Source: Candidatus Staskawiczbacteria bacterium RIFOXYB1_FULL_38_37 (GTDB lineage: Bacteria > Patescibacteriota > Minisyncoccia > Minisyncoccales > Staskawiczbacteraceae). Taken from it: 64,000 bases of DNA. The DNA lies in assembly GCA_001822075.1 (NCBI GenBank), contig MHPK01000004.1, forward strand, positions 7,979-71,978. Direction: 5' to 3'. Of the stretch, positions 1-64,000 are shown piece after piece. The notes beneath the pieces are model-generated. The model ran no database searches and had not been told where the DNA came from. It saw nothing but the letters and a program-made list of their open reading frames with translations. Numbering within the stretch: position 1 is the first letter of the stretch; each line of letters starts with the position of its first letter. The translations under genes and the position numbers were made by a program.

Positions 1-856
1 CTGCCCTTTCTTGCTGTATCATTTGCCAAAAGGTGTTTGATGTAGACACAATCCTGGAAAAAGCAGGGGCTGACCATATATTGTTGTTGTAAATGGGAAC
101 TGGCTGGTAGCTTGCCCTTTCAGGATTTTCTTCTGTTAAATAATGCCATGCAAGGCAGGCAAAATACTGGCTGTAAACTTTTGTGTCAATATCAAAAATA
201 GAAACCAAAATGTTTTTATAAGGAATTTTTAATTCGTCAACAAGCTTTTTTACCTCTCTGCCAGCATGCGCCACATTTGAGCCCTTGCCCCCAATCTCGC
301 CTGAAACATTATCTGGGTGCGCAGTAAGCAAAAATTTATAAAACTTGCCAGTATATTCTTTTTCAATTTCTTTTGCAATTTTTTTAGCATTGTCTCCCGC
401 TCTCGCCTCTATGGCCAAAACCACCATTATTTTTTCTTTTGGATAATTTGCAGATTCCAAAGCATCTAAACTTTCTTTTATTATTTGTTTTGACTCCTTG
501 TAACTGGGCAGAATAACTATGTGGTAAACATCTTTCCATGTTATGCCGAGAGAGGATGAGGGCTTTAGTTTTTTAAGCTCTTTTAGCCAGTCTTTTTTCA
601 AATAACTTTTTATCTTAAAATATCCTATAATCTGATGCAAAGAAAAATATATTATCCTAAAAAGATAATAAAAGCAAAAGCATATAATAAAAATTGCAGC
701 CCATGAAGGAAGCAGCCACGAAAGAAGAAAAACTAAAAAAATAGTGCCCAGGCTCAGAATTCCGGGCAAAGTTTCGAATATCCGATAAACTCTTCTTTCT
801 TTTGGATTTTTTAAATCGCTTGCTTTTGAAATATCTAAGTAATCTTTTTTATCCAT
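1..856 (-). CDS. Glycosyltransferase family 2-like membrane protein, 5' part (gene runs off left edge)
   Basis: Not in ORF track because there is no stop in the window. Reverse translation from ATG at 856 gives MDKKDYLDISKASDLKNPKERRVYRIFETLPGILSLGTIFLVFLLSWLLPSWAAIFIICF... then ...TWKDVYHIVILPSYKESKQII. This is TM helices followed by a GT2-type core. Confidence 0.6.
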   Translation of the reverse strand, partial: MDKKDYLDISKASDLKNPKERRVYRIFETLPGILSLGTIFLVFLLSWLLPSWAAIFIICFCFYYLFRIIYFSLHQIIGYFKIKSYLKKDWLKELKKLKPSSSLGITWKDVYHIVILPSYKESKQIIKESLDALESANYPKEKIMVVLAIEARAGDNAKKIAKEIEKEYTGKFYKFLLTAHPDNVSGEIGGKGSNVAHAGREVKKLVDELKIPYKNILVSIFDIDTKVYSQYFACLAWHYLTEENPERASYQPVPIYNNNIWSAPAFSRIVSTSNTFWQMIQQERA

Positions 857-868
857 CTTTTTATTAGG

Positions 869-946
869 TGGTGGCCCCAACCGGATTTGAACCGGTGTTC
901 TTGGCTTGAAAAGCCAGTGTACTAAACCAGGCTATACGATGGGGCC
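869..946 (-). tRNA. tRNA-Glu (anticodon UUC), CCA encoded
   Basis: Reverse complement folds as a cloverleaf: acceptor GGCCCCA/TGGGGCC, anticodon loop TTTTCAA, T-arm CCGGTTCAAATCCGG. Confidence 0.85.
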
Positions 947-1013
947 AATTATAAATTTAAATTCACTTTACCTTAAAAATTGAAATTTTTCAAGTTTTTG
1001 GTATAATTTATTC

Positions 1014-2237
1014 ATGAAAATTTTAGCAATAGAAACTTCGTGCGACGACACGGGAATTGCAATTTTGGAGGTAAAAGGAGATAAAAAATCTCCTATTTTT
1101 AACGTGCTTTCAAATATAGTTTCTTCACAGATTGAAGTTCACAAAAAATATGGCGGAGTATACCCAGCTTTGGCTAAACGTGAGCATCAAAAAAACCTTG
1201 TACCTGCATTAAAATTAGCTTTGCGTAAGGCGAGAATGCTGGAAATTTTTAATTTTCAATTTTCAATTTTCAATCAATTTTCAATGACTAAATTTTCAAA
1301 AGTGAAAACAATTTTAGAGCGAGAACCGGAGCTGGAGAAAAAACTTGCGCCATTTTTGCAAAAATATGAAAAACCGGACATTGATTTGATTGCTGTAACA
1401 AACGGGCCTGGTTTAGAGCCTTGTTTATGGGTTGGAGTTAATTTTGCCAGAGCTTTATCTTATTTTTGGGATATTCCAATTGTGCCTGTAAATCATATTG
1501 AGGGCCATATTCTTGTAAATTTTTTTCAGAATAAAAATATTGAATTCCCTTCTATTGCATTAGTTGTTTCCGGCGGACACACGCAAATAATTTTAATGGA
1601 AAAAATTGGAAAGTATAAAATTTTAGGAGAAACAAGAGATGATGCAGCCGGCGAGTGCTTTGACAAATGCGCTAAAATTTTAGGGCTTAACTATCCCGGC
1701 GGGCCAGCTGTCGCCGCCATGGCAAAAAAATTCGAAATTCGAAAGAACCCTACGGGGAATCCGCCAGCGGGCGTCAAATCGAAATTCGAAATTCGTTTGC
1801 CCAGGCCCATGATAAATACAAAGGACTATGATTTTAGTTTTTCAGGATTAAAAACAGCAGTGCTTTATGCTTGGCAAAAAATAGAACTAACTCTTAACTC
1901 GAACGACCGCTCGGAAAGAGAGTTAGCGCAAAAACAAATGTCAGCTGAAATCCAGCAGGCTGTAATTGACGTTTTGCTTAAAAAAACCTTGAAAGCCGCA
2001 AAAAATTATAATGCAAAATCTCTGATTTTGGGCGGAGGAGTTTCAGCCAACAAAGAATTACGTCGGCAATTTAAACAAACGTTTAATAACTCAACAGCTG
2101 TTGAGTTATTCATTCCGCCACCAGACCTTTCAACAGACAACGCTTTAATGACAGCTGTTGCGGGTTATTTTAGATGCAAAAACAGCAAAACAGGCAACTG
2201 GAAAAATCTGAAAGCTAAAGCAAATCTGCGAATTTAA
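1014..2237 (+). CDS. tsaD: tRNA N6-adenosine threonylcarbamoyltransferase TsaD, carrying two repeat-derived in-frame insertions
   Basis: Motifs GPGLEPCLWVG, VNHIEGHIL, VSGGHTQI, GETRDDAAGECFDKCAKILGLNYPGGP. At 407 aa it is longer than usual because of the segments FNFQFSIFNQFS and FEIRKNPTGNPPAGVKSKFEIR. Confidence 0.9.
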   Translation: MKILAIETSCDDTGIAILEVKGDKKSPIFNVLSNIVSSQIEVHKKYGGVYPALAKREHQKNLVPALKLALRKARMLEIFNFQFSIFNQFSMTKFSKVKTILEREPELEKKLAPFLQKYEKPDIDLIAVTNGPGLEPCLWVGVNFARALSYFWDIPIVPVNHIEGHILVNFFQNKNIEFPSIALVVSGGHTQIILMEKIGKYKILGETRDDAAGECFDKCAKILGLNYPGGPAVAAMAKKFEIRKNPTGNPPAGVKSKFEIRLPRPMINTKDYDFSFSGLKTAVLYAWQKIELTLNSNDRSERELAQKQMSAEIQQAVIDVLLKKTLKAAKNYNAKSLILGGGVSANKELRRQFKQTFNNSTAVELFIPPPDLSTDNALMTAVAGYFRCKNSKTGNWKNLKAKANLRI

Positions 2238-2329
2238 TTTGCTGCTGAATTTGCTGCTGAGCTTGCTCAGCAGCAAAAAAAAGCAGAGCAAATCATTTGT
2301 TCTGCAAAAGCCCGCTGGGCCTATATTTT

Positions 2330-2875
2330 TTAAAAGGACTCTAAGTTGCCAGAATTTATGTCCGAAAGAAAACAGACAAGGTAAAATGCGCCGCCAGAAA
2401 CAAAGAGCAATGTTGCAATTCCCGGATTCGGCAAAAGCCATACGCAAAACACGGAAGCTGAAGCTGTTATGCCAGAATATGGCAAGCGCAAAATTCCATT
2501 CCAGCTCAATTTTCCCGCGCAAGGATAGCGCGTATTTGGCTTATGCTCTTTGGCAAGACCAATCATAGCAAAGTCTGCCATAAAAAATATTGATAAAACA
2601 CAAAAAACCGACCAGTGCCGAAGTTCAAAACGATAAACAGCAACGTGCAGGAAAGCCGCCCATATCAAAGAAACTCCGACTGGGTCTCCCCATGAAAAAG
2701 TCCAAAAATCCTTCATGTAGAGGAATTTTTGATTTGTGTTCGGGATAATGGAATTCTGTTCCGGCAGGGTTTTATCAAAAAACTCTGCCAAAAACATAAG
2801 CATTATCCAAAATAAATTTCCAGCCACAGCAATAGTATAAAACGTCCAGGAAAATTTCATTTTATGCCCTTTCAA
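2330..2875 (-). CDS. Hypothetical polytopic membrane protein
   Basis: 181-aa ORF with several hydrophobic helices and no recognisable motif. Overlapping ORFs in other frames are shorter and low-complexity. Confidence 0.45.
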   Translation of the reverse strand: MKGHKMKFSWTFYTIAVAGNLFWIMLMFLAEFFDKTLPEQNSIIPNTNQKFLYMKDFWTFSWGDPVGVSLIWAAFLHVAVYRFELRHWSVFCVLSIFFMADFAMIGLAKEHKPNTRYPCAGKLSWNGILRLPYSGITASASVFCVWLLPNPGIATLLFVSGGAFYLVCFLSDINSGNLESF

Positions 2876-3018
2876 AAAATGTTGTCAAAGAGCTTCAAAA
2901 TATAAATTACAATATCACAATAAAAATATAGCGTCAACATTTACCCATCGCTAACTTTTGATTATAATAAAGTATTCGCATTTTCGCGTTATTAGCATAA
3001 AATTTGTAGATTTGTATT

Positions 3019-5103
3019 ATGCCGTACGAACCAAAAAAAGTTGAAAATAAAATTTATCAGTTCTGGGAAGAGTCTGGCTTTTTTAATCCCGATAAACTGC
3101 CCGCCCGTCATAAAAAGCCATACACTATTGTTATTCCCCCGCCGAATGTTACGGGCGAACTTCATATCGGACACGCTCTAAACGCAACAATACAGGATAT
3201 TTTGATAAGGCAGAAAAGAATGCAGGGGTTTAAAACTTTATGGCTGCCGGGAACAGACCATGCTGGAATTGCAACCCAAAATGTTGTTGAAAAAAAATTG
3301 AGGAAAGAGGGAAAAACAAGGTTTGACTTGGGCCGTGAAAAATTTATTGAAGAAGTATGGAAATGGAAAGAAGAATACGGAAATAAAATTTTAAACCAAT
3401 TTAAAAAACTTGGCTCTTCGTGTGACTGGTCAAGAACAAGGTTTACAATGGACCAGGGGTATTCTGACGCAATCAAAGAAGCTTTTTTGCATTATCATAA
3501 AAAAGGCTGGATTTATAAAGGAAAAAGAATTGTTAACTGGTGCAAAAGGTGCGCCACATCGCTTTCTGATTTAGAGCTTGAATATAAAGAAGAAAAAGGA
3601 AATTTGTGGTTTATAAAATACCCTGTTAAAGACCCGCCCGCCGGCGAGGCAGGAGGCGGATTTATCACGGTGGCAACAACAAGGCCAGAAACAATGCTGG
3701 GCGACACAGCTGTTGCTGTAAACCCAAAAGATAAAAGATATAAAAATTTAATTGGCAAAACAGCTGTCCTGCCTTTGGTAAACAGGGAAATTCCAATAAT
3801 ATCTGACATTTTAATTGATTCTAAATTCGGCACAGGGGCTGTAAAAGTAACGCCAGCCCACGACATAACCGACCAAGCAATCGGAGAAAAGCATAAATTA
3901 GAGGCAATACAAGTTATTGATGAAAAAGGAAGAATAATAAACAGTCCTGAAAAACCTGCCCGCAGCGGCTTCGCCACAGGCGATGCAGGCGGGTATAACG
4001 GATTGAAAATAGACGAAGCGAGAGAAAAAATTATTGAATATTTAAAATGCCAAAATCTTTTAGAAAAAACAGAAAATTACACCCGCCAAGTGCCAAAATG
4101 CTACAGGTGTTCAACAACAGTAGAGCTTATTCCCTCTATGCAATGGTTTTTAAAAATGTCAGAGCTGGCAAAATTAGCTGAAAAGCCTGTAAAAGCTGGA
4201 AAAATAAAATTTCACCCTAAAAATTTTGAAAAGCCATATTTTGATTGGCTAAAAAACATAAAAGATTGGTGCATTTCAAGGCAAATTTGGTGGGGCCATA
4301 AAATTCCAATAGAAGGAGAAACCGATGTTTTAGACACATGGTTTTCTGCGGCCTTGTGGCCTTTTGCAACTTTGGGCTGGCCCGAAAAAACAAAAGATTT
4401 AAAAAATTATTATCCCACTGCTGTTTTGAGCACAGCCAGAGATATTATAAATTTATGGGTTGCCAGAATGATTTTTTCCGGAATGGAATTTATGAAAGAA
4501 ATCCCCTTCAGCCATGTTTATGTGCACGCCACCGTTTTAACCCGCGACGGCCAAAGAATGTCAAAAAGCTTAGGGACAGGAATTGACCCTGTAAAATTAA
4601 TTGAGGAGTTCGGAGCTGACGCTGTAAGATTTGGGATTGCCTTCCAAATTATGGGAAACCAGGACATAAAATTTGTCACAGACAATATTTTAATGGGCAA
4701 AAAATTCTGCAATAAAATATGGAATGCTTCAAAATTTGTTGAATTAAAAAACGGAAAAGAAAAATATGACGGTAAAAAGCCTTATGCTAAAAATAAAGCT
4801 GATAAAGCAATTTTAAAATCATTGGAAAAAACAGAAAAATCAGTTAGCAAGTGCTTGGAAAATTTTGAATTCGGAAAATCAGCCCATATTTTGTATGATT
4901 TTTTCTGGCATGATTTTTGCGACAAATACATAGAAGAATCAAAAAAACAGGAATCTGAAAACACAAACAAAATTTTAATGTACGTTTTGTTGGGCTCTAT
5001 AAAGCTTTTGCACCCGTTTATGCCCTTTATAACAGAAAAAATTTACCAGCAATTGCCCCTGAAAAATAAAAAAGAGTGTATAATGATAGAAGAATGGCTT
5101 TAA
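3019..5103 (+). CDS. valS: Valine--tRNA ligase (short form lacking C-terminal coiled coil)
   Basis: PPPNVTGELHIGHALN (HIGH), KMSKSLGTG (KMSKS), VATTRPETMLGDTAVAVNPKDKRY. Confidence 0.9.
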   Translation: MPYEPKKVENKIYQFWEESGFFNPDKLPARHKKPYTIVIPPPNVTGELHIGHALNATIQDILIRQKRMQGFKTLWLPGTDHAGIATQNVVEKKLRKEGKTRFDLGREKFIEEVWKWKEEYGNKILNQFKKLGSSCDWSRTRFTMDQGYSDAIKEAFLHYHKKGWIYKGKRIVNWCKRCATSLSDLELEYKEEKGNLWFIKYPVKDPPAGEAGGGFITVATTRPETMLGDTAVAVNPKDKRYKNLIGKTAVLPLVNREIPIISDILIDSKFGTGAVKVTPAHDITDQAIGEKHKLEAIQVIDEKGRIINSPEKPARSGFATGDAGGYNGLKIDEAREKIIEYLKCQNLLEKTENYTRQVPKCYRCSTTVELIPSMQWFLKMSELAKLAEKPVKAGKIKFHPKNFEKPYFDWLKNIKDWCISRQIWWGHKIPIEGETDVLDTWFSAALWPFATLGWPEKTKDLKNYYPTAVLSTARDIINLWVARMIFSGMEFMKEIPFSHVYVHATVLTRDGQRMSKSLGTGIDPVKLIEEFGADAVRFGIAFQIMGNQDIKFVTDNILMGKKFCNKIWNASKFVELKNGKEKYDGKKPYAKNKADKAILKSLEKTEKSVSKCLENFEFGKSAHILYDFFWHDFCDKYIEESKKQESENTNKILMYVLLGSIKLLHPFMPFITEKIYQQLPLKNKKECIMIEEWL

Positions 5104-5107
5104 AAAA

Positions 5108-5911
5108 ATGGACTTCATTATAATTTTATATATTATTTTAGGCATACTGCCGAGCTTAGTCTGGCTTCTGTATTATTTGAGAAAAGACGCGCACCCAGAG
5201 CCCAGAAGAATGATTTTAGCTGTATTTTTTTGGGGAGCTTTGTCAACCATCCCTGTGCTTTTTCTGCAATTGGGGCTTAACAAAATTTTAGATTTTTCTT
5301 TAAAAAATCTCCAGCTTCCAGCATTAGAAAAAATTCTTGACTTATCATGGAGCTCGCTTAACCCGTCTTATTTGGCTGTTGCTTTAATATATTGGTTTTT
5401 GATAATAAGCTTTTCAGAAGAGCTGTTTAAATACCTTGTAATAAGAATAAAAGTCGTTGGCAGCCAGCACTTAGACGAGCCATTAGACGTAATGCTTTAT
5501 ATGGTGGTAGCTGCCTTGGGATTTACTGCTGTAGAAAACATTCTTTATCTATTTTTGCCTGCCAGCCAGCTTTCTCTGGAGCTTTTGATAAACAGAAGCC
5601 TTGTTATAAGTTTTACAAGGTTTATAGGAGCCACTTTTTTGCACACTCTGTGCTCAGCCACTGTGGGATATTACATGGCTCTTTCTTTATGCCGGACAAA
5701 AAATAAAGCAATGTACATTTTTAGCGGAATGTTTATAGCTGTGGCCTTGCATGGTTTGTATGATTTTTCTATAATGACATTAGAGGGCAGTTTAAAAATT
5801 GCTCTGCCGGCTGCAATTTTAATAATACTTGCCTTTCTTGTATTCTCGGAATTTGAAAAGCTTAAAAAATTAAAGAGCGTTTGTCAATTAAGCAAAAAAT
5901 TAAAAAAATAA
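5108..5911 (+). CDS. PrsW-family intramembrane protease
   Basis: Polytopic protein with SEELFKYLV and ALHGLYDF motifs typical of the PrsW family. Confidence 0.65.
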   Translation: MDFIIILYIILGILPSLVWLLYYLRKDAHPEPRRMILAVFFWGALSTIPVLFLQLGLNKILDFSLKNLQLPALEKILDLSWSSLNPSYLAVALIYWFLIISFSEELFKYLVIRIKVVGSQHLDEPLDVMLYMVVAALGFTAVENILYLFLPASQLSLELLINRSLVISFTRFIGATFLHTLCSATVGYYMALSLCRTKNKAMYIFSGMFIAVALHGLYDFSIMTLEGSLKIALPAAILIILAFLVFSEFEKLKKLKSVCQLSKKLKK

Positions 5912-5917
5912 AAATCT

Positions 5918-6343
5918 ATGGTAAACAAACCAAGAACTAAGAGTGCGGCTGCGCAAACATTGGAAATTGAAGAAGAAAAAGAAGCGCCATCTGAACCTGC
6001 AATTTTTGACCAAGAGGGAGAGCTGGTGATTGATGTTTTTGAAACAGACGTTGATTTTGTTGTTTTAGCTGCCATAGCTGGCATTCAAATTAAAGACATA
6101 GACATATCTTTAGAAAAAGATATGATGGTTATAAAAGGCAGCAGGCCAGACCCCCATGAAAATTCTAACAAAAAATACTTTTACCAGGAGTGCTATTGGG
6201 GCCCGTTTTCAAGAAAAATAGTTTTGCCTGAAAACATTGATATTGATAAAGCTGACGCTCAAATGGACAAAGGGGTTTTAAGCATTAAAATTCCAAAAAT
6301 AGAGAACAACGGAAGAAACAAACTGGGAGTAAAAATATCGTAA
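5918..6343 (+). CDS. Hsp20/alpha-crystallin small heat-shock protein
   Basis: Alpha-crystallin domain pattern: VIDVFETDVDFVVLAAIAGIQIKDIDISLEKDMMVIKGSR...GVLSIKIPK. Confidence 0.8.
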   Translation: MVNKPRTKSAAAQTLEIEEEKEAPSEPAIFDQEGELVIDVFETDVDFVVLAAIAGIQIKDIDISLEKDMMVIKGSRPDPHENSNKKYFYQECYWGPFSRKIVLPENIDIDKADAQMDKGVLSIKIPKIENNGRNKLGVKIS

Positions 6344-6363
6344 AATAACAGCAAAAACATAAA

Positions 6364-6390
6364 AAGCTCTTCATTGTGAAGAGTTTTTTA
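6364..6390 (+). terminator. Rho-independent terminator after hsp20
   Basis: Stem CTCTTC/GAAGAG with loop ATTGT, followed by TTTTTT. Confidence 0.6.
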
Positions 6391-6398
6391 TGTTTTTG

Positions 6399-6480
6399 TG
6401 CGGACGGTGGGAGTCGAACCCACAAGCCTTACGGCATACGGTCCTAAGCCGTACACGTTTGCCAGTTTCGTCACGTCCGC
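6399..6480 (-). tRNA. tRNA-Leu (anticodon UAG), long variable arm
   Basis: Reverse complement: acceptor GCGGACG/CGTCCGC, anticodon stem TACGG/CCGTA with loop CTTAGGA, T-arm GTGGGTTCGACTCCCAC. Confidence 0.85.
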
Positions 6481-7097
6481 AAATATTTTTTTGCAAATAA
6501 AAATTTACGACTAAGTGAGGATGGGAAATTTTTATAATAAATTCTATTCAATAAATTTATTGAATCGGCCATCGCGTATTCAAGAATATAACAACGTGTA
6601 GCAGTTTTTAAATATCCTTTTACTTTAAATGGCTCATTCATTCTCTTTATCCAGATAAGAAAATTTTTGCTTGCGGAACAAATTCTTATTCTAAGTTGAG
6701 GGTTTTTACTTTCTGGATGTTTGAACGCTCTAATATTGCCATCTCCATCGATACATCCTCTTAAAAAATCGAGAAAATAATCCTTTGGTATTTTTAATAC
6801 TCCTATTGTTTTTGACTTATGGGGCGTTAAACCAATGTCTAATAAAAATTTATAAAAAGCGACATCGCCAAATTGAATACGAAAATATTTCTTTTCTTTT
6901 TCCCCGCCTCTCGCTTTCTTTGAAATTTTATTTTGTAAGTTTAGATAATTTTTAAAAATTTCAACTAAATCCAGATCTTTAGAGGTAAATTCCATATGAT
7001 GCCCGTCAATAGAAAGATTACCATCGGTTGCCATTAATCCGATTACATAAGCAAACTTTGAAGACCACAAAATTTTTACTTTATTAAGGGGTCGCAT
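6471..7097 (-). CDS. LAGLIDADG homing endonuclease, double-motif, free-standing
   Basis: Two motifs, YVIGLMATDGNL and FLRGCIDGDGNI. The last 10 nt including the stop overlap the 5' end of tRNA-Leu(UAG). Confidence 0.8.
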   Translation of the reverse strand: MRPLNKVKILWSSKFAYVIGLMATDGNLSIDGHHMEFTSKDLDLVEIFKNYLNLQNKISKKARGGEKEKKYFRIQFGDVAFYKFLLDIGLTPHKSKTIGVLKIPKDYFLDFLRGCIDGDGNIRAFKHPESKNPQLRIRICSASKNFLIWIKRMNEPFKVKGYLKTATRCYILEYAMADSINLLNRIYYKNFPSSLSRKFLFAKKYLRT

Positions 7098-7233
7098 AAA
7101 ACGCTTTATCTAAAATCTTTTTTGTTTCGCCATACCCGCATTCAATTCCTTGCTGCCGGCAGACAGGCGCCACAAGAGCAATTTTTATAATTTATTATAT
7201 ATTTATCGTAAAATATAATTAGTTCACTCGCTC

Positions 7234-7261
7234 GAAAAAAGGAAAATTGTTTCCTTTTTTC
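7234..7261. terminator. Perfect 12-bp palindromic hairpin (bidirectional terminator candidate)
   Basis: GAAAAAAGGAAA-attg-TTTCCTTTTTTC, located downstream of the minus-strand pilin-like array. Confidence 0.5.
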
Positions 7262-7363
7262 TCACTCATTGCCAATTATAACACAAAAGCCAAGCTTTTT
7301 CCAGCTCAGCTAAATATAACAAAATCAGTATAAGCCCAGCATAACACTACCTTTGTTAAAATC

Positions 7364-7681
7364 TTACTTGCCCTGAAAAATATTACCTAAAATTCCCTTT
7401 AGTGATTCGTAGCCTGAATTCGCTAAAATTATTAATATCGTTCCTATTACTGCGGCAATTAAGGCTTTTTTAGCAGTTCCAGTTTTTTCAGGACTTCCAG
7501 CGGAAATCAAATATAAAATACCAGCAACGACCCACCCTACAACCACTATTGCTGTTCCTATACTAAGGGCAACTGTTTTCACCCCATCGACCATTTCTGG
7601 AAGAGATTGGGTAGCACTAACAATTGTAGGAAATACCGAAACAATCGCTGTCAAAATTAAAAATAATGTTTTTTTATTCAC
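7364..7681 (-). CDS. Small secreted two-TM protein, TrbC/VirB2-like pilin family (paralog 1 of 4)
   Basis: Signal peptide, hydrophobic helix, loop SAGSPEKTGTAKKAL, second helix. The GTG start lies inside the tctaacgggg repeat. Confidence 0.6.
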   Translation of the reverse strand: MNKKTLFLILTAIVSVFPTIVSATQSLPEMVDGVKTVALSIGTAIVVVGWVVAGILYLISAGSPEKTGTAKKALIAAVIGTILIILANSGYESLKGILGNIFQGK

Positions 7682-7789
7682 CCCGTTAGAGGTATGTCTT
7701 TATATAACTAAAATAGTTATTTTCAGACAACCTATTTATTATATTATGAAGTCCCGTTTTGCCAGCGCAGAAGGAGCTCTAACGGGGTT
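7678..7789. repeat. ~110-bp intergenic element bounded by inverted tctaacgggg termini (copy 1)
   Basis: tcaccccgttagag at 7678 and ctctaacggggtt at 7777. The interior is related to the copy at 56842..56943. Confidence 0.6.
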
Positions 7790-7805
7790 CATGTGTTTAT
7801 TTTTA

Positions 7806-8114
7806 TCAAACGCCTCTGAATATGGCGTTTTCAATTATACTGGCAGCTGAAAATGCTAAAATAATTATTACTGTCCCTCCTATAGATGTAAACAAAGCAG
7901 TTTTTGCGGTTTTTAACTTACCTGGATCGCCCTGGGCCGCCAAAAACAAAACACCAGTGATAACCCAAAGTATTATTACTATTATGGTTCCAACAGTCCA
8001 TACTACCCTTGCTACATTTTGCACCATTCCTGTAATGGTTATGCCTTGGGCCAATGCCATAGCGGGCAGAACTAAAACTCCAAGCAAAACTAAAAATAAT
8101 GTTTTTTTGTTCAT
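7806..8114 (-). CDS. TrbC/VirB2-like pilin family protein (paralog 2)
   Basis: Same architecture as paralog 1, with loop AAQGDPGKLKTAKTAL. AGGAGGGGGA RBS upstream. Confidence 0.6.
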   Translation of the reverse strand: MNKKTLFLVLLGVLVLPAMALAQGITITGMVQNVARVVWTVGTIIVIILWVITGVLFLAAQGDPGKLKTAKTALFTSIGGTVIIILAFSAASIIENAIFRGV

Positions 8115-8173
8115 CTTTATTCGTCCCCCTCCTAAAAGGAGGGAGACGATTATTTATCTAAAAACTAAACTTA

Positions 8174-8482
8174 TTAAAGCGCGCTTTCTATTATTGCTAC
8201 TATCGAATACGCAATAATACCCACAACAATTCCAACCACTCCCCACAAGAATGCAGTTCTTGCCAACGCTATTTTTTCAGGGTTTCCGGCTGCTGAAAGG
8301 AATAATATGCCAGAAATAACAAAAGCTATTAATGCAATCAATCCAAATATTGTCCAAAGAGGCCTTTTTATGGCATCTACCAATCCTTCGATACTGCCTA
8401 TAGTTACGCTTGGCTGGGCAAAAGCCACAACTGGCAAAGCCACTAAGGTTAAAAGAATTAAACTTGCTATAATTTTTTTCAT
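8174..8482 (-). CDS. TrbC/VirB2-like pilin family protein (paralog 3)
   Basis: Same architecture, with loop SAAGNPEKIALARTAF. Confidence 0.6.
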   Translation of the reverse strand: MKKIIASLILLTLVALPVVAFAQPSVTIGSIEGLVDAIKRPLWTIFGLIALIAFVISGILFLSAAGNPEKIALARTAFLWGVVGIVVGIIAYSIVAIIESAL

Positions 8483-8540
8483 TTTTATTTTATAGTTAAA
8501 ATTCGATTTAAATTAATCGACCTTTTAAAAATATTATTTG

Positions 8541-8873
8541 TCATTTTAAAACCCATTGTATGGTCTGCACTATTGCAGTTGCCGATATGCCAATTACAAT
8601 GCCAGCTATCGCATAAAATAAGGCTTTCTTTGCAGTACCCATTTTTTCAGGACTGCCTGCTGAAGTCAAGTAAAGAATGCCAGCCACTATAATCATTATT
8701 GTGCCCAATGAACCGATTAAAATGCCTATTCCTCCAGCTATTTTTAATAAAAGCGCTCCAAAATTATCAACATTTAATGGATTAGGAATAATAACAGGAG
8801 CCGCAAAAGCAAAACATACAAATCCAAATAAGCCTAAAAGCGCAAATAAAGAAACTATTTTTTTATTCATCAT
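8541..8873 (-). CDS. TrbC/VirB2-like pilin family protein (paralog 4)
   Basis: Same architecture, with loop TSAGSPEKMGTAKKAL. Confidence 0.6.
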   Translation of the reverse strand: MMNKKIVSLFALLGLFGFVCFAFAAPVIIPNPLNVDNFGALLLKIAGGIGILIGSLGTIMIIVAGILYLTSAGSPEKMGTAKKALFYAIAGIVIGISATAIVQTIQWVLK

Positions 8874-8937
8874 TATCCCATTATATCAAATAAATTGAAA
8901 AACAAGGTGTGGATAACTGCCAGTCCCTTTCGGGACT

Positions 8938-9047
8938 GAAATTTTCAATTTTAAATTATAAATTTTAAATGAAATTATAATGTTTAAATGTTTTAAAATT
9001 TAAGAATTTAGTTTTGAATTAAAATTTAAAATTTGTTATTTAAAATT
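8938..9047 (+). repeat. AT-rich intergenic repeat, long copy, ending in a conserved 27-mer
   Basis: gaaattttcaattttaaat...ttaaatgttttaaa...aaaatttaaaatttgttatttaaaatt. Related to 45691..45791, and its 27-mer recurs at 12241. Confidence 0.7.
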
Positions 9048-11574
9048 AGTCGCGCAGGCATGCCCCCGAGGCAACATGGTCTTTGTCTTCAAGGCGCATT
9101 ATTCTCACTCCCTGCGTTGCCCTGCCCAGCAAAGAAATAGATTTTACTCCTGTTCTTATAACCTGGCCTTTTCTTGAAATTACAATTAAATCTTCTTCTT
9201 CCAACGGCTCATGCAAAATACATGCCATCATTATGCCTCCTGTTTTTGCTGTTATTTTGGCAGTTTTAACTCCAGACCCTCCTCTGCCCTGCACTTTATA
9301 CTGGCTTATATCTGTCCTCTTGCCATATCCGTTTTCCATTACAACCAAAAGATATCTTCTTGCGGACTTTTTTCCTGCCTGTCCTGCAGGCAGAGTTTTT
9401 GGGTCTTCAAAAACATCTTTGCTTATAACATCCATGCCCACCACTTCATCTTCTTTTTTTAAATTAATGCCCTTGACTCCAGCTGCCGTTCTCCCCATGG
9501 GCCGTATATCTTTTTCTTTAAATCTTATCGCAGCCCCGTTTTTAGTGGTTAAAATAATGTCGTCTTCGCCTGTTGTTTTAACAACTTTTTCTAAAGCATC
9601 TCCTTTTTCAAGCTTTATTGCAATAATTCCGCTTTTTCTTACATTTTTAAATTCGTCTAAAGCTGTTTTCTTTATTCTGCCCTTTTTTGTAACCATAACA
9701 AGATATTTAAATTTTCCTTCCTCTTCTTTTTTAACCGGCACTAAAGACAAAACTTTTTCTTCTGTAGACAAATCCAAAAAGTTTAAAATGCCTCTTCCTC
9801 TGGCAACCCTTGTTCCCTCTGGAATTTCATAAACCTGCGTTTGCAGAACCTTGCCAGAATCTGTAAAAAACATCAAATTATCATGTGTTGAGGCGCACAA
9901 AAAATGCTCAACAATATCGTCTCCCATTGTTTTCATTCCCATTATTCCTTTTCCTCCCCTCTTTTGAATTTTGTAGGTGGCAGGATTTATTCTTTTGATA
10001 TATCCGCCGGTTGTAAGGGTGACAATTGTTTCTTCCAAAGGGACCAAATCAACTTCGGTTATTTCTCCTAGTTTGCCTTTTACAACTTTTGTTTTTCTTT
10101 GGTCTCCAAACTTTTCTTTCAGCTCCTGAAATTCTTTTTTAATAATCTCTTTTAATTTTTCGGGGCTCTTTAAAATTGCCATCAGCTCCTTTATTCTTTC
10201 TAAAATTTCTTTCAGCTCGTCTTCAATCTTTTTTCTTTCAAGGCCGGCTAGAGTCTGCAGCCTCATTTCTAAAATGGCCACTGCCTGTTTTTCAGAAAGC
10301 TTAAATTTTTTTATTAAATTCGTTTTTGCCTCTTCTTTGTCGGCTGACTTTTTGATTGTCTTTATGACCTCATCAATATTTTTTAAGGCAATCATTAACC
10401 CTTCTAAAATATGCGCCCTGTCCTTTGCTTTTTCAAGTTCAAATTTTGTTCTGCGGGTTACAACTTCTTCTCTGTGTCCAATAAAATATTTTAGCACTTC
10501 AGCCAAAGACAAAATTTCAGGCTGTATGCCGTCAACCAAAGCCAGCAAATTCAAATGGAATGTTTTTTGCAGATTCGTGAACTTGTAAAGCCTGTTTAAT
10601 ATCCTGTTTGGCTGGAACCCTCTTTTAATATCAATAATAATTCTCATGCCTTCCCTGTCTGACAAATCTCTGATGTCTTTTATGCCTTCAATTTTCTTTT
10701 CAGAAACCAATTTTGCCATTTCTTCAACTAAGCTTGATTTTAAAACTTGATATGGAATTTCTGTAATAACAATTCTTTGCTGGCCGTCTTTTTTCTCCAC
10801 AATATCTGCTTTCCCGCGTATTAAAATAGAACCCTTGCCCTGTGAATAAGCTGTTATTATCTCTTTTCTATCATAAATTATGCCTCCTGTTGGAAAATCA
10901 GGGCCCTGCACAAATTCAAACAAATCTTCTGTTTCGGCCTTTGGATGCAAAAGCATATAAATTAAAGCATCCATTACTTCAGTAAGGTTGTGCGGAGGAA
11001 TATTTGTTGCCATTCCAACAGCAATTCCTAAACTCCCATTCAAAAGGAGCTGAGGCGCGGGCGACGGGAGAACTGTGGGCTCTTTTGTCATGCCGTCATA
11101 ATTGTCTACGAAATTTACAGTGTCTTTATCAATATCTTGGAGCATTAACTCGCCGATTTTAGACATTCGGCATTCAGTATAACGGGCCGCTGCAGCCCCA
11201 TCGCCGTCGATTGAACCAAAATTGCCCTGGCCGTCCACCAAAGTATACCTCATGTTAAAATCTTGCGCCATGCGCACCAAGCTGTCATACACAGCTGTAT
11301 CTCCGTGCGGATGGTAAGATTTCAAAACTTCACCAACAACAGACATTGACTTTCTGTGTTTTGAAGAAGCCCTTAAACCTGTTTCTCCCATTGCATATAA
11401 AATTCTGCGGTGCACAGGCTTTAAGCCGTCTCTTACGTCGGGAAGCGCGCGGGACACAATAACCGACATTGCATAATCAATGTATGATTCTTTCAATTCA
11501 GTCACCAACTCCCTTTGAACAATTTTTCCTCCGCCAGCTGGCGAATTCTTTTGTTTTGATTTTTCCTCCGCCAT
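9046..11574 (-). CDS. gyrA: DNA gyrase subunit A
   Basis: [46 protein letters not shown]-terminal beta-pinwheel repeats. Confidence 0.95.
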
Positions 11575-11585
11575 TTTTTAAAAAC

Positions 11586-12236
11586 TTAAAAAGCTTTAAA
11601 TGTTTTCACAATATCAACTGCCTCCTGCCATCCTAAAGCATCTGTAAATCCATACCAGCGAGGAGGAGTAGCAAAAATATATTTTTTATTCTGGCCAATT
11701 CTTTCAGGGCCTATTGGTGCTGCGCTTACTGCAACTCTGCCTTGCAATATTAAATCCCAAACATCCGGGGTTATAATCATTATTGGTATATTTTGCCATG
11801 CTTCTCCCGGATTTTTTTTAGCATTCGGGTTTGTAAAAATAATTTTAACACCATAATATTCGCTGGCCGAAGAAGAGCTGTTAATATCCCATGCTCTCCA
11901 TAAATCGCTAATCACAGAATAACCCTCCCACGAGTCAGGAAAAACTAATTCAAAGCCGTATTCTTCATTTTTATAAGTTTTCCAATCTAAAGTTTCGACT
12001 GGCACTTGGTTTATCAAATTATTTATTGCATCTGAGACGTCTGTATCTTGAGTTTCAATATTTGGCAGTTGCACATTTCCCATTTGACTTCCCAAATTTG
12101 ATAGGGCATTACCGGCCCCTTTTATCCAAAAAAATCCCATCATTAATCCTAAAACAACAACAATTGTCCATAGGACAATTTTTTTGTTTTTGTCAGATAA
12201 TCCTCTAAGCTTTTCTAAATAAGCGCGGAAATCCAT
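11586..12236 (-). CDS. Hypothetical protein with N-terminal TM anchor
   Basis: 216-aa ORF with a single N-terminal hydrophobic helix and no recognisable motif. Confidence 0.5.
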   Translation of the reverse strand: MDFRAYLEKLRGLSDKNKKIVLWTIVVVLGLMMGFFWIKGAGNALSNLGSQMGNVQLPNIETQDTDVSDAINNLINQVPVETLDWKTYKNEEYGFELVFPDSWEGYSVISDLWRAWDINSSSSASEYYGVKIIFTNPNAKKNPGEAWQNIPIMIITPDVWDLILQGRVAVSAAPIGPERIGQNKKYIFATPPRWYGFTDALGWQEAVDIVKTFKAF

Positions 12237-12240
12237 TTTT

Positions 12241-12267
12241 AAAATTTAAAATTTGTTATTTAAAATT
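12241..12267 (+). repeat. 27-mer aaaatttaaaatttgttatttaaaatt (short copy)
   Basis: Identical to 9021..9047 and 45765..45791. Confidence 0.8.
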
Positions 12268-12274
12268 CAGCCAT

Positions 12275-12934
12275 TTATGGCTGTAATACTACTATTTCCA
12301 TGCCGTCTTTGGACAATGCGCTGGCTTTTACTGTAAGTTTATCTTGCGGAACAACTGAATTTTTTCCCATTGCTTTCAAAAATTTTGAAACATCGTCTAT
12401 CTCTATTTTAAGTTTTGGCAGGCTATAGTGCATTGGAATTACAATTAAGGGCTCAATCTGAGAAATTATTTTTTGCGCTTCGGTTGAAGAAATTGTATAA
12501 CCTTGGCCGCCGACAGGAATCATTAAAATATCAATAGAGTCTATTTTCTCTAATTGCTCGTCAGAAAGCTGCTTCTGGCCCAAATCTCCCAAATGGCAAA
12601 ACCTCATATCTTCTGCCTCTATTGTATAAATTGTATTTTGCCCTTTTTCTTTTCCGTCTTTATCGTCATGAAAAGAAGGTATGCCTTTTATAAAAACATC
12701 TTTTACCTCGTATTCTCCAGGGCCTTGTACTAAAAAAGGCTCGCCCTTCACGGCCTTTATATTATTATGGTCGTAATGATTATGGGTTACCAGTAAAATA
12801 TCAGCTGAAAGATTGGGGAGTTTTAAGCCAACTGAGTCCTCATAAGGGTCAATCACAATGTCAGCTGAATGCCCCTTGGAATTAGAAACTGAAATCTGAA
12901 AGCAGGAGTGCCCTGCCCATGAAATTTTTGCCAT
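12275..12934 (-). CDS. MBL-fold metal-dependent hydrolase
   Basis: WAGHSCFQI and LVTHNHYDHNN motifs. Confidence 0.7.
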   Translation of the reverse strand: MAKISWAGHSCFQISVSNSKGHSADIVIDPYEDSVGLKLPNLSADILLVTHNHYDHNNIKAVKGEPFLVQGPGEYEVKDVFIKGIPSFHDDKDGKEKGQNTIYTIEAEDMRFCHLGDLGQKQLSDEQLEKIDSIDILMIPVGGQGYTISSTEAQKIISQIEPLIVIPMHYSLPKLKIEIDDVSKFLKAMGKNSVVPQDKLTVKASALSKDGMEIVVLQP

Positions 12935-12937
12935 ATT

Positions 12938-13312
12938 TTATATTAATTTTTTATCTTTGTTCGCTTCGTCAATTTCATTTAGTATTTTTGCTACTTTATT
13001 TTTTAAATCAGGAATATCTTCTTTTATTGTTTTCCATAACTTATCTTTATTAACTCCAAAATATTCATGTATTAAAATATTTCTCATTCCAGCCATCTTT
13101 TTCCATGCAATTTTAGGATATTTTCTTTTAATTTTTGCAGGAACATGTTTTGTTGCCTCGCCAATTATTTCAAATCTTCTCATAACTGCGTCGTTAACTT
13201 GTTCATTAGAACAAAATTTTATTTCAGAAAAACCTCTAGTATATTCTTCTATATTTTTAGCGCTTTCAAGTATATCCTCCAAAAACATTATATAATCTCT
13301 ATCTTTTTTCAT
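12938..13312 (-). CDS. hepT: HepT-like HEPN RNase toxin (DUF86)
   Basis: R-x4-H motif RNILIHEY. Paired with an upstream nucleotidyltransferase. Confidence 0.7.
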   Translation of the reverse strand: MKKDRDYIMFLEDILESAKNIEEYTRGFSEIKFCSNEQVNDAVMRRFEIIGEATKHVPAKIKRKYPKIAWKKMAGMRNILIHEYFGVNKDKLWKTIKEDIPDLKNKVAKILNEIDEANKDKKLI

Positions 13313-13319
13313 AAAATAT

Positions 13320-13616
13320 TTACATAATAAAAACTTGCTCTCTTAATACCCTGTCTTTTATCCTGGGACGGATAGCGGAGTACTCTACCAAATCTACTTG
13401 TTTTTTCAATTTCTCTTCTAAGTCCAGCTTTAGTCCGACAAAATCAAATAAGCTTTTATCGTCTCTTTTATATTCTATCAAAATATCTACATCACTTTTT
13501 TTCTTTTCTTCTCCCCTTGCGTACGAACCAAAAATCGCCGCTTTTTTTACATCGTGGCGTTTTAAAATCGGCGTGATTTTCTTTTTTATGTTTTTAATTT
13601 TTACAGAATTTCTCAT
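13320..13616 (-). CDS. mnt: MNT-type nucleotidyltransferase antitoxin
   Basis: FGSYARGEEKKKSDVDILIE (GS...DxD). Confidence 0.7.
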   Translation of the reverse strand: MRNSVKIKNIKKKITPILKRHDVKKAAIFGSYARGEEKKKSDVDILIEYKRDDKSLFDFVGLKLDLEEKLKKQVDLVEYSAIRPRIKDRVLREQVFIM

Positions 13617-13729
13617 CGGTTATTAATGGGTTATTATATGTTATTTTATTATTTTATCACAAACTGCTTCCGTCTTCAATAGTTGCAAAAATATAAGAAT
13701 AGTGTATATTAAACATATCATTCTTAATA

Positions 13730-13765
13730 CTGCTGGCCCCGCAGAACGGGGCAAACCTGCAGCAG
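13730..13765 (+). promoter_or_regulatory. Nested GC-rich hairpin in the rpsA leader
   Basis: ctgctg-GCCCCG-cagaa-CGGGGC-aaac-ctgcagcag. Inner 6-bp stem inside outer ctgctg/cagcag pairing. Confidence 0.4.
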
Positions 13766-13816
13766 AACCTCGCCAAGCGGGGGAGACAAATAAACAGGTG
13801 TTTTATTTTATAATTT

Positions 13817-14935
13817 ATGAGTATTATTAAAAAAAATAAAGAGTCGGGCAATTCTTTACAGGTAGGCTCGACCATAGAAGGCAAGGTTGTGGCAAGAGAC
13901 CGCTCGTCTCTTTTTATTGATTTGGGAATTCAAGGTACTGGCATAATATTTGGCAGAGAGTTTTACAGAGCAAAAGACGTCATAAAAAGCCTGACAGCTG
14001 GTGACAAAATATATGCAAAAATAATAGAATTAGAAAACGAAGACGGGTATATAGAACTTTCTTTGAGAGACGCCACCAAAGAAATAAGCTGGCAAAAACT
14101 TGAAAAAATAAAAAACAGCGGAGAAATTTTAAATGTTAAAATAACCGGCGTAAACAAAGGCGGACTTTTAACCACCCTAGACGGCATACAGGCATTTTTG
14201 CCTGTTTCACAACTGGCTCCAGAGCACTATCCAAGAGTGGCTGATGCTGACAAACAAAAGATATTAAAAGAATTGCATAAATTTGTCGGCAAAACAATGG
14301 AAGTTAAAATTCTTGATTTATTGGCCCAGGAAAATAAACTGATACTTTCTGAAAAAGCAAAATCAGAAGAAAAATTAAAAGAGATATTAAAAGATTTCAA
14401 AAAAGGAGACACCATTGAAGGAGAGATCACCGGCATTGCTGATTTTGGGGCATTTATCAAATTTCCTTTGCCCGCCGAAGCTTTAGCGAAGGAAGGCTCA
14501 TCCGATGAAGAACCCTCAAAATCTTCGCAGATAGAAGGGTTAATCCATATTTCAGAATTAGACTGGCAATTGGTTGAAAATCCTGCCGAAGTTGTAAAAG
14601 TCGGAGAAATTGTAAAAGCTAAAATTATAGACATAAATAATAACCAGGTTTTTCTTTCGTTAAAGGCCTTAAAACAAAATCCGTGGGAAGAAATTGAAAA
14701 GCAGTATAAAAAAGGAGACACAATAAAAGGAAAAGTGACAAAGTACTCAACTTTCGGAGCTTTTGTGGAAATTATGCCGAAAATAAGAGGATTGTGCCAT
14801 ATATCAGAATTTAGTTCTAAAGAAGAAATGGAAAAATCTCTTGAAATAGGAAAAACATACGACTTCCAAATTTTATTGATAGAACCAAAAGAACATAGAA
14901 TGAGCTTAAAATTAGCAAGCCATGGAAAGGAGTAA
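13817..14935 (+). CDS. rpsA: 30S ribosomal protein S1 (four S1 domains)
   Basis: Repeated S1 motifs: G.IVEGKV, GLIHISELDW, GDTIKGKVTKYSTFGAFVEI. Confidence 0.85.
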   Translation: MSIIKKNKESGNSLQVGSTIEGKVVARDRSSLFIDLGIQGTGIIFGREFYRAKDVIKSLTAGDKIYAKIIELENEDGYIELSLRDATKEISWQKLEKIKNSGEILNVKITGVNKGGLLTTLDGIQAFLPVSQLAPEHYPRVADADKQKILKELHKFVGKTMEVKILDLLAQENKLILSEKAKSEEKLKEILKDFKKGDTIEGEITGIADFGAFIKFPLPAEALAKEGSSDEEPSKSSQIEGLIHISELDWQLVENPAEVVKVGEIVKAKIIDINNNQVFLSLKALKQNPWEEIEKQYKKGDTIKGKVTKYSTFGAFVEIMPKIRGLCHISEFSSKEEMEKSLEIGKTYDFQILLIEPKEHRMSLKLASHGKE

Positions 14936-16340
14936 AATAAAAGAAGAAGAAGTAAAATTTTTAATAGATGAGAGCAAGAAAAATCCCGAGCTTTTCAAAA
15001 GGGAAACTTTTATAGACTCCCCCGATTTTCTGGAAAAAATCGGGATTTTTTTTGGAAAAAATAAAAATTTTCCAATGGGATACTTAAAGCTTTGGCCACA
15101 GGATTTTATTGTTGAAGAAAAATCAATGTATGGCGCGCTTGAAACCGTGGATTCCGGAAATTTATTCGACAGCGAAAAAAACTTTTCCGAGAACGACCCG
15201 ACAATTTATGCCACTTTGGTAAAATGCAAACTGCCCACTTTCGAGGCAACCAAAGATCTGGCGCATTTTTTAAAAATTGACCAAAAAAAAATACAATATG
15301 CCGGAATAAAAGATACTGATGCAATAACCTCGCAATTAATAAGCATAAGAGGAGCAAATGCAGAAGAAATAAAAAATGCTGCCTCGGCATATTATTTTCT
15401 AAAAAATATCTATTCGGGCAAGGGCGTTGTTGAAGTCGGGTCCCTGCGCGGTAACAAATTCACTGTTTTAATAAGAACCGGCTCTGATTTTGATAAAAAT
15501 CAATTTAAGCAAAATTTAGAGGAAATAAAAAAACAAGGATTTTTTAATTTTTTTTACTTGCAAAGATTTGGAAGTCCGAGATTTATAAACTGGTTTTGGG
15601 GGCTTTTAATTTTAAGAGGGGATTATAAAAATGCTGTTTTAAGTTTTTTATGCTCCTGCGGCCAGAGAGAAATACCTTATTTTAAAAATCTGAGAGACGC
15701 AATTAAAAAAAATGCAGATAATTGGGATAAAATAGCAGAAATTATGAAGCCGTTTCCATTATCCCTGCAGAACGAAACAAGGGTTGTAAAATATCTTCAA
15801 AAAAATCCGGAAGATTTTGTTGGGGCGTTGAATCAAATTCCAGACCAGATACAGCTTTGGGTTTTTGCTTATGCATCTTTGCTTTTTAACAGAAAAATTT
15901 CTGAATATATAGAGAATAGCGCATCTTTGCCGGAAAAATTACCACTGATATTAAGCAAAGACAAAAATGACTGGCTTCCATATTATGACTTTCTCAAAGA
16001 AGATAAAATTTCTTCTCAGGATTTAAAAAATCTTACGCCATTTTCTGATATACAATGGAAAAAAAGAGAAATAAAAACAAGGGAAAAAGTTGAAATATAT
16101 AAAACAAAATTTGTGCCAGAAGGCGTAATTTTAAGTTTCTTTTTGTCTAAGGGATGTTATGCCACTGCTTTTTTATCCCATCTTTTTCAGTTAACTACGG
16201 GGCTTCCGTCTGAAGATATATCAAATGAAATAATAGATACAAAAGAAATTTTGGGCGGCGGATCTATAAAAAATTTAATAGAAAAATTTAAGGAAGTGAC
16301 ATTTTCAAAATCAGAAGACATTTTCGGAAAATCAGAGTAA
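14922..16340 (+). CDS. truD: tRNA pseudouridine synthase TruD-like
   Basis: LWPQDFIVEE near the N-terminus and catalytic-type YAGIKDTDAITSQ motif. Confidence 0.7.
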   Translation: MERSKIKEEEVKFLIDESKKNPELFKRETFIDSPDFLEKIGIFFGKNKNFPMGYLKLWPQDFIVEEKSMYGALETVDSGNLFDSEKNFSENDPTIYATLVKCKLPTFEATKDLAHFLKIDQKKIQYAGIKDTDAITSQLISIRGANAEEIKNAASAYYFLKNIYSGKGVVEVGSLRGNKFTVLIRTGSDFDKNQFKQNLEEIKKQGFFNFFYLQRFGSPRFINWFWGLLILRGDYKNAVLSFLCSCGQREIPYFKNLRDAIKKNADNWDKIAEIMKPFPLSLQNETRVVKYLQKNPEDFVGALNQIPDQIQLWVFAYASLLFNRKISEYIENSASLPEKLPLILSKDKNDWLPYYDFLKEDKISSQDLKNLTPFSDIQWKKREIKTREKVEIYKTKFVPEGVILSFFLSKGCYATAFLSHLFQLTTGLPSEDISNEIIDTKEILGGGSIKNLIEKFKEVTFSKSEDIFGKSE

Positions 16341-16343
16341 AAT

Positions 16344-16374
16344 AAAAGTCCCAACAACAAAGTGAAGTTGGGAC
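16344..16374 (-). terminator. Terminator of the island's minus-strand ORF
   Basis: On the minus strand: GTCCCAAC-ttcactttgtt-GTTGGGAC followed by TTTT. Confidence 0.6.
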
Positions 16375-16383
16375 ATAAGCAAT

Positions 16384-16410
16384 AGCGTCCCGTTCAGCGG
16401 GACGCTTTTT
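16384..16410 (+). terminator. Terminator of truD
   Basis: AGCGTCCCG-ttca-GCGGGACGCT followed by TTTTT. Confidence 0.7.
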
Positions 16411-16435
16411 GCATGGTCCGCATAAAGCGGATATA

Positions 16436-17137
16436 CTAATAGTCGAGCTCGGGCTCGACATAGGGCTCGGTGGACCACAGTCCGCCATTCAGTCGCAGAA
16501 CCAGCTCGGGTTGCTTATCAACCTCGCGATGGGACGAATTGATCGTGTGAACAATCCGTCCATCATCTTGCGGAGGATTTGCCCAAACGTGGCAAAAACC
16601 CCAGCACGACGAAGACAAGAACTCCAATGTCGTATCAAGTGCCGGCTGGTTGCTGATACTCCTCCCGCCATGGGAAAAATTGATAACCAGCACGCTAATC
16701 CAGCGCGTTCCATCACGCCGAGGCCGGATATGGATATCCACGACCTCGTATTCAGCCAGAAGATCCTGGAGCGTCTCGTACAACGAGACATTCTGGATTC
16801 CTTCCTTGCCGAATACTGGCACGCCCGAATCCGCGACCTCTTTGCGGATGGCATAGGCCTCACGACCAAACTGCTGGGCATGAGCCACGTGCTTTGCCTC
16901 TTTGGCTCCGAAATCCGGATCTTTTTCCGGAATGCCAAGCTCCAGCAACTTGTCCCTCCACTTTCCGTTCAAATTGAACTTGTAGAGGGCCACATCCGGC
17001 TTTGGAGCGATTTCGACAGCCTCACCTGCATCCTTGCGTTGTTGGTGTAAAGAACAAAATACCTTCGCTCTCTGGTCTCCGACCCAGTGTCTGCACCGAG
17101 CATTCCGTTCTGTCGCTGCTGTGCATGCATATTGCAT
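16436..17137 (-). CDS. ORFan in GC-rich island, N-terminal C-x9-C-x12-C-x2-H cluster
   Basis: Longest frame in this part of the island. AAGGAG lies 7 nt before the second ATG (17137). A consensus promoter sits upstream and a terminator downstream. N-terminus MQYACTAATERNARCRHWVGDQRAKVFCSLH. Confidence 0.55.
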   Translation of the reverse strand: MQYACTAATERNARCRHWVGDQRAKVFCSLHQQRKDAGEAVEIAPKPDVALYKFNLNGKWRDKLLELGIPEKDPDFGAKEAKHVAHAQQFGREAYAIRKEVADSGVPVFGKEGIQNVSLYETLQDLLAEYEVVDIHIRPRRDGTRWISVLVINFSHGGRSISNQPALDTTLEFLSSSCWGFCHVWANPPQDDGRIVHTINSSHREVDKQPELVLRLNGGLWSTEPYVEPELDY

Positions 17138-17187
17138 ATGCATACTCCTTTCTGAAAATGGGAAAATTTACATCCACCTATACTTTA

Positions 17188-17216
17188 ATTATATCATATA
17201 CAAAAAACCTTGTCAA
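17188..17216 (-). promoter_or_regulatory. Consensus sigma70-type promoter for the 16436..17137 ORF
   Basis: On the minus strand: TTGACA - 17 nt - TATAAT (perfect hexamers). Confidence 0.7.
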
Positions 17217-17227
17217 TACCAAAGCAC

Positions 17228-17256
17228 TTGACAAATACATAATAACTTTATATGAT
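17228..17256 (+). promoter_or_regulatory. Sigma70-type promoter for the NYN operon
   Basis: TTGACA - 17 nt - TATGAT. Confidence 0.7.
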
Positions 17257-17313
17257 ATAGTCAAATCCAAACAGAAAAAGAAAAGAACCAATACCACACA
17301 GAGGAGTATTCTT

Positions 17314-18105
17314 ATGCTCTCGATCCTTGTTGATTTGATGAATCTGCAAAAAGCTGCTGAAAAAATTTCTCTGGAAACTATTATCGGAGAAATTATCCAA
17401 AAAGCGCAAAGCAGAGATGAGATTCAGGAGGTCATATTATTCGTTCCGTGCTACCAAAGTTCGGCGCCATGGCAAACGATAAATGAGCTCCAATGCAAAT
17501 ACGGCGTTCAAGTTGTTGCTTGCGCAGTATTAAGGAATGGAGGCAATGCGTGGAAAGACACGGTTGATCTTCAATTCCTTTTGTGGGTTAAAAACCACAT
17601 GCATCGCAACGTCGGTCCTAACCTTCTGGTTTTTGTAACTGGAGACAGCCATTACATGGTTGCCGCCAGAGAAGCAGAAAAAAAGGACAAGACAGTTGAA
17701 TTCTGGTTTCTCAAAAAGAGCCCCAATGTCAGCGCAGGGATACGTTACCAGGAAAATTTCCAGGAGATAATCATTGCTCCTGCAAGTAATCCTTCTGGCG
17801 AAAATCCATTTTTGGATGCTTTAGGGAAACTTGTTTCCAGCGGCGAAAGCTCACTCGACCAAGAAGACAAGCGAAGGATAAGAATGGTGTCTGACTTTGC
17901 AAAAGCAGATATCAAAAACGGACTGACAAGAGAGGGGTTGGCAGAATCCGCCAGTAAAAAACTGGGTTTTGAACTGGCTGATACTAAAATGTTAGTCGAA
18001 GCTTTAATGGTTGCAGACATCGCGCGGATTTATCCGGCGATAAACTTAGCCATAAGCCTAGACCGAAGTTCTGATCTTTTGCAGTGGATTTCCAGGATTG
18101 ATTAA
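17314..18105 (+). CDS. NYN/LabA-like (PIN-fold) nuclease with ~110-aa C-terminal extension
   Basis: MLSILVDLMN... and LVFVTGDSHYMVAAREAEKKDKTVEFWFL match the NYN pattern (xxxD.xN ... sGDsDf...G..V). GAGGAG RBS 7 nt upstream. The ORF-track start at 17002 was rejected because it crosses both promoters. Confidence 0.65.
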   Translation: MLSILVDLMNLQKAAEKISLETIIGEIIQKAQSRDEIQEVILFVPCYQSSAPWQTINELQCKYGVQVVACAVLRNGGNAWKDTVDLQFLLWVKNHMHRNVGPNLLVFVTGDSHYMVAAREAEKKDKTVEFWFLKKSPNVSAGIRYQENFQEIIIAPASNPSGENPFLDALGKLVSSGESSLDQEDKRRIRMVSDFAKADIKNGLTREGLAESASKKLGFELADTKMLVEALMVADIARIYPAINLAISLDRSSDLLQWISRID

Positions 18106-18219
18106 ACAAGAAAGGAGGAAAGCACTTTGAAACAATCAAGATGACACAAGTTTTTTTGGAAAGATTAGGATGGTCCTAAATTTCACCAAAGGAACAACCA
18201 CAGGAAAAAAGGAAAACCA

Positions 18220-19734
18220 ATGTCAAACTCATTCAAAAAAGCCATGGAAGAGGCTAAGCCCATGAGGCAAAATGGCCAGAAACCAGACAAAAAGGGGGAT
18301 GTGAAGCCCGCAAAGGCCGAACACCAACCTGCCACAACGGCGCGAGACAGGTGGCTTCGAGCCACCAAAGATGTGGCTAGTGCCACCGGTTTACGACAAA
18401 AGATCGGCGATGCGAATAGCCTGCTGGATGACCCAGAGTCTGTTCGACAATTCGCAACCATTGTTGGAGAACTGGATGTTCTCGCCGTTTACAAGCTCAG
18501 CCTCGAAGTGCTCCCTGGCGGAAAACCGGTGCACTCGTCAGAGAGAGACGTTGAGGAAGCATGGCTCGCAATGTCTTGGGATGACCAAGAAGCAAGGCTT
18601 GCCAAATGGCCCGAGGCAGGAAAACTCCTGGAGGCATTCCATTTTTGGAAGAACCAGGAAGAAAACGCTTTTGCCCAGGACTCGTTGTGCAATGTCGTAG
18701 GCCGGTTCTATCGGCCTCTTCGGCATGTCAATGCATTCGGGGGACTTAAAAACTTCCTCGAAGAAGCAGTCACTGAGGGGCTCTTGACCAAGGTTTCCAG
18801 ACCTGACCCAAGGCAAAAAAGCGAATTCGGAGTTTATGTCCCTGGTCAAGACGACCGAGGACCGATTCTTTATCTCCCCAGAAAGGGAGTAAAGCTCGCG
18901 GCTGCCGGCTGGATTTTCGTTAAGGAAACGGAAGCCCGCGCCCTCGGAACACAGTCGGCTTTAGATGAACTCCGCGCCAAGGAAACGCCCGGCATTACGC
19001 CAGTTAAGATTTCCAACGGCTTTAAAGGATGCATGTTTGTGCAGCTTGGCGCTACGCAAGCCGTTCTGCTGGAGTCTAATAAACAGAGCGGCTGGCCCAC
19101 AGTCAGAGTCACTGATTCGGTCAATATGAGGCCAGACCAAATCCCCGACGACGAAACAGAGTGGGACGAAAGGTTGCACAAGCCAAGAGGCAACGGCAAA
19201 TGGGCATGGATCGCCAAGGGTATCGAGGAGTGGAAGAATCGAAGGTCCGCGCTGAAGCGGACTCAGAGGCAGGAAGCGAACGATCGCACTTTGCCCCTGA
19301 CAAAGCTCGCCACTTTCTCAACTCACTTTGATGACCAGGGTCTGACCCAAATGCTCAAGGGCGAGCCTGGAGTGATGGCAATGTGGGTTGACCATTTTAA
19401 GTGGGGAAAAGAGGAACCAAAGAAGGAAGCGTTTTTTGGCGCGGCTATTGAACGTCGGCCAGACGGAACGTTTTTCCTTTTAGAGGTGGTCTCCCGCCAT
19501 CCCTTTCCGATAAAAAAACTCATCGGCAGCCAGCTTCCGCTGGATGTGGATAAGGAGAAACCGGATGTCCGGCTTCAGCAAATCGCCATCAGAGATGGGG
19601 CAGTTTATGCCGGTCTGAAAATGGTCGAGGTTCTGATGAGGCTTCGCCTCCATGCCGAGACTCCGGCAGAAGACCCTTACGACCAGGACAACGTTACCGA
19701 CAAGGTGGATGAAGTCCAAAAAAACAGCGCGTAG
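18220..19734 (+). CDS. 504-aa ORFan, basic low-complexity N-terminus, no recognisable domain
   Basis: Longest frame, same strand and composition as the NYN gene, followed by a strong terminator. Confidence 0.55.
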   Translation: MSNSFKKAMEEAKPMRQNGQKPDKKGDVKPAKAEHQPATTARDRWLRATKDVASATGLRQKIGDANSLLDDPESVRQFATIVGELDVLAVYKLSLEVLPGGKPVHSSERDVEEAWLAMSWDDQEARLAKWPEAGKLLEAFHFWKNQEENAFAQDSLCNVVGRFYRPLRHVNAFGGLKNFLEEAVTEGLLTKVSRPDPRQKSEFGVYVPGQDDRGPILYLPRKGVKLAAAGWIFVKETEARALGTQSALDELRAKETPGITPVKISNGFKGCMFVQLGATQAVLLESNKQSGWPTVRVTDSVNMRPDQIPDDETEWDERLHKPRGNGKWAWIAKGIEEWKNRRSALKRTQRQEANDRTLPLTKLATFSTHFDDQGLTQMLKGEPGVMAMWVDHFKWGKEEPKKEAFFGAAIERRPDGTFFLLEVVSRHPFPIKKLIGSQLPLDVDKEKPDVRLQQIAIRDGAVYAGLKMVEVLMRLRLHAETPAEDPYDQDNVTDKVDEVQKNSA

Positions 19735-19782
19735 CGCTCTGATGTCATCAAATTAATCGCCATTGCGGCGATTGAACACAAA

Positions 19783-19830
19783 ACGCCCTTGCAGATTTCA
19801 CTATCTGCAAGGGCGTACTTATTTTATTTT
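19783..19830 (+). terminator. Strong rho-independent terminator closing the island
   Basis: Perfect 14-bp stem ACGCCCTTGCAGAT/ATCTGCAAGGGCGT with loop ttcact, then a T-rich tail. Confidence 0.8.
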
Positions 19831-19848
19831 GCTTAAAATTTCAAATAA

Positions 19849-19870
19849 AATACGTATTGTAATACGTATT
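19849..19870. promoter_or_regulatory. Two tandem 10-nt palindromes AATACGTATT upstream of ftsH (operator candidate)
   Basis: aatacgtatt-gt-aatacgtatt, about 40 nt before the ftsH start. Confidence 0.35.
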
Positions 19871-19910
19871 AATTTATGGTAAAGTATTAAATATAAAAAC
19901 ATAAAATTAT

Positions 19911-21734
19911 ATGATGAATCCGCTTTTGAAAAACTTTATTCTTGTAGTTTTTATACTTCTTTTAATAGGGGCTATTTTCAGTTTTCTTTATTATCCAAGT
20001 TCTCCTGTAAACCAGATATCTTTAACCCAGCTTGTTGCTGATATAAACCAAAATAAAATCAAAAAAATTATAACAAACGGAGACAGCCTGTCTATAACTT
20101 ATATAGACGAAACTGGAGCTGAATCAATGAAAGAGTCTGGCGTAGGAATTGCAGAATCGCTTGATAACCTTGGGGCTAATAAAGATAACTTGCAAAAAAT
20201 TGAAATTAACATACAGCCGGCTGAAGAAGATTTGTGGTCGTGGCTCACTCCAGTTTTGATTTTTGGCATACTGCCCCTTGTGGTTTTTGGCTGGTTTTTT
20301 TGGATGATGCTAAGGCAGGCAAAAACAGGGGCCATGCAGGCCTTTGATTTTACAAAAGCCAGGGCAAGAATTTTTGGAGCTGAAGGCCACGGAAAAGAAA
20401 AAATAACTTTTAAAGATGTTGCCGGATTAAAAGAGGCAAAAGAAGAGCTTGTTGAAATTGTTGACTTTTTGAAATTTCCAAAAAAATATCTGGCAATGGG
20501 AGCTAAAATCCCAAGAGGAGTTTTGCTTTTAGGGTCAGCTGGCATAGGAAAAACTTTGCTGGCAAGGGCTGTGGCAGGCGAGGCAAATGTGCCGTTTTTC
20601 TCAATTTCGGGGTCTGAATTCGTTGAAATGTTTGTGGGGGTAGGGTCAGCCCGCGTAAGGGATTTGTTTTCAACGGCAAAAAGGTCAGCCCCATCAATTA
20701 TTTTTATTGATGAATTAGACGCTATAGGAAGACACAGGGGAGCTGGAATTGGCGGGGGGCATGACGAAAGAGAACAAACCTTAAACCAGATATTAGTTGA
20801 AATGGACGGCTTTGAAAGGGAAACAAATGTGATTATAATGGCGGCCACCAACAGGGGAGACATTTTAGACCCTGCCTTATTAAGGCCCGGCAGATTTGAC
20901 AGAAAAATTATTTTAGACCCTCCGGATGTAAACGACAGAGAAGAGATATTAAGAATACACTCTAAAGAAAAACCTCTAGACAAAGATGTTAATTTTAGAG
21001 AAATTGCAGAACGCACTCCCGGTTTTTCAGGAGCTGATTTGGCGAATGTAGCAAATGAAGCAGCTCTTTTGGCAGCCAGAATAAACAAAACACAAATTAA
21101 CCAGAAAGAATTTTTAGAGGCAATTGAAAAAGTTCTGTTGGGGCCTGAAAGAAAATCGCATATTTTATCAAAGAAAGAAAAAGAAATTGCGGCTTTCCAT
21201 GAAGCCGGCCACGCCTTGGTGTCTGCTTTTTCGCCTGAAACAGAGCCTGTAAGAAAAATTTCCATAATAGCAAGAGGCATGGCGGCAGGATACACTTTGC
21301 AAATGCCGTCTGAAGAAAGAAAAATGAAAACTAAAAAAGGATTTATTTCAGAGATAGCCACGCTTTTGGGAGGATATACAGCTGAAAAAATAAAATTCGG
21401 GGAAATGACCACCGGAGCTTCAAATGATTTAAGCAGGGCATCGGAGCTTGCCAGAAAACTTGTAAAAGAATATGGGATGTCTTCTTTGGGCCCAATTTCA
21501 TTTGGCGAAAAAGAAGAAATGATTTTTTTGGGAAAAGAAATTTCAGAGCAGAGAAATTATTCTGAAAAAGTTGCTGAAAAAATTGATAAAGAAGTTGATA
21601 TGATAATAAAAGAAGCCCAACAGCAGGCGGTGGCAATTTTGTCAAAACGCAAAGCATTGCTGGAAAAAGTTGCCAAAAGATTAGTTGAAAAAGAAATAAT
21701 AGAGCGCGAAGAATTTGAAAAACTAATAAAATAA
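19911..21734 (+). CDS. ftsH: ATP-dependent zinc metalloprotease FtsH
   Basis: Walker A GSAGIGKTLLA, SRH region, HEAGHAL zinc motif. Confidence 0.95.
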   Translation: MMNPLLKNFILVVFILLLIGAIFSFLYYPSSPVNQISLTQLVADINQNKIKKIITNGDSLSITYIDETGAESMKESGVGIAESLDNLGANKDNLQKIEINIQPAEEDLWSWLTPVLIFGILPLVVFGWFFWMMLRQAKTGAMQAFDFTKARARIFGAEGHGKEKITFKDVAGLKEAKEELVEIVDFLKFPKKYLAMGAKIPRGVLLLGSAGIGKTLLARAVAGEANVPFFSISGSEFVEMFVGVGSARVRDLFSTAKRSAPSIIFIDELDAIGRHRGAGIGGGHDEREQTLNQILVEMDGFERETNVIIMAATNRGDILDPALLRPGRFDRKIILDPPDVNDREEILRIHSKEKPLDKDVNFREIAERTPGFSGADLANVANEAALLAARINKTQINQKEFLEAIEKVLLGPERKSHILSKKEKEIAAFHEAGHALVSAFSPETEPVRKISIIARGMAAGYTLQMPSEERKMKTKKGFISEIATLLGGYTAEKIKFGEMTTGASNDLSRASELARKLVKEYGMSSLGPISFGEKEEMIFLGKEISEQRNYSEKVAEKIDKEVDMIIKEAQQQAVAILSKRKALLEKVAKRLVEKEIIEREEFEKLIK

Positions 21735-21817
21735 AAATAGATTGTTCTTTTCAATAATAAGCGGTATAATTGAACTAAGGATTATTAATCAAAAATATAA
21801 TAATTCAAGGTTCATTT

Positions 21818-22492
21818 ATGGCAAGATTTAAAGATAAAGAAAAAGCTTTAGCTCTTAGAAAACAAGAAATGAGCTACAGCCAAATTAAAAATATTTTAGG
21901 AGTAAGCAAAAGCACACTAAGCGGGTGGCTTAAAGATTATCCTTTATCCAAAGAGAGAATAGATGCTCTGCGAGGTAAAAATGAAAAACGGATCGAAAGA
22001 TATCGTGAGACGAGAAGACGAACAAAAGAAAAAAGATTAAATGAATTTTATCTTGAAGAAAAAGGCAAAGTTTTTCCTTTAACAAATAGAGATTTTTTTA
22101 TTGCCGGACTCTTTTTATATTGGGGGGAAGGAGCAAAAACATTATCTAAAGAAGTTTCTGTATCCAACACAGACCCGTCAATGATTAATTTTTTTATAGA
22201 TTGGGCTATTAAATATCTAAAAGTCTCCAAAGAAAAATTATGCATTACATTACATTTATATAATGATATGGACATTGATAAGGAAATAGAATTTTGGTCT
22301 AAAAAAATAGACATACCAAAAAATCAATTTAGCAAACCATATATAAAGCAGACTTCTTTAAAATCAATAAATTACAAAAGAGGATTCGGACATGGAACAT
22401 GCAATGCAAGAATAAATAATGCGCGTCTTTCCGAGAAAGTTTTGATGGCAATAAAATCAATATCAGATAAATATTCAAATGCGGGCCTGTAG
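21818..22492 (+). CDS. HTH + single-motif LAGLIDADG-like endonuclease (putative)
   Basis: N-terminal HTH SYSQIKNILGVSKSTLSGWL, then FFIAGLFLYWGEGAK. The stop codon lies 10 nt inside tRNA-Ile. Confidence 0.5.
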   Translation: MARFKDKEKALALRKQEMSYSQIKNILGVSKSTLSGWLKDYPLSKERIDALRGKNEKRIERYRETRRRTKEKRLNEFYLEEKGKVFPLTNRDFFIAGLFLYWGEGAKTLSKEVSVSNTDPSMINFFIDWAIKYLKVSKEKLCITLHLYNDMDIDKEIEFWSKKIDIPKNQFSKPYIKQTSLKSINYKRGFGHGTCNARINNARLSEKVLMAIKSISDKYSNAGL

Positions 22493-22554
22493 CTCAGTGG
22501 TAGAGCACCGCCCTTATAAGACGGCCGTCGCAGGTTCGATCCCTGCCAGGCCCA
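22483..22554 (+). tRNA. tRNA-Ile (anticodon UAU)
   Basis: Acceptor GGGCCTG/CAGGCCC, anticodon loop CTTATAA (one C-A mismatch in the stem), T-arm GCAGGTTCGATCCCTGC. Confidence 0.75.
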
Positions 22555-22573
22555 CCCACATTGAAATTAATTC

Positions 22574-22646
22574 GGGCGGTTAGCTCAGTTGGTAGAGCAT
22601 TTACTTGACGTGTAAAGGGTCATAGGTTCGAGTCCTATACCGCCCA
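22574..22646 (+). tRNA. tRNA-Val (anticodon GAC)
   Basis: Acceptor GGGCGGT/ACCGCCC, anticodon stem TTTAC/GTAAA with loop TTGACGT. Confidence 0.85.
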
Positions 22647-22647
22647 C

Positions 22648-22701
22648 ATGGATATAAAAATAATCTACGAAGATAATGATGTTTTGGTTGCTTTTAATTG
22701 A
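22648..22701 (+). pseudogene. Duplicated 5' fragment of the rluD-like gene (17 codons then stop)
   Basis: 22648..22690 matches 23191..23233 at 40 of 43 positions. It translates MDIKIIYEDNDVLVAFN*, against MNVKIIYEDNDVLVVDKP in the full gene. Confidence 0.8.
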
Positions 22702-22747
22702 GGAATATGATATTCTTAAATCGTGATAAAACATAAAAACAAAAAAT

Positions 22748-22981
22748 ATGTTTAATGAATTTATTGAAAAAAAATTAAAATCGGCGCGATATAAAATTCT
22801 CAAAGACGGGAGTTATTTTGGCAAAATTCCAGAGGTGCAGGGAGTATGGGCCAACGCTAAAAACTTGGAAGATTGTCGGCAAGAATTGAGAGAAGTTTTA
22901 GAAGACTGGTTTCTTCTAAAACTTCAAGCGAGAGAAAAAATACCTGATTTCGAAATTAGAATTGGATGCCGTCATGCTTAA
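22748..22981 (+). CDS. hicB: HicB-like antitoxin (UPF0150 type)
   Basis: YKILKDGSYFGKIPEVQGVWANAKNLEDCRQELREVLEDW pattern. Overlaps the next ORF by ATGCTTAA. Confidence 0.65.
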   Translation: MFNEFIEKKLKSARYKILKDGSYFGKIPEVQGVWANAKNLEDCRQELREVLEDWFLLKLQAREKIPDFEIRIGCRHA

Positions 22982-23186
22982 AAATATTTCTTGGCGAAAA
23001 TTCATTCAGAAATTTAAACGGCTCGGATTTGATGGCCCCTATTCAGGCGGCCGTCATTTGTTTATGATTAAAAAAGAATTAAAAGTTCATATTCCCAATC
23101 CTCATCGTAGCGACATTTCAAAACACCTTGTTTCAGAAATTTTAAAACAAGCAGGCATTTCAATTAGCGATTGGGAAAACGCTTGA
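22974..23186 (+). CDS. hicA: HicA-like mRNA interferase toxin
   Basis: FKRLGFDGPYSGGRHLFM...HIPNPHRSDISKHLVSEILKQAGI. The in-frame ATG at 22974 was chosen over 22962. Confidence 0.65.
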   Translation: MLKNISWRKFIQKFKRLGFDGPYSGGRHLFMIKKELKVHIPNPHRSDISKHLVSEILKQAGISISDWENA

Positions 23187-23190
23187 TTAA

Positions 23191-23937
23191 ATGAATGTAA
23201 AAATAATCTACGAAGACAATGATGTTTTGGTTGTTGATAAACCTGCTGGAATTGTTGTTTTTCCAGAAGGAGATATAAGTGGAGAAAAAACCTTAATTGA
23301 TTATCTGGTAGAAAAAAATCCTGAGTTAAAATTAGCCGGTGAAACACCAAGATACGGAATTGCGCATAGATTAGACAAAGACACTTCCGGAATTTTGTTA
23401 GTGGCAAAAAACAGCGAGGCCTTGATTTTTTTTCAAAAACAGTTTTCCGCCGTCGCTAAAGCTTTGGCGGACAAGAAAAATAGCCAAACACTTGAAAAAA
23501 GCATAGAAAAAAGGTATATTGCATTAGTTGAGGGCGATATAAAAGAAGATAATAGGACAATCCACACTCTAATTGGACGCTCGCCAAAAGACCCAAGAAA
23601 ACAAAAAGCATATTCTTTAAACGAAGCAAAAACCGGCAGAAGAGAAGCAGTCTCAGAATATAAAGTTTTACAGCGCTTTAAAGACTATACTCTGCTTGAG
23701 GTTCAAATAAAAACAGGAAGGCGACACCAGATAAGGTGCCATTTATCTTATTTGCATCACCCGATTGCAGGCGACAAACTATATGGATTTAAAAACTCAA
23801 AAACTCCTGAAGGCCTGACAAGGCAATTTCTGCACGCATCATACCTAAAAATCCAATTACCCAATGGAAAAACCGAAGAATTTAAATCGGATTTGCCAGA
23901 GGGATTACAAGTAATACTTAAAAACCTAAAAACATAA
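23191..23937 (+). CDS. rluD: RluA/RluD-family pseudouridine synthase
   Basis: HRLDKDTSGILLVAKN and TGRRHQIRCHL motifs. Confidence 0.85.
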   Translation: MNVKIIYEDNDVLVVDKPAGIVVFPEGDISGEKTLIDYLVEKNPELKLAGETPRYGIAHRLDKDTSGILLVAKNSEALIFFQKQFSAVAKALADKKNSQTLEKSIEKRYIALVEGDIKEDNRTIHTLIGRSPKDPRKQKAYSLNEAKTGRREAVSEYKVLQRFKDYTLLEVQIKTGRRHQIRCHLSYLHHPIAGDKLYGFKNSKTPEGLTRQFLHASYLKIQLPNGKTEEFKSDLPEGLQVILKNLKT

Positions 23938-23940
23938 AAT

Positions 23941-24423
23941 ATGGCAAAATTATTAGAACAATTCAATAAATCGCAGTTGAAAAAATTGCCCGAAATAACT
24001 ACGGGTGATATTATTAAAGTGCACCAAAAAGTAAAAGAAGGGGGTAAAGACTTGCCTGCCGGCAGGCAAGGAAAAATACAAATCTTTGAAGGTTTGGTTA
24101 TTGCCAAAAAACACGGCAAGGGAATTTCAGCTACAATTACTGTAAGAAAAATTGCAGGCGGGGTGGGCGTTGAAAGGATTTTTCCCATACATTCACCCTT
24201 AATAGATAAAATAGAAGTTTTAAGGCACGGAAAAACAAGAAGGGCAAAGCTTTATTATTTAAGAACAGCCAAGGGTAAAAAATCAAAATTAAAAAATAAG
24301 GAATTTGCAGAGGTTATAGCCGACGAACCAGAAGAATCACCAGCAGAAGAACCCGCCGAAAATTCTGAAGATAATCAGGCGGGCGAGATGCCAGCAGAGA
24401 CAGAACAGGAAAAAACAGAATAG
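23941..24423 (+). CDS. rplS: 50S ribosomal protein L19 with acidic C-terminal tail and an in-frame palindrome insertion
   Basis: [13 protein letters not shown]...[26 protein letters not shown]...[10 protein letters not shown]. Confidence 0.9.
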
Positions 24424-24440
24424 CCACAAGAGTAAAATTT

Positions 24441-24523
24441 GCCCTCGTGATGGAACTTGGTATACATGTACGCTTGAGGTGCGTATGCCGCAAGGCTTGT
24501 GGGTTCGAATCCCACCGAGGGCA
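24441..24523 (+). tRNA. tRNA-Leu (anticodon GAG)
   Basis: Acceptor GCCCTCG/CGAGGGC, anticodon stem TACGC/GCGTA with loop TTGAGGT, long variable arm. Confidence 0.85.
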
Positions 24524-24545
24524 CACTGGGCTCGCCCAGTTTTAC

Positions 24546-24620
24546 GGACGGCTAGCTCAATGGCAGAGCGTCTCGTTTACACCGAGAAGGTTATAGGTTC
24601 GAGTCCTATGCCGTCCACCA
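24546..24620 (+). tRNA. tRNA-Val (anticodon UAC), CCA encoded
   Basis: Acceptor GGACGGC/GCCGTCC, anticodon stem TCTCG/CGAGA with loop TTTACAC. Confidence 0.85.
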
Positions 24621-24695
24621 GCCGGGATAGCTCAGTGGTAGAGCACTTCTCTGAAAAAGAAGGGGTCGAGAGTCCGATTCTCTCTCCCGGCACCA
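24621..24695 (+). tRNA. tRNA-Phe (anticodon GAA), CCA encoded
   Basis: Acceptor GCCGGGA/TCCCGGC, anticodon stem CTTCT/AGAAG with loop CTGAAAA. Confidence 0.85.
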
Positions 24696-24753
24696 AAAAT
24701 ATTTTGGTTTCTGCAGCTAAAGCGGGCTTGCCCGCCGAAGCTCGCAAGCGTAG

Positions 24754-24827
24754 GCGGGTGTAGCACAGTGGTAGTGCATCTGGTTGCCAATCAGAGTACG
24801 TGGGTCCGATTCCCATCACCCGCTCCA
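24754..24827 (+). tRNA. tRNA-Gly (anticodon GCC), CCA encoded
   Basis: Acceptor GCGGGTG/CACCCGC, anticodon loop TTGCCAA. Confidence 0.85.
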
Positions 24828-24933
24828 CAAAAACGACCCACTAATACGTGTATTTTAAAAGGCTTTAACCATTGACTTTGGGGCTTTTACATGATAAGAT
24901 TAAGAATACTCCTTTGAGGGAGTTTTTTAATAT

Positions 24934-25425
24934 ATGAGTATAAAAAACCTGTTAAAATATATATCTGTTTTAAGAGGAAAAACACTGATACTCGGTTCTG
25001 GCGCGGGCGTTATTGCCGGCATATGCCTTTTGGGCGTAGTCATGCCCCAAGCCACAAATGCTGATTTTGAGAATAACGCATACGTTTCTTACGTTACTAA
25101 AGTTGACATCCAGACAATAGAAAAAATTGTTAAAACAATAAAGGTTGTTGTTACAGCTTACTCAAGCTGTCCTGAAGAAACAGACGATACGCCCTTTATA
25201 ACAGCTTCCGGAAAATCGGTTGCTGACGGGGTAGTGGCAAACAACCTGCTTCCTCTTGGAACAAAAATAAGAATCCCTGAATTATACGGAGATAAAGTTT
25301 TTGTGGTAGAAGACAGAATGAACAGCAAAAAAAGCGACTATCATGTTGACATATGGCTCCCAAGCAAAACTTTAGCCTTAAACTTCGGCGTGAAAACAGC
25401 TGAAATAGAAATCTTAGAAAACTAA
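24934..25425 (+). CDS. 3D-domain (MltA/RlpA-like DPBB) cell-wall protein with N-terminal anchor
   Basis: VVVTAYSSCPEETDDTPFITASGKSVADGVVANN...HVDIWLPS. Confidence 0.7.
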   Translation: MSIKNLLKYISVLRGKTLILGSGAGVIAGICLLGVVMPQATNADFENNAYVSYVTKVDIQTIEKIVKTIKVVVTAYSSCPEETDDTPFITASGKSVADGVVANNLLPLGTKIRIPELYGDKVFVVEDRMNSKKSDYHVDIWLPSKTLALNFGVKTAEIEILEN

Positions 25426-25435
25426 ATTATACACA

Positions 25436-25469
25436 AAAAGCCCCTGCCGAAAGGCATAGGGGCTTTTTT
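25436..25469. terminator. Bidirectional terminator between convergent genes
   Basis: aaaAGCCCCT-gccgaaaggcat-AGGGGCTtttttt. Confidence 0.7.
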
Positions 25470-25474
25470 GGTTC

Positions 25475-26215
25475 TTATGCTTCCAAAAATTTTAAAAGAT
25501 ACATTGCTAAAATACCTAAAAATATGATTGCAAAATTTATAAAAGATTTTTTAACGTCGTTTTCTTTTCTTATTTCCGGTATTAAGTCGGATGCGGCAAT
25601 GTAAATAAATCCTCCGGCGGCAAGAGCCAGCAAATAGTGCGAGATATTCTGGGCAAAGCCCAAAAGATAAAAACCAAAAATGCCCCCTGCAACTGATGTA
25701 ATAGCTGTTAAAAAATTCAGCATAAGGGCTCTTTTTTTACTTACGCCTCCGTGTATTAAAACTCCAAAATCCCCGATTTCCTGCGGTATCTCGTGCAAAA
25801 ATATTGCAGCCGTTGAAGCAAAACCTACAGCTGGGCTTACTATAAAACCCGCTGCGATTATTATGCCGTCTATAAAATTGTGTATTGCGTCTCCAATTAA
25901 ATTCATATAAGCAAACGAGTGGACAGGGCAGTTATCTTTATGGCAATGCCTCCAATGTATGGTTTTTTCTATTATTAAAAATAAAAAAAATCCTAAAAGC
26001 ACGATTAAAAATGAAATCCCGTTTTCAAATTTTTCAATTGCTTCCGGAAAAAGATGCAAAAATGCCCCGCCCATAAGCCCTCCGATAGAAAGGGAGACCA
26101 AATAAAATATTATTTTTTTTAGAACTTCTTCTCTTAGCGCCAGCACAAAAACGCCCGCGAAAGAAACCAAGCTTACTAAAAAAGTAAATAAAATTATTAA
26201 AAAAAGAGTTGCCAT
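25475..26215 (-). CDS. ZIP-family divalent metal transporter (ZupT-like)
   Basis: HNFIDGIIIAAGF and FLHEIPQEIGDFGVL motifs. Confidence 0.8.
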   Translation of the reverse strand: MATLFLIILFTFLVSLVSFAGVFVLALREEVLKKIIFYLVSLSIGGLMGGAFLHLFPEAIEKFENGISFLIVLLGFFLFLIIEKTIHWRHCHKDNCPVHSFAYMNLIGDAIHNFIDGIIIAAGFIVSPAVGFASTAAIFLHEIPQEIGDFGVLIHGGVSKKRALMLNFLTAITSVAGGIFGFYLLGFAQNISHYLLALAAGGFIYIAASDLIPEIRKENDVKKSFINFAIIFLGILAMYLLKFLEA

Positions 26216-26245
26216 AAATTAGTTTACACTGAACGCAGTGAAGTG

Positions 26246-26328
26246 TGCCCAGGGCGGGAGTCGAACCCGCATGAGCTTTCGCTCAAAGGATTTTAAGTCC
26301 TTCGTGTATACCATTCCACCACCTGGGC
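26246..26328 (-). tRNA. tRNA-Leu (anticodon UAA)
   Basis: Reverse complement: acceptor GCCCAGG/CCTGGGC, anticodon stem AAGGA/TCCTT with loop CTTAAAA, long variable arm. Confidence 0.85.
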
Positions 26329-26346
26329 AAAAATTTATTAAATCTG

Positions 26347-26417
26347 AGGCCTAGGTGGGATTTGCACCCACGTTGGCGCTTTTGCAGAGCGCTCCCTAGC
26401 TTCTTGGGTACTAGGCC
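26347..26417 (-). tRNA. tRNA-Cys (anticodon GCA)
   Basis: Reverse complement: acceptor GGCCTAG/CTAGGCC, anticodon stem GCGCT/AGCGC with loop CTGCAAA. Confidence 0.85.
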
Positions 26418-26418
26418 A

Positions 26419-27195
26419 TTAATATGAATTCCTTAACAATTCAGCTATCTCTAAATTAATTTTTTGTGGAGCCATTTGAAAATACTCACTAAAAATATCA
26501 AATTTACGCTTTAAATACAAGCCATCAGAGCAATTTTTATACATAAATCCGAATATTTTTACACTATCTCCCGTTGAATACCTTAATTGAAACGCTCTAC
26601 TACTATTATAAATTTTGTCGTGATTAATTAATAACTTATTTTTCAATACCTCCGCCAATCCTTGAAGAAAAGCACTGCTGCCAGAAGTAAAAATTGCTGA
26701 TAATTTTTTGATAATTATGGGCTTAGTAATTCCTTTTGCTTTTTGAAAAAAAGCACAACCATCACCGTCAAAATAACCTCTTATAAAATGGTTTAAACAA
26801 TCGTCTGGAATATTTTTTGGAAATTTGATTATTAAAGACTTTCTTGGAGTTAGACCAAGTTTGATTAAATCTTCAAATAATTTTTTGCTACCAATTCTGA
26901 TACGATAAGATTCTGCACTTTCGTAAACTTTACCATTTTGGAACAAAGCTTTTCGACGAGGACGATACTGGATAGGATGACTAGACCCAATAACCTTTTT
27001 AATGGATTCTAAAATATCCCTGTCTTTACTCGGAAAAGTTATATACTGGGTTCTTGATGATTTTTTTACATCTTCAATGTCTCCATCAGCATATAAAAAG
27101 CCTAAAACATAAGCCATTTCTGGTGACCATTTTTCAAAAAAATCTACTTTAAATTTATAGCGATTGTGTCCTCCACGAGGGTCTAATGAAAACAT
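26419..27195 (-). CDS. LAGLIDADG homing endonuclease, double-motif, free-standing
   Basis: YVLGFLYADGDI and FIRGYFDGDGCA. The stop codon ends 1 nt before the tRNA-Cys 5' end. Confidence 0.8.
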   Translation of the reverse strand: MFSLDPRGGHNRYKFKVDFFEKWSPEMAYVLGFLYADGDIEDVKKSSRTQYITFPSKDRDILESIKKVIGSSHPIQYRPRRKALFQNGKVYESAESYRIRIGSKKLFEDLIKLGLTPRKSLIIKFPKNIPDDCLNHFIRGYFDGDGCAFFQKAKGITKPIIIKKLSAIFTSGSSAFLQGLAEVLKNKLLINHDKIYNSSRAFQLRYSTGDSVKIFGFMYKNCSDGLYLKRKFDIFSEYFQMAPQKINLEIAELLRNSY

Positions 27196-27241
27196 AAAAT
27201 TTATATGTTTTCTTCTATTTTACCCTATTTTTCCCCTTTTT

Positions 27242-27589
27242 TCAATCTTTATTTTCATTCTTGGCTTTGTACAAAAGCTCCTCAATTTTTCCTGCCCTGC
27301 TTAAAACTTTATCTTTTACAAACTTAATTCTTGGAACTGGCCTCATTCTCATGGTTTTATTAACTTTTTGCTGGATATCAAAAATGTTTTTATCAAGCAT
27401 TTTTATCATCTCGTCTGCTTTGTCATCAGGAAACACAGAAATAAAAACCTTTGCCTCAATTAAATTTGCTGTTGTGTCCACGTAAGTTAAAGTAACCAAA
27501 ACATCAGGAGAATAGGCAAAATCCCTAAAAATAATTTTACTTATCTCTTTTTCTAACAGCGAATTAACTTTTTCAATCCTATTTGACAT
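27242..27589 (-). CDS. rbfA: Ribosome-binding factor A
   Basis: RIEKVNSLLEKEISKII and PVPRIKFVKD pattern. Located downstream of infB. Confidence 0.8.
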   Translation of the reverse strand: MSNRIEKVNSLLEKEISKIIFRDFAYSPDVLVTLTYVDTTANLIEAKVFISVFPDDKADEMIKMLDKNIFDIQQKVNKTMRMRPVPRIKFVKDKVLSRAGKIEELLYKAKNENKD

Positions 27590-27660
27590 TATATTATTTA
27601 TTTGATATTATATTTGTATTCAGCTTTTTGTCAATTTGACCTACTTTCAGGAGAACAAAC

Positions 27661-27903
27661 GTGAAAGTCAACCTACTAAAATGTAATATGTCCGAAATTG
27701 GAACATCAAGAGCAACCATTGAATTTGTTGCAGAAAATGACCAAGATATGGAAATTCTACAAAAGTTATACGATGCAAAACTTTTAGACGAAGCTTGGGC
27801 TGAAGCAGATGGCAGAGCATGCAAAGGACAAGTTCATCTGAAAGGATTAAATTTGGAAACTTTCTTACCTCCCCACTTGCTACAAACTCCTAACCCCTTA
27901 TAA
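27661..27903 (+). CDS. Hypothetical 80-aa protein antisense to the infB-rbfA operon spacer
   Basis: AGGAGA 6 nt before GTG at 27661. Own plus-strand hairpin and T8 at 27921..27952. Confidence 0.4.
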   Translation: MKVNLLKCNMSEIGTSRATIEFVAENDQDMEILQKLYDAKLLDEAWAEADGRACKGQVHLKGLNLETFLPPHLLQTPNPL

Positions 27904-27920
27904 ACACGAAAAGAATATCC

Positions 27921-27952
27921 AAGCCTTGGTAGTGATACCTCGGCTTTTTTTT
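27921..27952 (+). terminator. Plus-strand hairpin + T8
   Basis: AAGCCttGG-tagtgata-CCtcGGCTT followed by TTTTTTTT. The T-run is only on the plus strand. Confidence 0.5.
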
Positions 27953-29465
27953 ATAGTTCGCCTTTTTTGCGTTCTTCTGTATATGCCTGCAAAATATCTC
28001 CTTTTTCAATTTTTACATTTCCTTCAAATAAAATTCCTGCTTCCTGGCCTTTTGACAGCTTATCTATATCTTTTTTGTCTCGCTGGAGGTTTATTATGCG
28101 ACCTGTCCCAATTTTTTTATCATCACGAAAAATTTCTAATTTCAATCCTTTTTTTAGTTCTCCCTCTGTTATTTTGCCGCCCACAATCTGCCTATTTTTT
28201 TCTCCCCAAAAAACCAAAAGAGTTTTTAATTTTCCAATATCTTCTCTTACAACTTCTGCTTCGAGCGTTTTTTCTAAACTTTTTCTTACCTCCTGTATCA
28301 GCTCATAAATCACGTTAAATGTCTTGATTCTCAACTTTTTTTCAATGTCTGCCTTCATAAATTTTGAAACAGCCGTGCTCACCTGCACCCTAAACCCTAT
28401 AATCTGCGCATTAGACATTGAAGCTAACTTCGCATCTGATTCATTTATATCTCCAACTTCTGACTTTAAAATTCTTAAAATAACTTTTTCCTGGGGCAAA
28501 CTTTTCAACATTCCTTCTATGGCTTCCAATGACCCAAAAACATCTCCTTTCAAAATTATATTTAAAACTTTTTTATCTGGGTCTGAGTCTAAAACAGAAG
28601 ACCCGATTTCTCTTTTGGGAATTTCCTTTTTTATTTCTTCTTCAGCTGCCTCAACGTTATTATAAGTTTTAAATTTTTCTCCAACAGCCGGCACCTTGTC
28701 AAAACCCAAAATAATAACAGGCTTTGAGGGCTGGGCTTCTTCTATTTCTTTTCCCAAAAAATCTTTTATTGATTTTACTTTAGCCAAAGCCAGGTCTGTG
28801 GCTATAATATTTTTTTTGCTTAAAATTCCTTTTTTTACTATTGCTGTGGCCACGGGCCCCTTTAACCCATCCATGTATGACTCTATTATCAGGCCTTCGG
28901 CCAGCGAGGCTGTATCTGAGCTTAAATCCTGCAAATCAGCCACCAGTAAAATCATTTCCAAAAGCTCGTTTATGCCTGTTTTTTCTTTTGCTGAAATTTC
29001 AACGCAAGGCACGTTCCCTCCCATTGATTCTGCAATAACTTCTATTTGCGAGAGCTCTCTCTTTATTTTTTCAGGATTGGCCGATGGCAAGTCTATTTTA
29101 TTTAGAACAACAATCATTGGAATTTCAGCCCTTTTAATAGCTATTACAGCTTCTTTTGTCTGGGGCTGCACTGACTGGGCAGAATCCACAACAAGCAAAG
29201 CAATGTCAGCCACTTCAGTTCCTCTGGCGCGCATTGCAGAAAACGCCTCGTGCCCCGGAGTATCAATAAAGGTTATTGTTTTGCCTTTTTCTTCTACTTC
29301 ATAGGCTCCGATGTGCTGGGTAATGCCGCCTGATTCTTTTGAGGTAATTTTAAAATCCTTAATTGCTTCCAGCAAAGAAGATTTTCCATGGTCAACATGG
29401 CCTAAAACGACCACCACAGGCGGCCTTTTTGTTTCTTTTTTAGTTTTCTTTTCTTTCTTAATCAT
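27951..29465 (-). CDS. infB: Translation initiation factor IF-2 (short N-terminus)
   Basis: VVVVLGHVDHGKSSLLEAI, DTPGHEAF, NKID GTPase motifs. Confidence 0.95.
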   Translation of the reverse strand: MIKKEKKTKKETKRPPVVVVLGHVDHGKSSLLEAIKDFKITSKESGGITQHIGAYEVEEKGKTITFIDTPGHEAFSAMRARGTEVADIALLVVDSAQSVQPQTKEAVIAIKRAEIPMIVVLNKIDLPSANPEKIKRELSQIEVIAESMGGNVPCVEISAKEKTGINELLEMILLVADLQDLSSDTASLAEGLIIESYMDGLKGPVATAIVKKGILSKKNIIATDLALAKVKSIKDFLGKEIEEAQPSKPVIILGFDKVPAVGEKFKTYNNVEAAEEEIKKEIPKREIGSSVLDSDPDKKVLNIILKGDVFGSLEAIEGMLKSLPQEKVILRILKSEVGDINESDAKLASMSNAQIIGFRVQVSTAVSKFMKADIEKKLRIKTFNVIYELIQEVRKSLEKTLEAEVVREDIGKLKTLLVFWGEKNRQIVGGKITEGELKKGLKLEIFRDDKKIGTGRIINLQRDKKDIDKLSKGQEAGILFEGNVKIEKGDILQAYTEERKKGEL

Positions 29466-29468
29466 ATT

Positions 29469-29966
29469 TTAGGATTTTAAATTTCTCGAGCCCATGGCTC
29501 GGACTATGGCTTCTTTTTCTTCATTTGACAACAAATAGTCTGATTTTCCATCTTTTACTGCTTTTGCATAAACTCTGTTTCCCTCCTTGATAAAAAGGCT
29601 TGAAATTACAAATCCGTTGTTTTTATTGTCCAGCAAAGCAATAGCAAAACTCTGGTTGCCCCCCATATCTGAAAACGGATTAAATCTCACAACTCCTATA
29701 TTTTGGACTGATTTTTCTGACAGCTTCCGTAAATTTTCAACATCTCCAAAAATTTTTTCTATGCTATCTTCCAGTTTTTTATTTTTTTCAGCATGTGAAA
29801 GCAAAACATCTTTTAAATCTTTTATCTTGCCCTTTTCAAGCAGTTTGTCTATGTTTTTATTTGTTTTATAAAAATACCAAACTAAAAATAGGTTTATTAA
29901 AAATAAAACTAAAAACACTGCCGCAACTCCCAATAATAATAAAAAATTATCCAGCTGTAAAGCCAT
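29469..29966 (-). CDS. DUF4446-family protein
   Basis: N-terminal TM, then VVRFNPFSDMGGNQSFAIALLD...RVYAKAV...LSNEEKEAI. Confidence 0.65.
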   Translation of the reverse strand: MALQLDNFLLLLGVAAVFLVLFLINLFLVWYFYKTNKNIDKLLEKGKIKDLKDVLLSHAEKNKKLEDSIEKIFGDVENLRKLSEKSVQNIGVVRFNPFSDMGGNQSFAIALLDNKNNGFVISSLFIKEGNRVYAKAVKDGKSDYLLSNEEKEAIVRAMGSRNLKS

Positions 29967-30023
29967 TTTAAAACATATAGATTATTTTACCACGCCTCTG
30001 CAAAAATGCAATTATCTTATTTT

Positions 30024-31013
30024 CTATAAGACGTCCCATATCTCAGAGTCTTCAGAACCTAAAACCCATGCAGAAAACCCTCTCAAATTATTTTGTTTCA
30101 CAATATTAAGCTTGAGTTCAAAGCTTTTTCTGTTTTCGTACCAAATTTTATAGCTTGCGCCCCAAACAGAATAACTCAGCCACGGCGCTCCCAAAAGCCG
30201 GTCAAACCCGTATTTGCACAAAAAGTTATCCATTGTGTATTTTACTAAGCTATAATTCCCGCTGGAAACTCTTTTTAAAGTTTTTTGATTCCAACCCCAA
30301 TAATAAAAGGGGATTCCCATTGATAATTTTTCTGAAGAAATTTTGTCTTTTACATAATTTAAAACCCATTTTGTGTACAGCACAGAAGAGGTGGGCCCGT
30401 ATGACTTTGGGTCGTCGTAGGTCATTAAGCTTATAAAATCAACTGCATCTGAAATTCTTTTATAGTCAAAAGCTCCGCCCCAATTATAATAAAAATCGCT
30501 GTCTTCGTAAGCTGAAGTCCTTGAAACAGCAGCTATGCTCAAAATTAAATTATTTTTATGCAGTTCTTTGGATGTTTTTTCAACAAAGGCTGAATAAAGG
30601 TCTTTGTCTTTGTAATTTATATGTTCAAAGTCAAATTGCCAGCCAATGTAATTGTTTTCTTTAGCTAACTCAACCATGCTTGCAATAATCTTGTCTTGCG
30701 CCTCGCCAGACAAAAGCAAGTTGTGTATTATTGGCTGCAAAAATTTAGAGTTTACCACCAGGGGCATTACTTTTAAATTATTATCTGCAATAACTTCTTT
30801 TAATTCTTTGCTCAAAGACCCGTATAAGTTCAAATCAGATTTTACAGCATAAGCCTGCGGAGCTAAAATATCAATCTTTTTTGCATTTTTTTGTATTATT
30901 GGAATAGATATTTCTTCATTTTTCTCTGACAAATAAAAAATCTTCTCCATGCCAAAGGCAGAAACAGGCGTTAAAAACAAAAACAATATTAAAAAGTATA
31001 TAATTTTTTTCAT
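30024..31013 (-). CDS. Secreted glycoside hydrolase family 18-like protein
   Basis: Signal peptide. GWQFDFE resembles the GH18 DxDxE catalytic strand. Confidence 0.6.
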   Translation of the reverse strand: MKKIIYFLILFLFLTPVSAFGMEKIFYLSEKNEEISIPIIQKNAKKIDILAPQAYAVKSDLNLYGSLSKELKEVIADNNLKVMPLVVNSKFLQPIIHNLLLSGEAQDKIIASMVELAKENNYIGWQFDFEHINYKDKDLYSAFVEKTSKELHKNNLILSIAAVSRTSAYEDSDFYYNWGGAFDYKRISDAVDFISLMTYDDPKSYGPTSSVLYTKWVLNYVKDKISSEKLSMGIPFYYWGWNQKTLKRVSSGNYSLVKYTMDNFLCKYGFDRLLGAPWLSYSVWGASYKIWYENRKSFELKLNIVKQNNLRGFSAWVLGSEDSEIWDVL

Positions 31014-31261
31014 AATAAATGTTTTTTAATAAAAGCTCTACCAGACCCAGATTTTAAATATTTTTCAAATTCAAATGCTTTGTATTGATTACTAAATGCT
31101 ATATAAAAATCCAATTCAACAGGCAGTCTATCTTTTGTTGCATCAACTTGTCCTTTTGTATGTCTATTAATTCTGTCTTTTAAATTATTTGTGCAACCCA
31201 CATAGAAACCATCTTTACATTTTAAACTATAAACGCGTAATACATAAAATTTTAGGCGGAT
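31010..31261 (-). CDS. GIY-YIG nuclease (UPF0213-like) without a canonical start codon
   Basis: The ORF track starts at GTG 31201, but the GIY-YIG N-terminus (IRLKFYVLRVYSLKCKDGFYVGCTNNLKDRINRH) continues upstream to an in-frame stop at 31262 with no ATG, GTG or TTG. Confidence 0.5.
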   Translation of the reverse strand: MRLKFYVLRVYSLKCKDGFYVGCTNNLKDRINRHTKGQVDATKDRLPVELDFYIAFSNQYKAFEFEKYLKSGSGRAFIKKHLL

Positions 31262-31336
31262 TTATCACGCCGAAGCCACGCCAAAAGGGCGAAGCCCGCC
31301 ATCGCTTTGTAAAGCAAAGCTTTGGCGTGGCGAAGG
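31258..31336. repeat. Intergenic GC-rich composite palindrome (largest member of the GC-rich element family)
   Basis: ccacgccaaa...tttggcgtgg outer arms and gctttg-taaa-gcaaagc inner arms. Contains cgccgaagcc, gaagcccgcc and caaagctttggcg cores. Confidence 0.6.
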
Positions 31337-31421
31337 CGGAGGGGGTGAGATTCGAACTCACGAGGCCTGTAAAGACCGCGGTTTTCGGGACCGCTCCGTT
31401 AAACCACTCCGGCACCCCTCC
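31337..31421 (-). tRNA. tRNA-Ser (anticodon CGA)
   Basis: Reverse complement: acceptor GGAGGGG/CCCCTCC, anticodon stem GCGGT/ACCGC with loop CCCGAAA, long variable arm. Confidence 0.85.
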
Positions 31422-31499
31422 ATAAAATAATAATACTTTATAAATATTGTCCGCGCAACTAAAATGCGGCCAAAGAGCCGCATTTTGAAGGTGATTTAA

Positions 31500-31874
31500 T
31501 TAACTATTTTTGATTTCGCAGGGTTGTTTTTTTATCAAAACCTGATGCCAATCATCAAAGTCATAAATATCATGGGCAATAACTCCGGCTACAGCTCCCA
31601 TAAAAAAGCTTGGCAGATAAAGAAAATCCACAACCCAGACAATCAGTAATAATACAGCTCCCATAATCCAGTGATGAAGATGAAATTTCCACTTTCCGCA
31701 GTCTATAAATATAAGGTCAACTTTACCTGATTCAACAAACTTTTTATGATATAATTTACAGGCAAGGTATCCTAAAACCAGTCCAAGACAAAGCAAAGAA
31801 GAATAATAAAATGTGGTGGTTAAAACTAAAACTGGCAGGACTTTTTTAACGTTACTTTTACTGTTTTCCGGCAT
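31500..31874 (-). CDS. Hypothetical membrane protein
   Basis: 124-aa ORF with three hydrophobic helices. Confidence 0.5.
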   Translation of the reverse strand: MPENSKSNVKKVLPVLVLTTTFYYSSLLCLGLVLGYLACKLYHKKFVESGKVDLIFIDCGKWKFHLHHWIMGAVLLLIVWVVDFLYLPSFFMGAVAGVIAHDIYDFDDWHQVLIKKQPCEIKNS

Positions 31875-32094
31875 ATATTAATGGGTAAACCGCTTATTTC
31901 TTCGCAATTTAAGCTTAATAATAAACCTTTCTTAAACTTCCTTAATAGTATCATAAACAAGACCCCCTGTCCATAGTAAAGCATGTCTTTTATACACACC
32001 CTAAAACAGCTATTTGGCGGCAAATTTTCGACTATTTTTACCTCATACTAATGCGCAGTATTCTTAAATTAGTCCGAACGCATTTTGGTGGTAT

Positions 32095-33090
32095 TCAAAA
32101 CCAATTGAAAAGTTTCGCGATAAAGAGAACATAGACCGAAAGATAAAACGCGCCTTCCCACATATGGATTCTTCTCGAAATACCGGAAATGACGAAAAGA
32201 AACGTTGCGAGCGCCATTGTTGGAACGCCAATCGCAAAGGTTTGGTTATCTACCGGGAGTATACGAAACAATCCAGGCAAACCTATGACGACTAAAGCAT
32301 TAAAAACATTTGAGCCGAAAATATTTCCAAGCGCGATTTCTGACTTTTTTTGGAAAGCCGCCTTCGCGGAAACAAGAAGTTCAGGCAAAGAAGTTCCAAC
32401 AGCCACGGCAGTAATAGCAATAACTCCAGTTGCGATGTTCAACATCGTCGAAAGATTTACTAATGCGTCAATGAGATATTTTGCGCCAAAAACTAAACCA
32501 AGAACACCAACAACCAAAAGAATAAAATCTTTTGCAACGAGTTTTGGGCGAGTAAATTCTTCTTTTTTGCGGGTGGCGATATTTTTTCTTCTTTCTTGTC
32601 GCGATGGTAAAAATTCAGCAATTTCACCAGAACCCTCTGCGTCTTTGTGCAAAACCGTATAAAGCAGATATACGCCGTAAGTAACAAGCATTAGGATAGA
32701 TTCGCCAAGAGTAATTTGTTTATCCCATACAATGCCCAAAAGTAAAACCGTGCTAATAGCGAGAAGCGGAAGATCTAAATCTATTAAACTTTTTGTAACT
32801 ATGAGCCGTTTACCGATGACAGCAGAAACCCCGACGATAAGTAAAATATTTGCGATATTTGACCCTATCGCGTTTGCGGCAACAACATCTGGCACGCCCT
32901 TGAATACCGCAACAAAAGAGGAAATAAGCTCCGGAAAAGATGTTCCAACGCCGACAATGGTAACGCCGACAATAAAGGGCGACAAACCGAGAGCGAGTCC
33001 TATTTTTTCCGCGCTTGCAATTAACCAATCAGCGCCTTTTACCAACGCCCCCAACGAAACAATAAATATAATTATCCAAAATATGACCAT
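32095..33090 (-). CDS. CaCA-family cation/calcium antiporter (YrbG-like)
   Basis: Duplicated alpha-repeats GTSFPELISS and GTSLPELLVS, plus GNIFGSNVFN. Confidence 0.8.
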   Translation of the reverse strand: MVIFWIIIFIVSLGALVKGADWLIASAEKIGLALGLSPFIVGVTIVGVGTSFPELISSFVAVFKGVPDVVAANAIGSNIANILLIVGVSAVIGKRLIVTKSLIDLDLPLLAISTVLLLGIVWDKQITLGESILMLVTYGVYLLYTVLHKDAEGSGEIAEFLPSRQERRKNIATRKKEEFTRPKLVAKDFILLVVGVLGLVFGAKYLIDALVNLSTMLNIATGVIAITAVAVGTSLPELLVSAKAAFQKKSEIALGNIFGSNVFNALVVIGLPGLFRILPVDNQTFAIGVPTMALATFLFVISGISRRIHMWEGAFYLSVYVLFIAKLFNWF

Positions 33091-33140
33091 AAAAGTTATT
33101 GTTAAGATTTATAAAAATTTTTCTGTTTAAAATTCCTTTC

Positions 33141-33215
33141 TGGTGCCCCCACCAGGAATCGAACCTGGATTTCAAGTTTAGGAAACTCGCGTCCTATCCG
33201 TTGAACGACAGGGGC
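33141..33215 (-). tRNA. tRNA-Arg (anticodon CCU), CCA encoded
   Basis: Reverse complement: acceptor GCCCCTG/TGGGGGC, anticodon loop TTCCTAA, T-arm CCAGGTTCGATTCCTGG. Confidence 0.8.
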
Positions 33216-33320
33216 ATATATTTATTATTAATTTAACACATTTTTTACTCTCTCGCAAGATAGCATTATAATATAGATTTTGCTATAATAGCCATAATAA
33301 TCTTAATAATAAAATAAAAA

Positions 33321-34364
33321 ATGAACTCTTCTATTATAGAAATCGCAAAAAAAGTTTGCCCGGCTGTAATTACTGTTATTGTTTCAAAAGACCTGCCAAA
33401 AATTGAAAATTTTTATTCTTTTCCGTTTGGCGGAAAAGAATTTATTATGCCCACTCCAAAATCTGGAAAAGAAAAAGACCAAAAAATGAAAACCCAAAAA
33501 ACCCAGATAGGAGGAGGCTCGGGATTTATTATTTCAAAGGACGGCTATGTTTTAACCTCAAACCACGTGGTTTCAGACACAACAGCTGACTATACTGTGA
33601 TTATAAGCCCCAAACACAAGCTTCCTGCAAAAGTTTTATCAAGAAACCCTATAAATGACACAGCTGTCTTAAAAATAGACGGCCAAAATCTTCCCTATAT
33701 TGAAATGGCAGATTCAAATAAAATACAGCTTGGCGAAGAAGTGGTTGCTGTGGGAAATGCTTTGGGCGAATTTACAGACACTTTGTCAGCTGGCATTGTT
33801 TCCGGACTTTCAAGATTTATTACAGCTTTCGGCGGAGTTGACCACCAAATGCAAAACTTAAGAGGTTTGATACAAACAGACGCTGCAATTAATCCCGGAA
33901 ATTCAGGCGGGCCCTTGGTAAACATGGAAGGCAAAGCAATTGGAATTAATACTGCCATGATAATGGGAGCGCAAAATATAGGATTTGCAATACCTGTAAA
34001 TTATGCAAAAAAAGATTTGGAAGAAATTAAAAAATACGGCAAAATAATAGTGCCTTTTTTGGGAGTAAAATATGTTTTAATTTCAAAAGAAATGGCAGCC
34101 ATAAATAAACTGCCAGTAAACGACGGAGCATTGGTTGTAAGAGAAGCGTTAGGCGAGTCGCCTGTTGTAAAAGGGTCCTCGGCCGATAAAGCTGGCATTA
34201 AGGAGTGGGATATAATTATAGAATGCAACAACGAAGGAATCACGATTAAAAACCCTTTGGCCCACATTTTGCAAAAATGCAAAATTGGAGGAGAAATAAC
34301 AATAAAGGTTCTAAGAGACGGCAAAAAGCTTGAGCTAAAAGCAAAACTGGAAGAAAAAGTGTAA
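33321..34364 (+). CDS. HtrA/DegP-family serine protease with PDZ domain
   Basis: GSGFIISKDGYVLTSNHVV, TDAAINPGNSGGPLVN. Confidence 0.85.
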   Translation: MNSSIIEIAKKVCPAVITVIVSKDLPKIENFYSFPFGGKEFIMPTPKSGKEKDQKMKTQKTQIGGGSGFIISKDGYVLTSNHVVSDTTADYTVIISPKHKLPAKVLSRNPINDTAVLKIDGQNLPYIEMADSNKIQLGEEVVAVGNALGEFTDTLSAGIVSGLSRFITAFGGVDHQMQNLRGLIQTDAAINPGNSGGPLVNMEGKAIGINTAMIMGAQNIGFAIPVNYAKKDLEEIKKYGKIIVPFLGVKYVLISKEMAAINKLPVNDGALVVREALGESPVVKGSSADKAGIKEWDIIIECNNEGITIKNPLAHILQKCKIGGEITIKVLRDGKKLELKAKLEEKV

Positions 34365-34379
34365 ATACAAATTTTATTA

Positions 34380-34604
34380 TTATCCTAACAGCTTTTTTTT
34401 AAGTTCAGAATAAATAGTTTTTTTTGTAATTAGCTCAAAAATAAAAAGCGGCCAAAAAATAAACAGGTCGATAGAACCTATCAAAGACGTAAAAAAAAAT
34501 TTTGCGCCTTTGTTTTTATAGGCAGAAACAAAAGCAGAAATTATTACCACTGCAAACCCTATTCTGCCGTACCAGCCCAAAATAAAAGCTAAAATATTTT
34601 CCAT
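34380..34604 (-). CDS. Small membrane protein
   Basis: 74-aa ORF with two hydrophobic helices. Confidence 0.4.
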   Translation of the reverse strand: MENILAFILGWYGRIGFAVVIISAFVSAYKNKGAKFFFTSLIGSIDLFIFWPLFIFELITKKTIYSELKKKLLG

Positions 34605-34706
34605 ATATTTTTATTATACCTGAATTTTTTAAAAAAAGACAAGCGCAAAATAATACTGCAATTAAATTTCTAATTTGAATTCAAAACAGCCTCTTTTGTA
34701 TAAATG

Positions 34707-35108
34707 CTATTCCGAGAGCCTGCCGTCAAATTCTACCTCGTTGGCTTCGGCCTCAGCTTTTGTGGCTCTTGCAATTCCGTCTTTGTGGTGGGCAGGCGAG
34801 TAAATTGTATACATATTCAGCCTTTCAGAGTTTGAGATGTTTATCACATTATGCTGGCTGCCTGCAGGCACCACTATTGCTGCGCCATCTTTAACTTCAT
34901 ACTCGTTTCCGTCAATAATGCATTTTCCCTGGCCTTTTTCAAAGCGGAAAAATTGGTCATTATCTTTATGGACTTCCATGCCAATTTCCTCGTTTGGAGC
35001 CAAAGACATTAAAACTAATTGGCTGTGCTTTCCGGTATATAATACTTTGCGAAAATTTTCATTTTCTAAAGTATCTTTTTCTATATTTGAACAAAATCCT
35101 TTTGCCAT
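34707..35108 (-). CDS. Cupin-domain protein
   Basis: GMEVHKDNDQFFRFEKGQGKCIIDGNEYEVKDGAAIVVPAGSQHNVIN. Confidence 0.7.
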   Translation of the reverse strand: MAKGFCSNIEKDTLENENFRKVLYTGKHSQLVLMSLAPNEEIGMEVHKDNDQFFRFEKGQGKCIIDGNEYEVKDGAAIVVPAGSQHNVINISNSERLNMYTIYSPAHHKDGIARATKAEAEANEVEFDGRLSE

Positions 35109-35198
35109 ATTTTTAAAAAAAATTAATAATTATAATAGCTTATTATAACTCAAATAACTCATAATATAAACGCCCCATTAAGGGGATTTTGTTAAATG

Positions 35199-35270
35199 GG
35201 GGATCGACGGGAATTGCACCCGCGACGACTCTGCCACAGAGAGTTGTGTTGCTGCTACACCACGATCCCC
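35199..35270 (-). tRNA. tRNA-His (anticodon GUG) with encoded G-1
   Basis: Reverse complement: G-1 + GGGATCG/CGATCCC + C73, anticodon stem ACTCT/AGAGT with loop CTGTGGC. Confidence 0.8.
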
Positions 35271-35304
35271 ATATTATTGCTTGCACTGAACGCAGTGAAG
35301 TGTG

Positions 35305-35376
35305 TGCCCTCGAGAGGAATCGAACCTCTATTCTAGGTTTAGAAAACCTATGTTCTATCCATTGAACTACGGGGGC
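35305..35376 (-). tRNA. tRNA-Arg (anticodon UCU)
   Basis: Reverse complement: acceptor GCCCCCG/CGAGGGC, anticodon stem TAGGT/ACCTA with loop TTTCTAA. Confidence 0.85.
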
Positions 35377-35410
35377 TTCTTACATAAAATATTATCATAC
35401 TTTTTTCTCT

Positions 35411-35439
35411 TTGACAATATGAATTTTTTGCATTAGAAT
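35411..35439 (+). promoter_or_regulatory. Promoter of the tRNA-Pro/tRNA-Gly pair
   Basis: TTGACA - 17 nt - TAGAAT, ending 10 nt before tRNA-Pro. Confidence 0.65.
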
Positions 35440-35448
35440 ATATCATAT

Positions 35449-35519
35449 CGGGGTGTCGTATAGTGGTAGTATAAACGCTTTGGGAGCGTTTGGTCTGAGT
35501 TCGATTCTCAGCACCCCGA
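35449..35519 (+). tRNA. tRNA-Pro (anticodon UGG)
   Basis: Acceptor CGGGGTG/CACCCCG, anticodon stem AACGC/GCGTT with loop TTTGGGA. Confidence 0.85.
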
Positions 35520-35531
35520 CCAAAAACTAAT

Positions 35532-35605
35532 GCGGGCATGGTGTAGCAGCAGCACGAAACCCTTCCAAGGTTTGAGCACGGGTGCAAATCCCGTTGCCCG
35601 CTCCA
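35532..35605 (+). tRNA. tRNA-Gly (anticodon UCC), CCA encoded
   Basis: Acceptor GCGGGCA/TGCCCGC, anticodon stem AAACC/GGTTT with loop CTTCCAA. Confidence 0.85.
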
Positions 35606-35615
35606 TAAAAACAAA

Positions 35616-35642
35616 AGCCCCTGTTCAGGGGCTTTTGTTTTT
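35616..35642 (+). terminator. Terminator after the tRNA pair
   Basis: GCCCCTG/CAGGGGC stem followed by TTTTGTTTTT. Confidence 0.7.
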
Positions 35643-35702
35643 ATCTTTATTTATGATAAAATAATATAAGAACAATAAAAATTAAAGATAAACACTTATC
35701 TT

Positions 35703-36263
35703 ATGTCAGAAAATTTTAAAGATTTATATCATTTTATAGACTTGGCTAGGGCCAATAGAAAATACCCGGATAATACAGCAAACAATTTAAAGTCTGCCTT
35801 AAAAATTTTTGAGAAAGAGCTTAATGCAGACGAGTCAAAATCAATAAGTATGATAGAAAACAGCATAGAAGAGATATTCAGAGATGTTGCTATTGCAAAT
35901 AAAAACAAAAGCATCTTATCTTTAAACACCTATAAAGCCCGCCTGCTAAAAGTTATAAATGACTACAAAAAATACGGCGTAGATCCTACAAAAATACAAA
36001 AGTGGACTCCAAAATTAAGGCCTGCCCGCCATAATGCGCCAGCTTTAGGCGGGAAATCCACAGGGGTGTTAATTAAAAAAGATAAAACAGATAAAGAAAA
36101 TATAAACATATCTAATTTTATCGACTCTCCTGTGGAAAGCTCCCACAAAATAGAAATTGTTTTAGAATCTGGGGCAAAAGCTGCCCTATCAATCCCCCGC
36201 GAATTAAATAAAAGCGATGCCGAAACCATAAAAGCTGTGATAAACTCTTTGACTAAGCTGTAA
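35703..36263 (+). CDS. Hypothetical protein carrying an in-frame GC-rich element
   Basis: 186-aa ORF with no recognisable domain. Contains PARHNAPALGG, encoded by the 33-nt element. Confidence 0.5.
   Translation: MSENFKDLYHFIDLARANRKYPDNTANNLKSALKIFEKELNADESKSISMIENSIEEIFRDVAIANKNKSILSLNTYKARLLKVINDYKKYGVDPTKIQKWTPKLRPARHNAPALGGKSTGVLIKKDKTDKENINISNFIDSPVESSHKIEIVLESGAKAALSIPRELNKSDAETIKAVINSLTKL
36021..36053 (+). repeat. 33-nt GC-rich palindromic element (copy A, in-frame)
   Basis: cctgcccgccataatgcgccagctttaggcggg, with terminal cccgcc/ggcggg pairing. Confidence 0.8.
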
Positions 36264-36266
36264 AAC

Positions 36267-36294
36267 TAAAAGCCGCGGCAATGCCGCGGCTTTT
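36267..36294. terminator. Bidirectional terminator between convergent genes
   Basis: aaaAGCCGCGGC-aat-GCCGCGGCTttt. Confidence 0.75.
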
Positions 36295-36301
36295 GAACAA
36301 A

Positions 36302-37834
36302 TTACCTTGCGTATTCGACTACGCGGGTCTCTCTCATTACTGTCACCTTGATTTCGCCAGGATATTTTAGCTCTTCTTCAATTTTTTCAGCAATCTGCTT
36401 TGCTATTTTTGCAGTTCCCAAGTCATCAACCCTGTCAGACCTCACGAACACCCTTATTTCTCTGCCTGCCTGAATAGCATAAGTTTTTTCAACGCCTTCA
36501 AACTTGTTTGCGATATCTTCTAAGTCCTTCAGCCTTTGCAAATAGTTTTCCAAAGTGTCTTTCCTTGCCCCGGGACGCGACCCTGAAATTGCGTCAGCAA
36601 CTTTTACAATTACAGCTTCTAAGGTTTCGGCAGGGTAGTCGTCGTGGTGGGCTTTCATGGCTTTTATAACAGCTTCCGACTCCCCAAATTTTTCTAAAAT
36701 TTTAATTCCAATGTCAATGTGAGAGCCCTGAACCTGCTGGTCAATTGCCTTTCCTATATCGTGCAAAAGCCCTGCTCTTTTTGCCACCTGGCTGTTGGCT
36801 TTTAACTCTTCAGCAATGGCTTCTGCAATCAAAGCTACCTCCATTGAGTGAAGCAAAACATTCTGGCCATAAGATGTTCTGTAATAAAGCCTGCCTAAAA
36901 TTTGCACCAGCTTGTCGTTTAAGCCAATCACTCCTATATCGTAGGCTGCTTTGTCGCCGGCTTCTTTTATTTTTTGTGCAATTTCTGTTTTTGCCTCTTC
37001 AACCTTCTCTTCAATTTTTGCAGGCTGTATTCTGCCGTCTTGTATCAGCTTATCTAAAGCCACTTTTGCAATCTGCCTTCTTATTGGATTAAACCCTGAA
37101 ATCACAACAGACTCAGGGGTTTCGTCAACAATAAGCTCAACTCCTGTAAGCTTTTCAAAAGCCCTTATATTTCTGCCTTCTTTTCCTATAATCCTGCCTT
37201 TTATATCTTCATTCTGAAGCACAATTGTGGTGGTTGTGATTTCTTGCGTTTGGGGCACAGCGCACTTTTGTATGGCAAGCGCCACAATTTCTTTTGCCCT
37301 TGCTTGAAGCTTCTCTTGGCCCTTTTCTTCCAGTTTTTTCATTCTTTCTAAAATTTCTTTTTCTTTTTCTATTTCAACAAGCTTCATAAGCTCTTTTTTG
37401 GCGTCTTCCCTTGAAAGGTCGGCAACTTTTTCTAATTTATCTTCTGCTTCGCTCCTTAATTTTTCCAAATCTTCCTTTATAAGTTTTAATTTTTCGCCCT
37501 TGTCCTGCAAGTCTTTTTCTTTTTGCTCAAAAGAAGAAATTCTTTCGTTTAAAATGCCTTCTCTGTTAAGCAAAACCTGCTGGGCTTTCAAAAACTCTCT
37601 TCTTCTTTCATCAATTTCGTTTTGAGCCTTGTCTAAAATGTCAGATGCTTTTGCCTCAGCTTTCTTAATCATTGCAGACGTTTCTTCTTTAACTTCAGCA
37701 ACTCTTTTCTGCAGTTTTGCCTCCAAGGTTCCTGCTCTTCTTTTCGCTATGTTTTGCCTGATATAATAGCCCAAAATAGAGCCTACTATCAGGCAGAGAG
37801 CTATGCCGGCTGTGTAAAAAATAATTTGATTCAT
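36302..37834 (-). CDS. rny: Ribonuclease Y
   Basis: N-terminal TM, coiled coil, KH (IIGKEGRNIRAFE) and HD (LLHDIGKA) domains. Confidence 0.9.
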   Translation of the reverse strand: MNQIIFYTAGIALCLIVGSILGYYIRQNIAKRRAGTLEAKLQKRVAEVKEETSAMIKKAEAKASDILDKAQNEIDERRREFLKAQQVLLNREGILNERISSFEQKEKDLQDKGEKLKLIKEDLEKLRSEAEDKLEKVADLSREDAKKELMKLVEIEKEKEILERMKKLEEKGQEKLQARAKEIVALAIQKCAVPQTQEITTTTIVLQNEDIKGRIIGKEGRNIRAFEKLTGVELIVDETPESVVISGFNPIRRQIAKVALDKLIQDGRIQPAKIEEKVEEAKTEIAQKIKEAGDKAAYDIGVIGLNDKLVQILGRLYYRTSYGQNVLLHSMEVALIAEAIAEELKANSQVAKRAGLLHDIGKAIDQQVQGSHIDIGIKILEKFGESEAVIKAMKAHHDDYPAETLEAVIVKVADAISGSRPGARKDTLENYLQRLKDLEDIANKFEGVEKTYAIQAGREIRVFVRSDRVDDLGTAKIAKQIAEKIEEELKYPGEIKVTVMRETRVVEYAR

Positions 37835-37842
37835 AAATAACT

Positions 37843-37915
37843 AAATTCGAAATTCGAATTTCGAAATTCGAAACTTTAAATTTGTTTCGGATTTCGGATT
37901 TCGCGCTTCGGATTT
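37843..37915. repeat. ttcgaaattcgaa dyad repeats plus tttcggat x3, upstream of rny
   Basis: aaattcgaaattcgaatttcgaaattcgaaac...tttcggatttcggatttcgcgcttcggatttt. The same ttcgaaattcgaa unit occurs inside tsaD. Confidence 0.6.
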
Positions 37916-37985
37916 TCTAACAAAATAAGCCCACTTCTCAGTGAGCGCGCACAAAACGTATTTTCAATTTAATTTTTAGAAGATT

Positions 37986-38570
37986 TTATTTGGTTGCCCC
38001 TATAACCTCGTCAATCAAGCCGTATTTCTTTGCCTCTTCAGCTGACAAATAAAAATCCCGGTCGGTGTCTTTTTCCACCTTAGATAACGGCTGGCCTGTG
38101 TGTTTTGCCAAAATGCTATTTAGCTTTTCTTTCATTTTTACAATCTGTTTTGCAGTAATCTCAATGTCTGCAGCCTGTCCTTGCATTCCTCCGGCAACCT
38201 GGTGCAAAAGTAGTTCTGCATTTGGCAAAGAAAACCTTTTACCTTTTGTGCCTGACGCCAAAATTACAGCTGCCATAGAGGCTGTAAGTCCGATGCATAT
38301 GGTAGAAACTGGGCATTTTAAATACTGCATTGTATCATAAATTGCCAGTCCTGCTGTAACCGAACCTCCGGGGCTATTAATGTAAAGCTTAATATCTCTT
38401 TTTGGGTCTTTTGACGCTAAATAAAGCATCTGGGCTATAACCACATTTGCATTTAAATCAGTAACTGCGCCCGCAAGAAAAATTATACGCTCTTCTAAAA
38501 GCCTTGAAAATATATCGTATGCGCGCTCACCGCGCTGTGTTTTTTCTACAATAGTTGGTACTATTGGCAT
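37986..38570 (-). CDS. clpP: ATP-dependent Clp protease proteolytic subunit
   Basis: [36 protein letters not shown]. Confidence 0.95.
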
Positions 38571-38587
38571 TTAAATTTTTATTAGTA

Positions 38588-39892
38588 TTATTCAGAAAAA
38601 CTTTCCAATTTTTGGAATACTTTTTCATTATATAACACGCCTTTAGTATACTCTTTTAATTGCTCAATGTCAAACTCATTTTTTGTTGATTTTGATACTT
38701 CTTCTTCAACTTCTGCATCTGAAACTTCAATATTTTCTCTTTTGCCAAGCTCTCTTAAAACTAAAAAACCTTTAAGCCGTTTTTCGGCTTCTTTTTGAAA
38801 AGTTTGGGTTAATGCTTCTTCTGTTTGTTTTACAGCCGACAAATACTGCTCAAAAGTAATTTTCATATTCTGGGTAACTTTATTTTTTAAATCTTCCATT
38901 AGTCTTTGTTTTTCGTAATCTACCATTGATTCTGGCAACTCAACTTTTACTTTTCCTGAAATTTTTTCTAAAATTTCTCCTCTTTTTCTTTGTTTTTCCT
39001 GTTCTGTTTTTTCTATTATAATGCCTTCTTTCATGCTTTGTTTTAAAGTAACTAATGTGTCAAAATTACCCATGCCTTTTGCAAACTCATCATTAATTTC
39101 AGGCAATTCCATTTTTTGAACTGATTTTAATTTCACTTTAAAAATTTTACCCGCCTGATTGCCCGAAGGGCTTTCGGCGGGCGACTTCTTTTCCCCGCCC
39201 AAAGCTTCGGCATTATGGCGGGCAGGCTGCCAATCCATTTCAAATATTTTTTCTTCACCAGCTTTCATTCCAACAATTGCATCTTCAAAGCCTCTTATAA
39301 ATCCGCCCTCTCCTAAAACAAAGTGGTCGCGCACAGATTTACCGGCATTTATATCTCTATTTTCATAATTTATTTCAACAAAGTCGCCTTTTTCAGCCGG
39401 CTCATTTTTTAAAGTCATTTTTGCCCTGCTTTTTTGCAGATATTTTAAGGAATCTTGCACTTCTTCTTCTGTAACAGAGATTTCTTTTCCCGCCGACTGG
39501 CGGATAATTTTTTTTGCGATTTCTTTGTAATTTTCTGGTAATTCAACGTCCGGTAGAACAGTAATCACGGCTGTAAAAATAAACGGATTTCCTTTTGCAA
39601 TTTTTACAATCTTAACTTCCGGCTGGCCTATTGGCTCTAAATTATTATCTTTTACATAATCAGAATAAACATGCCTTACAGCATGGTCGCCAGCTTCCAT
39701 TAACAAACTTTCCGGCTTTATTTTTTCTTCAACCAATTTATTCGGCGCCTGCCCGGGCCTGAACCCGTCAACTTTTACATGGCTTTTCATATGCGACAAA
39801 GCATGCTCAAAATGGCGCTCAAATTCTTCCGAAGTTAATTCGAATGTTATTTCTATCTGTGACTTTTCTAATTTTTTAGATTTTATATCCAT
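38588..39892 (-). CDS. tig: Trigger factor, with ~26-aa GC-rich element insertion in the PPIase region
   Basis: MDIKSKKLEKSQIEITFELTSEEF..., FKBP-type core GFEDAIVGMKAGEEK. Inserted segment PARHNAEALGGEKKSPAESPSGNQAG. Confidence 0.85.
   Translation of the reverse strand: MDIKSKKLEKSQIEITFELTSEEFERHFEHALSHMKSHVKVDGFRPGQAPNKLVEEKIKPESLLMEAGDHAVRHVYSDYVKDNNLEPIGQPEVKIVKIAKGNPFIFTAVITVLPDVELPENYKEIAKKIIRQSAGKEISVTEEEVQDSLKYLQKSRAKMTLKNEPAEKGDFVEINYENRDINAGKSVRDHFVLGEGGFIRGFEDAIVGMKAGEEKIFEMDWQPARHNAEALGGEKKSPAESPSGNQAGKIFKVKLKSVQKMELPEINDEFAKGMGNFDTLVTLKQSMKEGIIIEKTEQEKQRKRGEILEKISGKVKVELPESMVDYEKQRLMEDLKNKVTQNMKITFEQYLSAVKQTEEALTQTFQKEAEKRLKGFLVLRELGKRENIEVSDAEVEEEVSKSTKNEFDIEQLKEYTKGVLYNEKVFQKLESFSE
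39194..39226 (-). repeat. 33-nt GC-rich palindromic element (copy B, in-frame in tig)
   Basis: The minus strand reads cctgcccgccataatgccgaagctttgggcggg, which is 29 of 33 identical to copy A in the same reading frame. Confidence 0.8.
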
Positions 39893-39963
39893 AAAGCTAA
39901 CGCGTTTAATATTAAAAAAGACGCGATTTTAAATTTGCGCCTTCCCAGAAAAGATAAAAACCT

Positions 39964-40248
39964 TTATGTCAGATCTACTCCTAATTTTTGTTTTATAACA
40001 TCTTTAACTCTGTTGATATCGGCTCGCATCATCGCGAACTCATCTTCTATATCTGTCATTCTTTTTAAAAAATTATCAAGTGTTGTAGTAAGTTTATCAA
40101 ATTTTTCACTAAATTTTAAATCCAAAGCTTTGATTTTTTCCTCTAACGAGCTCATTTTTTCATCAACGGCAGTTAAGATAACTGTCGTCTGCTCGCTCAA
40201 AAGCTCTTGAATGTCTTTTTTTGTAATTTGTTGCGTTTCTTCTGCCAT
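39964..40248 (-). CDS. Small coiled-coil protein (paralog-like to 40736..40987)
   Basis: 94 aa, heptad-rich, C-terminus IKQKLGVDLT resembling IAEKLGIKLEY of the neighbour. Confidence 0.5.
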   Translation of the reverse strand: MAEETQQITKKDIQELLSEQTTVILTAVDEKMSSLEEKIKALDLKFSEKFDKLTTTLDNFLKRMTDIEDEFAMMRADINRVKDVIKQKLGVDLT

Positions 40249-40265
40249 ATTTTTATTGCTTATAT

Positions 40266-40440
40266 TTTTATCTTATCAGCTTAAAATCCATTGTCAATTA
40301 TACGCATTAAATCACCTATAAATAACTCATCGACAACTGTCGGTGAGTTATTCGAGCTTTAATCGCTCAGACGCATCTGAGCGATTGGATTTAGAGCCGA
40401 AAAAGGTACCTGACCCCTTTATCTTTGACCCCTTTATCTT
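40266..40440 (-). repeat. ~170-bp intergenic module R1 copy 1 (two hairpins + promoter)
   Basis: Near-identical to 41171..41340 (about ten substitutions). Hairpins aataactcatcgaca/tgtcggtgagttatt and aatcgctcaga/tctgagcgatt. On the minus strand: TTGACA-16-TAAGAT. Confidence 0.8.
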
Positions 40441-40478
40441 ACACTATTAAAATTTTTTTCATAGATTTTATTTTTTAA

Positions 40479-40574
40479 TTTTAATAATAATTACCTAATT
40501 ATACCACAACTTTTAACGGCTCACCCTCAAACAGGTTGAGCCGTTGGATTAAAAAGAATGGTGGCTGACCCCAT
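40479..40574 (-). repeat. Intergenic module R3 copy 1 (hairpin + extended -10)
   Basis: tttaataataattacctaattataccacaa...acggctca..gttgagccgttggatt, matching 41807..41910. The minus strand reads TGGTATAAT. Confidence 0.75.
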
Positions 40575-40664
40575 TTACACAATGTAATGCTCAAATTCTT
40601 CCGAAGTCAGTTCAAAAGTTAATTCTATCTGTGACTTTTCTATTTTCTTTTGTGTAGCTTTCAT
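40575..40664 (-). pseudogene. Duplicated 5' fragment of tig (29 codons then stop)
   Basis: Translates MKATQKKIEKSQIELTFELTSEEFEHYIV*, against tig MDIKSKKLEKSQIEITFELTSEEFERHF. DNA 40589..40733 aligns to 39817..39958 including the upstream region. Confidence 0.8.
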
Positions 40665-40735
40665 AATATATATTTATTTTAATATTAAAAAAAGACGCGA
40701 TTTAAAATTTGCGCCTTCCCAGAAAAGACAAAAAA

Positions 40736-40987
40736 TTAATATTCTAATTTTATCCCAAGCTTTTCAGCGATCTGTAAAAGCCACTTATCGTGCCGATTAA
40801 CTTTTTCAGATAGCATGGTCATTTCCTGAAAATAAGTGTCAGCTTTTGTTGCATAAGCGTCAACCGATGCCTGAAGATTGCTGAAATCTTTTCTATATTC
40901 ATCTCTAAAGTTTTCAAAATCAAGCTTTGTGATAAAAACTTCTTCCTGCGCCTTTATTAATTTTTGTATATCTTCGTTATCCAACAT
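40736..40987 (-). CDS. Small coiled-coil protein
   Basis: 83 aa. Its ATG lies 2 nt after the stop of the upstream zinc-ribbon ORF. Confidence 0.5.
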   Translation of the reverse strand: MLDNEDIQKLIKAQEEVFITKLDFENFRDEYRKDFSNLQASVDAYATKADTYFQEMTMLSEKVNRHDKWLLQIAEKLGIKLEY

Positions 40988-40989
40988 AT

Positions 40990-41166
40990 TTAATTTGTTT
41001 CAACTTTATTTTTTTCTGGTTTTATAAATTTATGCTTCTTCAAAAAATTTATAATTGGCAAACCACATTTGTCGCACAATTCGGCTTTTGACCAATATCC
41101 AAATCCAGCCGTTATCGGCTTCTCTTTAATTTCTTTTTTACACAGATCGCACTTTACAATGTTCAT
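40990..41166 (-). CDS. 58-aa zinc-ribbon protein (CxxC...CxxC), not in ORF track
   Basis: Hand translation: MNIVKCDLCKKEIKEKPITAGFGYWSKAELCDKCGLPIINFLKKHKFIKPEKNKVETN*. Translationally coupled to 40736..40987. Confidence 0.5.
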   Translation of the reverse strand: MNIVKCDLCKKEIKEKPITAGFGYWSKAELCDKCGLPIINFLKKHKFIKPEKNKVETN

Positions 41167-41170
41167 ATGC

Positions 41171-41340
41171 TTTTATCTTACCAGCTTAAAACCCATTGTC
41201 AATTATACGCATTAAATCATCTATAAATAACTCATCGACAACTGTCGGTGAGTTATTCGAGCTTTAATCGCTCAGACGCGTCTGAACGATTGGATTTAGA
41301 GCTGAAAAAGGTACCCGCCCCTTTTATCTTCTTTTATCTT
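41171..41340 (-). repeat. Intergenic module R1 copy 2
   Basis: See 40266..40440. Confidence 0.8.
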
Positions 41341-41347
41341 TTATGCA

Positions 41348-41797
41348 TCAACTAAAAAATAAAGCTTTGAAAATAAGAAAAAATAAAACAACGACAACAG
41401 CTATTGTGGTATAAATCCATATTCTTTTTTGGGCTGGTTGATTTTCGTGACGATCTGAGAACGAACCGATTAGATATCCTATAAAAAAATAAATTAAAAG
41501 ATTTATAATAACTACACCAATAAAACTAGACCAATTATCACAACCCATAAAACTTGATGGATGACAATATTCTTCTGCAAAAGAACTTCCAAAAACAGCA
41601 AAAAAATATGGGGAAAGAAGAACGCCAATAATACTTATTAATAATGAGATTAATACAAGTATAGCTGGTGCCGTGGGTATTAAATCTATTTTGAGAGATT
41701 GCAACCCAAGACTTACGGGTATTATATAAAAAGCAACGATAGCTATAACTAAATAAATAGACGCCGTAATTAATCCGAACTTTAAGGATTTTTTCAT
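41348..41797 (-). CDS. Hypothetical four-TM membrane protein
   Basis: 149-aa hydrophobic ORF lying between R3 copy 2 and R1 copy 2. Confidence 0.5.
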   Translation of the reverse strand: MKKSLKFGLITASIYLVIAIVAFYIIPVSLGLQSLKIDLIPTAPAILVLISLLISIIGVLLSPYFFAVFGSSFAEEYCHPSSFMGCDNWSSFIGVVIINLLIYFFIGYLIGSFSDRHENQPAQKRIWIYTTIAVVVVLFFLIFKALFFS

Positions 41798-41806
41798 AAA
41801 ATTACA

Positions 41807-41910
41807 TTTTTAATAATAATTACCTAATTATACCACAATTTTAACGGCTCAACCTGTTTTAAGTTGAGCCGTTGGATTTAGAGCTGAAAAAGGCTCCTGC
41901 CCCCATTTAA
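41807..41910 (-). repeat. Intergenic module R3 copy 2
   Basis: See 40479..40574. Confidence 0.75.
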
Positions 41911-41938
41911 CATTTAACACATTTAACACAAAGGAGGG

Positions 41939-42265
41939 TTATTTTTCGTATCTTTTGTCTATTTTTTCCATTTTTTTCTCCAAAGCTTTTTCAATATCAA
42001 CATTCATAGCATTTGCAAGCAACAAACTTGTAATAATAACATCGGCAAATTCTTCTGCTAAATTGCCTTCTACAATATTATCTAATTTATCTTTTCTTTG
42101 CATAGAATTATATGCTAAAACTTCATCACATAGCTCACCAAACTCTTCTGCCAGCTTCACCGTTCTGGCAAGTATACGTTTTTCTTCGTCAGGATAATTT
42201 CCATATCTGTTTCTCAACCTTTCATCTTCCTTTTTTATAAAACTTATTAAATCTTTAAACTCCAT
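41939..42265 (-). CDS. MazG-like nucleotide pyrophosphohydrolase
   Basis: LAEEFGELCDEVL and EEFADVIITSLLLANAMNVDIEKAL (EExxE/D pairs). Confidence 0.7.
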   Translation of the reverse strand: MEFKDLISFIKKEDERLRNRYGNYPDEEKRILARTVKLAEEFGELCDEVLAYNSMQRKDKLDNIVEGNLAEEFADVIITSLLLANAMNVDIEKALEKKMEKIDKRYEK

Positions 42266-42341
42266 AAATTTATTTTTTATATTAAAAAATTAATAAAACT
42301 TTACGCCCCGTCCCGATTTTATCGAGGACGGGGCGATTAAA

Positions 42342-44360
42342 TTAAACTAGAAATGGAATAATTAGTAATGCAACTATATTGAGAACTTTAATCATTGGGT
42401 TTATTGCTGGTCCCGCTGTGTCTTTATATGGGTCGCCCACTGTGTCGCCGGTAACGGCTGCTTGATGGGCAAAACTTCCTTTGCCTCCGTAAGCTCCGCC
42501 CTCAATGTATTTTTTGGCATTGTCCCAGGCGGCTCCGCCGGTTGTCATTGAAATTCCAACAAACAATCCTGTAACTATGCTTCCAATTAATAATCCGCCC
42601 AAAGCTTCAACTCCCAAAAATACTCCAACTAAAATTGGCGCTAAAATAGGAATTAAAGCCGGCAACAACATTTCTTTAATGGCTGACTTTGTAACAATAT
42701 CAACGCATTTTCCGTATTCTGGTTTTCCTGTTCCTTCCATTAAGCCCGGAATTTGTTTAAACTGCCTTCTTACTTCTTCTACAACTTTTCCTGCTGTTTT
42801 TCCGACAGCTCCCATTAAAAACGATGCAAACAAATAGGGGAGCAGTCCGCCAATTAAAAGCCCTGCAATAACTTTTGAATTATCTAAAGAAAAACTTACA
42901 GCTCCGTTTATGCTTGCTTCCTGCGAATAAGCTGCAAACAAAACTAAGGCCGCTAGGCCAGCCGAAGCAATTGCATATCCTTTTGTTACAGCTTTTGTTG
43001 TGTTTCCAACTGCGTCCAATGCATCTGTAATTTTTCTTACTTCTTCTGGCATTCCTGACATTTCTGCAATTCCGCCGGCGTTGTCTGTTATGGGCCCGTA
43101 TGCGTCAACTCCCACAACAATTCCAGAAACCGAAAGCATTGCCATTACAGCTAACGCCACTCCGTAAATTCCGGCAAACCAAAAACTTATAATAGTTCCA
43201 AAAGCAATTAATAAAACAGGCATGGCTGTTGACTGCATTCCCAGCCCCAAGCCCCTAATTATATTTGTTGCGTGCCCTGTTTCTGACGCTTTAGCAATTG
43301 ATTTTACCGGGCCGTAACTTTTTGAAGTGTAATATTCTGTGATAACAAACATTCCTCCGGCAATTGCCAAACCAACCAAGCATGCAAAGTACAAATTATT
43401 TGTTGCAATTGCCTGGCCTGCCATTAATTTTAAAATTACAGGATAAAATCCGATTGCTGACAAAATTACAGAAGCCGCAATTCCTTTGTACATAGCCCCC
43501 ATAATTGACTGCGTTTCTTGCCCGCCTAAATTTTTTCTAAAAATTTTGGTGGGTGAACCCAATTTTACAAAATAACTGCCCACAATTGAGGTTAAAATTG
43601 AAACAGCTCCCAAAACTAAAGGAAGTAAAACAAATTGGGGCGAGGCTGGAAATAACAAACCTCCCAAAATCATTGTGGCTACTGTTGTTACGGCGTAAGT
43701 TTCAAAAATGTCAGCTGCCATTCCTGCGCAATCTCCAACGTTGTCGCCAACCTGGTCAGCTATTACAGCCGGGTTTCTTGGGTCGTCTTCGGGAATTCCC
43801 TTTTCAACTTTTCCAACCAAGTCAGCTCCCACGTCAGCTGCTTTTGTGTAAATGCCACCGCCAACTCTTGCAAAAACCGAAATTAACGAAGCCCCAAATC
43901 CCAAAGCCACCAATCCTTCCATTCCGGTTAAAAGGTAATAAACCGAAACAGCCAAAAGCCCCAAGCTCACAACCATTAAGCCTGTAATTAATCCTCCTTT
44001 AAAAGAAATGTCTAAAGCTTTTACCATTCCTTTTTTTGCTGACTCGGCAACTCTTGTGTTTGCCTGTGTTGAAACAATCATTCCAATAAATCCCGAAACT
44101 CCCGACAATACGGCTCCCAATAAAAATCCTATTGCAATTTTCCAGCCCAAAAAGAAAAGTAAAATAAATAAAACAACTCCAACTATGGAAATTGTTTTAT
44201 ACTGCCTTTTCAAATACGACATAGCTCCTTCCTGAACAGCCAAAGTAATTTCAACTGCCTTGCCTCCCGCAACCGGGGCTTTTCTAATTTGCATTACCAA
44301 AAACCAAACATAGGCAATTGCAAACAGCGAAATAATTATCGGATAATATATTAACTGCAT
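42342..44360 (-). CDS. hppA: Membrane-bound ion-translocating pyrophosphatase
   Basis: [54 protein letters not shown]. Confidence 0.95.
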
Positions 44361-44382
44361 AATTTTTCTTTTTAATTATTTT

Positions 44383-45675
44383 TTATTCTTTTTCAGATTT
44401 TTCTTCGGCAGGGGATTCTTCTGTTTTTTCTTCTGATTCTTCAGAAGCTTCTTTTTTAGATTTTTTTGTTTTTTTGGCTTTCTTCGGTTTTTTCCCTAGG
44501 TCGCCTTCGGCGTCGGCGGGTTCTGCTGGAGTTTCACTTGTTTTAATGTCTATTTTCCAGCCGGTTAAATTGGCTGCGAGGCGGACATTTCTGCCGTCTT
44601 TGCCAATGGCTAAACTCAACTGGTCTTCTGGCACAAAAACAACAGCTGTATTTTTCTCTCCAACTTTTACTTCAACAATTTTAGCCGGAGCCAGAGCATT
44701 TGCAATAAATTTTTCCGGCTTTTCCTGCCATTGTATCACATCAATCTTTTCTCCGCCAAGCTCATTAATTACTGCCATAATTCTTGTGCCTCTTTGCCCA
44801 ACGCAAGCGCCAATGGGGTCAACTCCTTCTTCTTCTGAAACAACTGCAATTTTTGTGCGAAAACCGGGCTCTCTGGCAATTGATTTTATGACAACTGTGC
44901 CAGAAGCAATTTCAGGCACTTCAAGCTCAAATAATTTTGAAATTAGTTTTGGATAAGCTCTTGAAAGCATAACAACAGAGCCTTTTGGGGTGTCTTCAAC
45001 TTTTAAGATATAAAGTTTTAATCTTTGGCTGGGCCTATAAAATTCCCCTGGAATTTGCTCTTCTCTGCTTAAAATTCCCAAAGTTTTTCCAATATCAATA
45101 AAAACCGTGTGGCCCTCAACTCTCTGCACAATGCCCGAAATTATTTCGCCCTCTCTTGAGCGGTATTCTATGGAAATTGTTTCTTTTTCTGCCTCTCTGA
45201 TTTTCTGTAAAATAACCTGCTTTGCTGTTTGGGCGGCAATTCTGCCATAATCCTGTTTTGACACCAAAGGAATTTCTATTTCTTCTCCAATTTTAATTTT
45301 AGGATAATCTTTTTTGGCGTCTTCTGCCATTATGTGTTTTTCTCCGTTAAAAACAAACTTTTTAGGCGCTTCGCCCTCGCGGACTTCTTCTGCATCTTTT
45401 CCCGCCGCAGCGGGATCCCGCCCATGGCGGGACATCTCTTCAATTTCTTCTTCTGTATAAAGCATTGATTTATCTACAACCAGCTTTACCTGCCAAAACT
45501 TGCAGTCTCCTGAGACCGGGTTAAATTTTGCCTTAATTTTCTGGCCTTTTTTGCCATAATCTTTTTTGTAGGCCGTAGCAATGGCAGCCTCAATTGTTTC
45601 TATAATTTTTTCAGGCGAAATTCCTCTTTGCTCGGCAATCTGCCCCAAAGCGCCTTTAAATGATTTTATATCCAT
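44383..45675 (-). CDS. nusA: Transcription termination/antitermination factor NusA with acidic C-terminal tail
   Basis: S1 and KH domains (GACVGQRGTRI, AIGKDGRNVRLA). The ATG at 45675 is preferred over the TTG at 45690, which lies in the repeat. Confidence 0.9.
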   Translation of the reverse strand: MDIKSFKGALGQIAEQRGISPEKIIETIEAAIATAYKKDYGKKGQKIKAKFNPVSGDCKFWQVKLVVDKSMLYTEEEIEEMSRHGRDPAAAGKDAEEVREGEAPKKFVFNGEKHIMAEDAKKDYPKIKIGEEIEIPLVSKQDYGRIAAQTAKQVILQKIREAEKETISIEYRSREGEIISGIVQRVEGHTVFIDIGKTLGILSREEQIPGEFYRPSQRLKLYILKVEDTPKGSVVMLSRAYPKLISKLFELEVPEIASGTVVIKSIAREPGFRTKIAVVSEEEGVDPIGACVGQRGTRIMAVINELGGEKIDVIQWQEKPEKFIANALAPAKIVEVKVGEKNTAVVFVPEDQLSLAIGKDGRNVRLAANLTGWKIDIKTSETPAEPADAEGDLGKKPKKAKKTKKSKKEASEESEEKTEESPAEEKSEKE

Positions 45676-45690
45676 AAAAATTAATTTCAA

Positions 45691-45791
45691 TTTTAAATTT
45701 TCAATTTTAAATGAATGCTTAAATTTTTAAATGTTTTAAACATTTTGGCATTTGAATTTGATTTAAAATTTAAAATTTGTTATTTAAAATT
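45691..45791 (+). repeat. AT-rich intergenic repeat, long copy
   Basis: Shares attttcaattttaaat, ttaaatgttttaaa, tttgaatt and the terminal 27-mer with 8938..9047. Confidence 0.7.
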
Positions 45792-45889
45792 TTCAAAAAA
45801 ATATGCCCGCGGTCAGACGGACATTGCTTTCTATCGTTTAATTATTATATTAGTTTACCAAAACAAAAACCCCTTGTCAACCTCACACC

Positions 45890-46270
45890 TTAAGCTGAAA
45901 TAATGTTTTCGTGGTGGGTAAGCCTGGAGACTGTGTGGTTTGGGTTTAAAACAATGCAAATAGCATCAATTCTTGCAGGACCCTGCCAATTTTTAAAAGC
46001 TGAATATGATTTAGCATTTTGCAAAACTTTCCAGAGTTTTTGCTTGTTAAGGGTGTCTTCAGGGCTGCCAAAACTTTCGCCCACCTTTGTCCTAACTTCC
46101 ACAAACACCAGCTTTTTTTTAGAAAACAAACCGTCAGATTTTTCTGCCACCAAATCAATTTCAGCATATTTTGTCCTGTAATTTTGCTCTAAAATTTTAT
46201 AACCTTGGTTTTTCAAATACTCTCTTGCCAAATCTTCCCCGATTTTTCCTACAAAATTATGTTGTGCCAT
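45890..46270 (-). CDS. YraN-family (UPF0102) endonuclease
   Basis: GEDLAREYLKNQGYKILEQNYRTKYAEIDLVAEK...LVFVEVRTK. Confidence 0.75.
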   Translation of the reverse strand: MAQHNFVGKIGEDLAREYLKNQGYKILEQNYRTKYAEIDLVAEKSDGLFSKKKLVFVEVRTKVGESFGSPEDTLNKQKLWKVLQNAKSYSAFKNWQGPARIDAICIVLNPNHTVSRLTHHENIISA

Positions 46271-46721
46271 AGTTTATTAATTCTATTTCTCTTTTATTTT
46301 CGTCAATAAATTTAAAATTTATCAAGATTGCGTTTTTAGGCAAAATACCTTTAATGCGCTCGGGCCATTCTACAGCTACAATGTTTTTTGGATTTAAAAT
46401 TATTTTCTTAAAGCCTAATTCTAAAATATCTTTCTCATTTTTGAGCCTATAACAATCAATATGATAAAAATTTTCAAACTTGGAATTTGCTGGAATTTTA
46501 AATCTTTTCATTATCACAAAAGTCGGGCTTAAAATTTTTTCTTTAATTTTTAATCCTTTTGCAAACCCCTGCGCAAAGCTGGTTTTTCCAGAGCCAAGCT
46601 CTCCCTGCAAACCCAAAACCACAGCTGCGCTAACTGGCGGCATGCTTAAAATCTTTTTAGCCAATTCCTTGCCTAATTTTTGAGTTTCTTTAAAATTTTT
46701 CGTTGTATATTTATTCTCCAC
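46257..46721 (-). CDS. tsaE: tRNA threonylcarbamoyladenosine biosynthesis ATPase TsaE
   Basis: LQGELGSGKTSFAQGFAKGL, SPTF. GTG at 46721 was chosen because the longer track ORF (to 46841) would overlap the divergent gene. Confidence 0.75.
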   Translation of the reverse strand: MENKYTTKNFKETQKLGKELAKKILSMPPVSAAVVLGLQGELGSGKTSFAQGFAKGLKIKEKILSPTFVIMKRFKIPANSKFENFYHIDCYRLKNEKDILELGFKKIILNPKNIVAVEWPERIKGILPKNAILINFKFIDENKREIELINYGTT

Positions 46722-46788
46722 AGGGCAAAGGGTTGATTTATTTTTTAAAATCGAATAGGGTATAGTAAGTATTTTATGACTAAAAGCT

Positions 46789-47517
46789 ATGACAGACAAC
46801 TTGCAAGAAGCTAAAAACCTGATAAGCAATTCAAAAAACATTTACATTGTCTCGCAGGAAGAGCCAGAGGCTTTTGCCTGTTCTTTGGCTCTTTTTTATA
46901 CTTTAAAAGAATTAAGCAAAAATGTAAACTTAATTATAGGCGAACTGCCTGAAAACCTCAAATTTTTAGCCCCGTCTTTAGACTTTGTTTCTTACCCTAA
47001 AAATTTTGTAATTTCAATACCAAACAGAATTGCAGACATTTCCCAAATTTATTACGAAAAGAATGATAACGATTTAAAAATACATCTGACTTTAGACAAG
47101 GGAATAATAAAAAAAGACGATGCATCTTTTTATTTTTCAGAGCCAAAACCGGATTTAATTATAACCTTGGGCGTAAAAGACTACAAAACTCAGCTGAAAG
47201 ACAAAATGGATTCTTTTGGGTTTTTGCTCGATTCTCCTATACTAAACATTGACAGCGGCGAGACAGATAATAAAAATTTTGGTAAAATTAACTTATTAAG
47301 CAGCCAGCCTATTGCAAAAACAACAACAGACCTCATTAAAAGCATTTCTGACAATCCTATAAAAAAGGAGGCTGTTGAATGCCTTTTAACAGGGCTTGTA
47401 ATTTGCACTGAAAATTTTAAAAACTCCAAAGTGACTGCAGATATTTTTGAACTGGCCGGCAGCTTGATGAAGCAAGGGGCCTCTTTTAAAAAAATCATAG
47501 AAAATATTTACAAATAA
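46789..47517 (+). CDS. NrnA/DHH-like fold protein, catalytic motifs not evident
   Basis: The layout resembles the DHH N-domain (IYIVSQEEPEAFACSLALFYTL), but the DHH residues are not seen. Confidence 0.35.
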   Translation: MTDNLQEAKNLISNSKNIYIVSQEEPEAFACSLALFYTLKELSKNVNLIIGELPENLKFLAPSLDFVSYPKNFVISIPNRIADISQIYYEKNDNDLKIHLTLDKGIIKKDDASFYFSEPKPDLIITLGVKDYKTQLKDKMDSFGFLLDSPILNIDSGETDNKNFGKINLLSSQPIAKTTTDLIKSISDNPIKKEAVECLLTGLVICTENFKNSKVTADIFELAGSLMKQGASFKKIIENIYK

Positions 47518-47616
47518 ATGCGATGCCAATATGCAAATGCATACTAATTATGCAAATAAATAAAATTAGTATCATTAGAATGAATTAGCATATTAGTATC
47601 GCACTTAGCGAAGCGC

Positions 47617-48966
47617 ATGCCTGAAATAAAAAAAATATTAGGGTCCGTAGCAATTTCAAAAAAAATAATTGATGAACTGAACTTAGAGGCAAAAAACATA
47701 GCAGGCTATAAAAAGAAGATTGACGAATACATGGGCCAGGATGTTACTTCATTTTTAGAAGTTATTTTGTTTGGCGCAATACTTCTGGATGCTTCTGACA
47801 TCCATATAGAGCCGCAGGAACAAAACGCAAGGCTGAGAATAAGATTAGACGGCATCTTACAGGATGTTGTTTTTTTTGACCATCAAACCCGCCATCATTT
47901 GCTTTCGCGTTTAAAGCTTTTGTCAAAATTAAAGTTAAATATCACAGACAAGCCCCAAGACGGCAGATTTTCAATAGAAAGCGGAGGCCAGCTGATAGAA
48001 ATAAGAACTTCCTCTTTGCCGGCAGAATACGGAGAATCAATTGTAATGAGAGTTTTAAACCCAAAAAATTTAATTGCTTTAGACGACCTAGGTTTGAGAA
48101 AAGACCTTTTAAAAACTTTTGAAAAAGAAATTAAAAAGCCAAATGGAATGATAATTGTAACAGGCCCCACGGGCTCTGGAAAAACAACCACTCTTTACGC
48201 ATTTTTAAAAAAAATACAAAACCCAGAAATTAAAATTATAACAATTGAAGACCCTATTGAATACCATTTAAAAGGGGTTTCCCAAACCCAAGTTTCTCCT
48301 GAAAAAGGATATACATTTGCTGAAGGATTAAAATCAATTGTAAGGCAGGACCCTGATGTGATACTGGTTGGCGAAATAAGAGACCTTGAGACAGCTAAAA
48401 TTGCCCTACAAGCAGCTTTAACGGGCCATCTAGTGCTTTCCACCTTGCACACAAATGATGCAGCAGGAACAATACCAAGGCTTGTAGATTTAGGAGCTAA
48501 TGCTTCTTCTGTGGCGCCCGCCTTGAAAATGGCAGTTGCCCAAAGGCTTGTAAGAAAAGTGTGTAAAAAATGCTCAACATTATCAAAGCCAACAGAAAAG
48601 GAATTGTCAGAAATTAAAAAAGGATTAAAAAGCCTGCCATCTGCAATAAAAATTCCCGATTTAGATAAAGCGCAAATTGCAAGAGTCAAAGAAGGAGGTT
48701 GCGAGGCCTGCAATTTTACAGGCTATAAGGGCAGGCAAGGGCTGTTTGAAGCATTTTTGGTAAACTCTAAAATGGAAAAATTTATTTTAACCAACCCGCC
48801 TGTTTCTTCTGTAAGAGAGCTTGCTGTAAAAAGCGGCATGGCAACAATGTACCAGTCAGGGTTAATAGATGTTGTAAACGGAATCACAACTTTAGATGAA
48901 GTTTTAAGAGTCGTCGAAGAAGACGAAGAACAGGCAAGCCCCGTCATTGCGAGCGAGTCAAAGTAA
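47617..48966 (+). CDS. GspE/PilB-family secretion/pilus ATPase
   Basis: Walker A GPTGSGKTTT, IITIEDPIEY, ILVGEIRD, C-terminal CxxC...CxxC cluster. Confidence 0.85.
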   Translation: MPEIKKILGSVAISKKIIDELNLEAKNIAGYKKKIDEYMGQDVTSFLEVILFGAILLDASDIHIEPQEQNARLRIRLDGILQDVVFFDHQTRHHLLSRLKLLSKLKLNITDKPQDGRFSIESGGQLIEIRTSSLPAEYGESIVMRVLNPKNLIALDDLGLRKDLLKTFEKEIKKPNGMIIVTGPTGSGKTTTLYAFLKKIQNPEIKIITIEDPIEYHLKGVSQTQVSPEKGYTFAEGLKSIVRQDPDVILVGEIRDLETAKIALQAALTGHLVLSTLHTNDAAGTIPRLVDLGANASSVAPALKMAVAQRLVRKVCKKCSTLSKPTEKELSEIKKGLKSLPSAIKIPDLDKAQIARVKEGGCEACNFTGYKGRQGLFEAFLVNSKMEKFILTNPPVSSVRELAVKSGMATMYQSGLIDVVNGITTLDEVLRVVEEDEEQASPVIASESK

Positions 48967-48981
48967 TCTTAATTTTTTGAA

Positions 48982-49509
48982 ATGGAAAAGCCGAAAGTAA
49001 AAATATACATTGACGGAGCAAATATGTTTTACACTCAAAAAAGATTGGGTTGGTTCATTGATTGGAAAAAAGTTAAAAATTATATTGAACAAGAAAAAAA
49101 TGTAATAGAGTGGCGATATTATGTGGGTGTTAAAGATAATGATGAGAAAATGCTAAAGTATTTAAAATATCTAAATTTGGTTGGTTTTAATACAATAACT
49201 AAACCCCTGAAAAAGATTAAAATTGGCGATAGTGAAATTATTCCCCAAAATTCAGAAAGAAGCTTTATTTATAAAGCGAACTTTGATGTAGAAATGACGA
49301 CGGATATTTTATTAGAAAAGTTTAAATTAGACGAAATTATTATATTTAGCGGGGATAGCGATTTTAGATATTTGGTTAAAAAATTAAAAGACGCCGGATT
49401 AAAGGTTGTCGTATTTTCTTCAAGAAAAACAATTTCTTGGGAATTAAAAATTGAGTGCGCAAAAGTTATTTATTTTGAAGGCGCAAAAGATAAAATAATG
49501 AGAGAATAA
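48982..49509 (+). CDS. NYN/LabA-like nuclease (native AT-rich copy)
   Basis: VKIYIDGANMFY and IIIFSGDSDFRYLVKKLKDAGLKVVVF. Confidence 0.75.
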   Translation: MEKPKVKIYIDGANMFYTQKRLGWFIDWKKVKNYIEQEKNVIEWRYYVGVKDNDEKMLKYLKYLNLVGFNTITKPLKKIKIGDSEIIPQNSERSFIYKANFDVEMTTDILLEKFKLDEIIIFSGDSDFRYLVKKLKDAGLKVVVFSSRKTISWELKIECAKVIYFEGAKDKIMRE

Positions 49510-49600
49510 AAAACCCACCCCAGCTTTCGCCGAGGTGGTTCTGTTAAACTAACTTTAGTATAGCAAGTTGAAACCAGATGTCAATAGATCGTAAAAAAAA

Positions 49601-49731
49601 GCGGCTCTAGAGTTGGAGGTAGCTTTATGTCTGGGACATAAACAAAGATTTGTCCGAGGAATATCCGAGCCGGAGCAAGGATACCCGAAGCTGGGACAAA
49701 CCCAAAAATTTACCTCCAACTCTAGAGCCGC
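49601..49731. other. 131-nt element closed by a perfect 21-bp inverted repeat (candidate structured RNA or MITE)
   Basis: gcggctctagagttggaggta (49601..49621) pairs with tacctccaactctagagccgc (49711..49731). Inner helices are tttatgtc/gacataaa, tttgtcc/ggacaaa and tatcc/ggata. An A8 run lies on the left, which is a U8 tail on the minus strand. Confidence 0.6.
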
Positions 49732-49805
49732 TTCGCCTATATTGCTCAATACGTATTTTAGATATATTTCATCAATATTTTTCAGTGTAGCATTTTTTAG
49801 TGTAT

Positions 49806-50813
49806 ATGTCAAGTATCCTAAATAAAAAACCGGAGAGGGAAGATGAGGTTTTAGATTCCGCTTTAAGGCCAAAAAAATGGTCAGATTATGTTGGGCAAGA
49901 CAAAATTAAAGAAAATATAAGAATTATTATAACAGCCGCAAAGCAAAGAAGCCAGAGCCCAGACCATTTATTATTTTATGGCAATTCTGGGTTAGGAAAA
50001 ACCACTTTAGCCTATCTCGTGGCCCAAGAAATGGGAAAAGAAATAAGAATCACGGCTGGCCCTGCAATTGAAAGGGCCGGAGATTTAGCGGCAATTTTAA
50101 CAAATTTGTCAGAGGGCGATGTCTTGTTTTTAGATGAAATACATAGAGTGGGCGCAACGGTTGAAGAATATCTTTATCCTGCAATGGAAGACTATAAACT
50201 GAATTTAATTTTGGGCAAAGGGCCTATGGCCCGCACAATGGAATTAAAACTTCCTAAATTTACCTTAATAGGAGCCACCACAAGGCCTGCTTTGCTGTCT
50301 TCTCCTTTGAGAAACCGCTTTGGCGCAATTTTCCAGCTCAATTTTTATACACCAGAGGATATGGAAAAAATAATTAAAAGGTCCTCGGACCTTTTGAAAA
50401 TAAAAATTGAGCCAGAAGCTTTAAAAATAATTTCAAACCGCTCTCGCTTCACCCCAAGAGTTGCCAACAGACTTTTAAAAAGAGTAAGAGATTTTGCCCA
50501 AGTGCAAGGCAACGGCCTTGTCACAAAAGAAATTGCAGAGCATGCATTAAATTTTTTGGAAGTAGACAAAATGGGTTTGGAGTCCGGAGACAGAAAAATT
50601 TTGCTTGCTTTAATTGAAAAATTCAATGGCGGGCCTGTGGGCCTGCAATCGCTGGCTGCAGCTTCCATGGAAGAAGAGGGCACTATTTTAGATATTTACG
50701 AGCCCTATTTAATGCAATGCGGGTTTATAGAGCGCACCCCCAAAGGCCGCATCGCCTCTCGCTTAGCCTACGAACACTTAGGTTTATTGCATATGCGAAA
50801 ACAACTGATATAA
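49806..50813 (+). CDS. ruvB: Holliday junction branch migration helicase RuvB
   Basis: LRPKKWSDYVGQDKIKENI, GNSGLGKTTLA, LFLDEIHR. Confidence 0.95.
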   Translation: MSSILNKKPEREDEVLDSALRPKKWSDYVGQDKIKENIRIIITAAKQRSQSPDHLLFYGNSGLGKTTLAYLVAQEMGKEIRITAGPAIERAGDLAAILTNLSEGDVLFLDEIHRVGATVEEYLYPAMEDYKLNLILGKGPMARTMELKLPKFTLIGATTRPALLSSPLRNRFGAIFQLNFYTPEDMEKIIKRSSDLLKIKIEPEALKIISNRSRFTPRVANRLLKRVRDFAQVQGNGLVTKEIAEHALNFLEVDKMGLESGDRKILLALIEKFNGGPVGLQSLAAASMEEEGTILDIYEPYLMQCGFIERTPKGRIASRLAYEHLGLLHMRKQLI

Positions 50814-51775
50814 TGAAAAAATATTTTATATTTTTATTTTGGCTTGCCTTTTTTCCAGCCCTTGCCTTTGCATCAGAAAAAGTAGACATTAACACGGCTT
50901 TGTTAGAGCAATTAGACCAGATAACAAACGTGGGGCCGATAACTGCGCAAAAAATAATTAATGCAAGGCCTTATTCTTCGCTTGATGACTTGCTAAAGGT
51001 TAATGGGATAGGACAAAAAACTTTAGACAAAATAAAAGAGCAAGGCATAGCTTGCGTTAATTGCGGAGCAAGCAACGAGGAGGCCCGACCTCCTGAGCCC
51101 GCCGCAGCAGCGGCGGGCGAAACTGCAGTTTCAAGTTCTGGGGAGGTCGGGCCTCCAATTAGCTATCCTGCGGGAGTTTTTATTAACGAGGTTTTGGCGA
51201 ATGCCGAAGGCCCGGACGAAGAAAACGAATTTATTGAGCTTTATAATTCAAATAATTTTGAAATTGATTTGTCTGGCTGGAAAATATCAGATTCTGCTGG
51301 CAGTATAACAAATTATATTTTTCCAAATGATAAAAAAATGGGGCCTTTTGGATTTTTGGCGCTTAAAAGGCCTGAAACAAAAATAACTTTAAATAATGAC
51401 CAAGACCAGTTAACTCTTTATTCTCCAGATAAAGCTGTAAAAGATACTATGTCTTACAATTCAGCTCCCAACGGCCAGTCTTATAATAAAACCGCCCCTG
51501 GTTGGCAATGGAGCTTAAACTTAACTCCAGGATCTGCCAATTCAATAGCCCGCCAGGCCCTGAGCGAAAGCGAAGGGTTGCTAAAAGACAAAAAAAATGA
51601 TAATAATATCATAGAAGACAGCTTAGCAGGCTTAGGCTATCCTTTAAACCAAGAAGGCATAAAAACGCAAAATCCTTGGTTTTTATTTTTTATGGCTTTA
51701 GCTATAACAATATTCTCTGCGGTTGTCGTATTATTTATTAAACTAAAATTTAAAAAGAACCATGTCAGGACATAG
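50813..51775 (+). CDS. Secreted ComEA-like HhH DNA-binding protein fused to a lamin-tail domain, C-terminal TM
   Basis: Signal peptide MKKYFIFLFWLAFFPALAFA. HhH VDINTA...LDQITNVGPITAQKII...VNGIGQKTLDKI. LTD VFINEVLANAEGPDEENEFIELYN. Start set at the ATG overlapping the ruvB stop (TAATG). Confidence 0.7.
   Translation: MKKYFIFLFWLAFFPALAFASEKVDINTALLEQLDQITNVGPITAQKIINARPYSSLDDLLKVNGIGQKTLDKIKEQGIACVNCGASNEEARPPEPAAAAAGETAVSSSGEVGPPISYPAGVFINEVLANAEGPDEENEFIELYNSNNFEIDLSGWKISDSAGSITNYIFPNDKKMGPFGFLALKRPETKITLNNDQDQLTLYSPDKAVKDTMSYNSAPNGQSYNKTAPGWQWSLNLTPGSANSIARQALSESEGLLKDKKNDNNIIEDSLAGLGYPLNQEGIKTQNPWFLFFMALAITIFSAVVVLFIKLKFKKNHVRT
51079..51156 (+). repeat. 78-nt nested GC-rich palindrome inside the ComEA-like gene
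   Basis: ggaggcccgacctcc...ggaggtcgggcctcc outer arms (15 nt), inner gcccgccgc-agca-gcggcgggc, then gaaactgcagtttc. Confidence 0.8.
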
Positions 51776-52487
51776 TCATGCAAAAACAATCATGGCCACA
51801 AAAATGGCTAATGATGCAAAAAAGGGCAAAATATATTCCAAATACGGCAGATTGATTGCAATAGCTGTTAAAGACGGCGGGGGCTCCGGCGACCCTGTAA
51901 AAAATGCCAAGCTCAAAGCTGTTATAGAACAAGCCAAAAGCATGAATATGCCGAAAGAAAATATTGAAAGAGCGATTAAAAGAGGCACTGGGGAATTGGC
52001 TGGAGAAAATTTAGAAGGAGTGTCTTATGAGGGTTTTGGCCCAGGCGGAATTGCCTTGATAATTGAAGGCATCACCGACAACACTAATAGAACTCTTACT
52101 GACGTAAAAGTTATTTTAAACCAAAACGGAGGCAAAATGGCAGGCGAGGGGGCTGTAAAATGGATGTTTGACAGAAAAGGAGATATAGCTATTGCCACAG
52201 AAGGAAAATTAAAAGAGGAGTTAGAGCTTCTTGCAATAGAGCTGGGGGCTGAAGATGTAAGGTGGCGCAATAATTTTTTGGATATTTATACAAAGCCTGA
52301 AGATTTAGAAAAAGTTAAAAAATCTCTTGAAGAAAAACAGATTAAAATAGAATCTGCTTCTTTGGACTGGGTTGCAAAAGAAGAAGTTGAAATTTCAGAA
52401 AAAGAAAAAGAGCAAGCTGAAAAACTTTTTGAAGCATTAGACGAAAACGACGCCATAAATAATATATACTCTAATATAAAAGCATAA
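51762..52487 (+). CDS. YebC/PmpR-family transcriptional regulator
   Basis: MSGHSHAKTIMATKMANDAKKGKIYSKYGRLIAIAVKDGGG...ENIERAIKRG. Confidence 0.9.
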   Translation: MSGHSHAKTIMATKMANDAKKGKIYSKYGRLIAIAVKDGGGSGDPVKNAKLKAVIEQAKSMNMPKENIERAIKRGTGELAGENLEGVSYEGFGPGGIALIIEGITDNTNRTLTDVKVILNQNGGKMAGEGAVKWMFDRKGDIAIATEGKLKEELELLAIELGAEDVRWRNNFLDIYTKPEDLEKVKKSLEEKQIKIESASLDWVAKEEVEISEKEKEQAEKLFEALDENDAINNIYSNIKA

Positions 52488-52502
52488 AATTTTCTCTAAA
52501 TT

Positions 52503-52994
52503 ATGATAATTTTGGGAGTAGACCCAGGGTCTGTGCTGGCAGGATATGCCGTACTCAAAAAAGACAAAAATAAAAAATTAGAGGTTTTGGATTTTGGTTG
52601 CATAAATGTGGAAAAAAGCCTTTCAACTGGAGACAGGCTAAAAAACGTTCACAAAGAAATAACTAAAATCATAGAAAAATACAGGCCAGATGCAATGTCT
52701 GTTGAAAATTTGTTCTTTTTTAAAAACTTAAAAACAGTAATGCCCGTAAGCCAGACAAAAGGAGTTATTTTGCTGGCTGGAGCCCAAAAAAATATTCCTG
52801 TTTTTGAATTTACCCCTCTTCAGATGAAAATGGCAATTGCAGGATATGGGAGGGCTGAAAAAAAACAAATTAAGGAAATGATAAAAAAAATCCTTGATTT
52901 AAAAGGTTTTGACCTTAAAAAAAACCATAGAAAAAAAGACGACGCTTTTGATGCCTTGGGTATGGCAATCTGCGCTGCAATAAAAGCATATTAA
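52503..52994 (+). CDS. ruvC: Crossover junction endodeoxyribonuclease RuvC
   Basis: IILGVDPGSVLAGYAVL, MSVENLFFFKN, DDAFDALGMAICA. Confidence 0.9.
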   Translation: MIILGVDPGSVLAGYAVLKKDKNKKLEVLDFGCINVEKSLSTGDRLKNVHKEITKIIEKYRPDAMSVENLFFFKNLKTVMPVSQTKGVILLAGAQKNIPVFEFTPLQMKMAIAGYGRAEKKQIKEMIKKILDLKGFDLKKNHRKKDDAFDALGMAICAAIKAY

Positions 52995-53025
52995 ACTTAT
53001 TCACAGAGACTCGCTTCTAACGGGG

Positions 53026-53053
53026 TTGACAATAATTCTTGAAAAAATATAAT
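53026..53053 (+). promoter_or_regulatory. Promoter of the small acidic ORF
   Basis: TTGACA - 16 nt - TATAAT. The -35 hexamer is fused to a solo tctaacgggg motif. Confidence 0.6.
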
Positions 53054-53149
53054 TAGTTCAACGGGATAAAATTTAAGAATAAAAAGCTTAATTTTATTTA
53101 GCTAAATCCAGAGGACAACTGAGTTTACTAAAAAATTAAGCTTCAAAAA

Positions 53150-53314
53150 ATGGAAGAGGAATTTTTAACCAGATTAATCAACGAAGACGATGATTTTGAC
53201 GAAGAAAATTGGAGCGATGACGCAGACACAGATTCAGACGACGACGAAAAAGAACAAGACGATGACATGCTTGCCGATGACGACGACGTAGAAACAGGCG
53301 CAGGAGATGAATAA
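53150..53314 (+). CDS. 54-aa extremely acidic protein (not in ORF track)
   Basis: Hand translation: MEEEFLTRLINEDDDFDEENWSDDADTDSDDDEKEQDDDMLADDDDVETGAGDE*. Has its own promoter and terminator. Confidence 0.5.
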   Translation: MEEEFLTRLINEDDDFDEENWSDDADTDSDDDEKEQDDDMLADDDDVETGAGDE

Positions 53315-53335
53315 AAAATCTAAATTATAAAACAA

Positions 53336-53365
53336 AAACCCCGCCCGTCGGCGGGGTTTTTGTTT
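53336..53365 (+). terminator. Terminator of the acidic ORF
   Basis: AAAACCCCGCC-cgtc-GGCGGGGTTTT followed by TGTTTT. Confidence 0.8.
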
Positions 53366-53377
53366 TATGCTTAAATC

Positions 53378-53406
53378 TTGAAAATCAAACAAATTGCGTC
53401 TATAAT
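53378..53406 (+). promoter_or_regulatory. Promoter of the PBP1A gene, implying a leaderless or near-leaderless mRNA
   Basis: TTGAAA - 17 nt - TATAAT. The ATG lies 9 nt after the -10 hexamer, with no SD. Confidence 0.55.
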
Positions 53407-53414
53407 GTATAAAT

Positions 53415-55640
53415 ATGAGAAAAAAAATCACCATAAAAAAAAGCGGGACAAAAAAACCGCTTGAACATCAGTTTTCTCGGCTAAAAAATAAAACATTCAG
53501 CATTATTAAAAAAATATTTTCGCAGAGGATAGTTCTAATTGCTGGAAAGGTTCTCGGCTTTTTATTTATAGCAGGGTGCATATTTGTTTTGTTTTTGTTT
53601 TTTTATTATACCTATGACCTCCCAAAGCCAGAAAAATTTACAGAAACCCCGTTTATAGAGTCAACTAAGATTTATGACAGAACAGGAGAAGTTCTTTTAT
53701 ATGACATATATGGAGAAGAAAAAAGAGAAATCGTGCCTTTTGACAAAATTTCAGATAATATAAAGCATGCTGTTTTAGCCACAGAAGACGCTAATTTCTA
53801 CCAGCACGGAGGCATATCTATTGAGGGGCTGATAAGGTCCGTAATGATAGATTTAAAATTGCAATCTACAAATTACGGCGGCTCCACAATCACTCAACAA
53901 CTCATAAGAACTGTTTATCTTTCAACCCAAAAAACAATTTCAAGAAAAGTAAGAGAGCTTGTCTTAAGCATAGAGTTAGAGCAAAGATATTCTAAAGACC
54001 AAATTTTTGATTGGTACTTAAATGCTATTCCTCTTGGAGAAAATTGCTATGGGGTGGAGGCTGCAAGCAGAACATACTTTAATAAATCAGCCGCTGATAT
54101 TTCTGTGCCAGAGGCCGCCATATTAGCTGCTGTAATACAAGCTCCCAGCAGATATTCGCCGTACGGGCCGAATATAGATAAATTAATGGCAAGAAAAGAT
54201 TATGTCATAGATAGGATGGAAAAAGTCGGCTATCTCACAAAAGAAGAAGCTGAACAGGCAAAAAAAGAAAAAATAGAGTTTGAAAAATCAACAATACCTA
54301 TAAAGGCGCCTCATTTTGTAATGTATATAAAAAAATATTTAGATAATAAATACGGGGAAGATTATTTAAAAGAAAAAGGATTAAGGGTTTATACTACTTT
54401 AGATTGGGATATTCAGGAATATGCAGAACAGGTAGTGAAAGACGCAGATAAAACAAATATCAGCAAGGGTTCAAACAATACAGCAGTGGTTGTTTTAGAC
54501 CCCAGAACAGGAGAAATTTTAGCCTTAATGGGCTCAAAGGATTATTTTGCCGGCCCATATCCGGAAACTGGCGGCGTCTTGTTTGACCCAAAATATGATG
54601 TAGCCACAATGGGGCAAAGGCAGCCCGGGTCTGCTTTTAAGCCTATTGCATATGCTGCTGCTTTTAAAAAAGGATATACGGCAAACACTGTGTTGTGGGA
54701 TGTAAAAACCGAATTTAACCCTGCTTGCGACCCGAGCGGAAATGCTGCATTCAGCGCAAATGGCGCTGCCTGTTACAACCCCCAAGATTATGACGGCAAA
54801 AACAGAGGCCCAGTAACCTTGCGAAAAGCTTTGGCATGCTCATTAAACATACCTGCTGTAAAAGTTCTTTATTTGGCAGGACTCCAAGACACATTGCAGA
54901 CAGCAAAAGATTTTGGCATATCAACCCTTACTGACACCGATAATTATGGGCTGTCTTTGGTTTTGGGCGGAGGAGATGTAAATTTATTAGAGCTCACATC
55001 AGCTTATGGAGTTTTTGCCACAGAAGGAATGTACACTCAGCCTGTGAATATACTAAAAATAGAAGATTCAAGCGGAAATATAATTGAGCAAAATCAAAAA
55101 CAATCCAGAAAAGTTTTAGACACGCAGATTGCAAGACAAATTAGCAGTATTTTATCTGACAACGCGGCAAGAGCTCCTCTTTTTGGAGAAAACTCTCCTC
55201 TGCATATCCCTGGATATGAGGTCGCAGCTAAAACAGGCACTACGCAAAATGCGCGAGACGGCTGGACTATGGGATATACGCCGTTTATTGCTATAGGCGT
55301 ATGGACAGGAAATAATGACAACTCTCCCACAAGAGATGTGGGCGTAGGGATTGCGGCTCCTATGTGGAATAAAATTATAACAAAAATATTAGAGTCTCAC
55401 GATGCTGAAAGTTTTACCCCGCCAGAGCAAATAGCAAATAGAAGCCCTGCTTTATTAGGACAGTTGCAACCAGGCGACTCTAATACTATTTTATATTATA
55501 TTGATATAGATAACCCCTTGGGCCCCCAGCCGACATATCCAGCAAATGACCCGCAATATTCTTTATGGCAAATAGGAATTAACAACTGGCTGATTGGAAC
55601 TGGCCAATACCAATCTTCTATTGCGCCTCCAAATAATTAA
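53415..55640 (+). CDS. Bifunctional penicillin-binding protein 1A (GT51 transglycosylase + transpeptidase)
   Basis: ATEDANFYQHGG, GGSTITQQL, SAFKP (SxxK), KTGTT. Confidence 0.9.
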   Translation: MRKKITIKKSGTKKPLEHQFSRLKNKTFSIIKKIFSQRIVLIAGKVLGFLFIAGCIFVLFLFFYYTYDLPKPEKFTETPFIESTKIYDRTGEVLLYDIYGEEKREIVPFDKISDNIKHAVLATEDANFYQHGGISIEGLIRSVMIDLKLQSTNYGGSTITQQLIRTVYLSTQKTISRKVRELVLSIELEQRYSKDQIFDWYLNAIPLGENCYGVEAASRTYFNKSAADISVPEAAILAAVIQAPSRYSPYGPNIDKLMARKDYVIDRMEKVGYLTKEEAEQAKKEKIEFEKSTIPIKAPHFVMYIKKYLDNKYGEDYLKEKGLRVYTTLDWDIQEYAEQVVKDADKTNISKGSNNTAVVVLDPRTGEILALMGSKDYFAGPYPETGGVLFDPKYDVATMGQRQPGSAFKPIAYAAAFKKGYTANTVLWDVKTEFNPACDPSGNAAFSANGAACYNPQDYDGKNRGPVTLRKALACSLNIPAVKVLYLAGLQDTLQTAKDFGISTLTDTDNYGLSLVLGGGDVNLLELTSAYGVFATEGMYTQPVNILKIEDSSGNIIEQNQKQSRKVLDTQIARQISSILSDNAARAPLFGENSPLHIPGYEVAAKTGTTQNARDGWTMGYTPFIAIGVWTGNNDNSPTRDVGVGIAAPMWNKIITKILESHDAESFTPPEQIANRSPALLGQLQPGDSNTILYYIDIDNPLGPQPTYPANDPQYSLWQIGINNWLIGTGQYQSSIAPPNN

Positions 55641-55719
55641 CCAGATAAAAAATAACCGCCGCAAAATCTTCTCTGCCTGTCCAAAGCGGGTCTTCTTTTT
55701 TTATTTTGATTTAAGCATT

Positions 55720-56844
55720 CTACGTAGACTTTATGGGCATTACAACATAAATATAACTGGCATCTCCCACGGGTTTTAATATGCAAGGGCCCTCTTCTTT
55801 GCTTAAATCAAAGGCAACCTCAGAGCTTTTAATATTAAGCAGGCCATCTGCTAAAAACTTATGATTAAATGAAACCTCTATAGGGTCTCCTTCTATTTTT
55901 GCTTTTATGTTAGATTGGCTCTGGCCAATGTCTGGGGCTTGGGCTGATATCTGGATTTCTCCTTTTTGCGCATCTACTTTGATTTTAATTTCATTTATTT
56001 TGCCTGAAAAAAGCGACGCTGTTTTGACTTGGCTTAAAAACTCATCTCTGTTTAAAATAACATGGGTTTTAAATTTTTTAGGGATAATCTCTTCATAATT
56101 TGGATATTCGCCCTCAATAAGCCTTGATATAACCTGAACTTGAGGGCGGGGGGATTCTTGCATGGGAAATTCAAACATTGTTTGATTGGGCAGAAAATAT
56201 ATTTTTAAATTGCCCTCTTTTTCATCTAAAATATTTATTATTTCTCTGGCTGGCTTTTGAGGGAGAATAAAAGAAATATCTCTTTTTACTGGTTTTTCAA
56301 GCGAGATAGTTTTTTCTGCCAGCCTAAAACTGTCTGTGGCAACTATTTTAATTTGATTTTTAGAAAACATAAAATAAATGCCAGAGATTTCCGGCCTGCT
56401 TTGCGATGGAGACGCAATGTCCACTATTTGAGCTAAACCCTCGCATAGTTTTTTATTATCAACATCTAAACATTCTGAATCTTTAAATTCTGGAATTATA
56501 GGAAATTCTTCTGTATTAAATCCTTGTATTTGATTTTTAAAACTCTTGCACTCAATATATAAATCTTGGTTTTTTTTCTCCAACACAATTTTTTCATTAG
56601 GCAGCAAAGACACAAAACTTGAGAGAAATTTCACTGGCACGGCCACTTCTCCTTTTTCTATAATTTTAGTTAAAATCCATATTTTTACCGCAGTCTCTAA
56701 ATCAGTCGAGCTTAAACTCAAAAAATTTTCCTCGGCGCTTATTAAAACATTGTCTAAAATAGGCAAAGATAAATTCTTGCCAGCCGCTCTTTCTGTAATT
56801 TGCAAACCATTTTTAAAATTTTCTTTTAATATTTCAACTTTCAC
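55720..56844 (-). CDS. dnaN: DNA polymerase III beta sliding clamp
   Basis: MKVEILKENFKNGLQ...LPILDNVLISAEENFLSLSSTDLE. The GTG start lies inside the tctaacgggg motif. Confidence 0.9.
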   Translation of the reverse strand: MKVEILKENFKNGLQITERAAGKNLSLPILDNVLISAEENFLSLSSTDLETAVKIWILTKIIEKGEVAVPVKFLSSFVSLLPNEKIVLEKKNQDLYIECKSFKNQIQGFNTEEFPIIPEFKDSECLDVDNKKLCEGLAQIVDIASPSQSRPEISGIYFMFSKNQIKIVATDSFRLAEKTISLEKPVKRDISFILPQKPAREIINILDEKEGNLKIYFLPNQTMFEFPMQESPRPQVQVISRLIEGEYPNYEEIIPKKFKTHVILNRDEFLSQVKTASLFSGKINEIKIKVDAQKGEIQISAQAPDIGQSQSNIKAKIEGDPIEVSFNHKFLADGLLNIKSSEVAFDLSKEEGPCILKPVGDASYIYVVMPIKST

Positions 56845-56943
56845 CCCGTTAGAATTTGTTTTTATATAATTTTTATATAATTAATTTCAAACAATTTCTA
56901 CTTTAATTAGATTTCCCCCGTTTAAGCGATTTCTAACGGGGTT
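56842..56943. repeat. ~100-bp element bounded by inverted tctaacgggg termini (copy 2)
   Basis: caccccgttagaa at 56842 and tctaacggggtt at 56932. Confidence 0.6.
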
Positions 56944-57168
56944 CATATTTTAGTAATATATTAAATTAAATAATTAATAAACTTATTGTTATTAGTGTTT
57001 GTGTTTTTTGTATTTTTTTATTATTTTTTAAACACTTTTCCTTGGTAAATCGTAAAAAATCACTTGTGAAAATTTTGGGGATAAGGCGGCGGTTTGGTTT
57101 ATTAAATTTTTGTGAATTTTTCTTTTGTTTTTTAATATTATATTTTTAAATACTTTTTATAGTGTCCA

Positions 57169-58527
57169 TTATCCACTATATATCCTCTGCTTTATCAAAT
57201 TTAATTCTTCGGTTAATTTGTTGTTTTCTTCGTTTTCCTGGAGGATTTTTTTGTACGCATAAATTGCTGTTGTGTGGTCTTTGCCGCCGAATTTTCTTGC
57301 AATAGCTGGAAAAGAATATTTTAATTCTTTTCTTAGCAAATACATGGCTATTTGCCTTGGTTTTACAATTTCCTTGCGCCTGGTGGGGTCAAAAAGGTTT
57401 TTTTCTTCCAAATTATAAAACCTAGCGACTGTTTCTATAATTTTTTTATAATTAGCCACGTCAAAAGGAGAAAACACAAAACCTTTTAATAATTTTTTTG
57501 TTGTTTCTATGTCTATTTTTCGGTTTATTTTTTCGTATATAAGCAGTTTATTCAACGCGCCCTCCAGTTCTCTTATATTTTTTTTTACGTTTGCGGCTAT
57601 ATATTCTAAAATTTCTTCAGGCATATTTATGTTTTTTTCCTGAAGTTTTGTTTTTAAAATAACCAATCTTGTTTCATAATCTGGCAGGCTCACATCAGCT
57701 ATCATGCCTCCCTCAAACCTTGATCTCAGCCTGTCTTCAAGCTCTGGTATGGCATTTGGGGGCCTATCTGAGGAAAGCACTATCTGTTTGTTTTTTTCGT
57801 ATAAGGAATTAAAAACATGAAAAAATTCTTCCTGGCTTTTGTTTTTTCCTGCGATAAATTGTATATCGTCAAGTATCAAAATATCTATAGGGGCCAAGCT
57901 CGCCTTAAAAGATTCCATGCTGTTATTTCTTATTGCAGAGACAATTCCAGAAACAAATTTTTCTGAAGAAATATACCTTACTTTCTTTTTTTTAAGATTT
58001 TCTGTTATTTTATTCCCAATAGCCTGCATAAGATGGGTTTTTCCTAACCCCGTGCCTCCATAAATAAATAAAGGGTTATAGGTAAGTCCCGGATTTTCAG
58101 ATACGGCCAGCGCGGCTGCATGAGCCAGCTCATTAAAAGAACCAACCACAAAGCTTTCAAAAGTATAGCGGGGATTAAGATTGGTCTCTTTATTTATTTT
58201 AAATTCATCAAACCTTAATTGGATTTCTTCAGATACTTTATTTTCCTCATCAGCAACCTTAAAAGAGGAGTTTTTGGCTGAATTCGGCCTTATAATAAAT
58301 TCCAAATCTTTTATTGAGTCGTCTATATCGTGCAGTATTTTTAAAATAAGCTTGTTATATTTATTGCTCAGCCACTCCTTAGAAAAAGCATTTGGCACAG
58401 ATATTACTATTTTTTCATTTTCCTTTATTATAATCTCAGTATTTTGAAACCATGTGGCAAAATTAGCCTTAGAAATATGAAATTGCATCTGAGCTAAAAC
58501 TGACTGCCAAAGCTCGATATTGTTCAT
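57169..58527 (-). CDS. dnaA: Chromosomal replication initiator DnaA
   Basis: NPLFIYGGTGLGKTHLMQAIGN, LILDDIQF, C-terminal DNA-binding GGKDHTTAIYA. Confidence 0.95.
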   Translation of the reverse strand: MNNIELWQSVLAQMQFHISKANFATWFQNTEIIIKENEKIVISVPNAFSKEWLSNKYNKLILKILHDIDDSIKDLEFIIRPNSAKNSSFKVADEENKVSEEIQLRFDEFKINKETNLNPRYTFESFVVGSFNELAHAAALAVSENPGLTYNPLFIYGGTGLGKTHLMQAIGNKITENLKKKKVRYISSEKFVSGIVSAIRNNSMESFKASLAPIDILILDDIQFIAGKNKSQEEFFHVFNSLYEKNKQIVLSSDRPPNAIPELEDRLRSRFEGGMIADVSLPDYETRLVILKTKLQEKNINMPEEILEYIAANVKKNIRELEGALNKLLIYEKINRKIDIETTKKLLKGFVFSPFDVANYKKIIETVARFYNLEEKNLFDPTRRKEIVKPRQIAMYLLRKELKYSFPAIARKFGGKDHTTAIYAYKKILQENEENNKLTEELNLIKQRIYSG

Positions 58528-58612
58528 TTGTTGAAACTTGGAACCCTAAACGTAAAACTATAATGTTTTATGTTTTATGCTTCAAGTTTTATGAAGATAA
58601 TATTATATTTTT

Positions 58613-58644
58613 CCCTTTTATTTGATGATTGTCAAATAAAAGGG
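58613..58644. promoter_or_regulatory. Perfect 13-bp inverted repeat between dnaA and rpmH
   Basis: cccttttatttga-tgattg-tcaaataaaaggg. Confidence 0.5.
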
Positions 58645-58668
58645 AAAACACATTAACTGTTATTAAGT

Positions 58669-58677
58669 TGTGTATAA
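58669..58677. promoter_or_regulatory. DnaA box (TGTGTATAA)
   Basis: Matches TGTGNATAA, the complement of TTATNCACA. Confidence 0.5.
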
Positions 58678-58772
58678 CTTGTGAGGCTGGTTTGAATACA
58701 GACGCACAATAGAAAGGGCTTGTATTTCGGCATTTTTTAGGCTATACTGATTGTATTATACTATCTTTAATT

Positions 58773-58781
58773 TTATACACA
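58773..58781. promoter_or_regulatory. DnaA box (TTATACACA)
   Basis: Matches TTATNCACA. Confidence 0.5.
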
Positions 58782-58783
58782 AT

Positions 58784-58918
58784 ATGAGTTTTACATATAA
58801 ACCCAAAAAGAAAAAAAGAGCAAGAGTGCATGGTTTTTTACGTAGAAAAAAGACTAAAACTGGCCGCAATGTGTTGAAAAGAAGGAGGAGAAAAAACAGA
58901 AAAAGGCTGGCCTTATAA
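58784..58918 (+). CDS. rpmH: 50S ribosomal protein L34 (not in ORF track)
   Basis: Hand translation: [44 protein letters not shown]. Confidence 0.9.
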
Positions 58919-58926
58919 TATATAAA

Positions 58927-59268
58927 ATGTTGCCCGAATCAAATAGGATAAAGAAAAAAAAGGATTTTGAGCAAATTTTTAAAAATGGGAAAAGCTTTAA
59001 GGACGGCTTTTTGGTTTTAAAGAAAATAAAAAACAATTTGCCTCAAAGCAGATTTGTTTTTATTATAAGCCAGAAAGTTTCTAAAAAGGCGGTTGTAAGA
59101 AATAAAATCAAAAGGAGGCTGGCGCAAATTATAAGGTCAAACTTCAAAAATATAAAAGGCGGAGCAGATATAGTTTTAATTATTCTGCCCGGAGCGGAAA
59201 AAGAAGATTTTTTGAGCATTAAAAAATCTCTGAATAATCTTTTAGCTAAGGCAAAAATGATTTTTTAA
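58927..59268 (+). CDS. rnpA: RNase P protein component
   Basis: Position after rpmH. Motifs FVFIISQKVSKKAVVRNKIKRRL. Confidence 0.85.
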   Translation: MLPESNRIKKKKDFEQIFKNGKSFKDGFLVLKKIKNNLPQSRFVFIISQKVSKKAVVRNKIKRRLAQIIRSNFKNIKGGADIVLIILPGAEKEDFLSIKKSLNNLLAKAKMIF

Positions 59269-59284
59269 ATAGTATTTTTTTATA

Positions 59285-60013
59285 ATGTTTAATTATATAG
59301 TAAATATCTTTAATATCCTGTTATATAAGCCATTATTTAATTTTTTGGTGTTATTATATAATTATGTGCCGGGACACGATTTTGGCATATCTATTATACT
59401 TTTAACATTGGTTATCAGATTTATACTTTATCCCCTTTCTCTAAAAGCTGTAGAATCGCAAAAAAATATCCAAAGAGTACAGCCCAAAATAAAAGAAATA
59501 CAAGAAAAATATAAAGATAATAAAGAAAAGCAGGCAAAAGAAATTTTAGAGGTTTATAAAACAGAAAAAATTAATCCTTTCGGCGGTTTGCTCTTTCCTA
59601 TAATTCAGCTGCCCATATTGATTGCTTTGTACCAGGTTTTTTGGCAGGGATTAAATCCGCAGGAGCTTTTAAATCTTTACAGCTTTGTTTCAAATCCAGG
59701 ACACATAAACTCTATGTTTTTAGGCGTAATAGACCTATCAAAGCCCAATGCAATTATTGCTATTTTGTCGGGGCTGGCGCAGTATTATCAGACAAAGATG
59801 CTCTTGCCTAAAAAAGACCGCTCAAAAACAGGCAAAGATTCTGATTTTTCGCGAATAATGCAAACACAAATGACTTATTTTCTTCCCGTGTTTACAATTA
59901 TAATACTTTTTGGCCTGCCTTCTGCTCTAGGTGTTTATTGGACAGCCAGTGGAATTTTTTCTATAGTTCAGCAATATTTTATTTTAAAGAAACCTGAAGA
60001 AAAAAAACTATAA
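59285..60013 (+). CDS. yidC: Membrane protein insertase YidC (short form)
   Basis: Position in the rnpA-yidC-jag order. Motifs YPLSLKAVESQKNIQRVQPKIKEIQEKYK, PILIALYQV. Confidence 0.85.
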   Translation: MFNYIVNIFNILLYKPLFNFLVLLYNYVPGHDFGISIILLTLVIRFILYPLSLKAVESQKNIQRVQPKIKEIQEKYKDNKEKQAKEILEVYKTEKINPFGGLLFPIIQLPILIALYQVFWQGLNPQELLNLYSFVSNPGHINSMFLGVIDLSKPNAIIAILSGLAQYYQTKMLLPKKDRSKTGKDSDFSRIMQTQMTYFLPVFTIIILFGLPSALGVYWTASGIFSIVQQYFILKKPEEKKL

Positions 60014-60015
60014 AA

Positions 60016-60522
60016 ATGTTAAACCAAGAAGACATTGAAAAAATTAAAGAGGCCGCAGGGGCGTTTTTTTGCAAGATGACAATTGAACCCTCAAAAATAG
60101 AAGCTGTTTTGTCTTCTAAAAAAATAGATGCTTTGTCCACGGAAGTATCAGGCTATGAAGATAAAGATGTGATTGATTTAAATGTAAAAATAGACGAACC
60201 CCAGATTTTGATTGGAGAAAAAGGCCAGACTCTTTTTGAAATTCAGCGCCTTTTGAGGATGATTTTAAATAAAAGCCTGCAAAAAGTTTTTTATTTAAAT
60301 TTGGATATCAATGATTATAAAAAAAAGAAAGTAGAATATTTAAAATTTTTAGCAAAAGATTCAGCAGATGAAGTTTCTTTTTCAAAAGAAGAAAAAGTTC
60401 TTTTGCCTATGTCGTCCTACGAAAGAAGAATTATCCATACAGAATTATCCCAGAGAAGCGATATTATTACAGAAAGCCAAGGAGATGGCTTTGACAGGCA
60501 TGTGGTGATAAAACCAAAATAG
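60016..60522 (+). CDS. jag: Jag/KhpB-like RNA-binding protein (KH + R3H)
   Basis: LIGEKGQTLFEIQRL and SSYERRIIHTELS. Confidence 0.75.
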   Translation: MLNQEDIEKIKEAAGAFFCKMTIEPSKIEAVLSSKKIDALSTEVSGYEDKDVIDLNVKIDEPQILIGEKGQTLFEIQRLLRMILNKSLQKVFYLNLDINDYKKKKVEYLKFLAKDSADEVSFSKEEKVLLPMSSYERRIIHTELSQRSDIITESQGDGFDRHVVIKPK

Positions 60523-60552
60523 ATTAAAAATTAAATTTGTAAATGCAAAATT

Positions 60553-61749
60553 CTATTTTTTCGCCACAGGGATAATTGCTATAAAATTTGGGTCGTGTCC
60601 TCTAGCCCTTATAGCATCCCATTTTATTTGCTGAGGGCCGTCTTTATTTACATCTGCCAAAGATGGATATGCCTGGCAGTAGCTCCAAGTGCCGTAGGTT
60701 GTGTCTGTGGGCGAAAAATAAATCAATATAACCAGATAATCGCCAGCTATTTGTATTGAAGAAAGGTTCTCTCCATACAGATTAGGGCATTGTTTTTCAA
60801 TGCACTTCATATTTTCATCATATTTTGAACAAATCCAGTCTTCTTCTGGCACCGTACAGGCTTTTGGATTATTAAAATCTAAAGAATGGCCTGTAAATTT
60901 TAACTGCCTTAAATCTGCAATTACAATTTTTGAGTTTTTAATTTGCCAGTTCGGAATTTTTAAAAATCCGCCTTTTTTATTATCTTCTTTGCCTGAGATT
61001 TGGGTTGAAGATTGGCGGTATAAATATACTCCGTCTCCGTCAGGATAAAAGTCATATTGGTATATAGATGCAGAGGCCGTAAAAGGCTTCACGGGCGTAC
61101 ATGACGTATTAGGGTCAATATACTGGCACATGCCCCAATAATTATCATTGTCGTATAAAATGGCGATATAATAGATTTTTTGGTCTGGATTTTGGACAAT
61201 GCCGACAGAATTTATTTTATTTTTTAAACCATCGCCCACGTCGGCAATGCTTGATAAATTTGTGTCAGCGGTTCCCGAACAGTTTTTAGATTGATAAAAA
61301 TTAACGCCGGGCGATTTGGTGTTCGGCTCTGGAGGCGGAATTTTATCAAGCTTATTAAGGTTAAAAATAGACAGATAAGGGTTTAACGTTGTTATAATTA
61401 AATATAAAAGAGCTAAAATAAGCAATCCTGAAATAGCTCCTGAAATTCTGTCTTTTGCCGCAGCCAGCGCGCTCGGAATTGCCGGAGATAAAAAATAAAG
61501 AACGCCCGCCCAAATTAATGATAAAAAAACAGAAAAAAATCCTATAAAAATTCCAATGTCAAAAACATCTTTCAAGTATTGGGCAAGGTCTGATTGAACG
61601 GTCACAAAAGTTCCTTTTTGCAAGCTTGGATACGGAACTTCCAACGTTGCCGCCAAAATTTTGTTTGCCGGCAGGCATGTAAAAATAATTAAGCAAACAA
61701 AAAATCCGATGAAAAAAAATGCTGAAAATTTTATATATATTTTTTTCAT
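60553..61749 (-). CDS. Surface protein: VirB2-pilin-like N-terminal two-TM module fused to a ~270-aa Cys/aromatic-rich extracellular domain
   Basis: Signal peptide. GIFIGFFSVFLSLIWAGVLYFLSPAIPSALAAAKDRISGAISGLLILALLYLI parallels the small pilin-like proteins. Confidence 0.55.
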   Translation of the reverse strand: MKKIYIKFSAFFFIGFFVCLIIFTCLPANKILAATLEVPYPSLQKGTFVTVQSDLAQYLKDVFDIGIFIGFFSVFLSLIWAGVLYFLSPAIPSALAAAKDRISGAISGLLILALLYLIITTLNPYLSIFNLNKLDKIPPPEPNTKSPGVNFYQSKNCSGTADTNLSSIADVGDGLKNKINSVGIVQNPDQKIYYIAILYDNDNYWGMCQYIDPNTSCTPVKPFTASASIYQYDFYPDGDGVYLYRQSSTQISGKEDNKKGGFLKIPNWQIKNSKIVIADLRQLKFTGHSLDFNNPKACTVPEEDWICSKYDENMKCIEKQCPNLYGENLSSIQIAGDYLVILIYFSPTDTTYGTWSYCQAYPSLADVNKDGPQQIKWDAIRARGHDPNFIAIIPVAKK

Positions 61750-61785
61750 CGGATTTTTAAAATATAAAATAAAAGCTTCAAAAGA

Positions 61786-63072
61786 CTATTTTGTTGGAAT
61801 CACGACCACGGCATCTACATTGTTTTTTTGGGCGACAAATTCCATTTCATTTAAATTAGGCACATCCGCCAAAAAAACCTGGCAATACCAATTTTGCGAA
61901 TAAAGCGCCGCCAGATAGCTTCCTTTAACTCTTATAGAGCCTGGATGCAAATGAAAATTGGTGTATAATTTTTTATATTGCTCCGGCCTGTCAACATTAT
62001 CATAATTAAAAACTAAATTTTCAGCCCAAGCTTCCCAAAAATTCTTTATTGCAGATTTATCAAGAAAATTTTTACCGGCTTTAGCTCCTGAATTCCAGCC
62101 AAACGGTTCTGAATAAAATTCAATTCCATCTCCCGAAGATTCAGGAGTATTTTCATTCCAGACAAAAATAGTGGCAGAAAATATAGGGAAGGTGGCGTCA
62201 ACGCAAAATCTTTCTTTATTTGCCGCGAGCGGCCTTGAACACGCGCCTCCCCGTTTTGGGTCAGTTTGCTGATGAAAAACAGCGCCGTAAGAAATATTAT
62301 CAGCTGAATTATTAAGAATCATAACAGACCCTAATTTTCCTTTAAAGGGTTCTGGCAGTTCTCCGCTTGCTAAATTTTCTTGAGACATATAACCTGAACA
62401 AAAATCTCCATTGCATTTGCCCAGGCAATAATAAATGCCGGGTGATTCAAAAGCAACTTTAAAAGACGCCACTCCGTTAAGGCTTGAAGTCTGGCCGCAA
62501 GTTATTCTGTGGACTACAGCGCCCTCATATCCGCTTAAATTTTCCTGCGGAAACTTCCAGATTAAAAGCGCAGGCCCTGTGTTGCATCTGTAGGCTATAT
62601 TCGCATAACCTGGCGGTATGTCTGATGTGTTTCCCGATGGGGCTGCTGGCTTAAAATCTTGGCCATTATAATAAAAAATTCCAGCTCCAGCTAATAAAGG
62701 GGTAGTTGTTGGCGTAACAAGAGAAAGATTGATTGTTCTTAGTATTATAAAAGCAGAAAGGGTTAAAACCAGGCCCAAAATAGAACCCTTTACCCTATCT
62801 ACGGCGTCTTTATGGGTTTCAGGGCTTGGGTACATCATTTGGATAAATCCAATAGCCATAGAGATAAGAGCTAAAATTACAGCCGCCATTATTCCCAGTC
62901 CAAAAAAATAACTTACATAATCTTGAAGTTCTGGGTTTGCCATTGAAGGAAGGCCTAAAAAAGTAAGGTTAGGATACTTTGCTTCAAGGGCAAGAGCAAA
63001 AGAACTGCTTAATAAAAACGACAGCAGTATAAATACAAAAAAGAATGATTTAAGATATTTTATTTTTAACAT
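61786..63072 (-). CDS. Surface protein paralogous in N-terminal module to 60553..61749, with a different C-terminal domain
   Basis: GLGIMAAVILALISMAIGFIQMMYPSPETHKDAVDRVKGSILGLVLTLSAFII. C-terminus VVVIPTK, against IAIIPVAKK in the neighbour. Confidence 0.55.
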   Translation of the reverse strand: MLKIKYLKSFFFVFILLSFLLSSSFALALEAKYPNLTFLGLPSMANPELQDYVSYFFGLGIMAAVILALISMAIGFIQMMYPSPETHKDAVDRVKGSILGLVLTLSAFIILRTINLSLVTPTTTPLLAGAGIFYYNGQDFKPAAPSGNTSDIPPGYANIAYRCNTGPALLIWKFPQENLSGYEGAVVHRITCGQTSSLNGVASFKVAFESPGIYYCLGKCNGDFCSGYMSQENLASGELPEPFKGKLGSVMILNNSADNISYGAVFHQQTDPKRGGACSRPLAANKERFCVDATFPIFSATIFVWNENTPESSGDGIEFYSEPFGWNSGAKAGKNFLDKSAIKNFWEAWAENLVFNYDNVDRPEQYKKLYTNFHLHPGSIRVKGSYLAALYSQNWYCQVFLADVPNLNEMEFVAQKNNVDAVVVIPTK

Positions 63073-63090
63073 ATTCTTTTTTTCATTTTG

Positions 63091-64000
63091 TTACTCTTCT
63101 TTTTTGCGGTCTTCACAGCAGAACCAATTATCTGCCAAAGGCTCTGAATTTTGTAAAATTTTACCCAATGATTTTCCATAGCAGTAAGATGAAAAAGTTT
63201 TGTTTCCTATTATTGTTTTGCTGTATTTATCTACTTGAGGAGAAATAATTTCGTCTTGCACCCTTGTGCAGCTCAATAACCTTGTTTGGGCGCCGTAATT
63301 ATTTTGCACAGCGCTGCAAGTATTGGTCTGTTGCCTTGAATATTCCAATTCTTTTACAATGTCTGACCTGTTTTGCTCAATTGTAAAAATTAAAAAGTCT
63401 TTTTCAGCAATATTCACCTGGTTGCGAAAATAAGGCACTCCCTCTCCTTTTTTGCAGGCATCTTTGCACATAGCTCCCAATAAAAAATCAATCATAGTCT
63501 GGCAGGCATTTCCTTGGCACGAGTTGAAGGAGCAAGAAACAGTTGTTGTAGAATTGCCGCTAGAATCTGTTGTGGTGCTGGTTGATTGGTCGCAGGTAGC
63601 TTTGCAAACAGGGTCTCCATTTTCGCATTTGCTGTCGCACTTGCAATAATTTTTTTCTTGTCCTATTCTTTGCATATATTGTATCATATTTTTGATTTTT
63701 TTTGTAACTTCATCAACCTTTTTTATTAAATCATCTGCCCATTTTTCTGAGTCATCAATTGTCTGGCCCACAGGAATTTCTTTTTCTTTGGGGCAAATTC
63801 TGTCATGGCCTATTGGCGTTGTATTTTTTGTTTCATCTTTCAGCCACCAGTCCTGCTGGCAGTAAAAAGTCAAAGGGTCGTCGTTATAAGACAAATCATC
63901 GCATGTTCCGCTGCAAATTCTGTATTGCGATATGGTTTTTGAAGACCCTATATCTGTGGCCCCTGCATCAGAACTCGCCGCGCAGCTTGTGCTCGGTTGT
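63091..64000 (-). CDS. Cys-rich secreted protein, 3' part (the frame stays open upstream to the right window edge)
   Basis: The track start at 63894 is a TTG. The same frame continues without a stop to 64000 (QPSTSCAASSDAGATDIGSSKTISQYRICSGTCDDL...). There are many CxC/CxxxC spacings. Confidence 0.5.
   Translation of the reverse strand, partial: QPSTSCAASSDAGATDIGSSKTISQYRICSGTCDDLSYNDDPLTFYCQQDWWLKDETKNTTPIGHDRICPKEKEIPVGQTIDDSEKWADDLIKKVDEVTKKIKNMIQYMQRIGQEKNYCKCDSKCENGDPVCKATCDQSTSTTTDSSGNSTTTVSCSFNSCQGNACQTMIDFLLGAMCKDACKKGEGVPYFRNQVNIAEKDFLIFTIEQNRSDIVKELEYSRQQTNTCSAVQNNYGAQTRLLSCTRVQDEIISPQVDKYSKTIIGNKTFSSYCYGKSLGKILQNSEPLADNWFCCEDRKKEE

Follow-up and report, generated by a model that had tools for sequence, protein, structure and literature searches.

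A small hairpin repeat dispersed among CPR/Patescibacteria genomes enters genes in-frame and has a single-domain GIY-YIG nuclease as likely partner

The stretch of DNA analysed here (hereafter the window) measures 64,000 nucleotides and contains two copies of a hairpin repeat, B, in unrelated genes. Copy 1 (CCTGCCCGCCATAATGCGCCAGCTTTAGGCGGG) occupies 36021..36053 on the plus strand, inside a hypothetical ORF (35703-36263) without a match in Pfam or NCBIfam, and is read as PARHNAPALGG. Copy 2 (CCTGCCCGCCATAATGCCGAAGCTTTGGGCGGG) occupies 39194..39226 on the minus strand, inside the trigger factor gene tig (38588-39892), and is read as PARHNAEALGG. Both copies are in codon phase 0, their first base being codon position 1. 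They are identical at 29 of 33 positions and the four mismatches are all unpaired, three in a 4-nt loop and one in an internal loop. Copy 1 consists of CCTG, a 4-nt oriented tag, followed by an imperfect palindrome of 29 nt. Positions, identity, codon boundary and peptides, as well as the complementary termini that form an outer stem CCCGCC/GGCGGG, were reproduced as described in the initial annotation, which had also pointed out the unrelated hosts and AT-rich surroundings: the elements have a GC content of 63-66% versus 36.7% for the window. A covariance model of B recovers copy 1 with E = 5.5e-10 and copy 2 with E = 2e-10. The pattern CCCGC-N10-40-GGCGGG has 13 strand-matches (7 sites) in the window where shuffles lead to an expectation of 0.17, hence repetition exceeds chance by far. 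An assembly artefact is excluded since near-identical proteins from independent assemblies, P0001 (98% identity) and P0241 (99%), contain the same segments.

In tig, B is followed at 12 nt downstream by a second hairpin, A (CCCGCCGAAAGCCCTTCGGGCAATCAGGCGGG; 39150..39181, minus strand), which is read as PAESPSGNQAG. RNA folding of A yields -22.1 kcal/mol (z = -4.3). Its reverse complement is B-like and aligns over its full length to the covariance model, but with an E-value of no better than 0.51. The composite of B, 12 nt and A is also found in tig of two other loci (L009 and L010). Another copy of A lies at 24352..24383 (plus strand) in the gene for ribosomal protein L19 (23941-24423), in a C-terminal tail beyond the Pfam domain, which covers the protein up to residue 120 of 160; it is read as an 11-residue peptide. 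Outside coding sequence, B and its inverted relative A occur together as a divergent pair, both at the ends of GIY-YIG genes and within hairpin loops of tRNA genes. The initial annotation had no view of the inverted partner, nor of the link with GIY-YIG and tRNA genes; both the pairing and this adjacency are new relative to it.

The window contains further GC-rich hairpins. A 39-nt hairpin at 3955..3993 (plus strand), read as PARSGFATGDAGG, lies in valS as identified by NCBIfam. It had been proposed as a third relative of B. Coordinates, gene and frame hold, and the 13-residue insertion is missing from 40 of 40 ValRS representatives, but the likeness to B is restricted to the termini (5' CCTGCCCGC, 3' GGCGGG) and the reading frame, the interior being unrelated and the covariance model giving E = 0.38, not significant by itself. 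A B-like nested hairpin in the gene for NusA (CCCGCCAT-GGGCGGGATCCCGC-TGCGGCGGG; 45401..45431, minus strand) is read in B's frame as SRHGRDPAAAG, a segment that is five residues longer than, and different from, that of NusA of L009 and L011. The hairpin CTTGCCCGCC...GGCGGG at 24727..24760 (plus strand; E = 0.2 with the covariance model) lies between tRNA-Phe and tRNA-Gly, and the 5' acceptor strand of tRNA-Gly(GCC) forms its 3' arm; this arrangement recurs upstream of the tRNA-Gly copy in L012. Finally, an 80-nt nested hairpin with a CCCGCC...GGCGGG core (51078..51157, plus strand; RNA fold -62.9 kcal/mol, z = -9.1) is read through in-frame as part of the linker of a ComEA-like HHH/LTD protein and probably represents a further element of this type. 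Altogether some eight out of ten related hairpins of the window are located in coding sequence.

A single-domain GIY-YIG nuclease gene is found at 31013..31245 on the minus strand (profile match E = 2e-15; Pfam GIY-YIG E = 1e-11). Its ATG is out of frame as the result of a 2-nt indel after codon 3; intact homologs count 77 aa (MYYVYSLKCKDG...). Among PDB entries, the AlphaFold model of homolog P0122 (pLDDT 93.7) is best matched by 1zg2, a UPF0213 protein. A nested GC-rich hairpin cluster (31255..31334, minus strand) separates the gene from tRNA-Ser(CGA) (31335..31421, minus strand), which lies directly upstream. A stretch of the cluster, CCCGCCAT...GCTTTGGCGTG on the plus strand, is B-like by eye and the covariance model of B does not detect it. 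Homologous clusters occur between tRNA-Ser and GIY-YIG in L047, L051, L054 and L057, and the order tRNA-Ser, hairpins, GIY-YIG is found in other genomes with four different tRNA-Ser isoacceptors. Within the 64-kb window no genuine copy of B flanks a GIY-YIG gene and the GIY-YIG subfamily that adjoins B elsewhere was not found.

The alignments of orthologs support that the B segments are lineage-specific insertions, as was proposed upon their first description. The B-plus-A insert is lacking from 116 of 120 tig orthologs, the closest relatives (76-79% identity) included, and for ORF 35703-36263 the 11 residues of B are missing from the modal ortholog. At the nucleotide level, comparison of this ORF with an empty ortholog (L061) shows a gain of exactly 33 nt, the empty site AAG|AAATCC corresponding to the filled site AGG|33 nt|AAATCC, without target-site duplication. 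In the AlphaFold model of trigger factor B falls in what is predicted as the sole disordered loop, the only segment with pLDDT <50 (residues 225-247).

A census with a B pattern that specifies 24 bases identified seven genome loci and 33 metagenome loci, with B occupying some 30 independent sites in metagenomes of Saccharibacteria and Parcubacteria. Coding hosts include AlaRS, GyrB, LigA, DnaG, DprA, L18, TpiA and tig, among others. The anatomy consists of a conserved, non-palindromic 5' tag of four nucleotides, CYTG, followed by the 29-nt imperfect palindrome, built from the outside in of the CCCGCC/GGCGGG stem, internal loops, an inner GC stem and a free loop. Positions -5 to -1 upstream of B, which lay outside the search pattern, are G, C, C/T, T and G in 14, 19, 16+7, 15 and 21 copies, respectively (n = 24 without adjacent A). 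Strand and frame are the same in 13 of 14 coding contexts (orientation 13:1, p = 0.002), and the remaining two sense frames contain TAA or TAG. The one tolerated frame that had been postulated largely holds, with one exception, an antisense coding copy in L042 read as PPKALHYGGW. That elements in genes survive only when their length is a multiple of three is supported by the tabulation: all 13 sense-strand coding copies have the 4-nt loop of the 33-nt form versus 4 of 17 non-coding contexts (Fisher p = 2e-5), where loop length ranges from 3 to 8 nt. Judged from this variation, the nucleic-acid structure of B appears to be under constraint and the peptide not, because the loop holds most of the variation and inner-stem extensions are complementary (GCCC/GGGC, GCGC/GCGC).

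We show that the 33-nt sequence represents one copy of a hairpin repeat, small and non-autonomous, with a dispersed distribution among CPR/Patescibacteria genomes. New sites receive it as a clean block, with no target-site duplication, and genes are not avoided. Where it persists in genes it adds whole codons free of stops, in practice as the 33-nt sense form that is read as PARHNAxALGG in disordered surface loops. Rfam has no family for the hairpin and our literature search gave no account of such elements in CPR, in line with the presumption of the initial annotation.

Which enzyme might act on B is suggested by its neighbours. GIY-YIG ORFs of 77-104 aa lie at no more than 100 nt from B in L003, L012, L017, L026, L032 and L044, next to tRNA genes or tRNA fragments. 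In all fetched DNA seven of ten GIY-YIG matches are B-adjacent, which corresponds to six independent loci since L038 duplicates L012. At four loci the distance between B and the GIY-YIG start is 17-27 nt. The GIY-YIG genes fall into two homologous subfamilies (33% identity, E = 2e-11). The position of B beside small GIY-YIG genes points to a nuclease-linked repeat system, and with a probability of roughly 0.6 we consider B a dispersed non-autonomous hairpin repeat of CPR with a small single-domain GIY-YIG nuclease as likely partner. By analogy, the nuclease probably binds or cuts the B hairpin as ssDNA, and the candidate pair would be comparable to Ssn nucleases with their NTS/SRM hairpins. 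Against the link stand the out-of-frame start codon of the GIY-YIG gene in the window and a neighbouring cluster that is B-like by eye only, as well as the absence from these 64 kb of the B-adjacent GIY-YIG subfamily and of a match to the published SRM consensus. Moreover, tRNA genes lie near almost every locus with GIY-YIG and hairpin, therefore both could be drawn there independently.

The latter would apply if B were a REP- or MITE-like hairpin moved by another enzyme (RAYT, IS200/IS605-type Y1) or by host replication or repair, the GIY-YIG adjacency being a by-product of a shared tRNA-gene neighbourhood. Insertion without target duplication as well as the REP/BIME-like size, imperfect palindrome, oriented 5' tetranucleotide and inverted pairs are in line with this. 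We nevertheless regard it as unlikely, since no transposase-like gene was seen beside any copy of B, GIY-YIG is the sole recurrent neighbour and the spacing of 17-27 nt is tighter than a shared neighbourhood predicts. Somewhat less probable again is that the GIY-YIG proteins are free-standing homing endonucleases aimed at tRNA genes, with hairpins that belong to the cassette (e.g. as processing or insulating structures) and solo genic copies that are scars of cassette-templated repair. The cassettes do adjoin partial tRNA duplications, as in L012 (tRNA-Gly nt 1-35, A-B, GIY-YIG, complete tRNA-Gly), with breakpoints in the D-loop in L003, L017 and L024; one GIY-YIG subfamily follows four different tRNA-Ser isoacceptors; and T4 SegB is a GIY-YIG homing enzyme within a tRNA cluster (PMC2330249). 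However, these small proteins of 77-90 aa lack the DNA-binding domain that known GIY-YIG homing enzymes possess, solo B is a complete oriented unit with conserved tag rather than a random piece of cassette, and none was found in viral contigs.

We give little credence to a hairpin that is not selfish but kept for a role in mRNA, as a regulatory or stabilising stem-loop, or in protein, as a useful PARHNAxALGG loop. The strong preference for the sense strand and a single frame (13/14), sequence conservation across phyla and the presence in essential genes would fit, yet hosts are unrelated, sites are disordered loops and close relatives lack the element; non-coding DNA has many copies of B, with loops whose length would break a frame, the hairpin loop varies rather than synonymous sites, and the hairpin is absent from Rfam. 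That PARHNAxALGG is an ancestral or convergent peptide, its nucleotide likeness a coincidence of GC-rich codons, can practically be dismissed: in whichever frame it is read, a GC-rich stem encodes Pro, Ala, Arg or Gly, and the native PENSPQKNLAGK loop can be aligned with part of hairpin A of tig, but the 24 specified bases recur unchanged in unrelated genes and in the non-coding DNA of different phyla and, for B, the tig and hypothetical-ORF alignments, with orthologs that lack the segment, and the insertion of exactly 33 nt refute it.

Several known systems resemble a nuclease-linked hairpin repeat in part. Rickettsia palindromic elements (RPEs), the precedent invoked originally, are likewise palindromic, lineage-specific repeats, in-frame in unrelated genes and translated as extra surface segments. 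They form a fair functional analogy, but with about 100-150 bp versus 33 nt, an unrelated sequence and another phylum, B is not a member of the RPE family; for B a candidate partner enzyme is visible, and we found no paper that links RPEs to GIY-YIG. REP/BIME with RAYT (Y1), as well as the 'peel and paste' elements IS200/IS605, share short imperfect palindromes, a conserved 5' tetranucleotide, inverted pairing, a position that flanks the gene of the presumed enzyme and absence of target duplication. REPs, in contrast, are extragenic, have a Y1/HUH transposase rather than GIY-YIG as partner and a GTAG-like rather than CYTG tag. The GC clusters and 'byps' of yeast mitochondria are short GC-rich hairpins that, like B, spread in an AT-rich genome and also into protein-coding genes (var1; byps of Magnusiomyces). 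These elements are organellar, ribosomes skip byps instead of translating them, and we know of no GIY-YIG gene of this kind associated with them.

A close parallel is formed by Ssn, single-domain GIY-YIG nucleases with a length of ~94 aa whose targets, hairpin repeats of 20-50 nt, are bound as ssDNA (Chenal et al. 2025, Nat Commun; PMC11893778). NTS/SRM repeats flank the Ssn gene and are oriented by conserved upstream nucleotides, and Rickettsia is listed among the SRM-rich genomes (PMC11893778). The hairpin in the window differs from the SRM consensus, which has no match there, its CPR host belongs to a group without mention in PMC11893778, and the arrangement seen here is tightly associated with tRNA genes or fragments of these. 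In common are a single-domain GIY-YIG gene of about 80-95 aa directly flanked by hairpin repeats, a semi-palindrome oriented by a few conserved upstream nucleotides and more copies scattered genome-wide. The GIY-YIG proteins described here may belong to the Ssn clade (cd10448); against this, the nearest solved structure is a UPF0213 protein. Apart from the copies that reside in genes, where only 2% of NTS repeats are found (PMC11893778), the architecture described here matches that of the published nuclease/hairpin repeat system.

The two copies of the 33-nt hairpin repeat, hereafter B, lie where the initial annotation had placed them, at 36021-36053 on the plus strand within hypothetical ORF 35703-36263 and at 39194-39226 on the minus strand within the trigger factor gene tig (38588-39892), and they differ at four positions. 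Each begins on codon base 1, as had been claimed, and is read as PARHNAPALGG in the ORF and as PARHNAEALGG in trigger factor. Folded as RNA or as DNA, both give the same nested hairpin: the four leading bases, CCTG, are unpaired, the outer stem CCCGCC/GGCGGG has 6 bp, and inward of it follow an internal loop, three A-T pairs, a GC stem of 2 bp and finally a loop of 4 nt. Three of the four differences fall in the loop and one in an internal loop. Chance origin is excluded, since CCCGC-N10-40-GGCGGG has 13 strand-matches in the window vs 0.17 expected and a covariance model built from the B family scores the window copies at E ~1e-10. The same segments are present in nearly identical proteins from independent assemblies. 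In total the 64 kb contain the two B copies and about eight related hairpins, mostly intragenic; about eight of these ten lie inside genes, which is roughly the coding density, so the hairpins are not excluded from genes.

Ortholog alignments bear out the proposal that these segments are lineage-specific insertions. Most of 120 tig orthologs are 422 residues long, with the sequence ...F-PENSPQKNLAGKEG-DFKV..., and only P0001, P0006 and P0017 contain PARHNAxALGG followed by four residues and a second GC-rich segment. P0001 is 98% identical to the window protein, P0006 and P0017 form a separate, more distant pair (64-68% identical), and the nearest relatives (76-79% identity) are without the insert. 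Mapping onto a predicted structure, which the initial annotation had suggested, places the tig insert (residues 225-247) between two strands of the FKBP domain, as the only low-confidence loop of the AlphaFold model (mean pLDDT 82.8; sole segment below 50). The modal ortholog of ORF 35703-36263, with 173 aa, lacks the 11 residues. Nucleotide comparison of the filled allele with an 81%-identical empty allele gives ...AAA TTA AGG-33 nt-AAA TCC... vs ...AAA CAA AAG-AAA TCC..., hence the entire 33-nt unit, including CCTG, entered as a block and without target duplication. Orthologs from other lineages have a different hairpin, read PRLRQGLGGQ, three codons upstream, so this loop of the protein has been struck repeatedly. 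A candidate ortholog at the fetched locus L009 was dropped, as the neighbouring ORF there is unrelated.

The segment in valS is a 13-residue insertion absent from all 40 ValRS representatives. It had been presented as a third relative of B, and the termini are indeed common to both, but kinship does not extend beyond them. The gene (3019-5103) encodes 694 aa vs approximately 880 aa in homologs, is directly followed by a PrsW protease gene and has a second GC-rich extra segment, PPAGEAGG at 3621-3663, missing from most representatives. The NusA of the window has a B-like nested hairpin within a segment unlike that of two relatives. In relatives the same proteins have other short GC-rich in-frame inserts (L009:4644-6107; tig orthologs P0040, P0066 and P0089), such as AGRPWRASPL in tig and, in NusA, LPAGRQEKW and a tail insert of 38 residues; several families of hairpin therefore seem to be active in these genomes. 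TsaD contains, at 1728-1800, a GC-rich NPTGNPPAGVK segment flanked by a direct repeat (aaattcgaaattcg..., KFEIRK...KSKFEIR), which may be an insertion with local duplication; the GC island at 1690-1725 of the same gene is the native YPGGP motif and was dropped as an element. The gene of a ComEA-like HHH/LTD protein has in its linker region an 80-nt, nearly perfect nested hairpin (51078-51157; RNA -62.9 kcal/mol, z = -9), with in-frame readthrough as EEARPPEPAAAAAGETAVSSSGEVGPP.

B was searched elsewhere with the pattern CCCGCCATAATGC-N2-8-GCTTTNGGCGGG (24 fixed bases) and was found in seven species-representative genomes and 33 metagenome contigs, giving 34 instances without duplicates. The repeat is thus spread across lineages: the labels are Saccharibacteria and Staskawiczbacteria, with two metagenome-assembled genomes labelled Gammaproteobacteria. 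The contigs with the latter label, L002 and L003, have pairs of B with its partner hairpin A (see below), and could be mis-binned contigs of CPR bacteria (Patescibacteria) or reflect occurrence of the element outside CPR.

In 13 independent coding contexts B lies on the sense strand and in one frame, (P)ARHNAxALGG; the hosts are AlaRS, DprA, DnaG, GyrB, LigA, a NUDIX hydrolase, L18, TpiA, tig (twice) and three small ORFs. The remaining two sense frames contain TAA or TAG. All 13 copies have the 4-nt loop that makes a unit of 33 nt, vs four of the 17 non-coding contexts, where the loop is 3-8 nt (Fisher p = 2e-5), so survival in genes hinges on length as well as frame, as had been proposed. The claim of a single tolerated frame stands as a strong preference (13:1, p = 0.002) and fails as an absolute rule, given one antisense coding copy with a 3-nt loop (L042:8843-8876), read PPKALHYGGW in a 918-aa UvrD/AddB-like ORF; this is the sole copy of its kind that was found. 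Taken together, orthologs without the segments, the clean 33-nt insertion and the frame bias uphold both the observation and the main inference of the initial annotation, that of a small mobile or recombinogenic palindromic element that persists in genes when length and frame allow.

Replication-strand bias, as a source of the orientation bias, is ruled out by the window copies: they are 3 kb from each other, on opposite strands, and each has the orientation of its gene; the bias tracks transcription or translation. Longer B loops are complementary inner-stem extensions (GCCC/GGGC and GCGC/GCGC), which indicates that a constraint acts on nucleic-acid structure. Outside the search pattern, G-C-Y-T-G is conserved upstream of those B copies that have no adjacent A.

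A is an inverted relative of B. In tig (CCCGCCGAAAGCCCTTCGGGCAATCAGGCGGG; 39150-39181, minus strand) it lies 12 bases downstream of B, and a sister copy occurs in the tail of L19 (24352-24383, plus strand); in non-coding loci A stands immediately upstream of B. B is similar to the reverse complement of A (in some variants CCCGTCAAAATGC...GCTTTTGTCGGG), which makes A-B a divergent pair and B-spacer-A, as in tig and GyrB, a convergent one. In coding DNA A likewise uses one reading frame only, PAxS...NxAG. In valS and in hairpin A of tig, the GGCGGG of the 3' arm falls on native Gly codons.

The repeat adjoins genes for a small nuclease. A small ORF, MYYVYVL..., located 17-92 nt from B in L003, L012, L017, L026, L032 and L044, encodes a single-domain GIY-YIG nuclease. 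Among the GIY-YIG matches in all fetched DNA seven of ten adjoin B; L038 duplicates L012, leaving six independent loci. Pfam finds the GIY-YIG domain only, in proteins of 77-90 aa, and an NCBIfam search gave sub-threshold matches only. The AlphaFold model of a homolog (P0122; pLDDT 93.7) is a compact beta-beta-alpha-beta-alpha-alpha fold of three strands and three helices, and the closest solved structure is UPF0213 BH0048 (32% identity).

The window has its own homolog at 31013-31245 on the minus strand, belonging to a second subfamily that is 33% identical to the B-linked one; upstream lie a tRNA-Ser and then a cluster of nested GC hairpins. Its ATG is out of frame through a 2-nt indel: 31222-31245 (minus strand) reads ATGTATTAC-GC-GTTTATAGT where intact homologs read MYYVYSL. 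Since this form is called on dozens of contigs, it does not stem from an assembly error; possibly the gene is inactive, or its start is an unusual one. Members of this subfamily (77 aa, MYYVYSLKCKDG...) are encoded about 110 nt downstream of tRNA-Ser, with a similar hairpin cluster in the intervening stretch, and intact homologs always follow a tRNA-Ser, with four anticodons (GCT, GGA, TGA and CGA) in different genomes. The cassette of tRNA-Ser, hairpins and GIY-YIG gene occupies 31013-31421 in the window and approximately 2280-2500 in each of L047, L051, L054 and L057. The conserved hairpin cluster begins directly after the ...CTCCGCC end of the tRNA-Ser. L045 has the same GIY-YIG cassette without the tRNA, near a serine recombinase.

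A-B pairs beside the B-linked subfamily are surrounded by incomplete tRNA copies, whose breakpoint is in the D loop or the anticodon loop, and complete tRNAs follow downstream (GIY-YIG cassettes at L012:7560-8060, L003:4990-5460 on the minus strand, L017:4290-4760 and L002:1340-1470 on the minus strand). L012 has the order tRNA-Gly(CCC) nt 1-35, A, B, GIY-YIG, complete tRNA-Gly(CCC). The tRNA fragments of L003, L017 and L024 have their break in the D loop, and the GAGC that closes the D-stem comes straight after B; L002 has a degenerate second tRNA-Arg(CCG) whose D loop contains the A-B pair. Upstream of tRNA-Gly(GCC) in the window, at 24727-24760, the 5' acceptor strand of the tRNA itself (GCGGGTG) doubles as the 3' arm of a hairpin, and L012 is alike.

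The position of A-B pairs in tRNA loops would fit insertion in the D loop of a functional tRNA or a group I intron (as in PMC13011429). This reading was dropped because only partial tRNA copies flank the pair, with complete tRNAs further downstream, and because no intron model gave a match. At gathering threshold Rfam reported tRNAs only; at E-value threshold, around the elements and one A-B/GIY-YIG locus, it gave only spurious microRNA-precursor matches far below gathering scores. A phage vector was rejected, as IMG/VR contained no match for the B pattern or for the B-linked GIY-YIG protein. On sequence grounds a CRISPR repeat, a terminator and a hammerhead-like motif were dropped as well: each locus has a single copy, and both a T-run and a catalytic core are lacking.

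By analogy with the published Ssn nucleases, the GIY-YIG protein probably recognises the hairpin as ssDNA; that it also drives insertion is speculation. A bolder reading, improbable as a whole at roughly 15%, is an undescribed GIY-YIG-driven mobile hairpin system in CPR bacteria. In it, a tiny ssDNA nuclease with hairpins or split half-hairpins as its recognition sites would put 33-nt units into loops of other DNA hairpins, here tRNA D loops, anticodon loops and older elements, and beside native GGCGGG half-sites. The units would colonise essential genes freely and so give rise to lineage-specific protein loops across phyla. Hairpin loops as preferred targets, hinted at by the tRNA D and anticodon loops and by the nested elements in NusA and at 51078-51157, are speculative, and so is a targeting role for the coincidence of the 3' arm GGCGGG with native sequence (valS, tig hairpin A, tRNA-Gly leader).

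Many lineage-specific indels in conserved CPR proteins may stem from one class of hairpin repeat rather than from ordinary indels; cases were seen in tig, NusA, ValRS, AlaRS, GyrB, LigA, L18 and L19. In alignments, phylogenies and structure predictions, such insertions can be recognised by the PARHNAxALGG peptide and the 33-nt pattern. CPR bacteria are believed to rely on DNA uptake, and, speculatively, the pair of hairpin and ssDNA nuclease could bear on the handling of incoming DNA.

No published description of such elements in CPR was found in the literature. The repeat resembles Rickettsia palindromic elements in being a palindromic repeat inserted in-frame in ORFs and translated as coding sequence. 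These are, however, of about 100-150 bp, several times longer than the 33-nt unit, and of unrelated sequence, and the host here is a Staskawiczbacteria-like CPR bacterium. With REP/RAYT (REPtron) it has in common short imperfect palindromes, a conserved 5' tetranucleotide and inverted pairs; REPs are extragenic and flank Y1/HUH transposase genes, whereas here the recurrent flanking gene is GIY-YIG and most window copies are intragenic.

The closest parallel is with Ssn proteins, single-domain GIY-YIG nucleases of about 94 aa that bind NTS/SRM hairpin repeats of 20-50 nt as ssDNA only and cut just upstream (Chenal et al. 2025, PMC11893778). These repeats, which flank the ssn gene and number in the hundreds, take their orientation from a few conserved nucleotides upstream, an architecture that Chenal et al. 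likened to IS200/IS605 and REP/RAYT while leaving mobile-element behaviour open (PMC11893778). Four features recur here: gene type and size (a single domain of 77-90 aa), flanking hairpins (six independent loci with B or an A-B pair no more than 100 nt from the GIY-YIG ORF), an oriented tag (G-C-Y-T-G upstream of copies without adjacent A) and dispersed copies. The SRM consensus HGTCWY..YYVSBRH..WNVSBRG..RNCYNB, derived from 29 genomes of four phyla, had no match on either strand of the window as a regular expression. Unlike NTS, of which only 2% are genic, the CPR hairpins do not avoid genes. The CPR system, in contrast to the Neisseria repeats, which are mostly intergenic, offers dated, clean insertions for which both filled and empty alleles exist, and on these alleles the mobility question left by the Ssn paper could be tested. 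What is new is the association with GIY-YIG and tRNA genes, which places the finding beside Ssn systems as a gene-invading CPR variant.

Follow-up and report, generated by a model that had tools for sequence, protein, structure and literature searches.

A cut second tig start beside two small coiled-coil genes in Candidatus Staskawiczbacteria looks like a scar of ordinary recombination

Background

Integrative elements such as e14 and phage 21, found in the icd gene of E. coli, rebuild the end of their target gene. Homology-facilitated illegitimate recombination is known from naturally transformable Acinetobacter, Streptococcus pneumoniae and Pseudomonas stutzeri and from conjugation in E. coli (PMC3240628; references 41, 42 and 47 of PMC5361080). 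It has been proposed to underlie the closely analogous 'sequential displacement' in the T6SS effector-immunity arrays of V. cholerae (PMC5361080), and 'C-terminal displacement' has been described for Rhs proteins (Jackson et al. 2009, as cited in PMC5361080). Natural competence is reported for one CPR lineage, the Saccharibacteria (PMC10187176).

The current analysis concerns a stretch of 64,000 nucleotides (the window) of contig MHPK01000004.1 from Candidatus Staskawiczbacteria bacterium RIFOXYB1_FULL_38_37. The original prediction for this DNA held that a cassette had entered the first codons of tig, and that the promoter and 5' end of the gene had been duplicated by a recurrent mechanism which targets gene starts. 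The scar at tig looks instead like the outcome of ordinary recombination of a known kind, with no new mechanism directed at gene starts.

Results

The direct repeat at tig

The intact tig gene (38588-39892, minus strand) encodes a protein of 434 residues to which the Trigger_N, FKBP_C and Trigger_C domains of Pfam have all been assigned and which is full length in comparison with 120 homologues. A direct repeat on the same strand has been identified by repeat search and gapped alignment, with a proximal copy at 39808-39960 and a distal copy at 40580-40734. The copies are about 150 nt long and 82% identical overall, and each comprises a terminator-like hairpin, a ribosome-binding spacer and tig codons 1-28. 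The repeat search pairs 39817-39877 with 40589-40649 (61 nt, 89%) and 39914-39960 with 40688-40734 (47 nt, 96%), and about 35 nt in the middle of the repeat, corresponding to the ribosome-binding spacer and codons 1-8, cannot be aligned. The distal hairpin (40687-40720) is also recovered by folding, and a 27-nt hairpin pattern occurs exactly twice in the window and in none of 100 shuffles, so that the repeat is confirmed at the position where it had been predicted. Identical blocks of 18-24 nt are shared by the copies, as is to be expected anyway in a 150-nt repeat of such identity.

The distal copy contains a 29-residue ORF, tig' (40575-40664, minus strand), whose translation, MKATQKKIEKSQIELTFELTSEEFEHYIV*, consists of tig codons 1-28, a junction codon and a stop, in agreement with the predicted truncation of the gene. 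Its N-terminus matches the real tig N-termini of relatives, and the segment EEFEHYI, as in P0003, continues up to the break. Judged from these matches, tig' is a genuine tig start that has been cut, a chance ORF being excluded. The full Trigger_N/PPIase/Trigger_C architecture is not present in its 29 residues; all three domains are found in the proximal gene only.

The break is situated at about 40580/40579 (CATTACATTG/TGTAAATGGGG), where codon 28 of tig is joined to GTAAATG repeats at the left edge of the module R3'. The two sides of this illegitimate junction are clearly non-homologous. In the relative L004 the GTAAATG repeats follow the pyrophosphatase gene, and the sequence directly 3' of the pyrophosphatase stop codon in that genome matches the left 33 nt of R3' at 94% identity. 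The position of the break at the start of R3' and the match to L004 together suggest that the junction unites two sequences which are normally distant.

The proximal hairpin (39914-39946, minus strand) is followed by a U-run and lies 3' of a gene for a 94-residue protein. It pairs GGGAAGGCGC with GCGUCUUUUU across a 12-nt loop (fold -11.4 kcal/mol), and was missed by the terminator scan because its loop exceeds 8 nt. The same stem is situated 3' of the coiled-coil gene in five relatives in all, among them L016, L177, L071 and L092, and a G-U to A-U change leaves its pairing intact. On the tig strand, sigma-70-like sites are located solely in the modules R1 and R1', inside the 94-residue gene and inside the MazG gene, and the promoter scan gave none between the hairpin and the tig ATG. 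The duplicated promoter of the original prediction is not borne out: what is conserved is the stem with its U-run, and by its features the duplicated non-coding piece is the terminator-like hairpin of the upstream gene and not a recognisable promoter. An Rfam scan of 39700-42400 gave nothing credible, the sole match being IsrM (16 bits against a threshold of 376 bits).

Genes and repeat modules of the islet

The interval between tig and the H+-pyrophosphatase gene (42342-44360, minus strand) is, on comparison of genomes, a hypervariable islet in Candidatus Staskawiczbacteria. The pyrophosphatase gene forms its conserved left border and a candidate homology anchor, and the neighbours of the islet are tig, clpP and the genes of RNase Y, the pyrophosphatase and NusA. 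On the minus strand the order is R3, the 149-residue gene, R1, the 58-residue gene, cc83, hairpin, tig codons 1-28, R3', R1', cc94, hairpin and the full tig. Downstream of tig' there is therefore a block of about 770 bp (the cc94 unit of 772 bp, with R3', R1', the 94-residue gene and the hairpin), followed by the intact gene. The small gene and the two repeat modules that had been placed between the repeat copies are confirmed.

The gene cc94 (39964-40248, minus strand) encodes a 94-residue coiled-coil protein with 84 homologues in Patescibacteria, and the AlphaFold2 model predicts one long helix over residues 10-89 (pLDDT 87). The gene cc83 (40736-40987, minus strand) encodes an 83-residue coiled-coil protein. 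BLASTP between the two proteins is not significant, and their homology is visible by profile-profile comparison only: the family alignments match over their full length in hhalign (probability 96.7%, E-value 3.7e-10, 78 columns). On this comparison cc94 and cc83 are anciently diverged versions of one small coiled-coil gene. A Cys-rich protein of 58 residues (40990-41166, minus strand), taken from the ORF list, is conserved in both L004 (76% aa) and L092 (56% aa), where the promoter is the same too, and its gene, adjoining cc83 on the same strand, is probably in one operon with it.

Two further accessory genes are present. One encodes a membrane protein of 149 residues (41348-41797, minus strand) and is absent from L004 and L016; the other encodes a MazG-like pyrophosphohydrolase of 108 residues (41939-42265, minus strand; Pfam MazG, E-value 3.4e-8) and is absent from L004. 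The 94-, 83-, 58- and 149-residue proteins could not be assigned by searches of Pfam, PHROGs and NCBIfam, in which weak coiled-coil noise alone was returned, and no integrase or transposase domain was seen in the unassigned ORFs of the islet. No inverted repeats bounding the insert were found by the repeat search.

Module R1' (40249-40425, minus strand) is made up of short AAGATAAAGGGGTC repeats, a GGTACC-T-run-GCTCTAAATCCAA motif, two hairpins and a promoter (TTGACA-16-TAAGAT with TG, 40297-40270, from the promoter scan), and has a fold z-score of -4.5. It is 93% identical over 165 nt to R1 (41166-41330, minus strand), whose promoter is at 41202-41175. Module R3' (40479-40579, minus strand) has a GTAAATGGGGTCAGCCACC motif, a hairpin at 40515-40545 and an extended -10 box, TGGTATAAT. 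It is about 80% identical to R3 (41798-41938, minus strand) and 89% identical to a copy in L016; R3 itself matches an L016 copy at 91% identity. The hairpin of R3 was examined as a possible attC-like site, since GCTCAAC...GTTGAGC fits RYYYAAC/GTTRRRY, and was rejected on account of its short perfect stem and the lack of an integrase.

A remnant of the start of the 149-residue gene (ATGAAAAAAATTTTAATAGTGTAA, seven codons; 40439-40462, minus strand) has been identified in the proximal unit by direct reading and by the repeat search, which aligns 40447-40485 with 41782-41820 (74%). The repeat of the original prediction is therefore real, and the duplicated unit is larger and patchier than had been supposed: R1 with R1', R3 with R3' (about 80%) and this remnant also belong to it.

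The locus in related genomes

Genes of the cc94 type are found directly upstream of tig in L016/L017, L071 and L177-L181. In L092 a 58-residue gene and a gene of the cc83 type (93% aa) are situated directly upstream of tig, with the hairpin between. Both putative parental configurations hence exist separately, in related species rather than in the same species. The claim that a cassette had entered the first codons of tig is not supported, as one or the other of these genes is the normal upstream neighbour; since cc94 and cc83 are normal neighbours of tig and homologues, nothing foreign need have targeted tig. No second tig start is found in any of about 55 related tig loci. A single-unit haplotype of the same species was not found, and in tig the relatives with a single unit are about 19-31% different at the nt level. 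Variants of cc94 with 97-99% identity come from L176, which has the same arrangement, or from L177-L181, a lineage whose backbone is about 81% identical, and close variants of cc83 occur in L092 or upstream of uvrA (L183).

In comparison with L177, the promoter, cc94 and the hairpin (40277-39907) are about 96% identical, whereas the tig/clpP/rny backbone is about 81% identical. This contrast points to a recent exchange of the cc94 unit between lineages. The proximal spacer and codons 1-28 (39906-39808) are only about 78% identical to L177, with both flanks at about 96%, and the 96% tract resumes in tig codons 30-60. By comparison, tig' with its hairpin shows 91.7% identity, over 156 nt, to the hairpin and tig 5' end of L177, and the ribosome-binding spacer is identical.

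tig/clpP and the pyrophosphatase gene are conserved on the two sides of the islet in all relatives. Strain L003, from another groundwater metagenome (tig 98% aa), has an islet 100% identical to that of the window, and its SNP clusters are confined to the flanks, with 30 SNPs within 42714-43314 and 17 within 38591-38639. The clusters start inside the flanking core genes, which appear to behave as exchange anchors. The attempt to name the incoming block failed, the pyrophosphatase gene having an even nt identity of about 93% to both L016 and L004, with no breakpoint, and tig being mosaic against every relative compared.

The scar at rluD

A second scar of the same shape, also noted in the original prediction, is confirmed at rluD on the plus strand. 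The remnant rluD' (MDIKIIYEDNDVLVAFN*, 22648-22700) directly abuts a tRNA-Val gene ending at 22647, and is followed by the hicB (UPF0150-like) and hicA toxin-antitoxin pair (22748-23186; Pfam E-values 4.8e-26 and 7.3e-11) and the full rluD (23191-23937). Among 80 related loci, the distance from the tRNA-Val gene to the start of rluD is 0-10 nt in most. The distant genome L107 encodes the same rluD'/hicBA unit with the same GGAAT junction (89% nt, as against 76% for rluD), and each rluD' remnant is no closer to the rluD of its own genome than to that of the other. Insertions of hicBA are also seen between tig and clpP in L004, with no flanking duplication.

Self-comparison of 1.09 Mb of related loci returned only the rluD case once more in one genome and one duplication of a leader, in which no coding 5' end is copied.

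Discussion

Origin of the tandem arrangement

On balance, the probable origin of the scar is the fusion of two haplotypes of one variable locus by homology-facilitated illegitimate recombination, which would have left a scar and not a working device. A version of the cc94 type and a version of the cc83 type, each with the same terminator hairpin, would have been joined head to tail in this species. DNA from a related haplotype, presumably acquired by uptake, would have been integrated with homology at one end only: the illegitimate junction would be the one at which the GTAAATG repeats on the left edge of R3' meet tig codon 28, and the other exchange point would lie in conserved sequence, in tig/clpP or in the pyrophosphatase gene, by homologous exchange. 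Such an event would leave tig intact and both coiled-coil genes in place, while the old or passenger tig start would become a dead ORF of 29 codons. Through the two 150-nt repeats, the 772-bp cc94 unit could at a later time be deleted or looped out. No less simple is a history in which the block upstream, from MazG through the 83-residue gene to tig', came in with its ragged end within tig. The proximal patch of about 100 nt, with about 78% identity to L177, needs an extra exchange or fast divergence.

The two coiled-coil genes are distant while the flanks of their units are 93-96% identical, so that divergence after duplication cannot explain the pair. A duplication within the genome could have been followed by allele replacement, which is possible but rather doubtful. 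An unequal exchange between sister chromosomes, from tig codon 28 to the left edge of R3, would have copied about 1.36 kb (R3, the 149-residue gene, R1, the 58-residue gene, cc83, hairpin and tig codons 1-28); recombination through the shared promoter and hairpin would then have overwritten one small gene with the allele of a relative, and the spare copy of the 149-residue gene would have been deleted. The units are indeed mutually closest in R1 (93%, closer than to any relative) and in the hairpin (54/57), the hairpins and codons 9-25 (46/51) being as close as to any relative. For these codons most relatives score 36-39/51, and the distal copy is about equally close to L177. This closeness also fits later gene conversion. 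The start remnant of the 149-residue gene in the proximal unit agrees with such a duplication as well, and the left boundary of the L177-like 96% tract lies in the promoter common to R1 and cc94, as expected if the allele was replaced by homologous exchange. This history nevertheless calls for no fewer than three additional events (allele replacement, deletion of the 149-residue copy and replacement of R3). It has also to account for R3', which is of a different subtype from R3, namely that following the L004 pyrophosphatase gene and present in L016, and for the strong differences between the copies in the spacer (5/13) and codons 1-8 (16/24). Collapse or chimerisation of two strains during assembly can practically be discounted. 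Contig L176 ends inside R3', and assemblers can therefore break at these repeats; however, more than 24 independent contigs from several projects, up to 422 kb in length, span the whole tandem arrangement, the same gene order is seen in 24/24 contigs read from the 83-99 collection blocks carrying these proteins, and the copies are diverged enough for unambiguous assembly.

The dedicated mechanism of the original prediction, site-specific or guided by 5' ends, would set small cassettes within the first codons of housekeeping genes, and each of them would carry or copy a replacement 5' end in the manner of integrase-mobilised elements or cis-mobilisable remnants. It would account for two scars of the same shape in 64 kb and for the common GGAAT junction in a genome that differs so much in rluD, and the identical 18-24 nt blocks of the tig repeats could be taken as its core sites. 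It is quite unlikely, given that no recombinase is encoded in or beside either insert, that repeats of about 150 nt with 82-96% identity are unlike short identical target duplications, that cc94 is the normal neighbour of tig, and that a second tig start is lacking in the relatives. Moreover, 20 of the 80 rluD loci, with extra DNA after the tRNA-Val gene, were examined and a remnant was found in L107 only, and a single event, carried between genomes by homologous recombination through tRNA-Val and rluD, would suit the common rluD junction. That such scars recur is better explained if conserved gene starts act as homology anchors and only those products survive in which the essential gene is intact. 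A function of the distal ORF and its leader, as a uORF or small peptide under selection, is very improbable. Its ATG is kept and its spacer is the same as that of the functional tig in L177 and L016, but it is absent from all related species, ends at the illegitimate junction with an immediate stop codon, and encodes merely the first strand or helix of a ribosome-binding domain of 150 residues; its identity in L003 is uninformative because the whole islet is identical there.

A broader and rather unlikely extension is that CPR bacteria stack alternative cassettes before essential genes independently of recombinases, as a homology-driven analogue of integrons. The gene starts and the promoter and terminator modules R1 and R3 may then serve as portable homology arms, and units such as rluD'-hicBA or tig'-cc94 may loop out and re-enter other genomes.

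With haplotype fusion as the favoured reading, the locus offers a well-resolved example of how, in ultra-small CPR genomes, accessory genes around essential ones may be reshuffled without any mobile-element machinery being recognisable. It suggests that alleles of a small coiled-coil gene move between lineages, as seen in the identity of about 96% on a backbone of about 81%, and that a single illegitimate join is enough to stack two alleles and to leave behind a gene start that is dead. In annotation, it serves as a warning that short ORFs resembling gene starts beside small cassettes may be scars, and that an apparent promoter may, as here, be a terminator. If such scars are common across the CPR, they could be used as markers of recombination and gene flow in uncultivated lineages.

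Comparison with known systems

Target-site duplications of transposons are short and identical and are accompanied by terminal inverted repeats and a transposase, whereas the tig repeat of about 150 nt has none of these features. The islet resembles integrons in its small accessory genes of one orientation, separated by repeated modules that contain hairpins. The attC sites of integrons are, however, imperfect sites of 57-141 nt at the 3' ends of cassettes and are acted upon by the integrase IntI; the hairpins of R3 and R1 form perfect stems that measure only about 31 nt and have, by inspection, promoters downstream, no integrase is encoded in the islet, and each islet cassette has its own promoter.

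The elements e14 and phage 21 share with the tig scar a direct repeat composed of a gene end and its diverged copy, the displaced copy being a pseudogene, and many of the differences between copies keep the protein sequence. They possess an integrase and a defined identical core and usually occupy 3' ends, while the tig insert is 772 bp long and has no recombinase.

In the T6SS and Rhs displacements, as may have happened at tig, the resident allele of a variable module is displaced by an incoming one and kept adjacent as an orphan with a truncated gene piece, and arrays grow by repetition with the conserved neighbouring sequence as the anchor. Their anchor is the 5' part of a toxin gene and their orphans are 3' ends; at tig the anchor would be a housekeeping gene and the orphan its 5' end with the ribosome-binding spacer. 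The variable module at tig, the small coiled-coil gene, gives no evidence of a toxin or immunity function, unlike the modules of these arrays.

Homology-facilitated illegitimate recombination was defined by experiments with selectable markers, while the event at tig is deduced from its natural product. The likeness lies in one end that would be anchored in conserved sequence and another joined to non-homologous sequence, and in the addition of foreign or allelic genes beside a conserved gene with no dedicated recombinase needed. The tig scar differs from the described cases in that its donor is likely to have been another, related haplotype of this locus, and it is for this reason that the scar has the appearance of a partial tandem duplication.

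Gene organisation of the interval between PPase and tig

All the genes in the interval between the H+-pyrophosphatase (PPase) and trigger factor (tig) genes, referred to here as the tig islet, are encoded on the minus strand. In the order of transcription, PPase (44360-42342) is followed by a MazG-like protein (42265-41939), the intergenic module R3 (41938-41798), a 149-aa membrane protein (41797-41348), module R1 (41330-41166), a 58-aa Cys-rich protein (41166-40990) and cc83, an 83-aa coiled-coil protein (40987-40736), with a hairpin next to it. Then come tig' (40664-40575), a truncated copy of the start of tig, module R3' (40579-40479), a 7-codon remnant of the start of the 149-aa gene (40462-40439), module R1' (40425-40249), cc94, a 94-aa coiled-coil protein (40248-39964) that is also followed by a hairpin, and finally tig (39892-38588), clpP and RNase Y. 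The cc94 protein is 100% identical to an NCBI protein from Candidatus Staskawiczbacteria bacterium RIFOXYC1_FULL_37, and the closest homologues of tig bear the Candidatus Staskawiczbacteria genus name (CPR/Patescibacteria).

Each accessory gene of the islet is preceded by a module of one intergenic family (41798-41938, 40479-40579, 41166-41330 and 40249-40425), whose parts are short tandem GTAAAT/GATAAA repeats, a GGGGTCAG..CC motif, a T-run, (GCTCTA)AATCCAA, a perfect hairpin and a promoter. Members are also present in the related metagenomic loci L016 (3160-3290 and 3976-4110), L177 (1780-1890) and L095 (about 490-570), and are 89-91% identical across species in which tig differs by about 20%. 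The modules have no Rfam match and may act as terminator-promoter units carried along with cassettes.

The direct repeat

The duplication at the start of tig is real. A repeat search returned matches of 61 nt (89% identity) and 47 nt (96%), which on gapped alignment form part of a single direct repeat about 150 nt long (39808-39960 against 40580-40734), the poorly aligning middle of which corresponds to the ribosome-binding spacer and codons 1-8. The two copies agree at 54/57 positions in the hairpin, 5/13 in the spacer, 16/24 in codons 1-8, 46/51 in codons 9-25 and 7/10 in codons 26-28. A 27-nt pattern taken from the repeat occurs twice in the window and in none of 100 shuffles. The distal ORF translates as MKATQKKIEKSQIELTFELTSEEFEHYIV followed by a stop; the peptide is that of genuine tig as far as the break, and its EEFEHYI is also present in the homologous protein P0003.

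The repeat is not a mis-assembly: the gene order is the same in 24 contigs, drawn from 83-99 collection blocks, and in L003, a further strain from a different groundwater metagenome. L003 has the same arrangement and is 100% identical to the window over 42713-39254. Clusters of SNPs lie on either side, 30 within 42714-43314 (PPase) and 17 within 38591-38639 (the 3' end of tig). Identity across the islet and tig (about 4 kb) with flanking SNPs could reflect a recent block exchange between strains; alternatively, the SNPs at the end of tig could mark a chimeric contig end.

The duplicated non-coding piece is a hairpin

The non-coding part of the repeat, originally predicted to be the tig promoter, forms a stem of 10 base pairs with a U-run after it. 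The same stem is found 3' of the coiled-coil gene in L016, L177, L071 and L092, and a variant in L071 (GACGC for GGCGC of the window) replaces a G-U pair by A-U. Since stem and U-run recur after the coiled-coil gene with the pairing kept in L071, the piece probably serves as the upstream gene's terminator. On the minus strand a promoter scan places sites only in R1' (40297-40270), in R1 (41202-41175), inside cc94 and inside MazG. It finds none between the hairpin and the ATG of tig, and the reading as a tig promoter is therefore unsupported; the sole promoter-like feature of that interval, by direct reading, is a -10-like TAATAT (39914-39909). Transcription of tig may occur by read-through from the R1' promoter.

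Two homologous units and their mosaic identity

BLASTP finds no match between cc83 and cc94. Comparison of their family alignments (34 and 30 relatives respectively) by hhalign gives a full-length match with a probability of 96.7%, an E-value of 3.7e-10 and 24% identity, so that the homology of the two units extends from end to end. They have diverged very unevenly, with about 24% amino acid identity in the small gene against 93-96% nucleotide identity in the flanks. The predicted model of cc94 is a single long helix (residues 10-89, pLDDT 87). Both families are widespread in Patescibacteria, beside unrelated housekeeping genes that vary by genome: members lie downstream of a ClpB-like AAA+ gene, directly upstream of uvrA, by the gene for the CCA-adding enzyme or near rpsO. 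At least one further paralogue of cc83 is encoded in the same genome outside the window (P0462, locus tag A2402_01540; 78 aa, 81% identity over 71% of cc83).

The most informative comparison for the tig locus is L177. The promoter, cc94 and hairpin (40277-39907) are about 96% identical to it, the proximal spacer with tig codons 1-28 (39906-39808) about 78%, codons 30-60 96%, and tig/clpP/rny overall about 81%. The distal remnant (40735-40580) matches the hairpin and tig 5' end of L177 at 91.7% over 156 nt, the spacer being identical. The first 60-90 nt of functional tig are 65-77% identical to L016 and L004, rising to 87-97% just beyond, whereas L016 and L004 share 90-92% over the same stretch. 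These sequence comparisons indicate that the locus is a fine-scale mosaic, in which cc94 and its terminator appear to have been recently exchanged between lineages.

The remnant ends at the junction CATTACATTG|TGTAAATGGGGTCAGCCACC; the sequence on the right belongs to R3', of which it forms the left edge. This module shares 89% identity with an L016 copy and differs in subtype from the R3 of the window itself (about 80% identity). In L004, sequence 94% identical to the first 33 nt of R3' directly follows the stop codon of PPase. The join is therefore an illegitimate one, linking tig codon 28 to what is normally found just downstream of PPase.

Variability in related loci

Of 80 metagenomic tig loci fetched, about 55 carry the tig N-terminus and none of these has a second one. 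The PPase-tig interval is hypervariable among relatives. In L004 its sole genes are the 58-aa one and an unrelated gene of 96 aa, and in L016 it holds a restriction-modification-like pair, an NYN-domain gene and hemerythrin-like fragments. A cc94-type gene lies immediately upstream of tig in L016/L017, L071 and L177-L181, and the 58-aa gene with a cc83-type gene (93% aa) in L092; the species of the window has stacked both alternatives.

The tig-clpP spacer, only 18 nt in the window, also varies among relatives (L004 3473-3946, L016 6300-6762, L029 6281-6750, L061 6250-6543), where it contains a different hicB/hicA pair, additional membrane-protein genes or, in L061, a cc94-type gene. An in-frame insert at 39146-39235 within tig itself (...QPARHNAEALGGEKKSPAESPSGNQAGK...), rich in G+C and partly palindromic, is missing from relatives. 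About 33 nt of this insert (GCCTGCCCGCCATAATGC..AGCTTTGGGCGGG) are found inverted at 36015-36056 inside the neighbouring 186-aa ORF (35703-36263), where PARHNA.ALGG is likewise encoded. Other G+C-rich palindromic in-frame inserts occur in tig of L177. This is reminiscent of the in-frame palindromic elements known in Rickettsia.

The rluD locus and the frequency of such scars

The usual arrangement, present in most of 80 related genomes, is tRNA-Ile, tRNA-Val and then rluD, with its ATG 0-10 nt past tRNA-Val. In the window the remnant rluD' (22648-22700) holds this position, followed by hicB-hicA and the full rluD. L107 has the same structure and junction, rluD codons 20-21 GGAAT and then ATGATAWTCTTA. 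The two are 87-90% identical in hicBA and its leader, 76% in rluD and 71-77% in adjoining genes, and neither remnant is closer to the rluD of its own genome than to that of the other. One event, with spread via the conserved flanks, would be sufficient for this scar. Extra DNA past tRNA-Val occurs in 20/80 loci, with a remnant only in L107 among those 20. The ORF at 21818-22492, with a 607-aa gene on one side and tRNA-Ile, which it overlaps by 10 nt, on the other, encodes a 224-aa helix-turn-helix protein; the protein weakly resembles IS3/IS630 transposases in their N-terminal DNA-binding parts and is missing from the corresponding position in L107.

Self-comparison of 173 sequences (1.09 Mb), a set biased to two loci and hence a weak estimate of frequency, revealed gene-start duplications at only four places (the window twice, L107 and L029). 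The L029 case is a leader duplication and not one of a coding 5' end. There 163 nt of the tig leader (4833-4995 and 6779-6940, 90% identity) are repeated further downstream, past tig-hicBA, and the repeat immediately precedes the start of a membrane-protein gene. The leader has a tandem CTGCAACCATCTGATA.AAA.C.ATAGAAGGTTG motif and ends exactly at the GTG start codon.

Origin of the tig repeat

A single event would suffice for the structure if two haplotypes had existed, one (D) with PPase, MazG, R3, the 149-aa gene, R1, the 58-aa gene, cc83, hairpin and tig, and the other (R) with PPase, R3', R1', cc94, hairpin and tig. The cc94 block could have entered a D genome with its homology anchor in tig or downstream, its free left end being joined at tig codon 28 (direction A). 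Conversely, the MazG-to-cc83 block could have entered an R genome with its anchor in PPase, its ragged right end inside tig being joined at the GTAAATG repeats (direction B). The two directions are equally simple, and no breakpoint that could tell them apart was found in PPase. The main rival is a tandem duplication of about 1.36 kb within the genome, after which an allele would have been replaced at the shared promoter and hairpin. It is favoured by the 93% identity of R1 and R1' and by the remnant of the 149-aa gene start, but it requires more events and leaves the R3' subtype unexplained.

Domain scans of the islet ORFs revealed no recombinase or transposase, and the islet has neither bounding inverted repeats nor a short identical target duplication, which argues against a dedicated insertion mechanism. 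The original prediction of a cassette inserted within the first codons with duplication of the promoter is thus partly right in shape and wrong as to the promoter, and the suggested targeting of gene starts is unproven. The tig repeat belongs to a known kind of recombination scar; what is unusual is its location at the 5' end of a CPR housekeeping gene. It would gain interest if a CPR-wide scan revealed many such scars at fixed positions. Both directions of the single exchange fit homology-facilitated illegitimate recombination as defined in PMC3240628, and they mirror the 'sequential displacement' model of T6SS and Rhs loci (PMC5361080).

Follow-up and report, generated by a model that had tools for sequence, protein, structure and literature searches.

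How did a variable islet between hppA and tig in a groundwater member of Candidatus Staskawiczbacteria (CPR/Patescibacteria) come to hold two kinds of sequence module, R1 and R3, each present twice and each followed by different small genes? The initial annotation of the window (the whole stretch of 64,000 nucleotides analyzed here) described them as terminator-promoter modules with conserved boundaries, variable cargo, and one empty slot and proposed either recombination between modules or a site-specific exchange system with its enzyme outside the window. With moderate confidence, we regard the locus as a mosaic built by recombination, in which REP/RAYT-like repeats mark a recombination-prone islet. 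In gene-strand order the locus reads R3b-mem149-R1-ZnR-CC83-spacer-tig remnant (unit B), followed by R3a-gene remnant-R1-CC94-spacer-tig (unit A), with the following features.

41939..42265, minus strand: MazG-like pyrophosphohydrolase gene (Pfam MazG, 34 bits, above the cut-off)
41808..41930, minus strand: R3 copy 2 (type b), in front of mem149; palindrome 41843-41873, tail about 41885-41908, short tandem repeats 41904-41930
41348..41797, minus strand: mem149, a 149-aa predicted membrane protein (open reading frame list)
41171..41344, minus strand: R1 copy 2; extended -10 TGCGTATAAT 41202-41211, palindrome B 41226-41257, palindrome A 41266-41291, tail about 41302-41325, tandem repeats 41321-41344
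40990..41166, minus strand: ZnR58, a 58-aa CxxC...CxxC zinc-ribbon open reading frame (open reading frame list)
40736..40987, minus strand: CC83, an 83-aa coiled-coil-type protein (258 homologues)
40671-40735, minus strand: terminator and tig promoter, unit-B copy (within 40578..40735)
40581-40670, minus strand: tig remnant open reading frame, the truncated tig 5' end, MKATQKKIEKSQIELTFELTSEEFEHYIV-stop (weak Trigger_N match)
40479..40577, minus strand: R3 copy 1 (type a); palindrome 40515-40545, tail about 40553-40575
40441..40464, minus strand: 7-codon open reading frame MKKILIV-stop, behind the R3 promoter
40266..40440, minus strand: R1 copy 1; extended -10 TGCGTATAAT 40297-40306, palindrome B 40321-40352, palindrome A 40361-40386, tail about 40397-40420, 15-nt tandem repeat (two units) 40411-40440
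39964..40248, minus strand: CC94, a coiled-coil protein (84 homologues)
39806..39963, minus strand: terminator, tig promoter, and 5' end of intact tig, unit-A copy
38588-39892, minus strand: tig, intact gene

The promoters, hairpins, and open reading frames of the initial annotation were all found where it placed them, to within a few bases, and both duplications were borne out: the R1 copies were 94.4% identical over 160 nt with 9 substitutions (40266-40425 versus 41171-41330), and the R3 copies were 80.6% identical over 103 nt (40479-40577 versus 41808-41909). Both kinds of promoter are on the minus strand: TTGACA-16-TAAGAT of R1 at 40297-40270 (copy 1) and 41202-41175 (copy 2), and the extended -10 element TGGTATAAT of R3 at 40506-40498 and 41836-41828. 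Two features had escaped the initial annotation, namely, the perfect extended -10 element TGCGTATAAT that abuts TTGACA in R1 and a third repeat (39817-39960 versus 40589-40734, 82% identity; full extent, 39806-39963 versus 40578-40735) comprising the terminator of the CC gene together with the promoter and initial ~29 codons of tig. Two copies each of R3, R1, and the spacer with the tig 5' end occur in identical order; all repeats are colinear, and the locus is therefore one two-unit tandem structure. Identities between the repeats were uneven (R1, 94%; spacer and tig remnant, 82%; R3, 81%), and the remainder of the two units was without DNA similarity.

The MazG-like gene is the upstream neighbor, its stop codon 36 nt ahead of the R3 copy 2 tail, and the gene order around it was identical in L001, L002, L036, and L037. 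The R3 copy 1 tail abuts the stop codon of the tig remnant, and the stop codon of ZnR58 is located 2 nt ahead of the CC83 start codon. Plus-strand 35-aa open reading frames inside R1 (40343-40450 and 41248-41355) were rejected as genes because the type-a tail (TTG GAT TAA) interrupts their frame. No significant family match to mem149 was obtained in domain, PADLOC, and PHROGs profile searches, and comparison of the five small proteins of the locus with PADLOC and PHROGs returned weak coiled-coil noise and MazG, nothing more. One gene order was found throughout the 24 + 24 contigs read, so the presence or absence variation of mem149 suggested earlier was not seen in any of these 48 reads. A second case of this anatomy is present in the window, where an rluA 5' remnant is followed by hicBA and then by intact rluA. 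A 26-bp palindrome linked to tsaD is located at 2085-2110.

The empty slot of the initial annotation turned out to be a gutted gene rather than an unoccupied site, because a promoter, a 5' untranslated region, and ATG-AAA-AAA are retained there. The first three codons of the 7-codon open reading frame agree with those of mem149, and this open reading frame is the remnant start of a gene behind the R3 promoter. Alignment to recover the DNA deleted from the slot was ambiguous, since the remnant is ~25 nt long and A/T-rich.

Every module was tripartite, consisting of a small, probable REP-like stem-loop (the tail), one or two palindromes of one family (AAYNNCTCA...TGAGNNRTT), and a sigma-70-type promoter, with the palindromes immediately upstream of the -10 elements. 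The tail pattern that the initial annotation assigned to both modules matched three times (40387, 41292, and 41874) and nowhere else in the 64 kb, with none expected from shuffles; as written it applies to three of the four copies, R3 copy 1 carrying the variant GGGGTCAGCCACCATTCTTTTTAATCC, while the core GGGGnCAG..CC is shared by all four. The consensus of the stem-loop is AAWGG-GGTCAGnnA-CCWTT, with an A/T-rich stem of 5 to 6 bp and a conserved 9-nt loop, and two to four short tandem repeats of its left half always precede it. In the tail alignment, 89% of cells were paired (5-bp stem, 9-nt loop), and three compensated stem variants were present (AATGG/CCATT, AAAGG/CCTTT, and AATAG/CTATT); the covariation of 0.20, compared with 0.108 in shuffles, was reached in 12 of 500 shuffles and gives modest support. 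The four tails of the window are all in the hppA-tig locus, single and in the same orientation, and no REPIN-type doublets (two REPs inverted around a short spacer) were found among them.

The terminator half of the earlier description was not sustained: none of the R1 and R3 hairpins was called as an intrinsic terminator in the terminator scan, and what follows them on the gene strand is A-rich, without a T-run. Rfam returned tRNAs alone for the window at the gathering threshold and for L004, L017, and L025, and one noise match for the locus at E ≤ 1. An RNA switch in which the tail pairs with a hairpin arm was considered and rejected, the pairing not being kept between R1 and R3. The exact 22-nt tail motif was absent from 185,579 GTDB species representatives except for one match, within an ABC-type coding region, which was due to chance. 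In viral contigs the tail (as a 16-mer) had three matches, read as chance level for a collection of that size, and the R3 hairpin had none.

The tail was found again around a transposase gene on L025, as follows.

L025 6184-6864: RAYT-like HUH/Y1 transposase gene, with a 226-aa product (Pfam Y1_Tnp, 61.5 bits; cut-off, 23)

Its sole NCBIfam match was REP_Tyr_transpos (73.2 bits, below the curated cut-off of 80), and its sole PDB match was E. coli TnpA-REP, 4ER8 (E = 1.8e-4), with which its HUH (NHFH) and Y (RYVERNP) motifs align. By these matches the protein belongs to the Y1 superfamily, and its assignment to the RAYT subfamily is likely but sub-threshold. The tail brackets the gene as a perfect 23-bp inverted repeat, AAAGGGGTCAGGTACCTTTGATT (L025 6042-6064 and 6849-6871), nested within a 21-bp pair of 90% identity (L025 5957-5977 and 8875-8895); the tail core of R1 copy 1 (18 nt) is identical to these inverted repeats. 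Seven tail copies are present in the 14 kb around the gene, and a 71-bp exact tandem duplication at this locus starts at a tail. All tail copies of the window and of the RAYT-like locus are intergenic, except one that overlaps the 3' end of the RAYT-like gene. The two loci belong to the same organism, because CC94 and the RAYT-adjacent CC78 were found together in the same four NCBI assemblies, and a tail was present upstream of all four CC-family genes found in this organism. As to the enzyme expected outside the window, a tail-linked RAYT-like Y1 transposase exists, but no evidence of a dedicated exchange system was found. Breakpoints coincide with tails at two loci, and in this way the RAYT-like enzyme is possibly tied to rearrangement.

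REP/BIME elements and RAYT (TnpA-REP) transposases are known from E. coli and Pseudomonas (PMC3337134; PDB 4ER8). The elements described here resemble them as short extragenic repeats, probably stem-loops, just past stop codons that coincide with rearrangement breakpoints, and in the company of a Y1/HUH transposase nearest to RAYTs by family and structure and flanked by an inverted repeat. They differ in the short stem (5 to 6 bp) with its conserved 9-nt loop; in the tandem half-copies and the second, longer palindrome family that accompany the tail; in the lack of REPIN doublets and of high copy number in the window and the 14-kb RAYT-like region; in the RAYT score, which is below the NCBIfam cut-off; and in the host, an ultra-small CPR genome. 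The inverted repeat around a probable REP-type transposase gene points to ordinary repeat-driven shuffling rather than to a new cassette-exchange system. Promoter-bearing intergenic repeats also include the Correia repeat-enclosed elements of Neisseria and, similarly, BOX, RUP, and ERIC. R1 and R3 share with these their size (about 100 to 170 bp), intergenic position, hairpins and promoter elements, and link to sequence shuffling; unlike them, they lack their own terminal inverted repeats and target duplications, and in R1 the promoter came down with the gene that follows it instead of being brought by the element.

In related Ca. Staskawiczbacteria, R3-type modules 89 to 96% identical over matched parts precede unrelated genes: in L004, NYN and hemerythrin genes; in L031, a hemerythrin gene and a gene with an 88-aa product. 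R3 copy 2 was 91.5% identical to L004 5009-5102, ahead of the hemerythrin gene, and R3 copy 1 was 89% identical to L004 4180-4272, ahead of the NYN gene, with its hairpin loop inverted relative to that of L004. Conserved boundaries with differing cargo, as first described, therefore recur in relatives. From the R1 promoter to the tig spacer, different lineages carry ZnR-CC83, ZnR-X96, or CC94. Recombination between modules, one of the two mechanisms proposed initially, is suggested directly by a hybrid hairpin in L031, in which the left arm is of the R1 type and the right arm of the R3 type, and by the mosaic identity along the locus, with sliding identity to L031 ranging from 50% to 100% along CC94-tig-clpP.

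The downstream part of R1 copy 2, from 41205, is orthologous to the ZnR-CC83 promoter of L018, L019, L024, and L017, and TTGACA-16-TAAGAT is the CC genes' own promoter, passed down vertically. ZnR58 has orthologues in the equivalent position in L017 (76% amino acid identity) and L024 (60%). The order ZnR-CC83-tig, seen in L018/L019, L024, and L017, is ancestral, with CC83 as the ancestral upstream neighbor of tig. CC83 was modeled as one helix (residues 4 to 77; pLDDT, 87.6), and its profile had no significant match in the PDB. The initial annotation had regarded CC94 as a diverged counterpart of CC83. Homology was detected by profile-profile comparison (hhalign, 94.6% probability, E = 7e-8) and was not significant by BLASTP; the two are homologous yet anciently diverged paralogous families, and CC94 belongs to the second of these. 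CC83 was 93% identical in amino acid sequence to its L018 counterpart, while Tig was 64% identical, and CC94 was 98% identical to that of L031 (92 to 97% at the nucleotide level). The tig remnant with its spacer was 91% identical to L031, 83% to L004, and 78 to 82% to the resident copy.

The mosaic may have been assembled as follows. A segment comprising R3a-(gene)-R1-CC94-spacer-tig 5' end would have been joined in tandem to a resident ZnR-CC83-spacer-tig through unequal or Campbell-type recombination within the tig 5' homology, the other junction falling precisely where short repeats edge a REP-like tail. Gene conversion may afterwards have homogenized the two R1 copies (94%), and the gene behind R3a would have been gutted by a deletion. 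The chief role of the REP-like tails and palindromes would be to supply dispersed homology and breakpoints, possibly with nicking by RAYT, and they would have been co-opted as the spacer between the end of one gene and the promoter of the next; the "cassettes" would move through general recombination, not by a dedicated integrase. The tig 5' end and spacer, directly repeated on both sides of the extra unit, the truncated tig at the junction, and the identical anatomy at rluA with hicBA resemble the outcome of a Campbell-type event or tandem duplication. The copies differ from such a product in being unequally diverged and in carrying nonorthologous cargo, which calls for one or more additional rounds of exchange or conversion. 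The events may have run as a tandem duplication with later replacement or as a Campbell-type insertion.

A simple tandem duplication followed by decay, which was the refuting case of the initial annotation, is an unlikely account. It holds that R3-mem149-R1-ZnR-CC83-spacer-tig 5' end was duplicated in place, that the proximal copy then lost mem149 and ZnR while its CC gene diverged, and that the modules are ordinary intergenic sequence with an incidental RAYT link. Colinear segments and a truncated flanking gene were indeed found, the rest of the 64-kb window is free of the modules, and the architecture is fixed in all contigs read; uniform divergence, and copies that are each other's closest relatives, were not found. 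CC83 and CC94 are separate, widely conserved families with 93 to 98% orthologues in other lineages, and their difference is therefore not the product of postduplication decay. Against decay in place also stand the very uneven divergence of the repeats (94%, 82%, 81%, and none), the tig remnant, which is nearer to the tig of another species than to the resident tig, and the presence of both R3 subtypes before other genes in L004 and L031. Something close to separate alleles of the units is found in L004 and L031 (A type) and in L018 and L024 (B type).

Equally doubtful is the alternative that R1 and R3 are conserved regulatory modules, in which palindromes and tail serve as regulator sites or as structured leader or 3' end elements that coregulate the CC genes and their neighbors, the appearance of cassette borders arising since selection keeps the modules while nearby genes turn over. 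Species that share about 79 to 81% identity in tig DNA share ~90% in the modules; hppA is likewise about 90% identical, and this conservation on a par with hppA could instead indicate selection for regulatory function. The position of the palindromes directly before the -10 elements, the complementarity of their arms across three compensated variants, the tail upstream of all four CC-family genes found in the organism, and the folding z-scores (-2.2 to -7.0) fit this account. Yet the antisense strand folds better, Rfam holds no match, the hairpin has changed between species by inversion of its loop and recombination of its arms, and R3 precedes functionally unrelated genes. Moreover, an operator would not be expected to bracket a transposase gene as a perfect inverted repeat and to run into its 3' end, as the tail does.

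The remaining alternative makes R1 and R3 attC-like sites of a dedicated recombinase and the 7-codon slot an empty site. Integron attC sites measure 57 to 141 nt and have R''-L''...L'-R' boxes with extrahelical bases and an R-box consensus of RYYYAAC/GTTRRRY, and integron cassettes are mostly promoterless and expressed from a common promoter. Hairpin-forming repeats do bracket small same-strand open reading frames of unrelated functions here, cargo does vary between species, and the R3 stem GCTCAAC...GTTGAGC fits the consensus. This reading is nevertheless very improbable and was rejected, as no recombinase (tyrosine or serine), integrase, or transposase domain was detected at E ≤ 1e-5 in the 40 largest open reading frames of the window (12 of 40 without any Pfam match) or in the five of the locus; the hairpins are short near-perfect palindromes of 26 to 32 nt without bipartite R/L boxes or bulges, the R-box-like heptamers lying at the inner stem end; every gene has a separate consensus-like promoter ahead of it; the boundaries are not at a crossover point; the "empty" slot keeps its start codon and 5' untranslated region; part of tig lies inside the duplicated unit; and the contig reads revealed no presence/absence polymorphism.

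The recombination-built mosaic might be an instance of something broader, a proposal that we consider quite improbable as it stands. REP-like repeats linked to one RAYT could, in these ultra-small CPR genomes, serve as portable gene-end/promoter junctions and preferred breakpoints. Together with short direct repeats of target 5' ends (tig, rluA, and the RAYT gene itself), they would open a route, without an integrase, for small genes to loop out, pass between lineages, and reinsert upstream of core genes. The small genes named for this route are those of coiled-coil proteins, toxin-antitoxin pairs, and membrane proteins.

The repeats are sites of assembly breaks, as at the end of contig L030, which terminates inside R3 copy 1, and the tig and rluA remnants are prone to being miscalled as genes. 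The conserved ZnR-CC83 pair upstream of tig represents a widespread uncharacterized small-protein module and may deserve a study of its own. A limited literature search found no account of REP/RAYT-type repeats in Patescibacteria; if the mosaic reading is true, such repeats are present and active in this group. A streamlined, roughly 1-Mb symbiont-type genome would then still shuffle small accessory genes beside the essential genes hppA, tig, and clpP, and it would do so by general recombination at dispersed REP-like repeats rather than with classical mobile-element machinery.

The repeated intergenic modules R1 and R3, present in two copies each, lie upstream of tig, and their whole neighborhood is encoded on the minus strand. 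The window, from a Candidatus Staskawiczbacteria genome (Parcubacteria/CPR), also contains dnaA-dnaN, gyrA, and many tRNA genes and thus represents core chromosome beside the replication origin. The genes, in order of transcription, are as follows.

42342-44360, minus: hppA, first gene in transcription order
41939-42265, minus: MazG-like gene, after hppA and before R3 copy 2
41348-41797, minus: mem149, 149-aa membrane protein, between R3 copy 2 and R1 copy 2
40990-41166, minus: ZnR58, 58-aa zinc-ribbon ORF, after R1 copy 2
40736-40987, minus: CC83, 83-aa helical protein, beginning 2 nt after ZnR58 and followed by a terminator-like spacer
40441-40464, minus: 7-codon ORF, between R3 copy 1 and R1 copy 1
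39964-40248, minus: CC94, 94-aa helical protein, after R1 copy 1 and followed by a second copy of the spacer
38588-39892, minus: tig, with clpP and then rny downstream

ZnR58 and CC83 are a translationally coupled pair, conserved upstream of tig in many Parcubacteria. CC83 was modeled as a single long helix spanning residues 4-77 (pLDDT, 87.6), and neither it nor CC94, ZnR58, or mem149 had a significant Pfam, PADLOC, PHROG, or PDB family match. Proteins identical to CC94 occur in RIFOXYC1_FULL_37-type MAGs and in GCA_003518025.1.

Self-comparison of the window yielded three colinear repeat pairs.

40266-40425 versus 41171-41330, minus: R1 pair, 94.4% identity over 160 nt
40479-40577 versus 41808-41909, minus: R3 pair, 80.6% identity over 103 nt
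39817-39960 versus 40589-40734, minus: third repeat pair, 81.9% identity over 149 nt

The R1 and R3 copies, with their promoters and hairpins, were as described in the initial annotation, which lacked the third pair; R1 also holds a perfect extended -10 element (TGCGTATAAT) adjoining its TTGACA. The third pair comprises the CC-gene terminator, the promoter of tig, and ~29 codons from the start of tig; the tig sequence left behind forms a remnant ORF (MKATQKKIEKSQIELTFELTSEEFEHYIV*; 40581-40670) with a weak Trigger_N match. The four modules are the non-coding portions of a two-unit tandem structure. The tail said to be shared by both modules matched its pattern three times and nowhere else in the 64 kb (chance expectation, 0), but the tail of R3 copy 1 (R3a) is a variant, type a.

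Each module has the same components. The tail is a small stem-loop, AAWGG-GGTCAGnnA-CCWTT, preceded on the upstream-gene side by two to four short tandem repeats (period, 7 to 16) that reiterate its left half, such as AAGATAAAGGGGTCA twice at 40411-40440. One or two palindromes of a single family (AAYNNCTCA...TGAGNNRTT) follow the tail, and a promoter comes last. In an alignment of 13 tails from the window and contigs L004, L017, and L025 (excluding three L031 tails and one degenerate L025 copy), 89% of stem cells were paired, with three compensated variants (AATGG/CCATT, AAAGG/CCTTT, and AATAG/CTATT). The covariation score was 0.20, compared to 0.108 in shuffles (12 of 500 shuffles reached 0.20), which is suggestive, not strong, support for the stem-loop. 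Palindromes numbered 12 in the DNA examined, versus 0.07 expected per shuffled window, and fell into three arm types, each compensated internally. On the gene strand, no T-runs follow the R1 and R3 hairpins and a terminator scan called none; folding of the hairpins is somewhat more favorable for the antisense strand, and no Rfam family matched the modules. L031 975-1065 has, after a degenerate type-a tail, a canonical terminator hairpin of another kind (ACACCTCATCC...GGATGGGGTGT plus T-run), showing that tails can be combined with unrelated hairpins. The tsaD coding sequence contains at 2085-2110 (residues NNSTAVELF) a perfect 26-bp palindrome, AATAACTCAACAGCTGTTGAGTTATT, that matches palindrome B of L017 (R1 type) at 25 of 26 positions; this palindrome was not inserted, since the segment is as long as that of E. 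coli TsaD.

The same region was compared among related contigs. L018 to L021 and L024 have the order ZnR-CC83-tig-clpP-rny, with the ZnR promoter (TTGACA-17-GATAAT) directly after an upstream hemerythrin gene and with tail and palindromes absent. In L017, hppA is followed by a type-a tail, a type-B palindrome, the R1 promoter, ZnR, an unrelated 96-aa ORF, and tig, and in L004/L005 and L031 to L035 the order is NYN, hemerythrin, R1 promoter, CC94/CC98, and tig. R3-type modules were found at four sites.

L004 4180-4272: type a, 89%, upstream of NYN
L004 5009-5102: type b, 91.5%, upstream of hemerythrin
L031 1807-1885: upstream of an 88-aa ORF
L031 3261-3351: upstream of hemerythrin

The proposal of conserved boundaries with variable cargo thus extends across species. 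These modules front non-homologous genes in L004 and L031, and both R3 subtypes must be older than the species split. Recombination between modules, also proposed initially, has left apparent traces. The L031 hemerythrin module carries a hybrid palindrome (left arm R1-type, AATCGCTCAGA; right arm R3-type, GAGCCGTT) whose mismatches fall exactly at the type-distinguishing positions, and the window and L004 carry the R3a hairpin in opposite orientations at the same place (96.8% match when one is reversed). These data show recombination both within and between repeats. A further shuffled intergenic module, a common promoter plus 5'-UTR hairpin (CGCCCCAGCCARCCGMAAGGTCCGCTGGGG; no Rfam match), fronts NYN in L004 (4330-4393) and tig in L017 (2090-2173). 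Between hppA and the islet, L004 also carries an insertion of restriction-modification-like character (2203-4061), containing a 199-aa ORF and an opposite-strand 415-aa ORF whose translation, by eye, looks LexA-like at the N terminus and MT-A70-type methyltransferase-like at the C terminus.

A simple tandem duplication followed by decay does not account for the whole locus. CC83 and CC94, which are ancient paralogues, have no DNA similarity and marginal BLASTP similarity only; profiles of the two families can be aligned over their full length (hhalign probability, 94.6%; E, 7e-8). Both families (258 and 84 matches, respectively) are widespread and well conserved in Parcubacteria; the L018 orthologue of CC83 has 93% amino acid identity, although L018 Tig is only 64% identical, and the L031 orthologue of CC94 has 98% identity. 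The repeat pairs are unequally diverged (94% for R1 versus 81 to 82% for the other two). The tig remnant plus spacer matches the tig 5' region of L031 at 91% identity and that of L004 at 83%, compared with 78% for the resident copy, so the remnant was not copied from the resident tig. The locus is a mosaic, with identity to L031 in sliding windows along CC94-tig-clpP varying from 50% to 100%.

A new site-specific cassette system is not what the evidence points to. No recombinase, integrase, or transposase was found among 40 ORFs scanned from the window (Pfam, E ≤ 1e-5), which include RuvB and RuvC and of which 12 had no Pfam match. The supposed empty slot proved otherwise: like mem149, it has the R3 promoter, a 5' UTR, and ATG-AAA-AAA, and thus is a gutted gene, which could not be reconstructed from the remnant behind R3a. 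Population-level presence or absence was not seen, as gene order was the same in 24 of 24 long contigs with the exact MazG protein and 24 of 24 with exact CC94. L001, L002, L036, and L030 were 99.6 to 100% identical over the locus; L030 terminates within R3 copy 1, as expected where assembly meets a repeat.

An enzyme outside the window had been postulated, and a candidate of another kind lies on L025, a different contig of the same organism. CC78 (P0312), a CC83 paralogue found together with CC94 in four NCBI assemblies, adjoins a gene for a 226-aa protein (L025 6184-6864) that matches Pfam Y1_Tnp (61.5 bits). Its sole NCBIfam match is REP-associated tyrosine transposase (RAYT; 73.2 bits, cut-off 80) and its sole PDB match E. 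coli TnpA-REP (4ER8), with which the HUH (NHFH), tyrosine (RYVERNP), and DW.FSS motifs all align. A perfect 23-bp inverted repeat, AAAGGGGTCAGGTACCTTTGATT, whose first 18 nt equal the R1 copy 1 tail exactly, brackets this gene and itself lies between a further two type-a tails in inverted orientation. In all, the locus holds seven tails, all accompanied by such tandem half-repeats, and one R3-type palindrome. A tail, the 5' UTR, and the first 7 transposase codons (71 nt) are in exact tandem duplication (100%), which begins at a tail, as does the duplicated unit of the window; there, the tig remnant meets R3a on the side of the R3a tail that bears the short repeats. RAYTs are typically flanked by their own REP/REPIN repeats (PMC3337134), and the tail-flanked gene matches that description, but the tails show no REPIN doublets and their stem is very short. 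The tail motif was absent from GTDB species representatives save one chance match. Also in L025 5900-9000 are long short-tandem-repeat arrays beside the RAYT-like gene (e.g., GACCCCTTTGTTC, four times); immediately beyond the inverted tails are two CC83-family paralogues (7001-7237 and about 8998-9252) with similar TTGAC-17-TATAAT promoters, and an RHS/SpvB toxin gene lies upstream.

A second locus in the window has the same anatomy as tig, a cassette between direct repeats of the 5' end of a target gene. Directly after tRNA-Val lies a 50-nt remnant (MDIKIIYEDNDVLVAFN*; 22648-22697) of the 5' end of a gene for an rluA-type pseudouridine synthase. It shares 88% identity with the beginning of the intact copy (23191-23937), and a hicB-hicA toxin-antitoxin pair separates the two; a weak analogue is present at clpP in L017. 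Other repeats include a 27-nt A/T-rich motif, AAAATTTAAAATTTGTTATTTAAAATT, that recurs unchanged in three intergenic regions (9021-9047, 12241-12267, and 45765-45791) preceding minus-strand genes, nusA among them, and tandem TTCGAAAT-type repeats between rny and clpP (37839-37888), similar to aaattcgaaattcgaaa strings inside tsaD around 1728-1800. Domains resembling LAGLIDADG_3 homing endonucleases (about 38 bits each) occur in two free-standing minus-strand ORFs (6471-7097 and 26419-27195), both next to tRNA genes.

We propose that a unit R3a-(gene)-R1-CC94-spacer-tig 5' end was joined in tandem to the resident R3b-mem149-R1-ZnR-CC83-spacer-tig, for example by unequal crossing-over between diverged haplotypes or by single-crossover (Campbell-type) integration of a looped-out circle via spacer/tig 5' homology. 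Direct repeats of that homology would then surround the extra unit, and one tig copy would be truncated. Gene conversion may afterwards have held the two R1 copies near-identical, and the gene behind R3a would have been lost by deletion. The REP-like tails and palindromes could have supplied dispersed homology and fragile or cleavable sites. The initial reading is partly borne out, in that conserved boundaries enclose variable cargo, the modules recombine with one another, and a linked enzyme is encoded outside the window, but not as to a site-specific exchange system; what the evidence favors is a set of REP/RAYT-like repeats in an islet prone to recombination, together with a tandem duplication or insertion that included part of tig.
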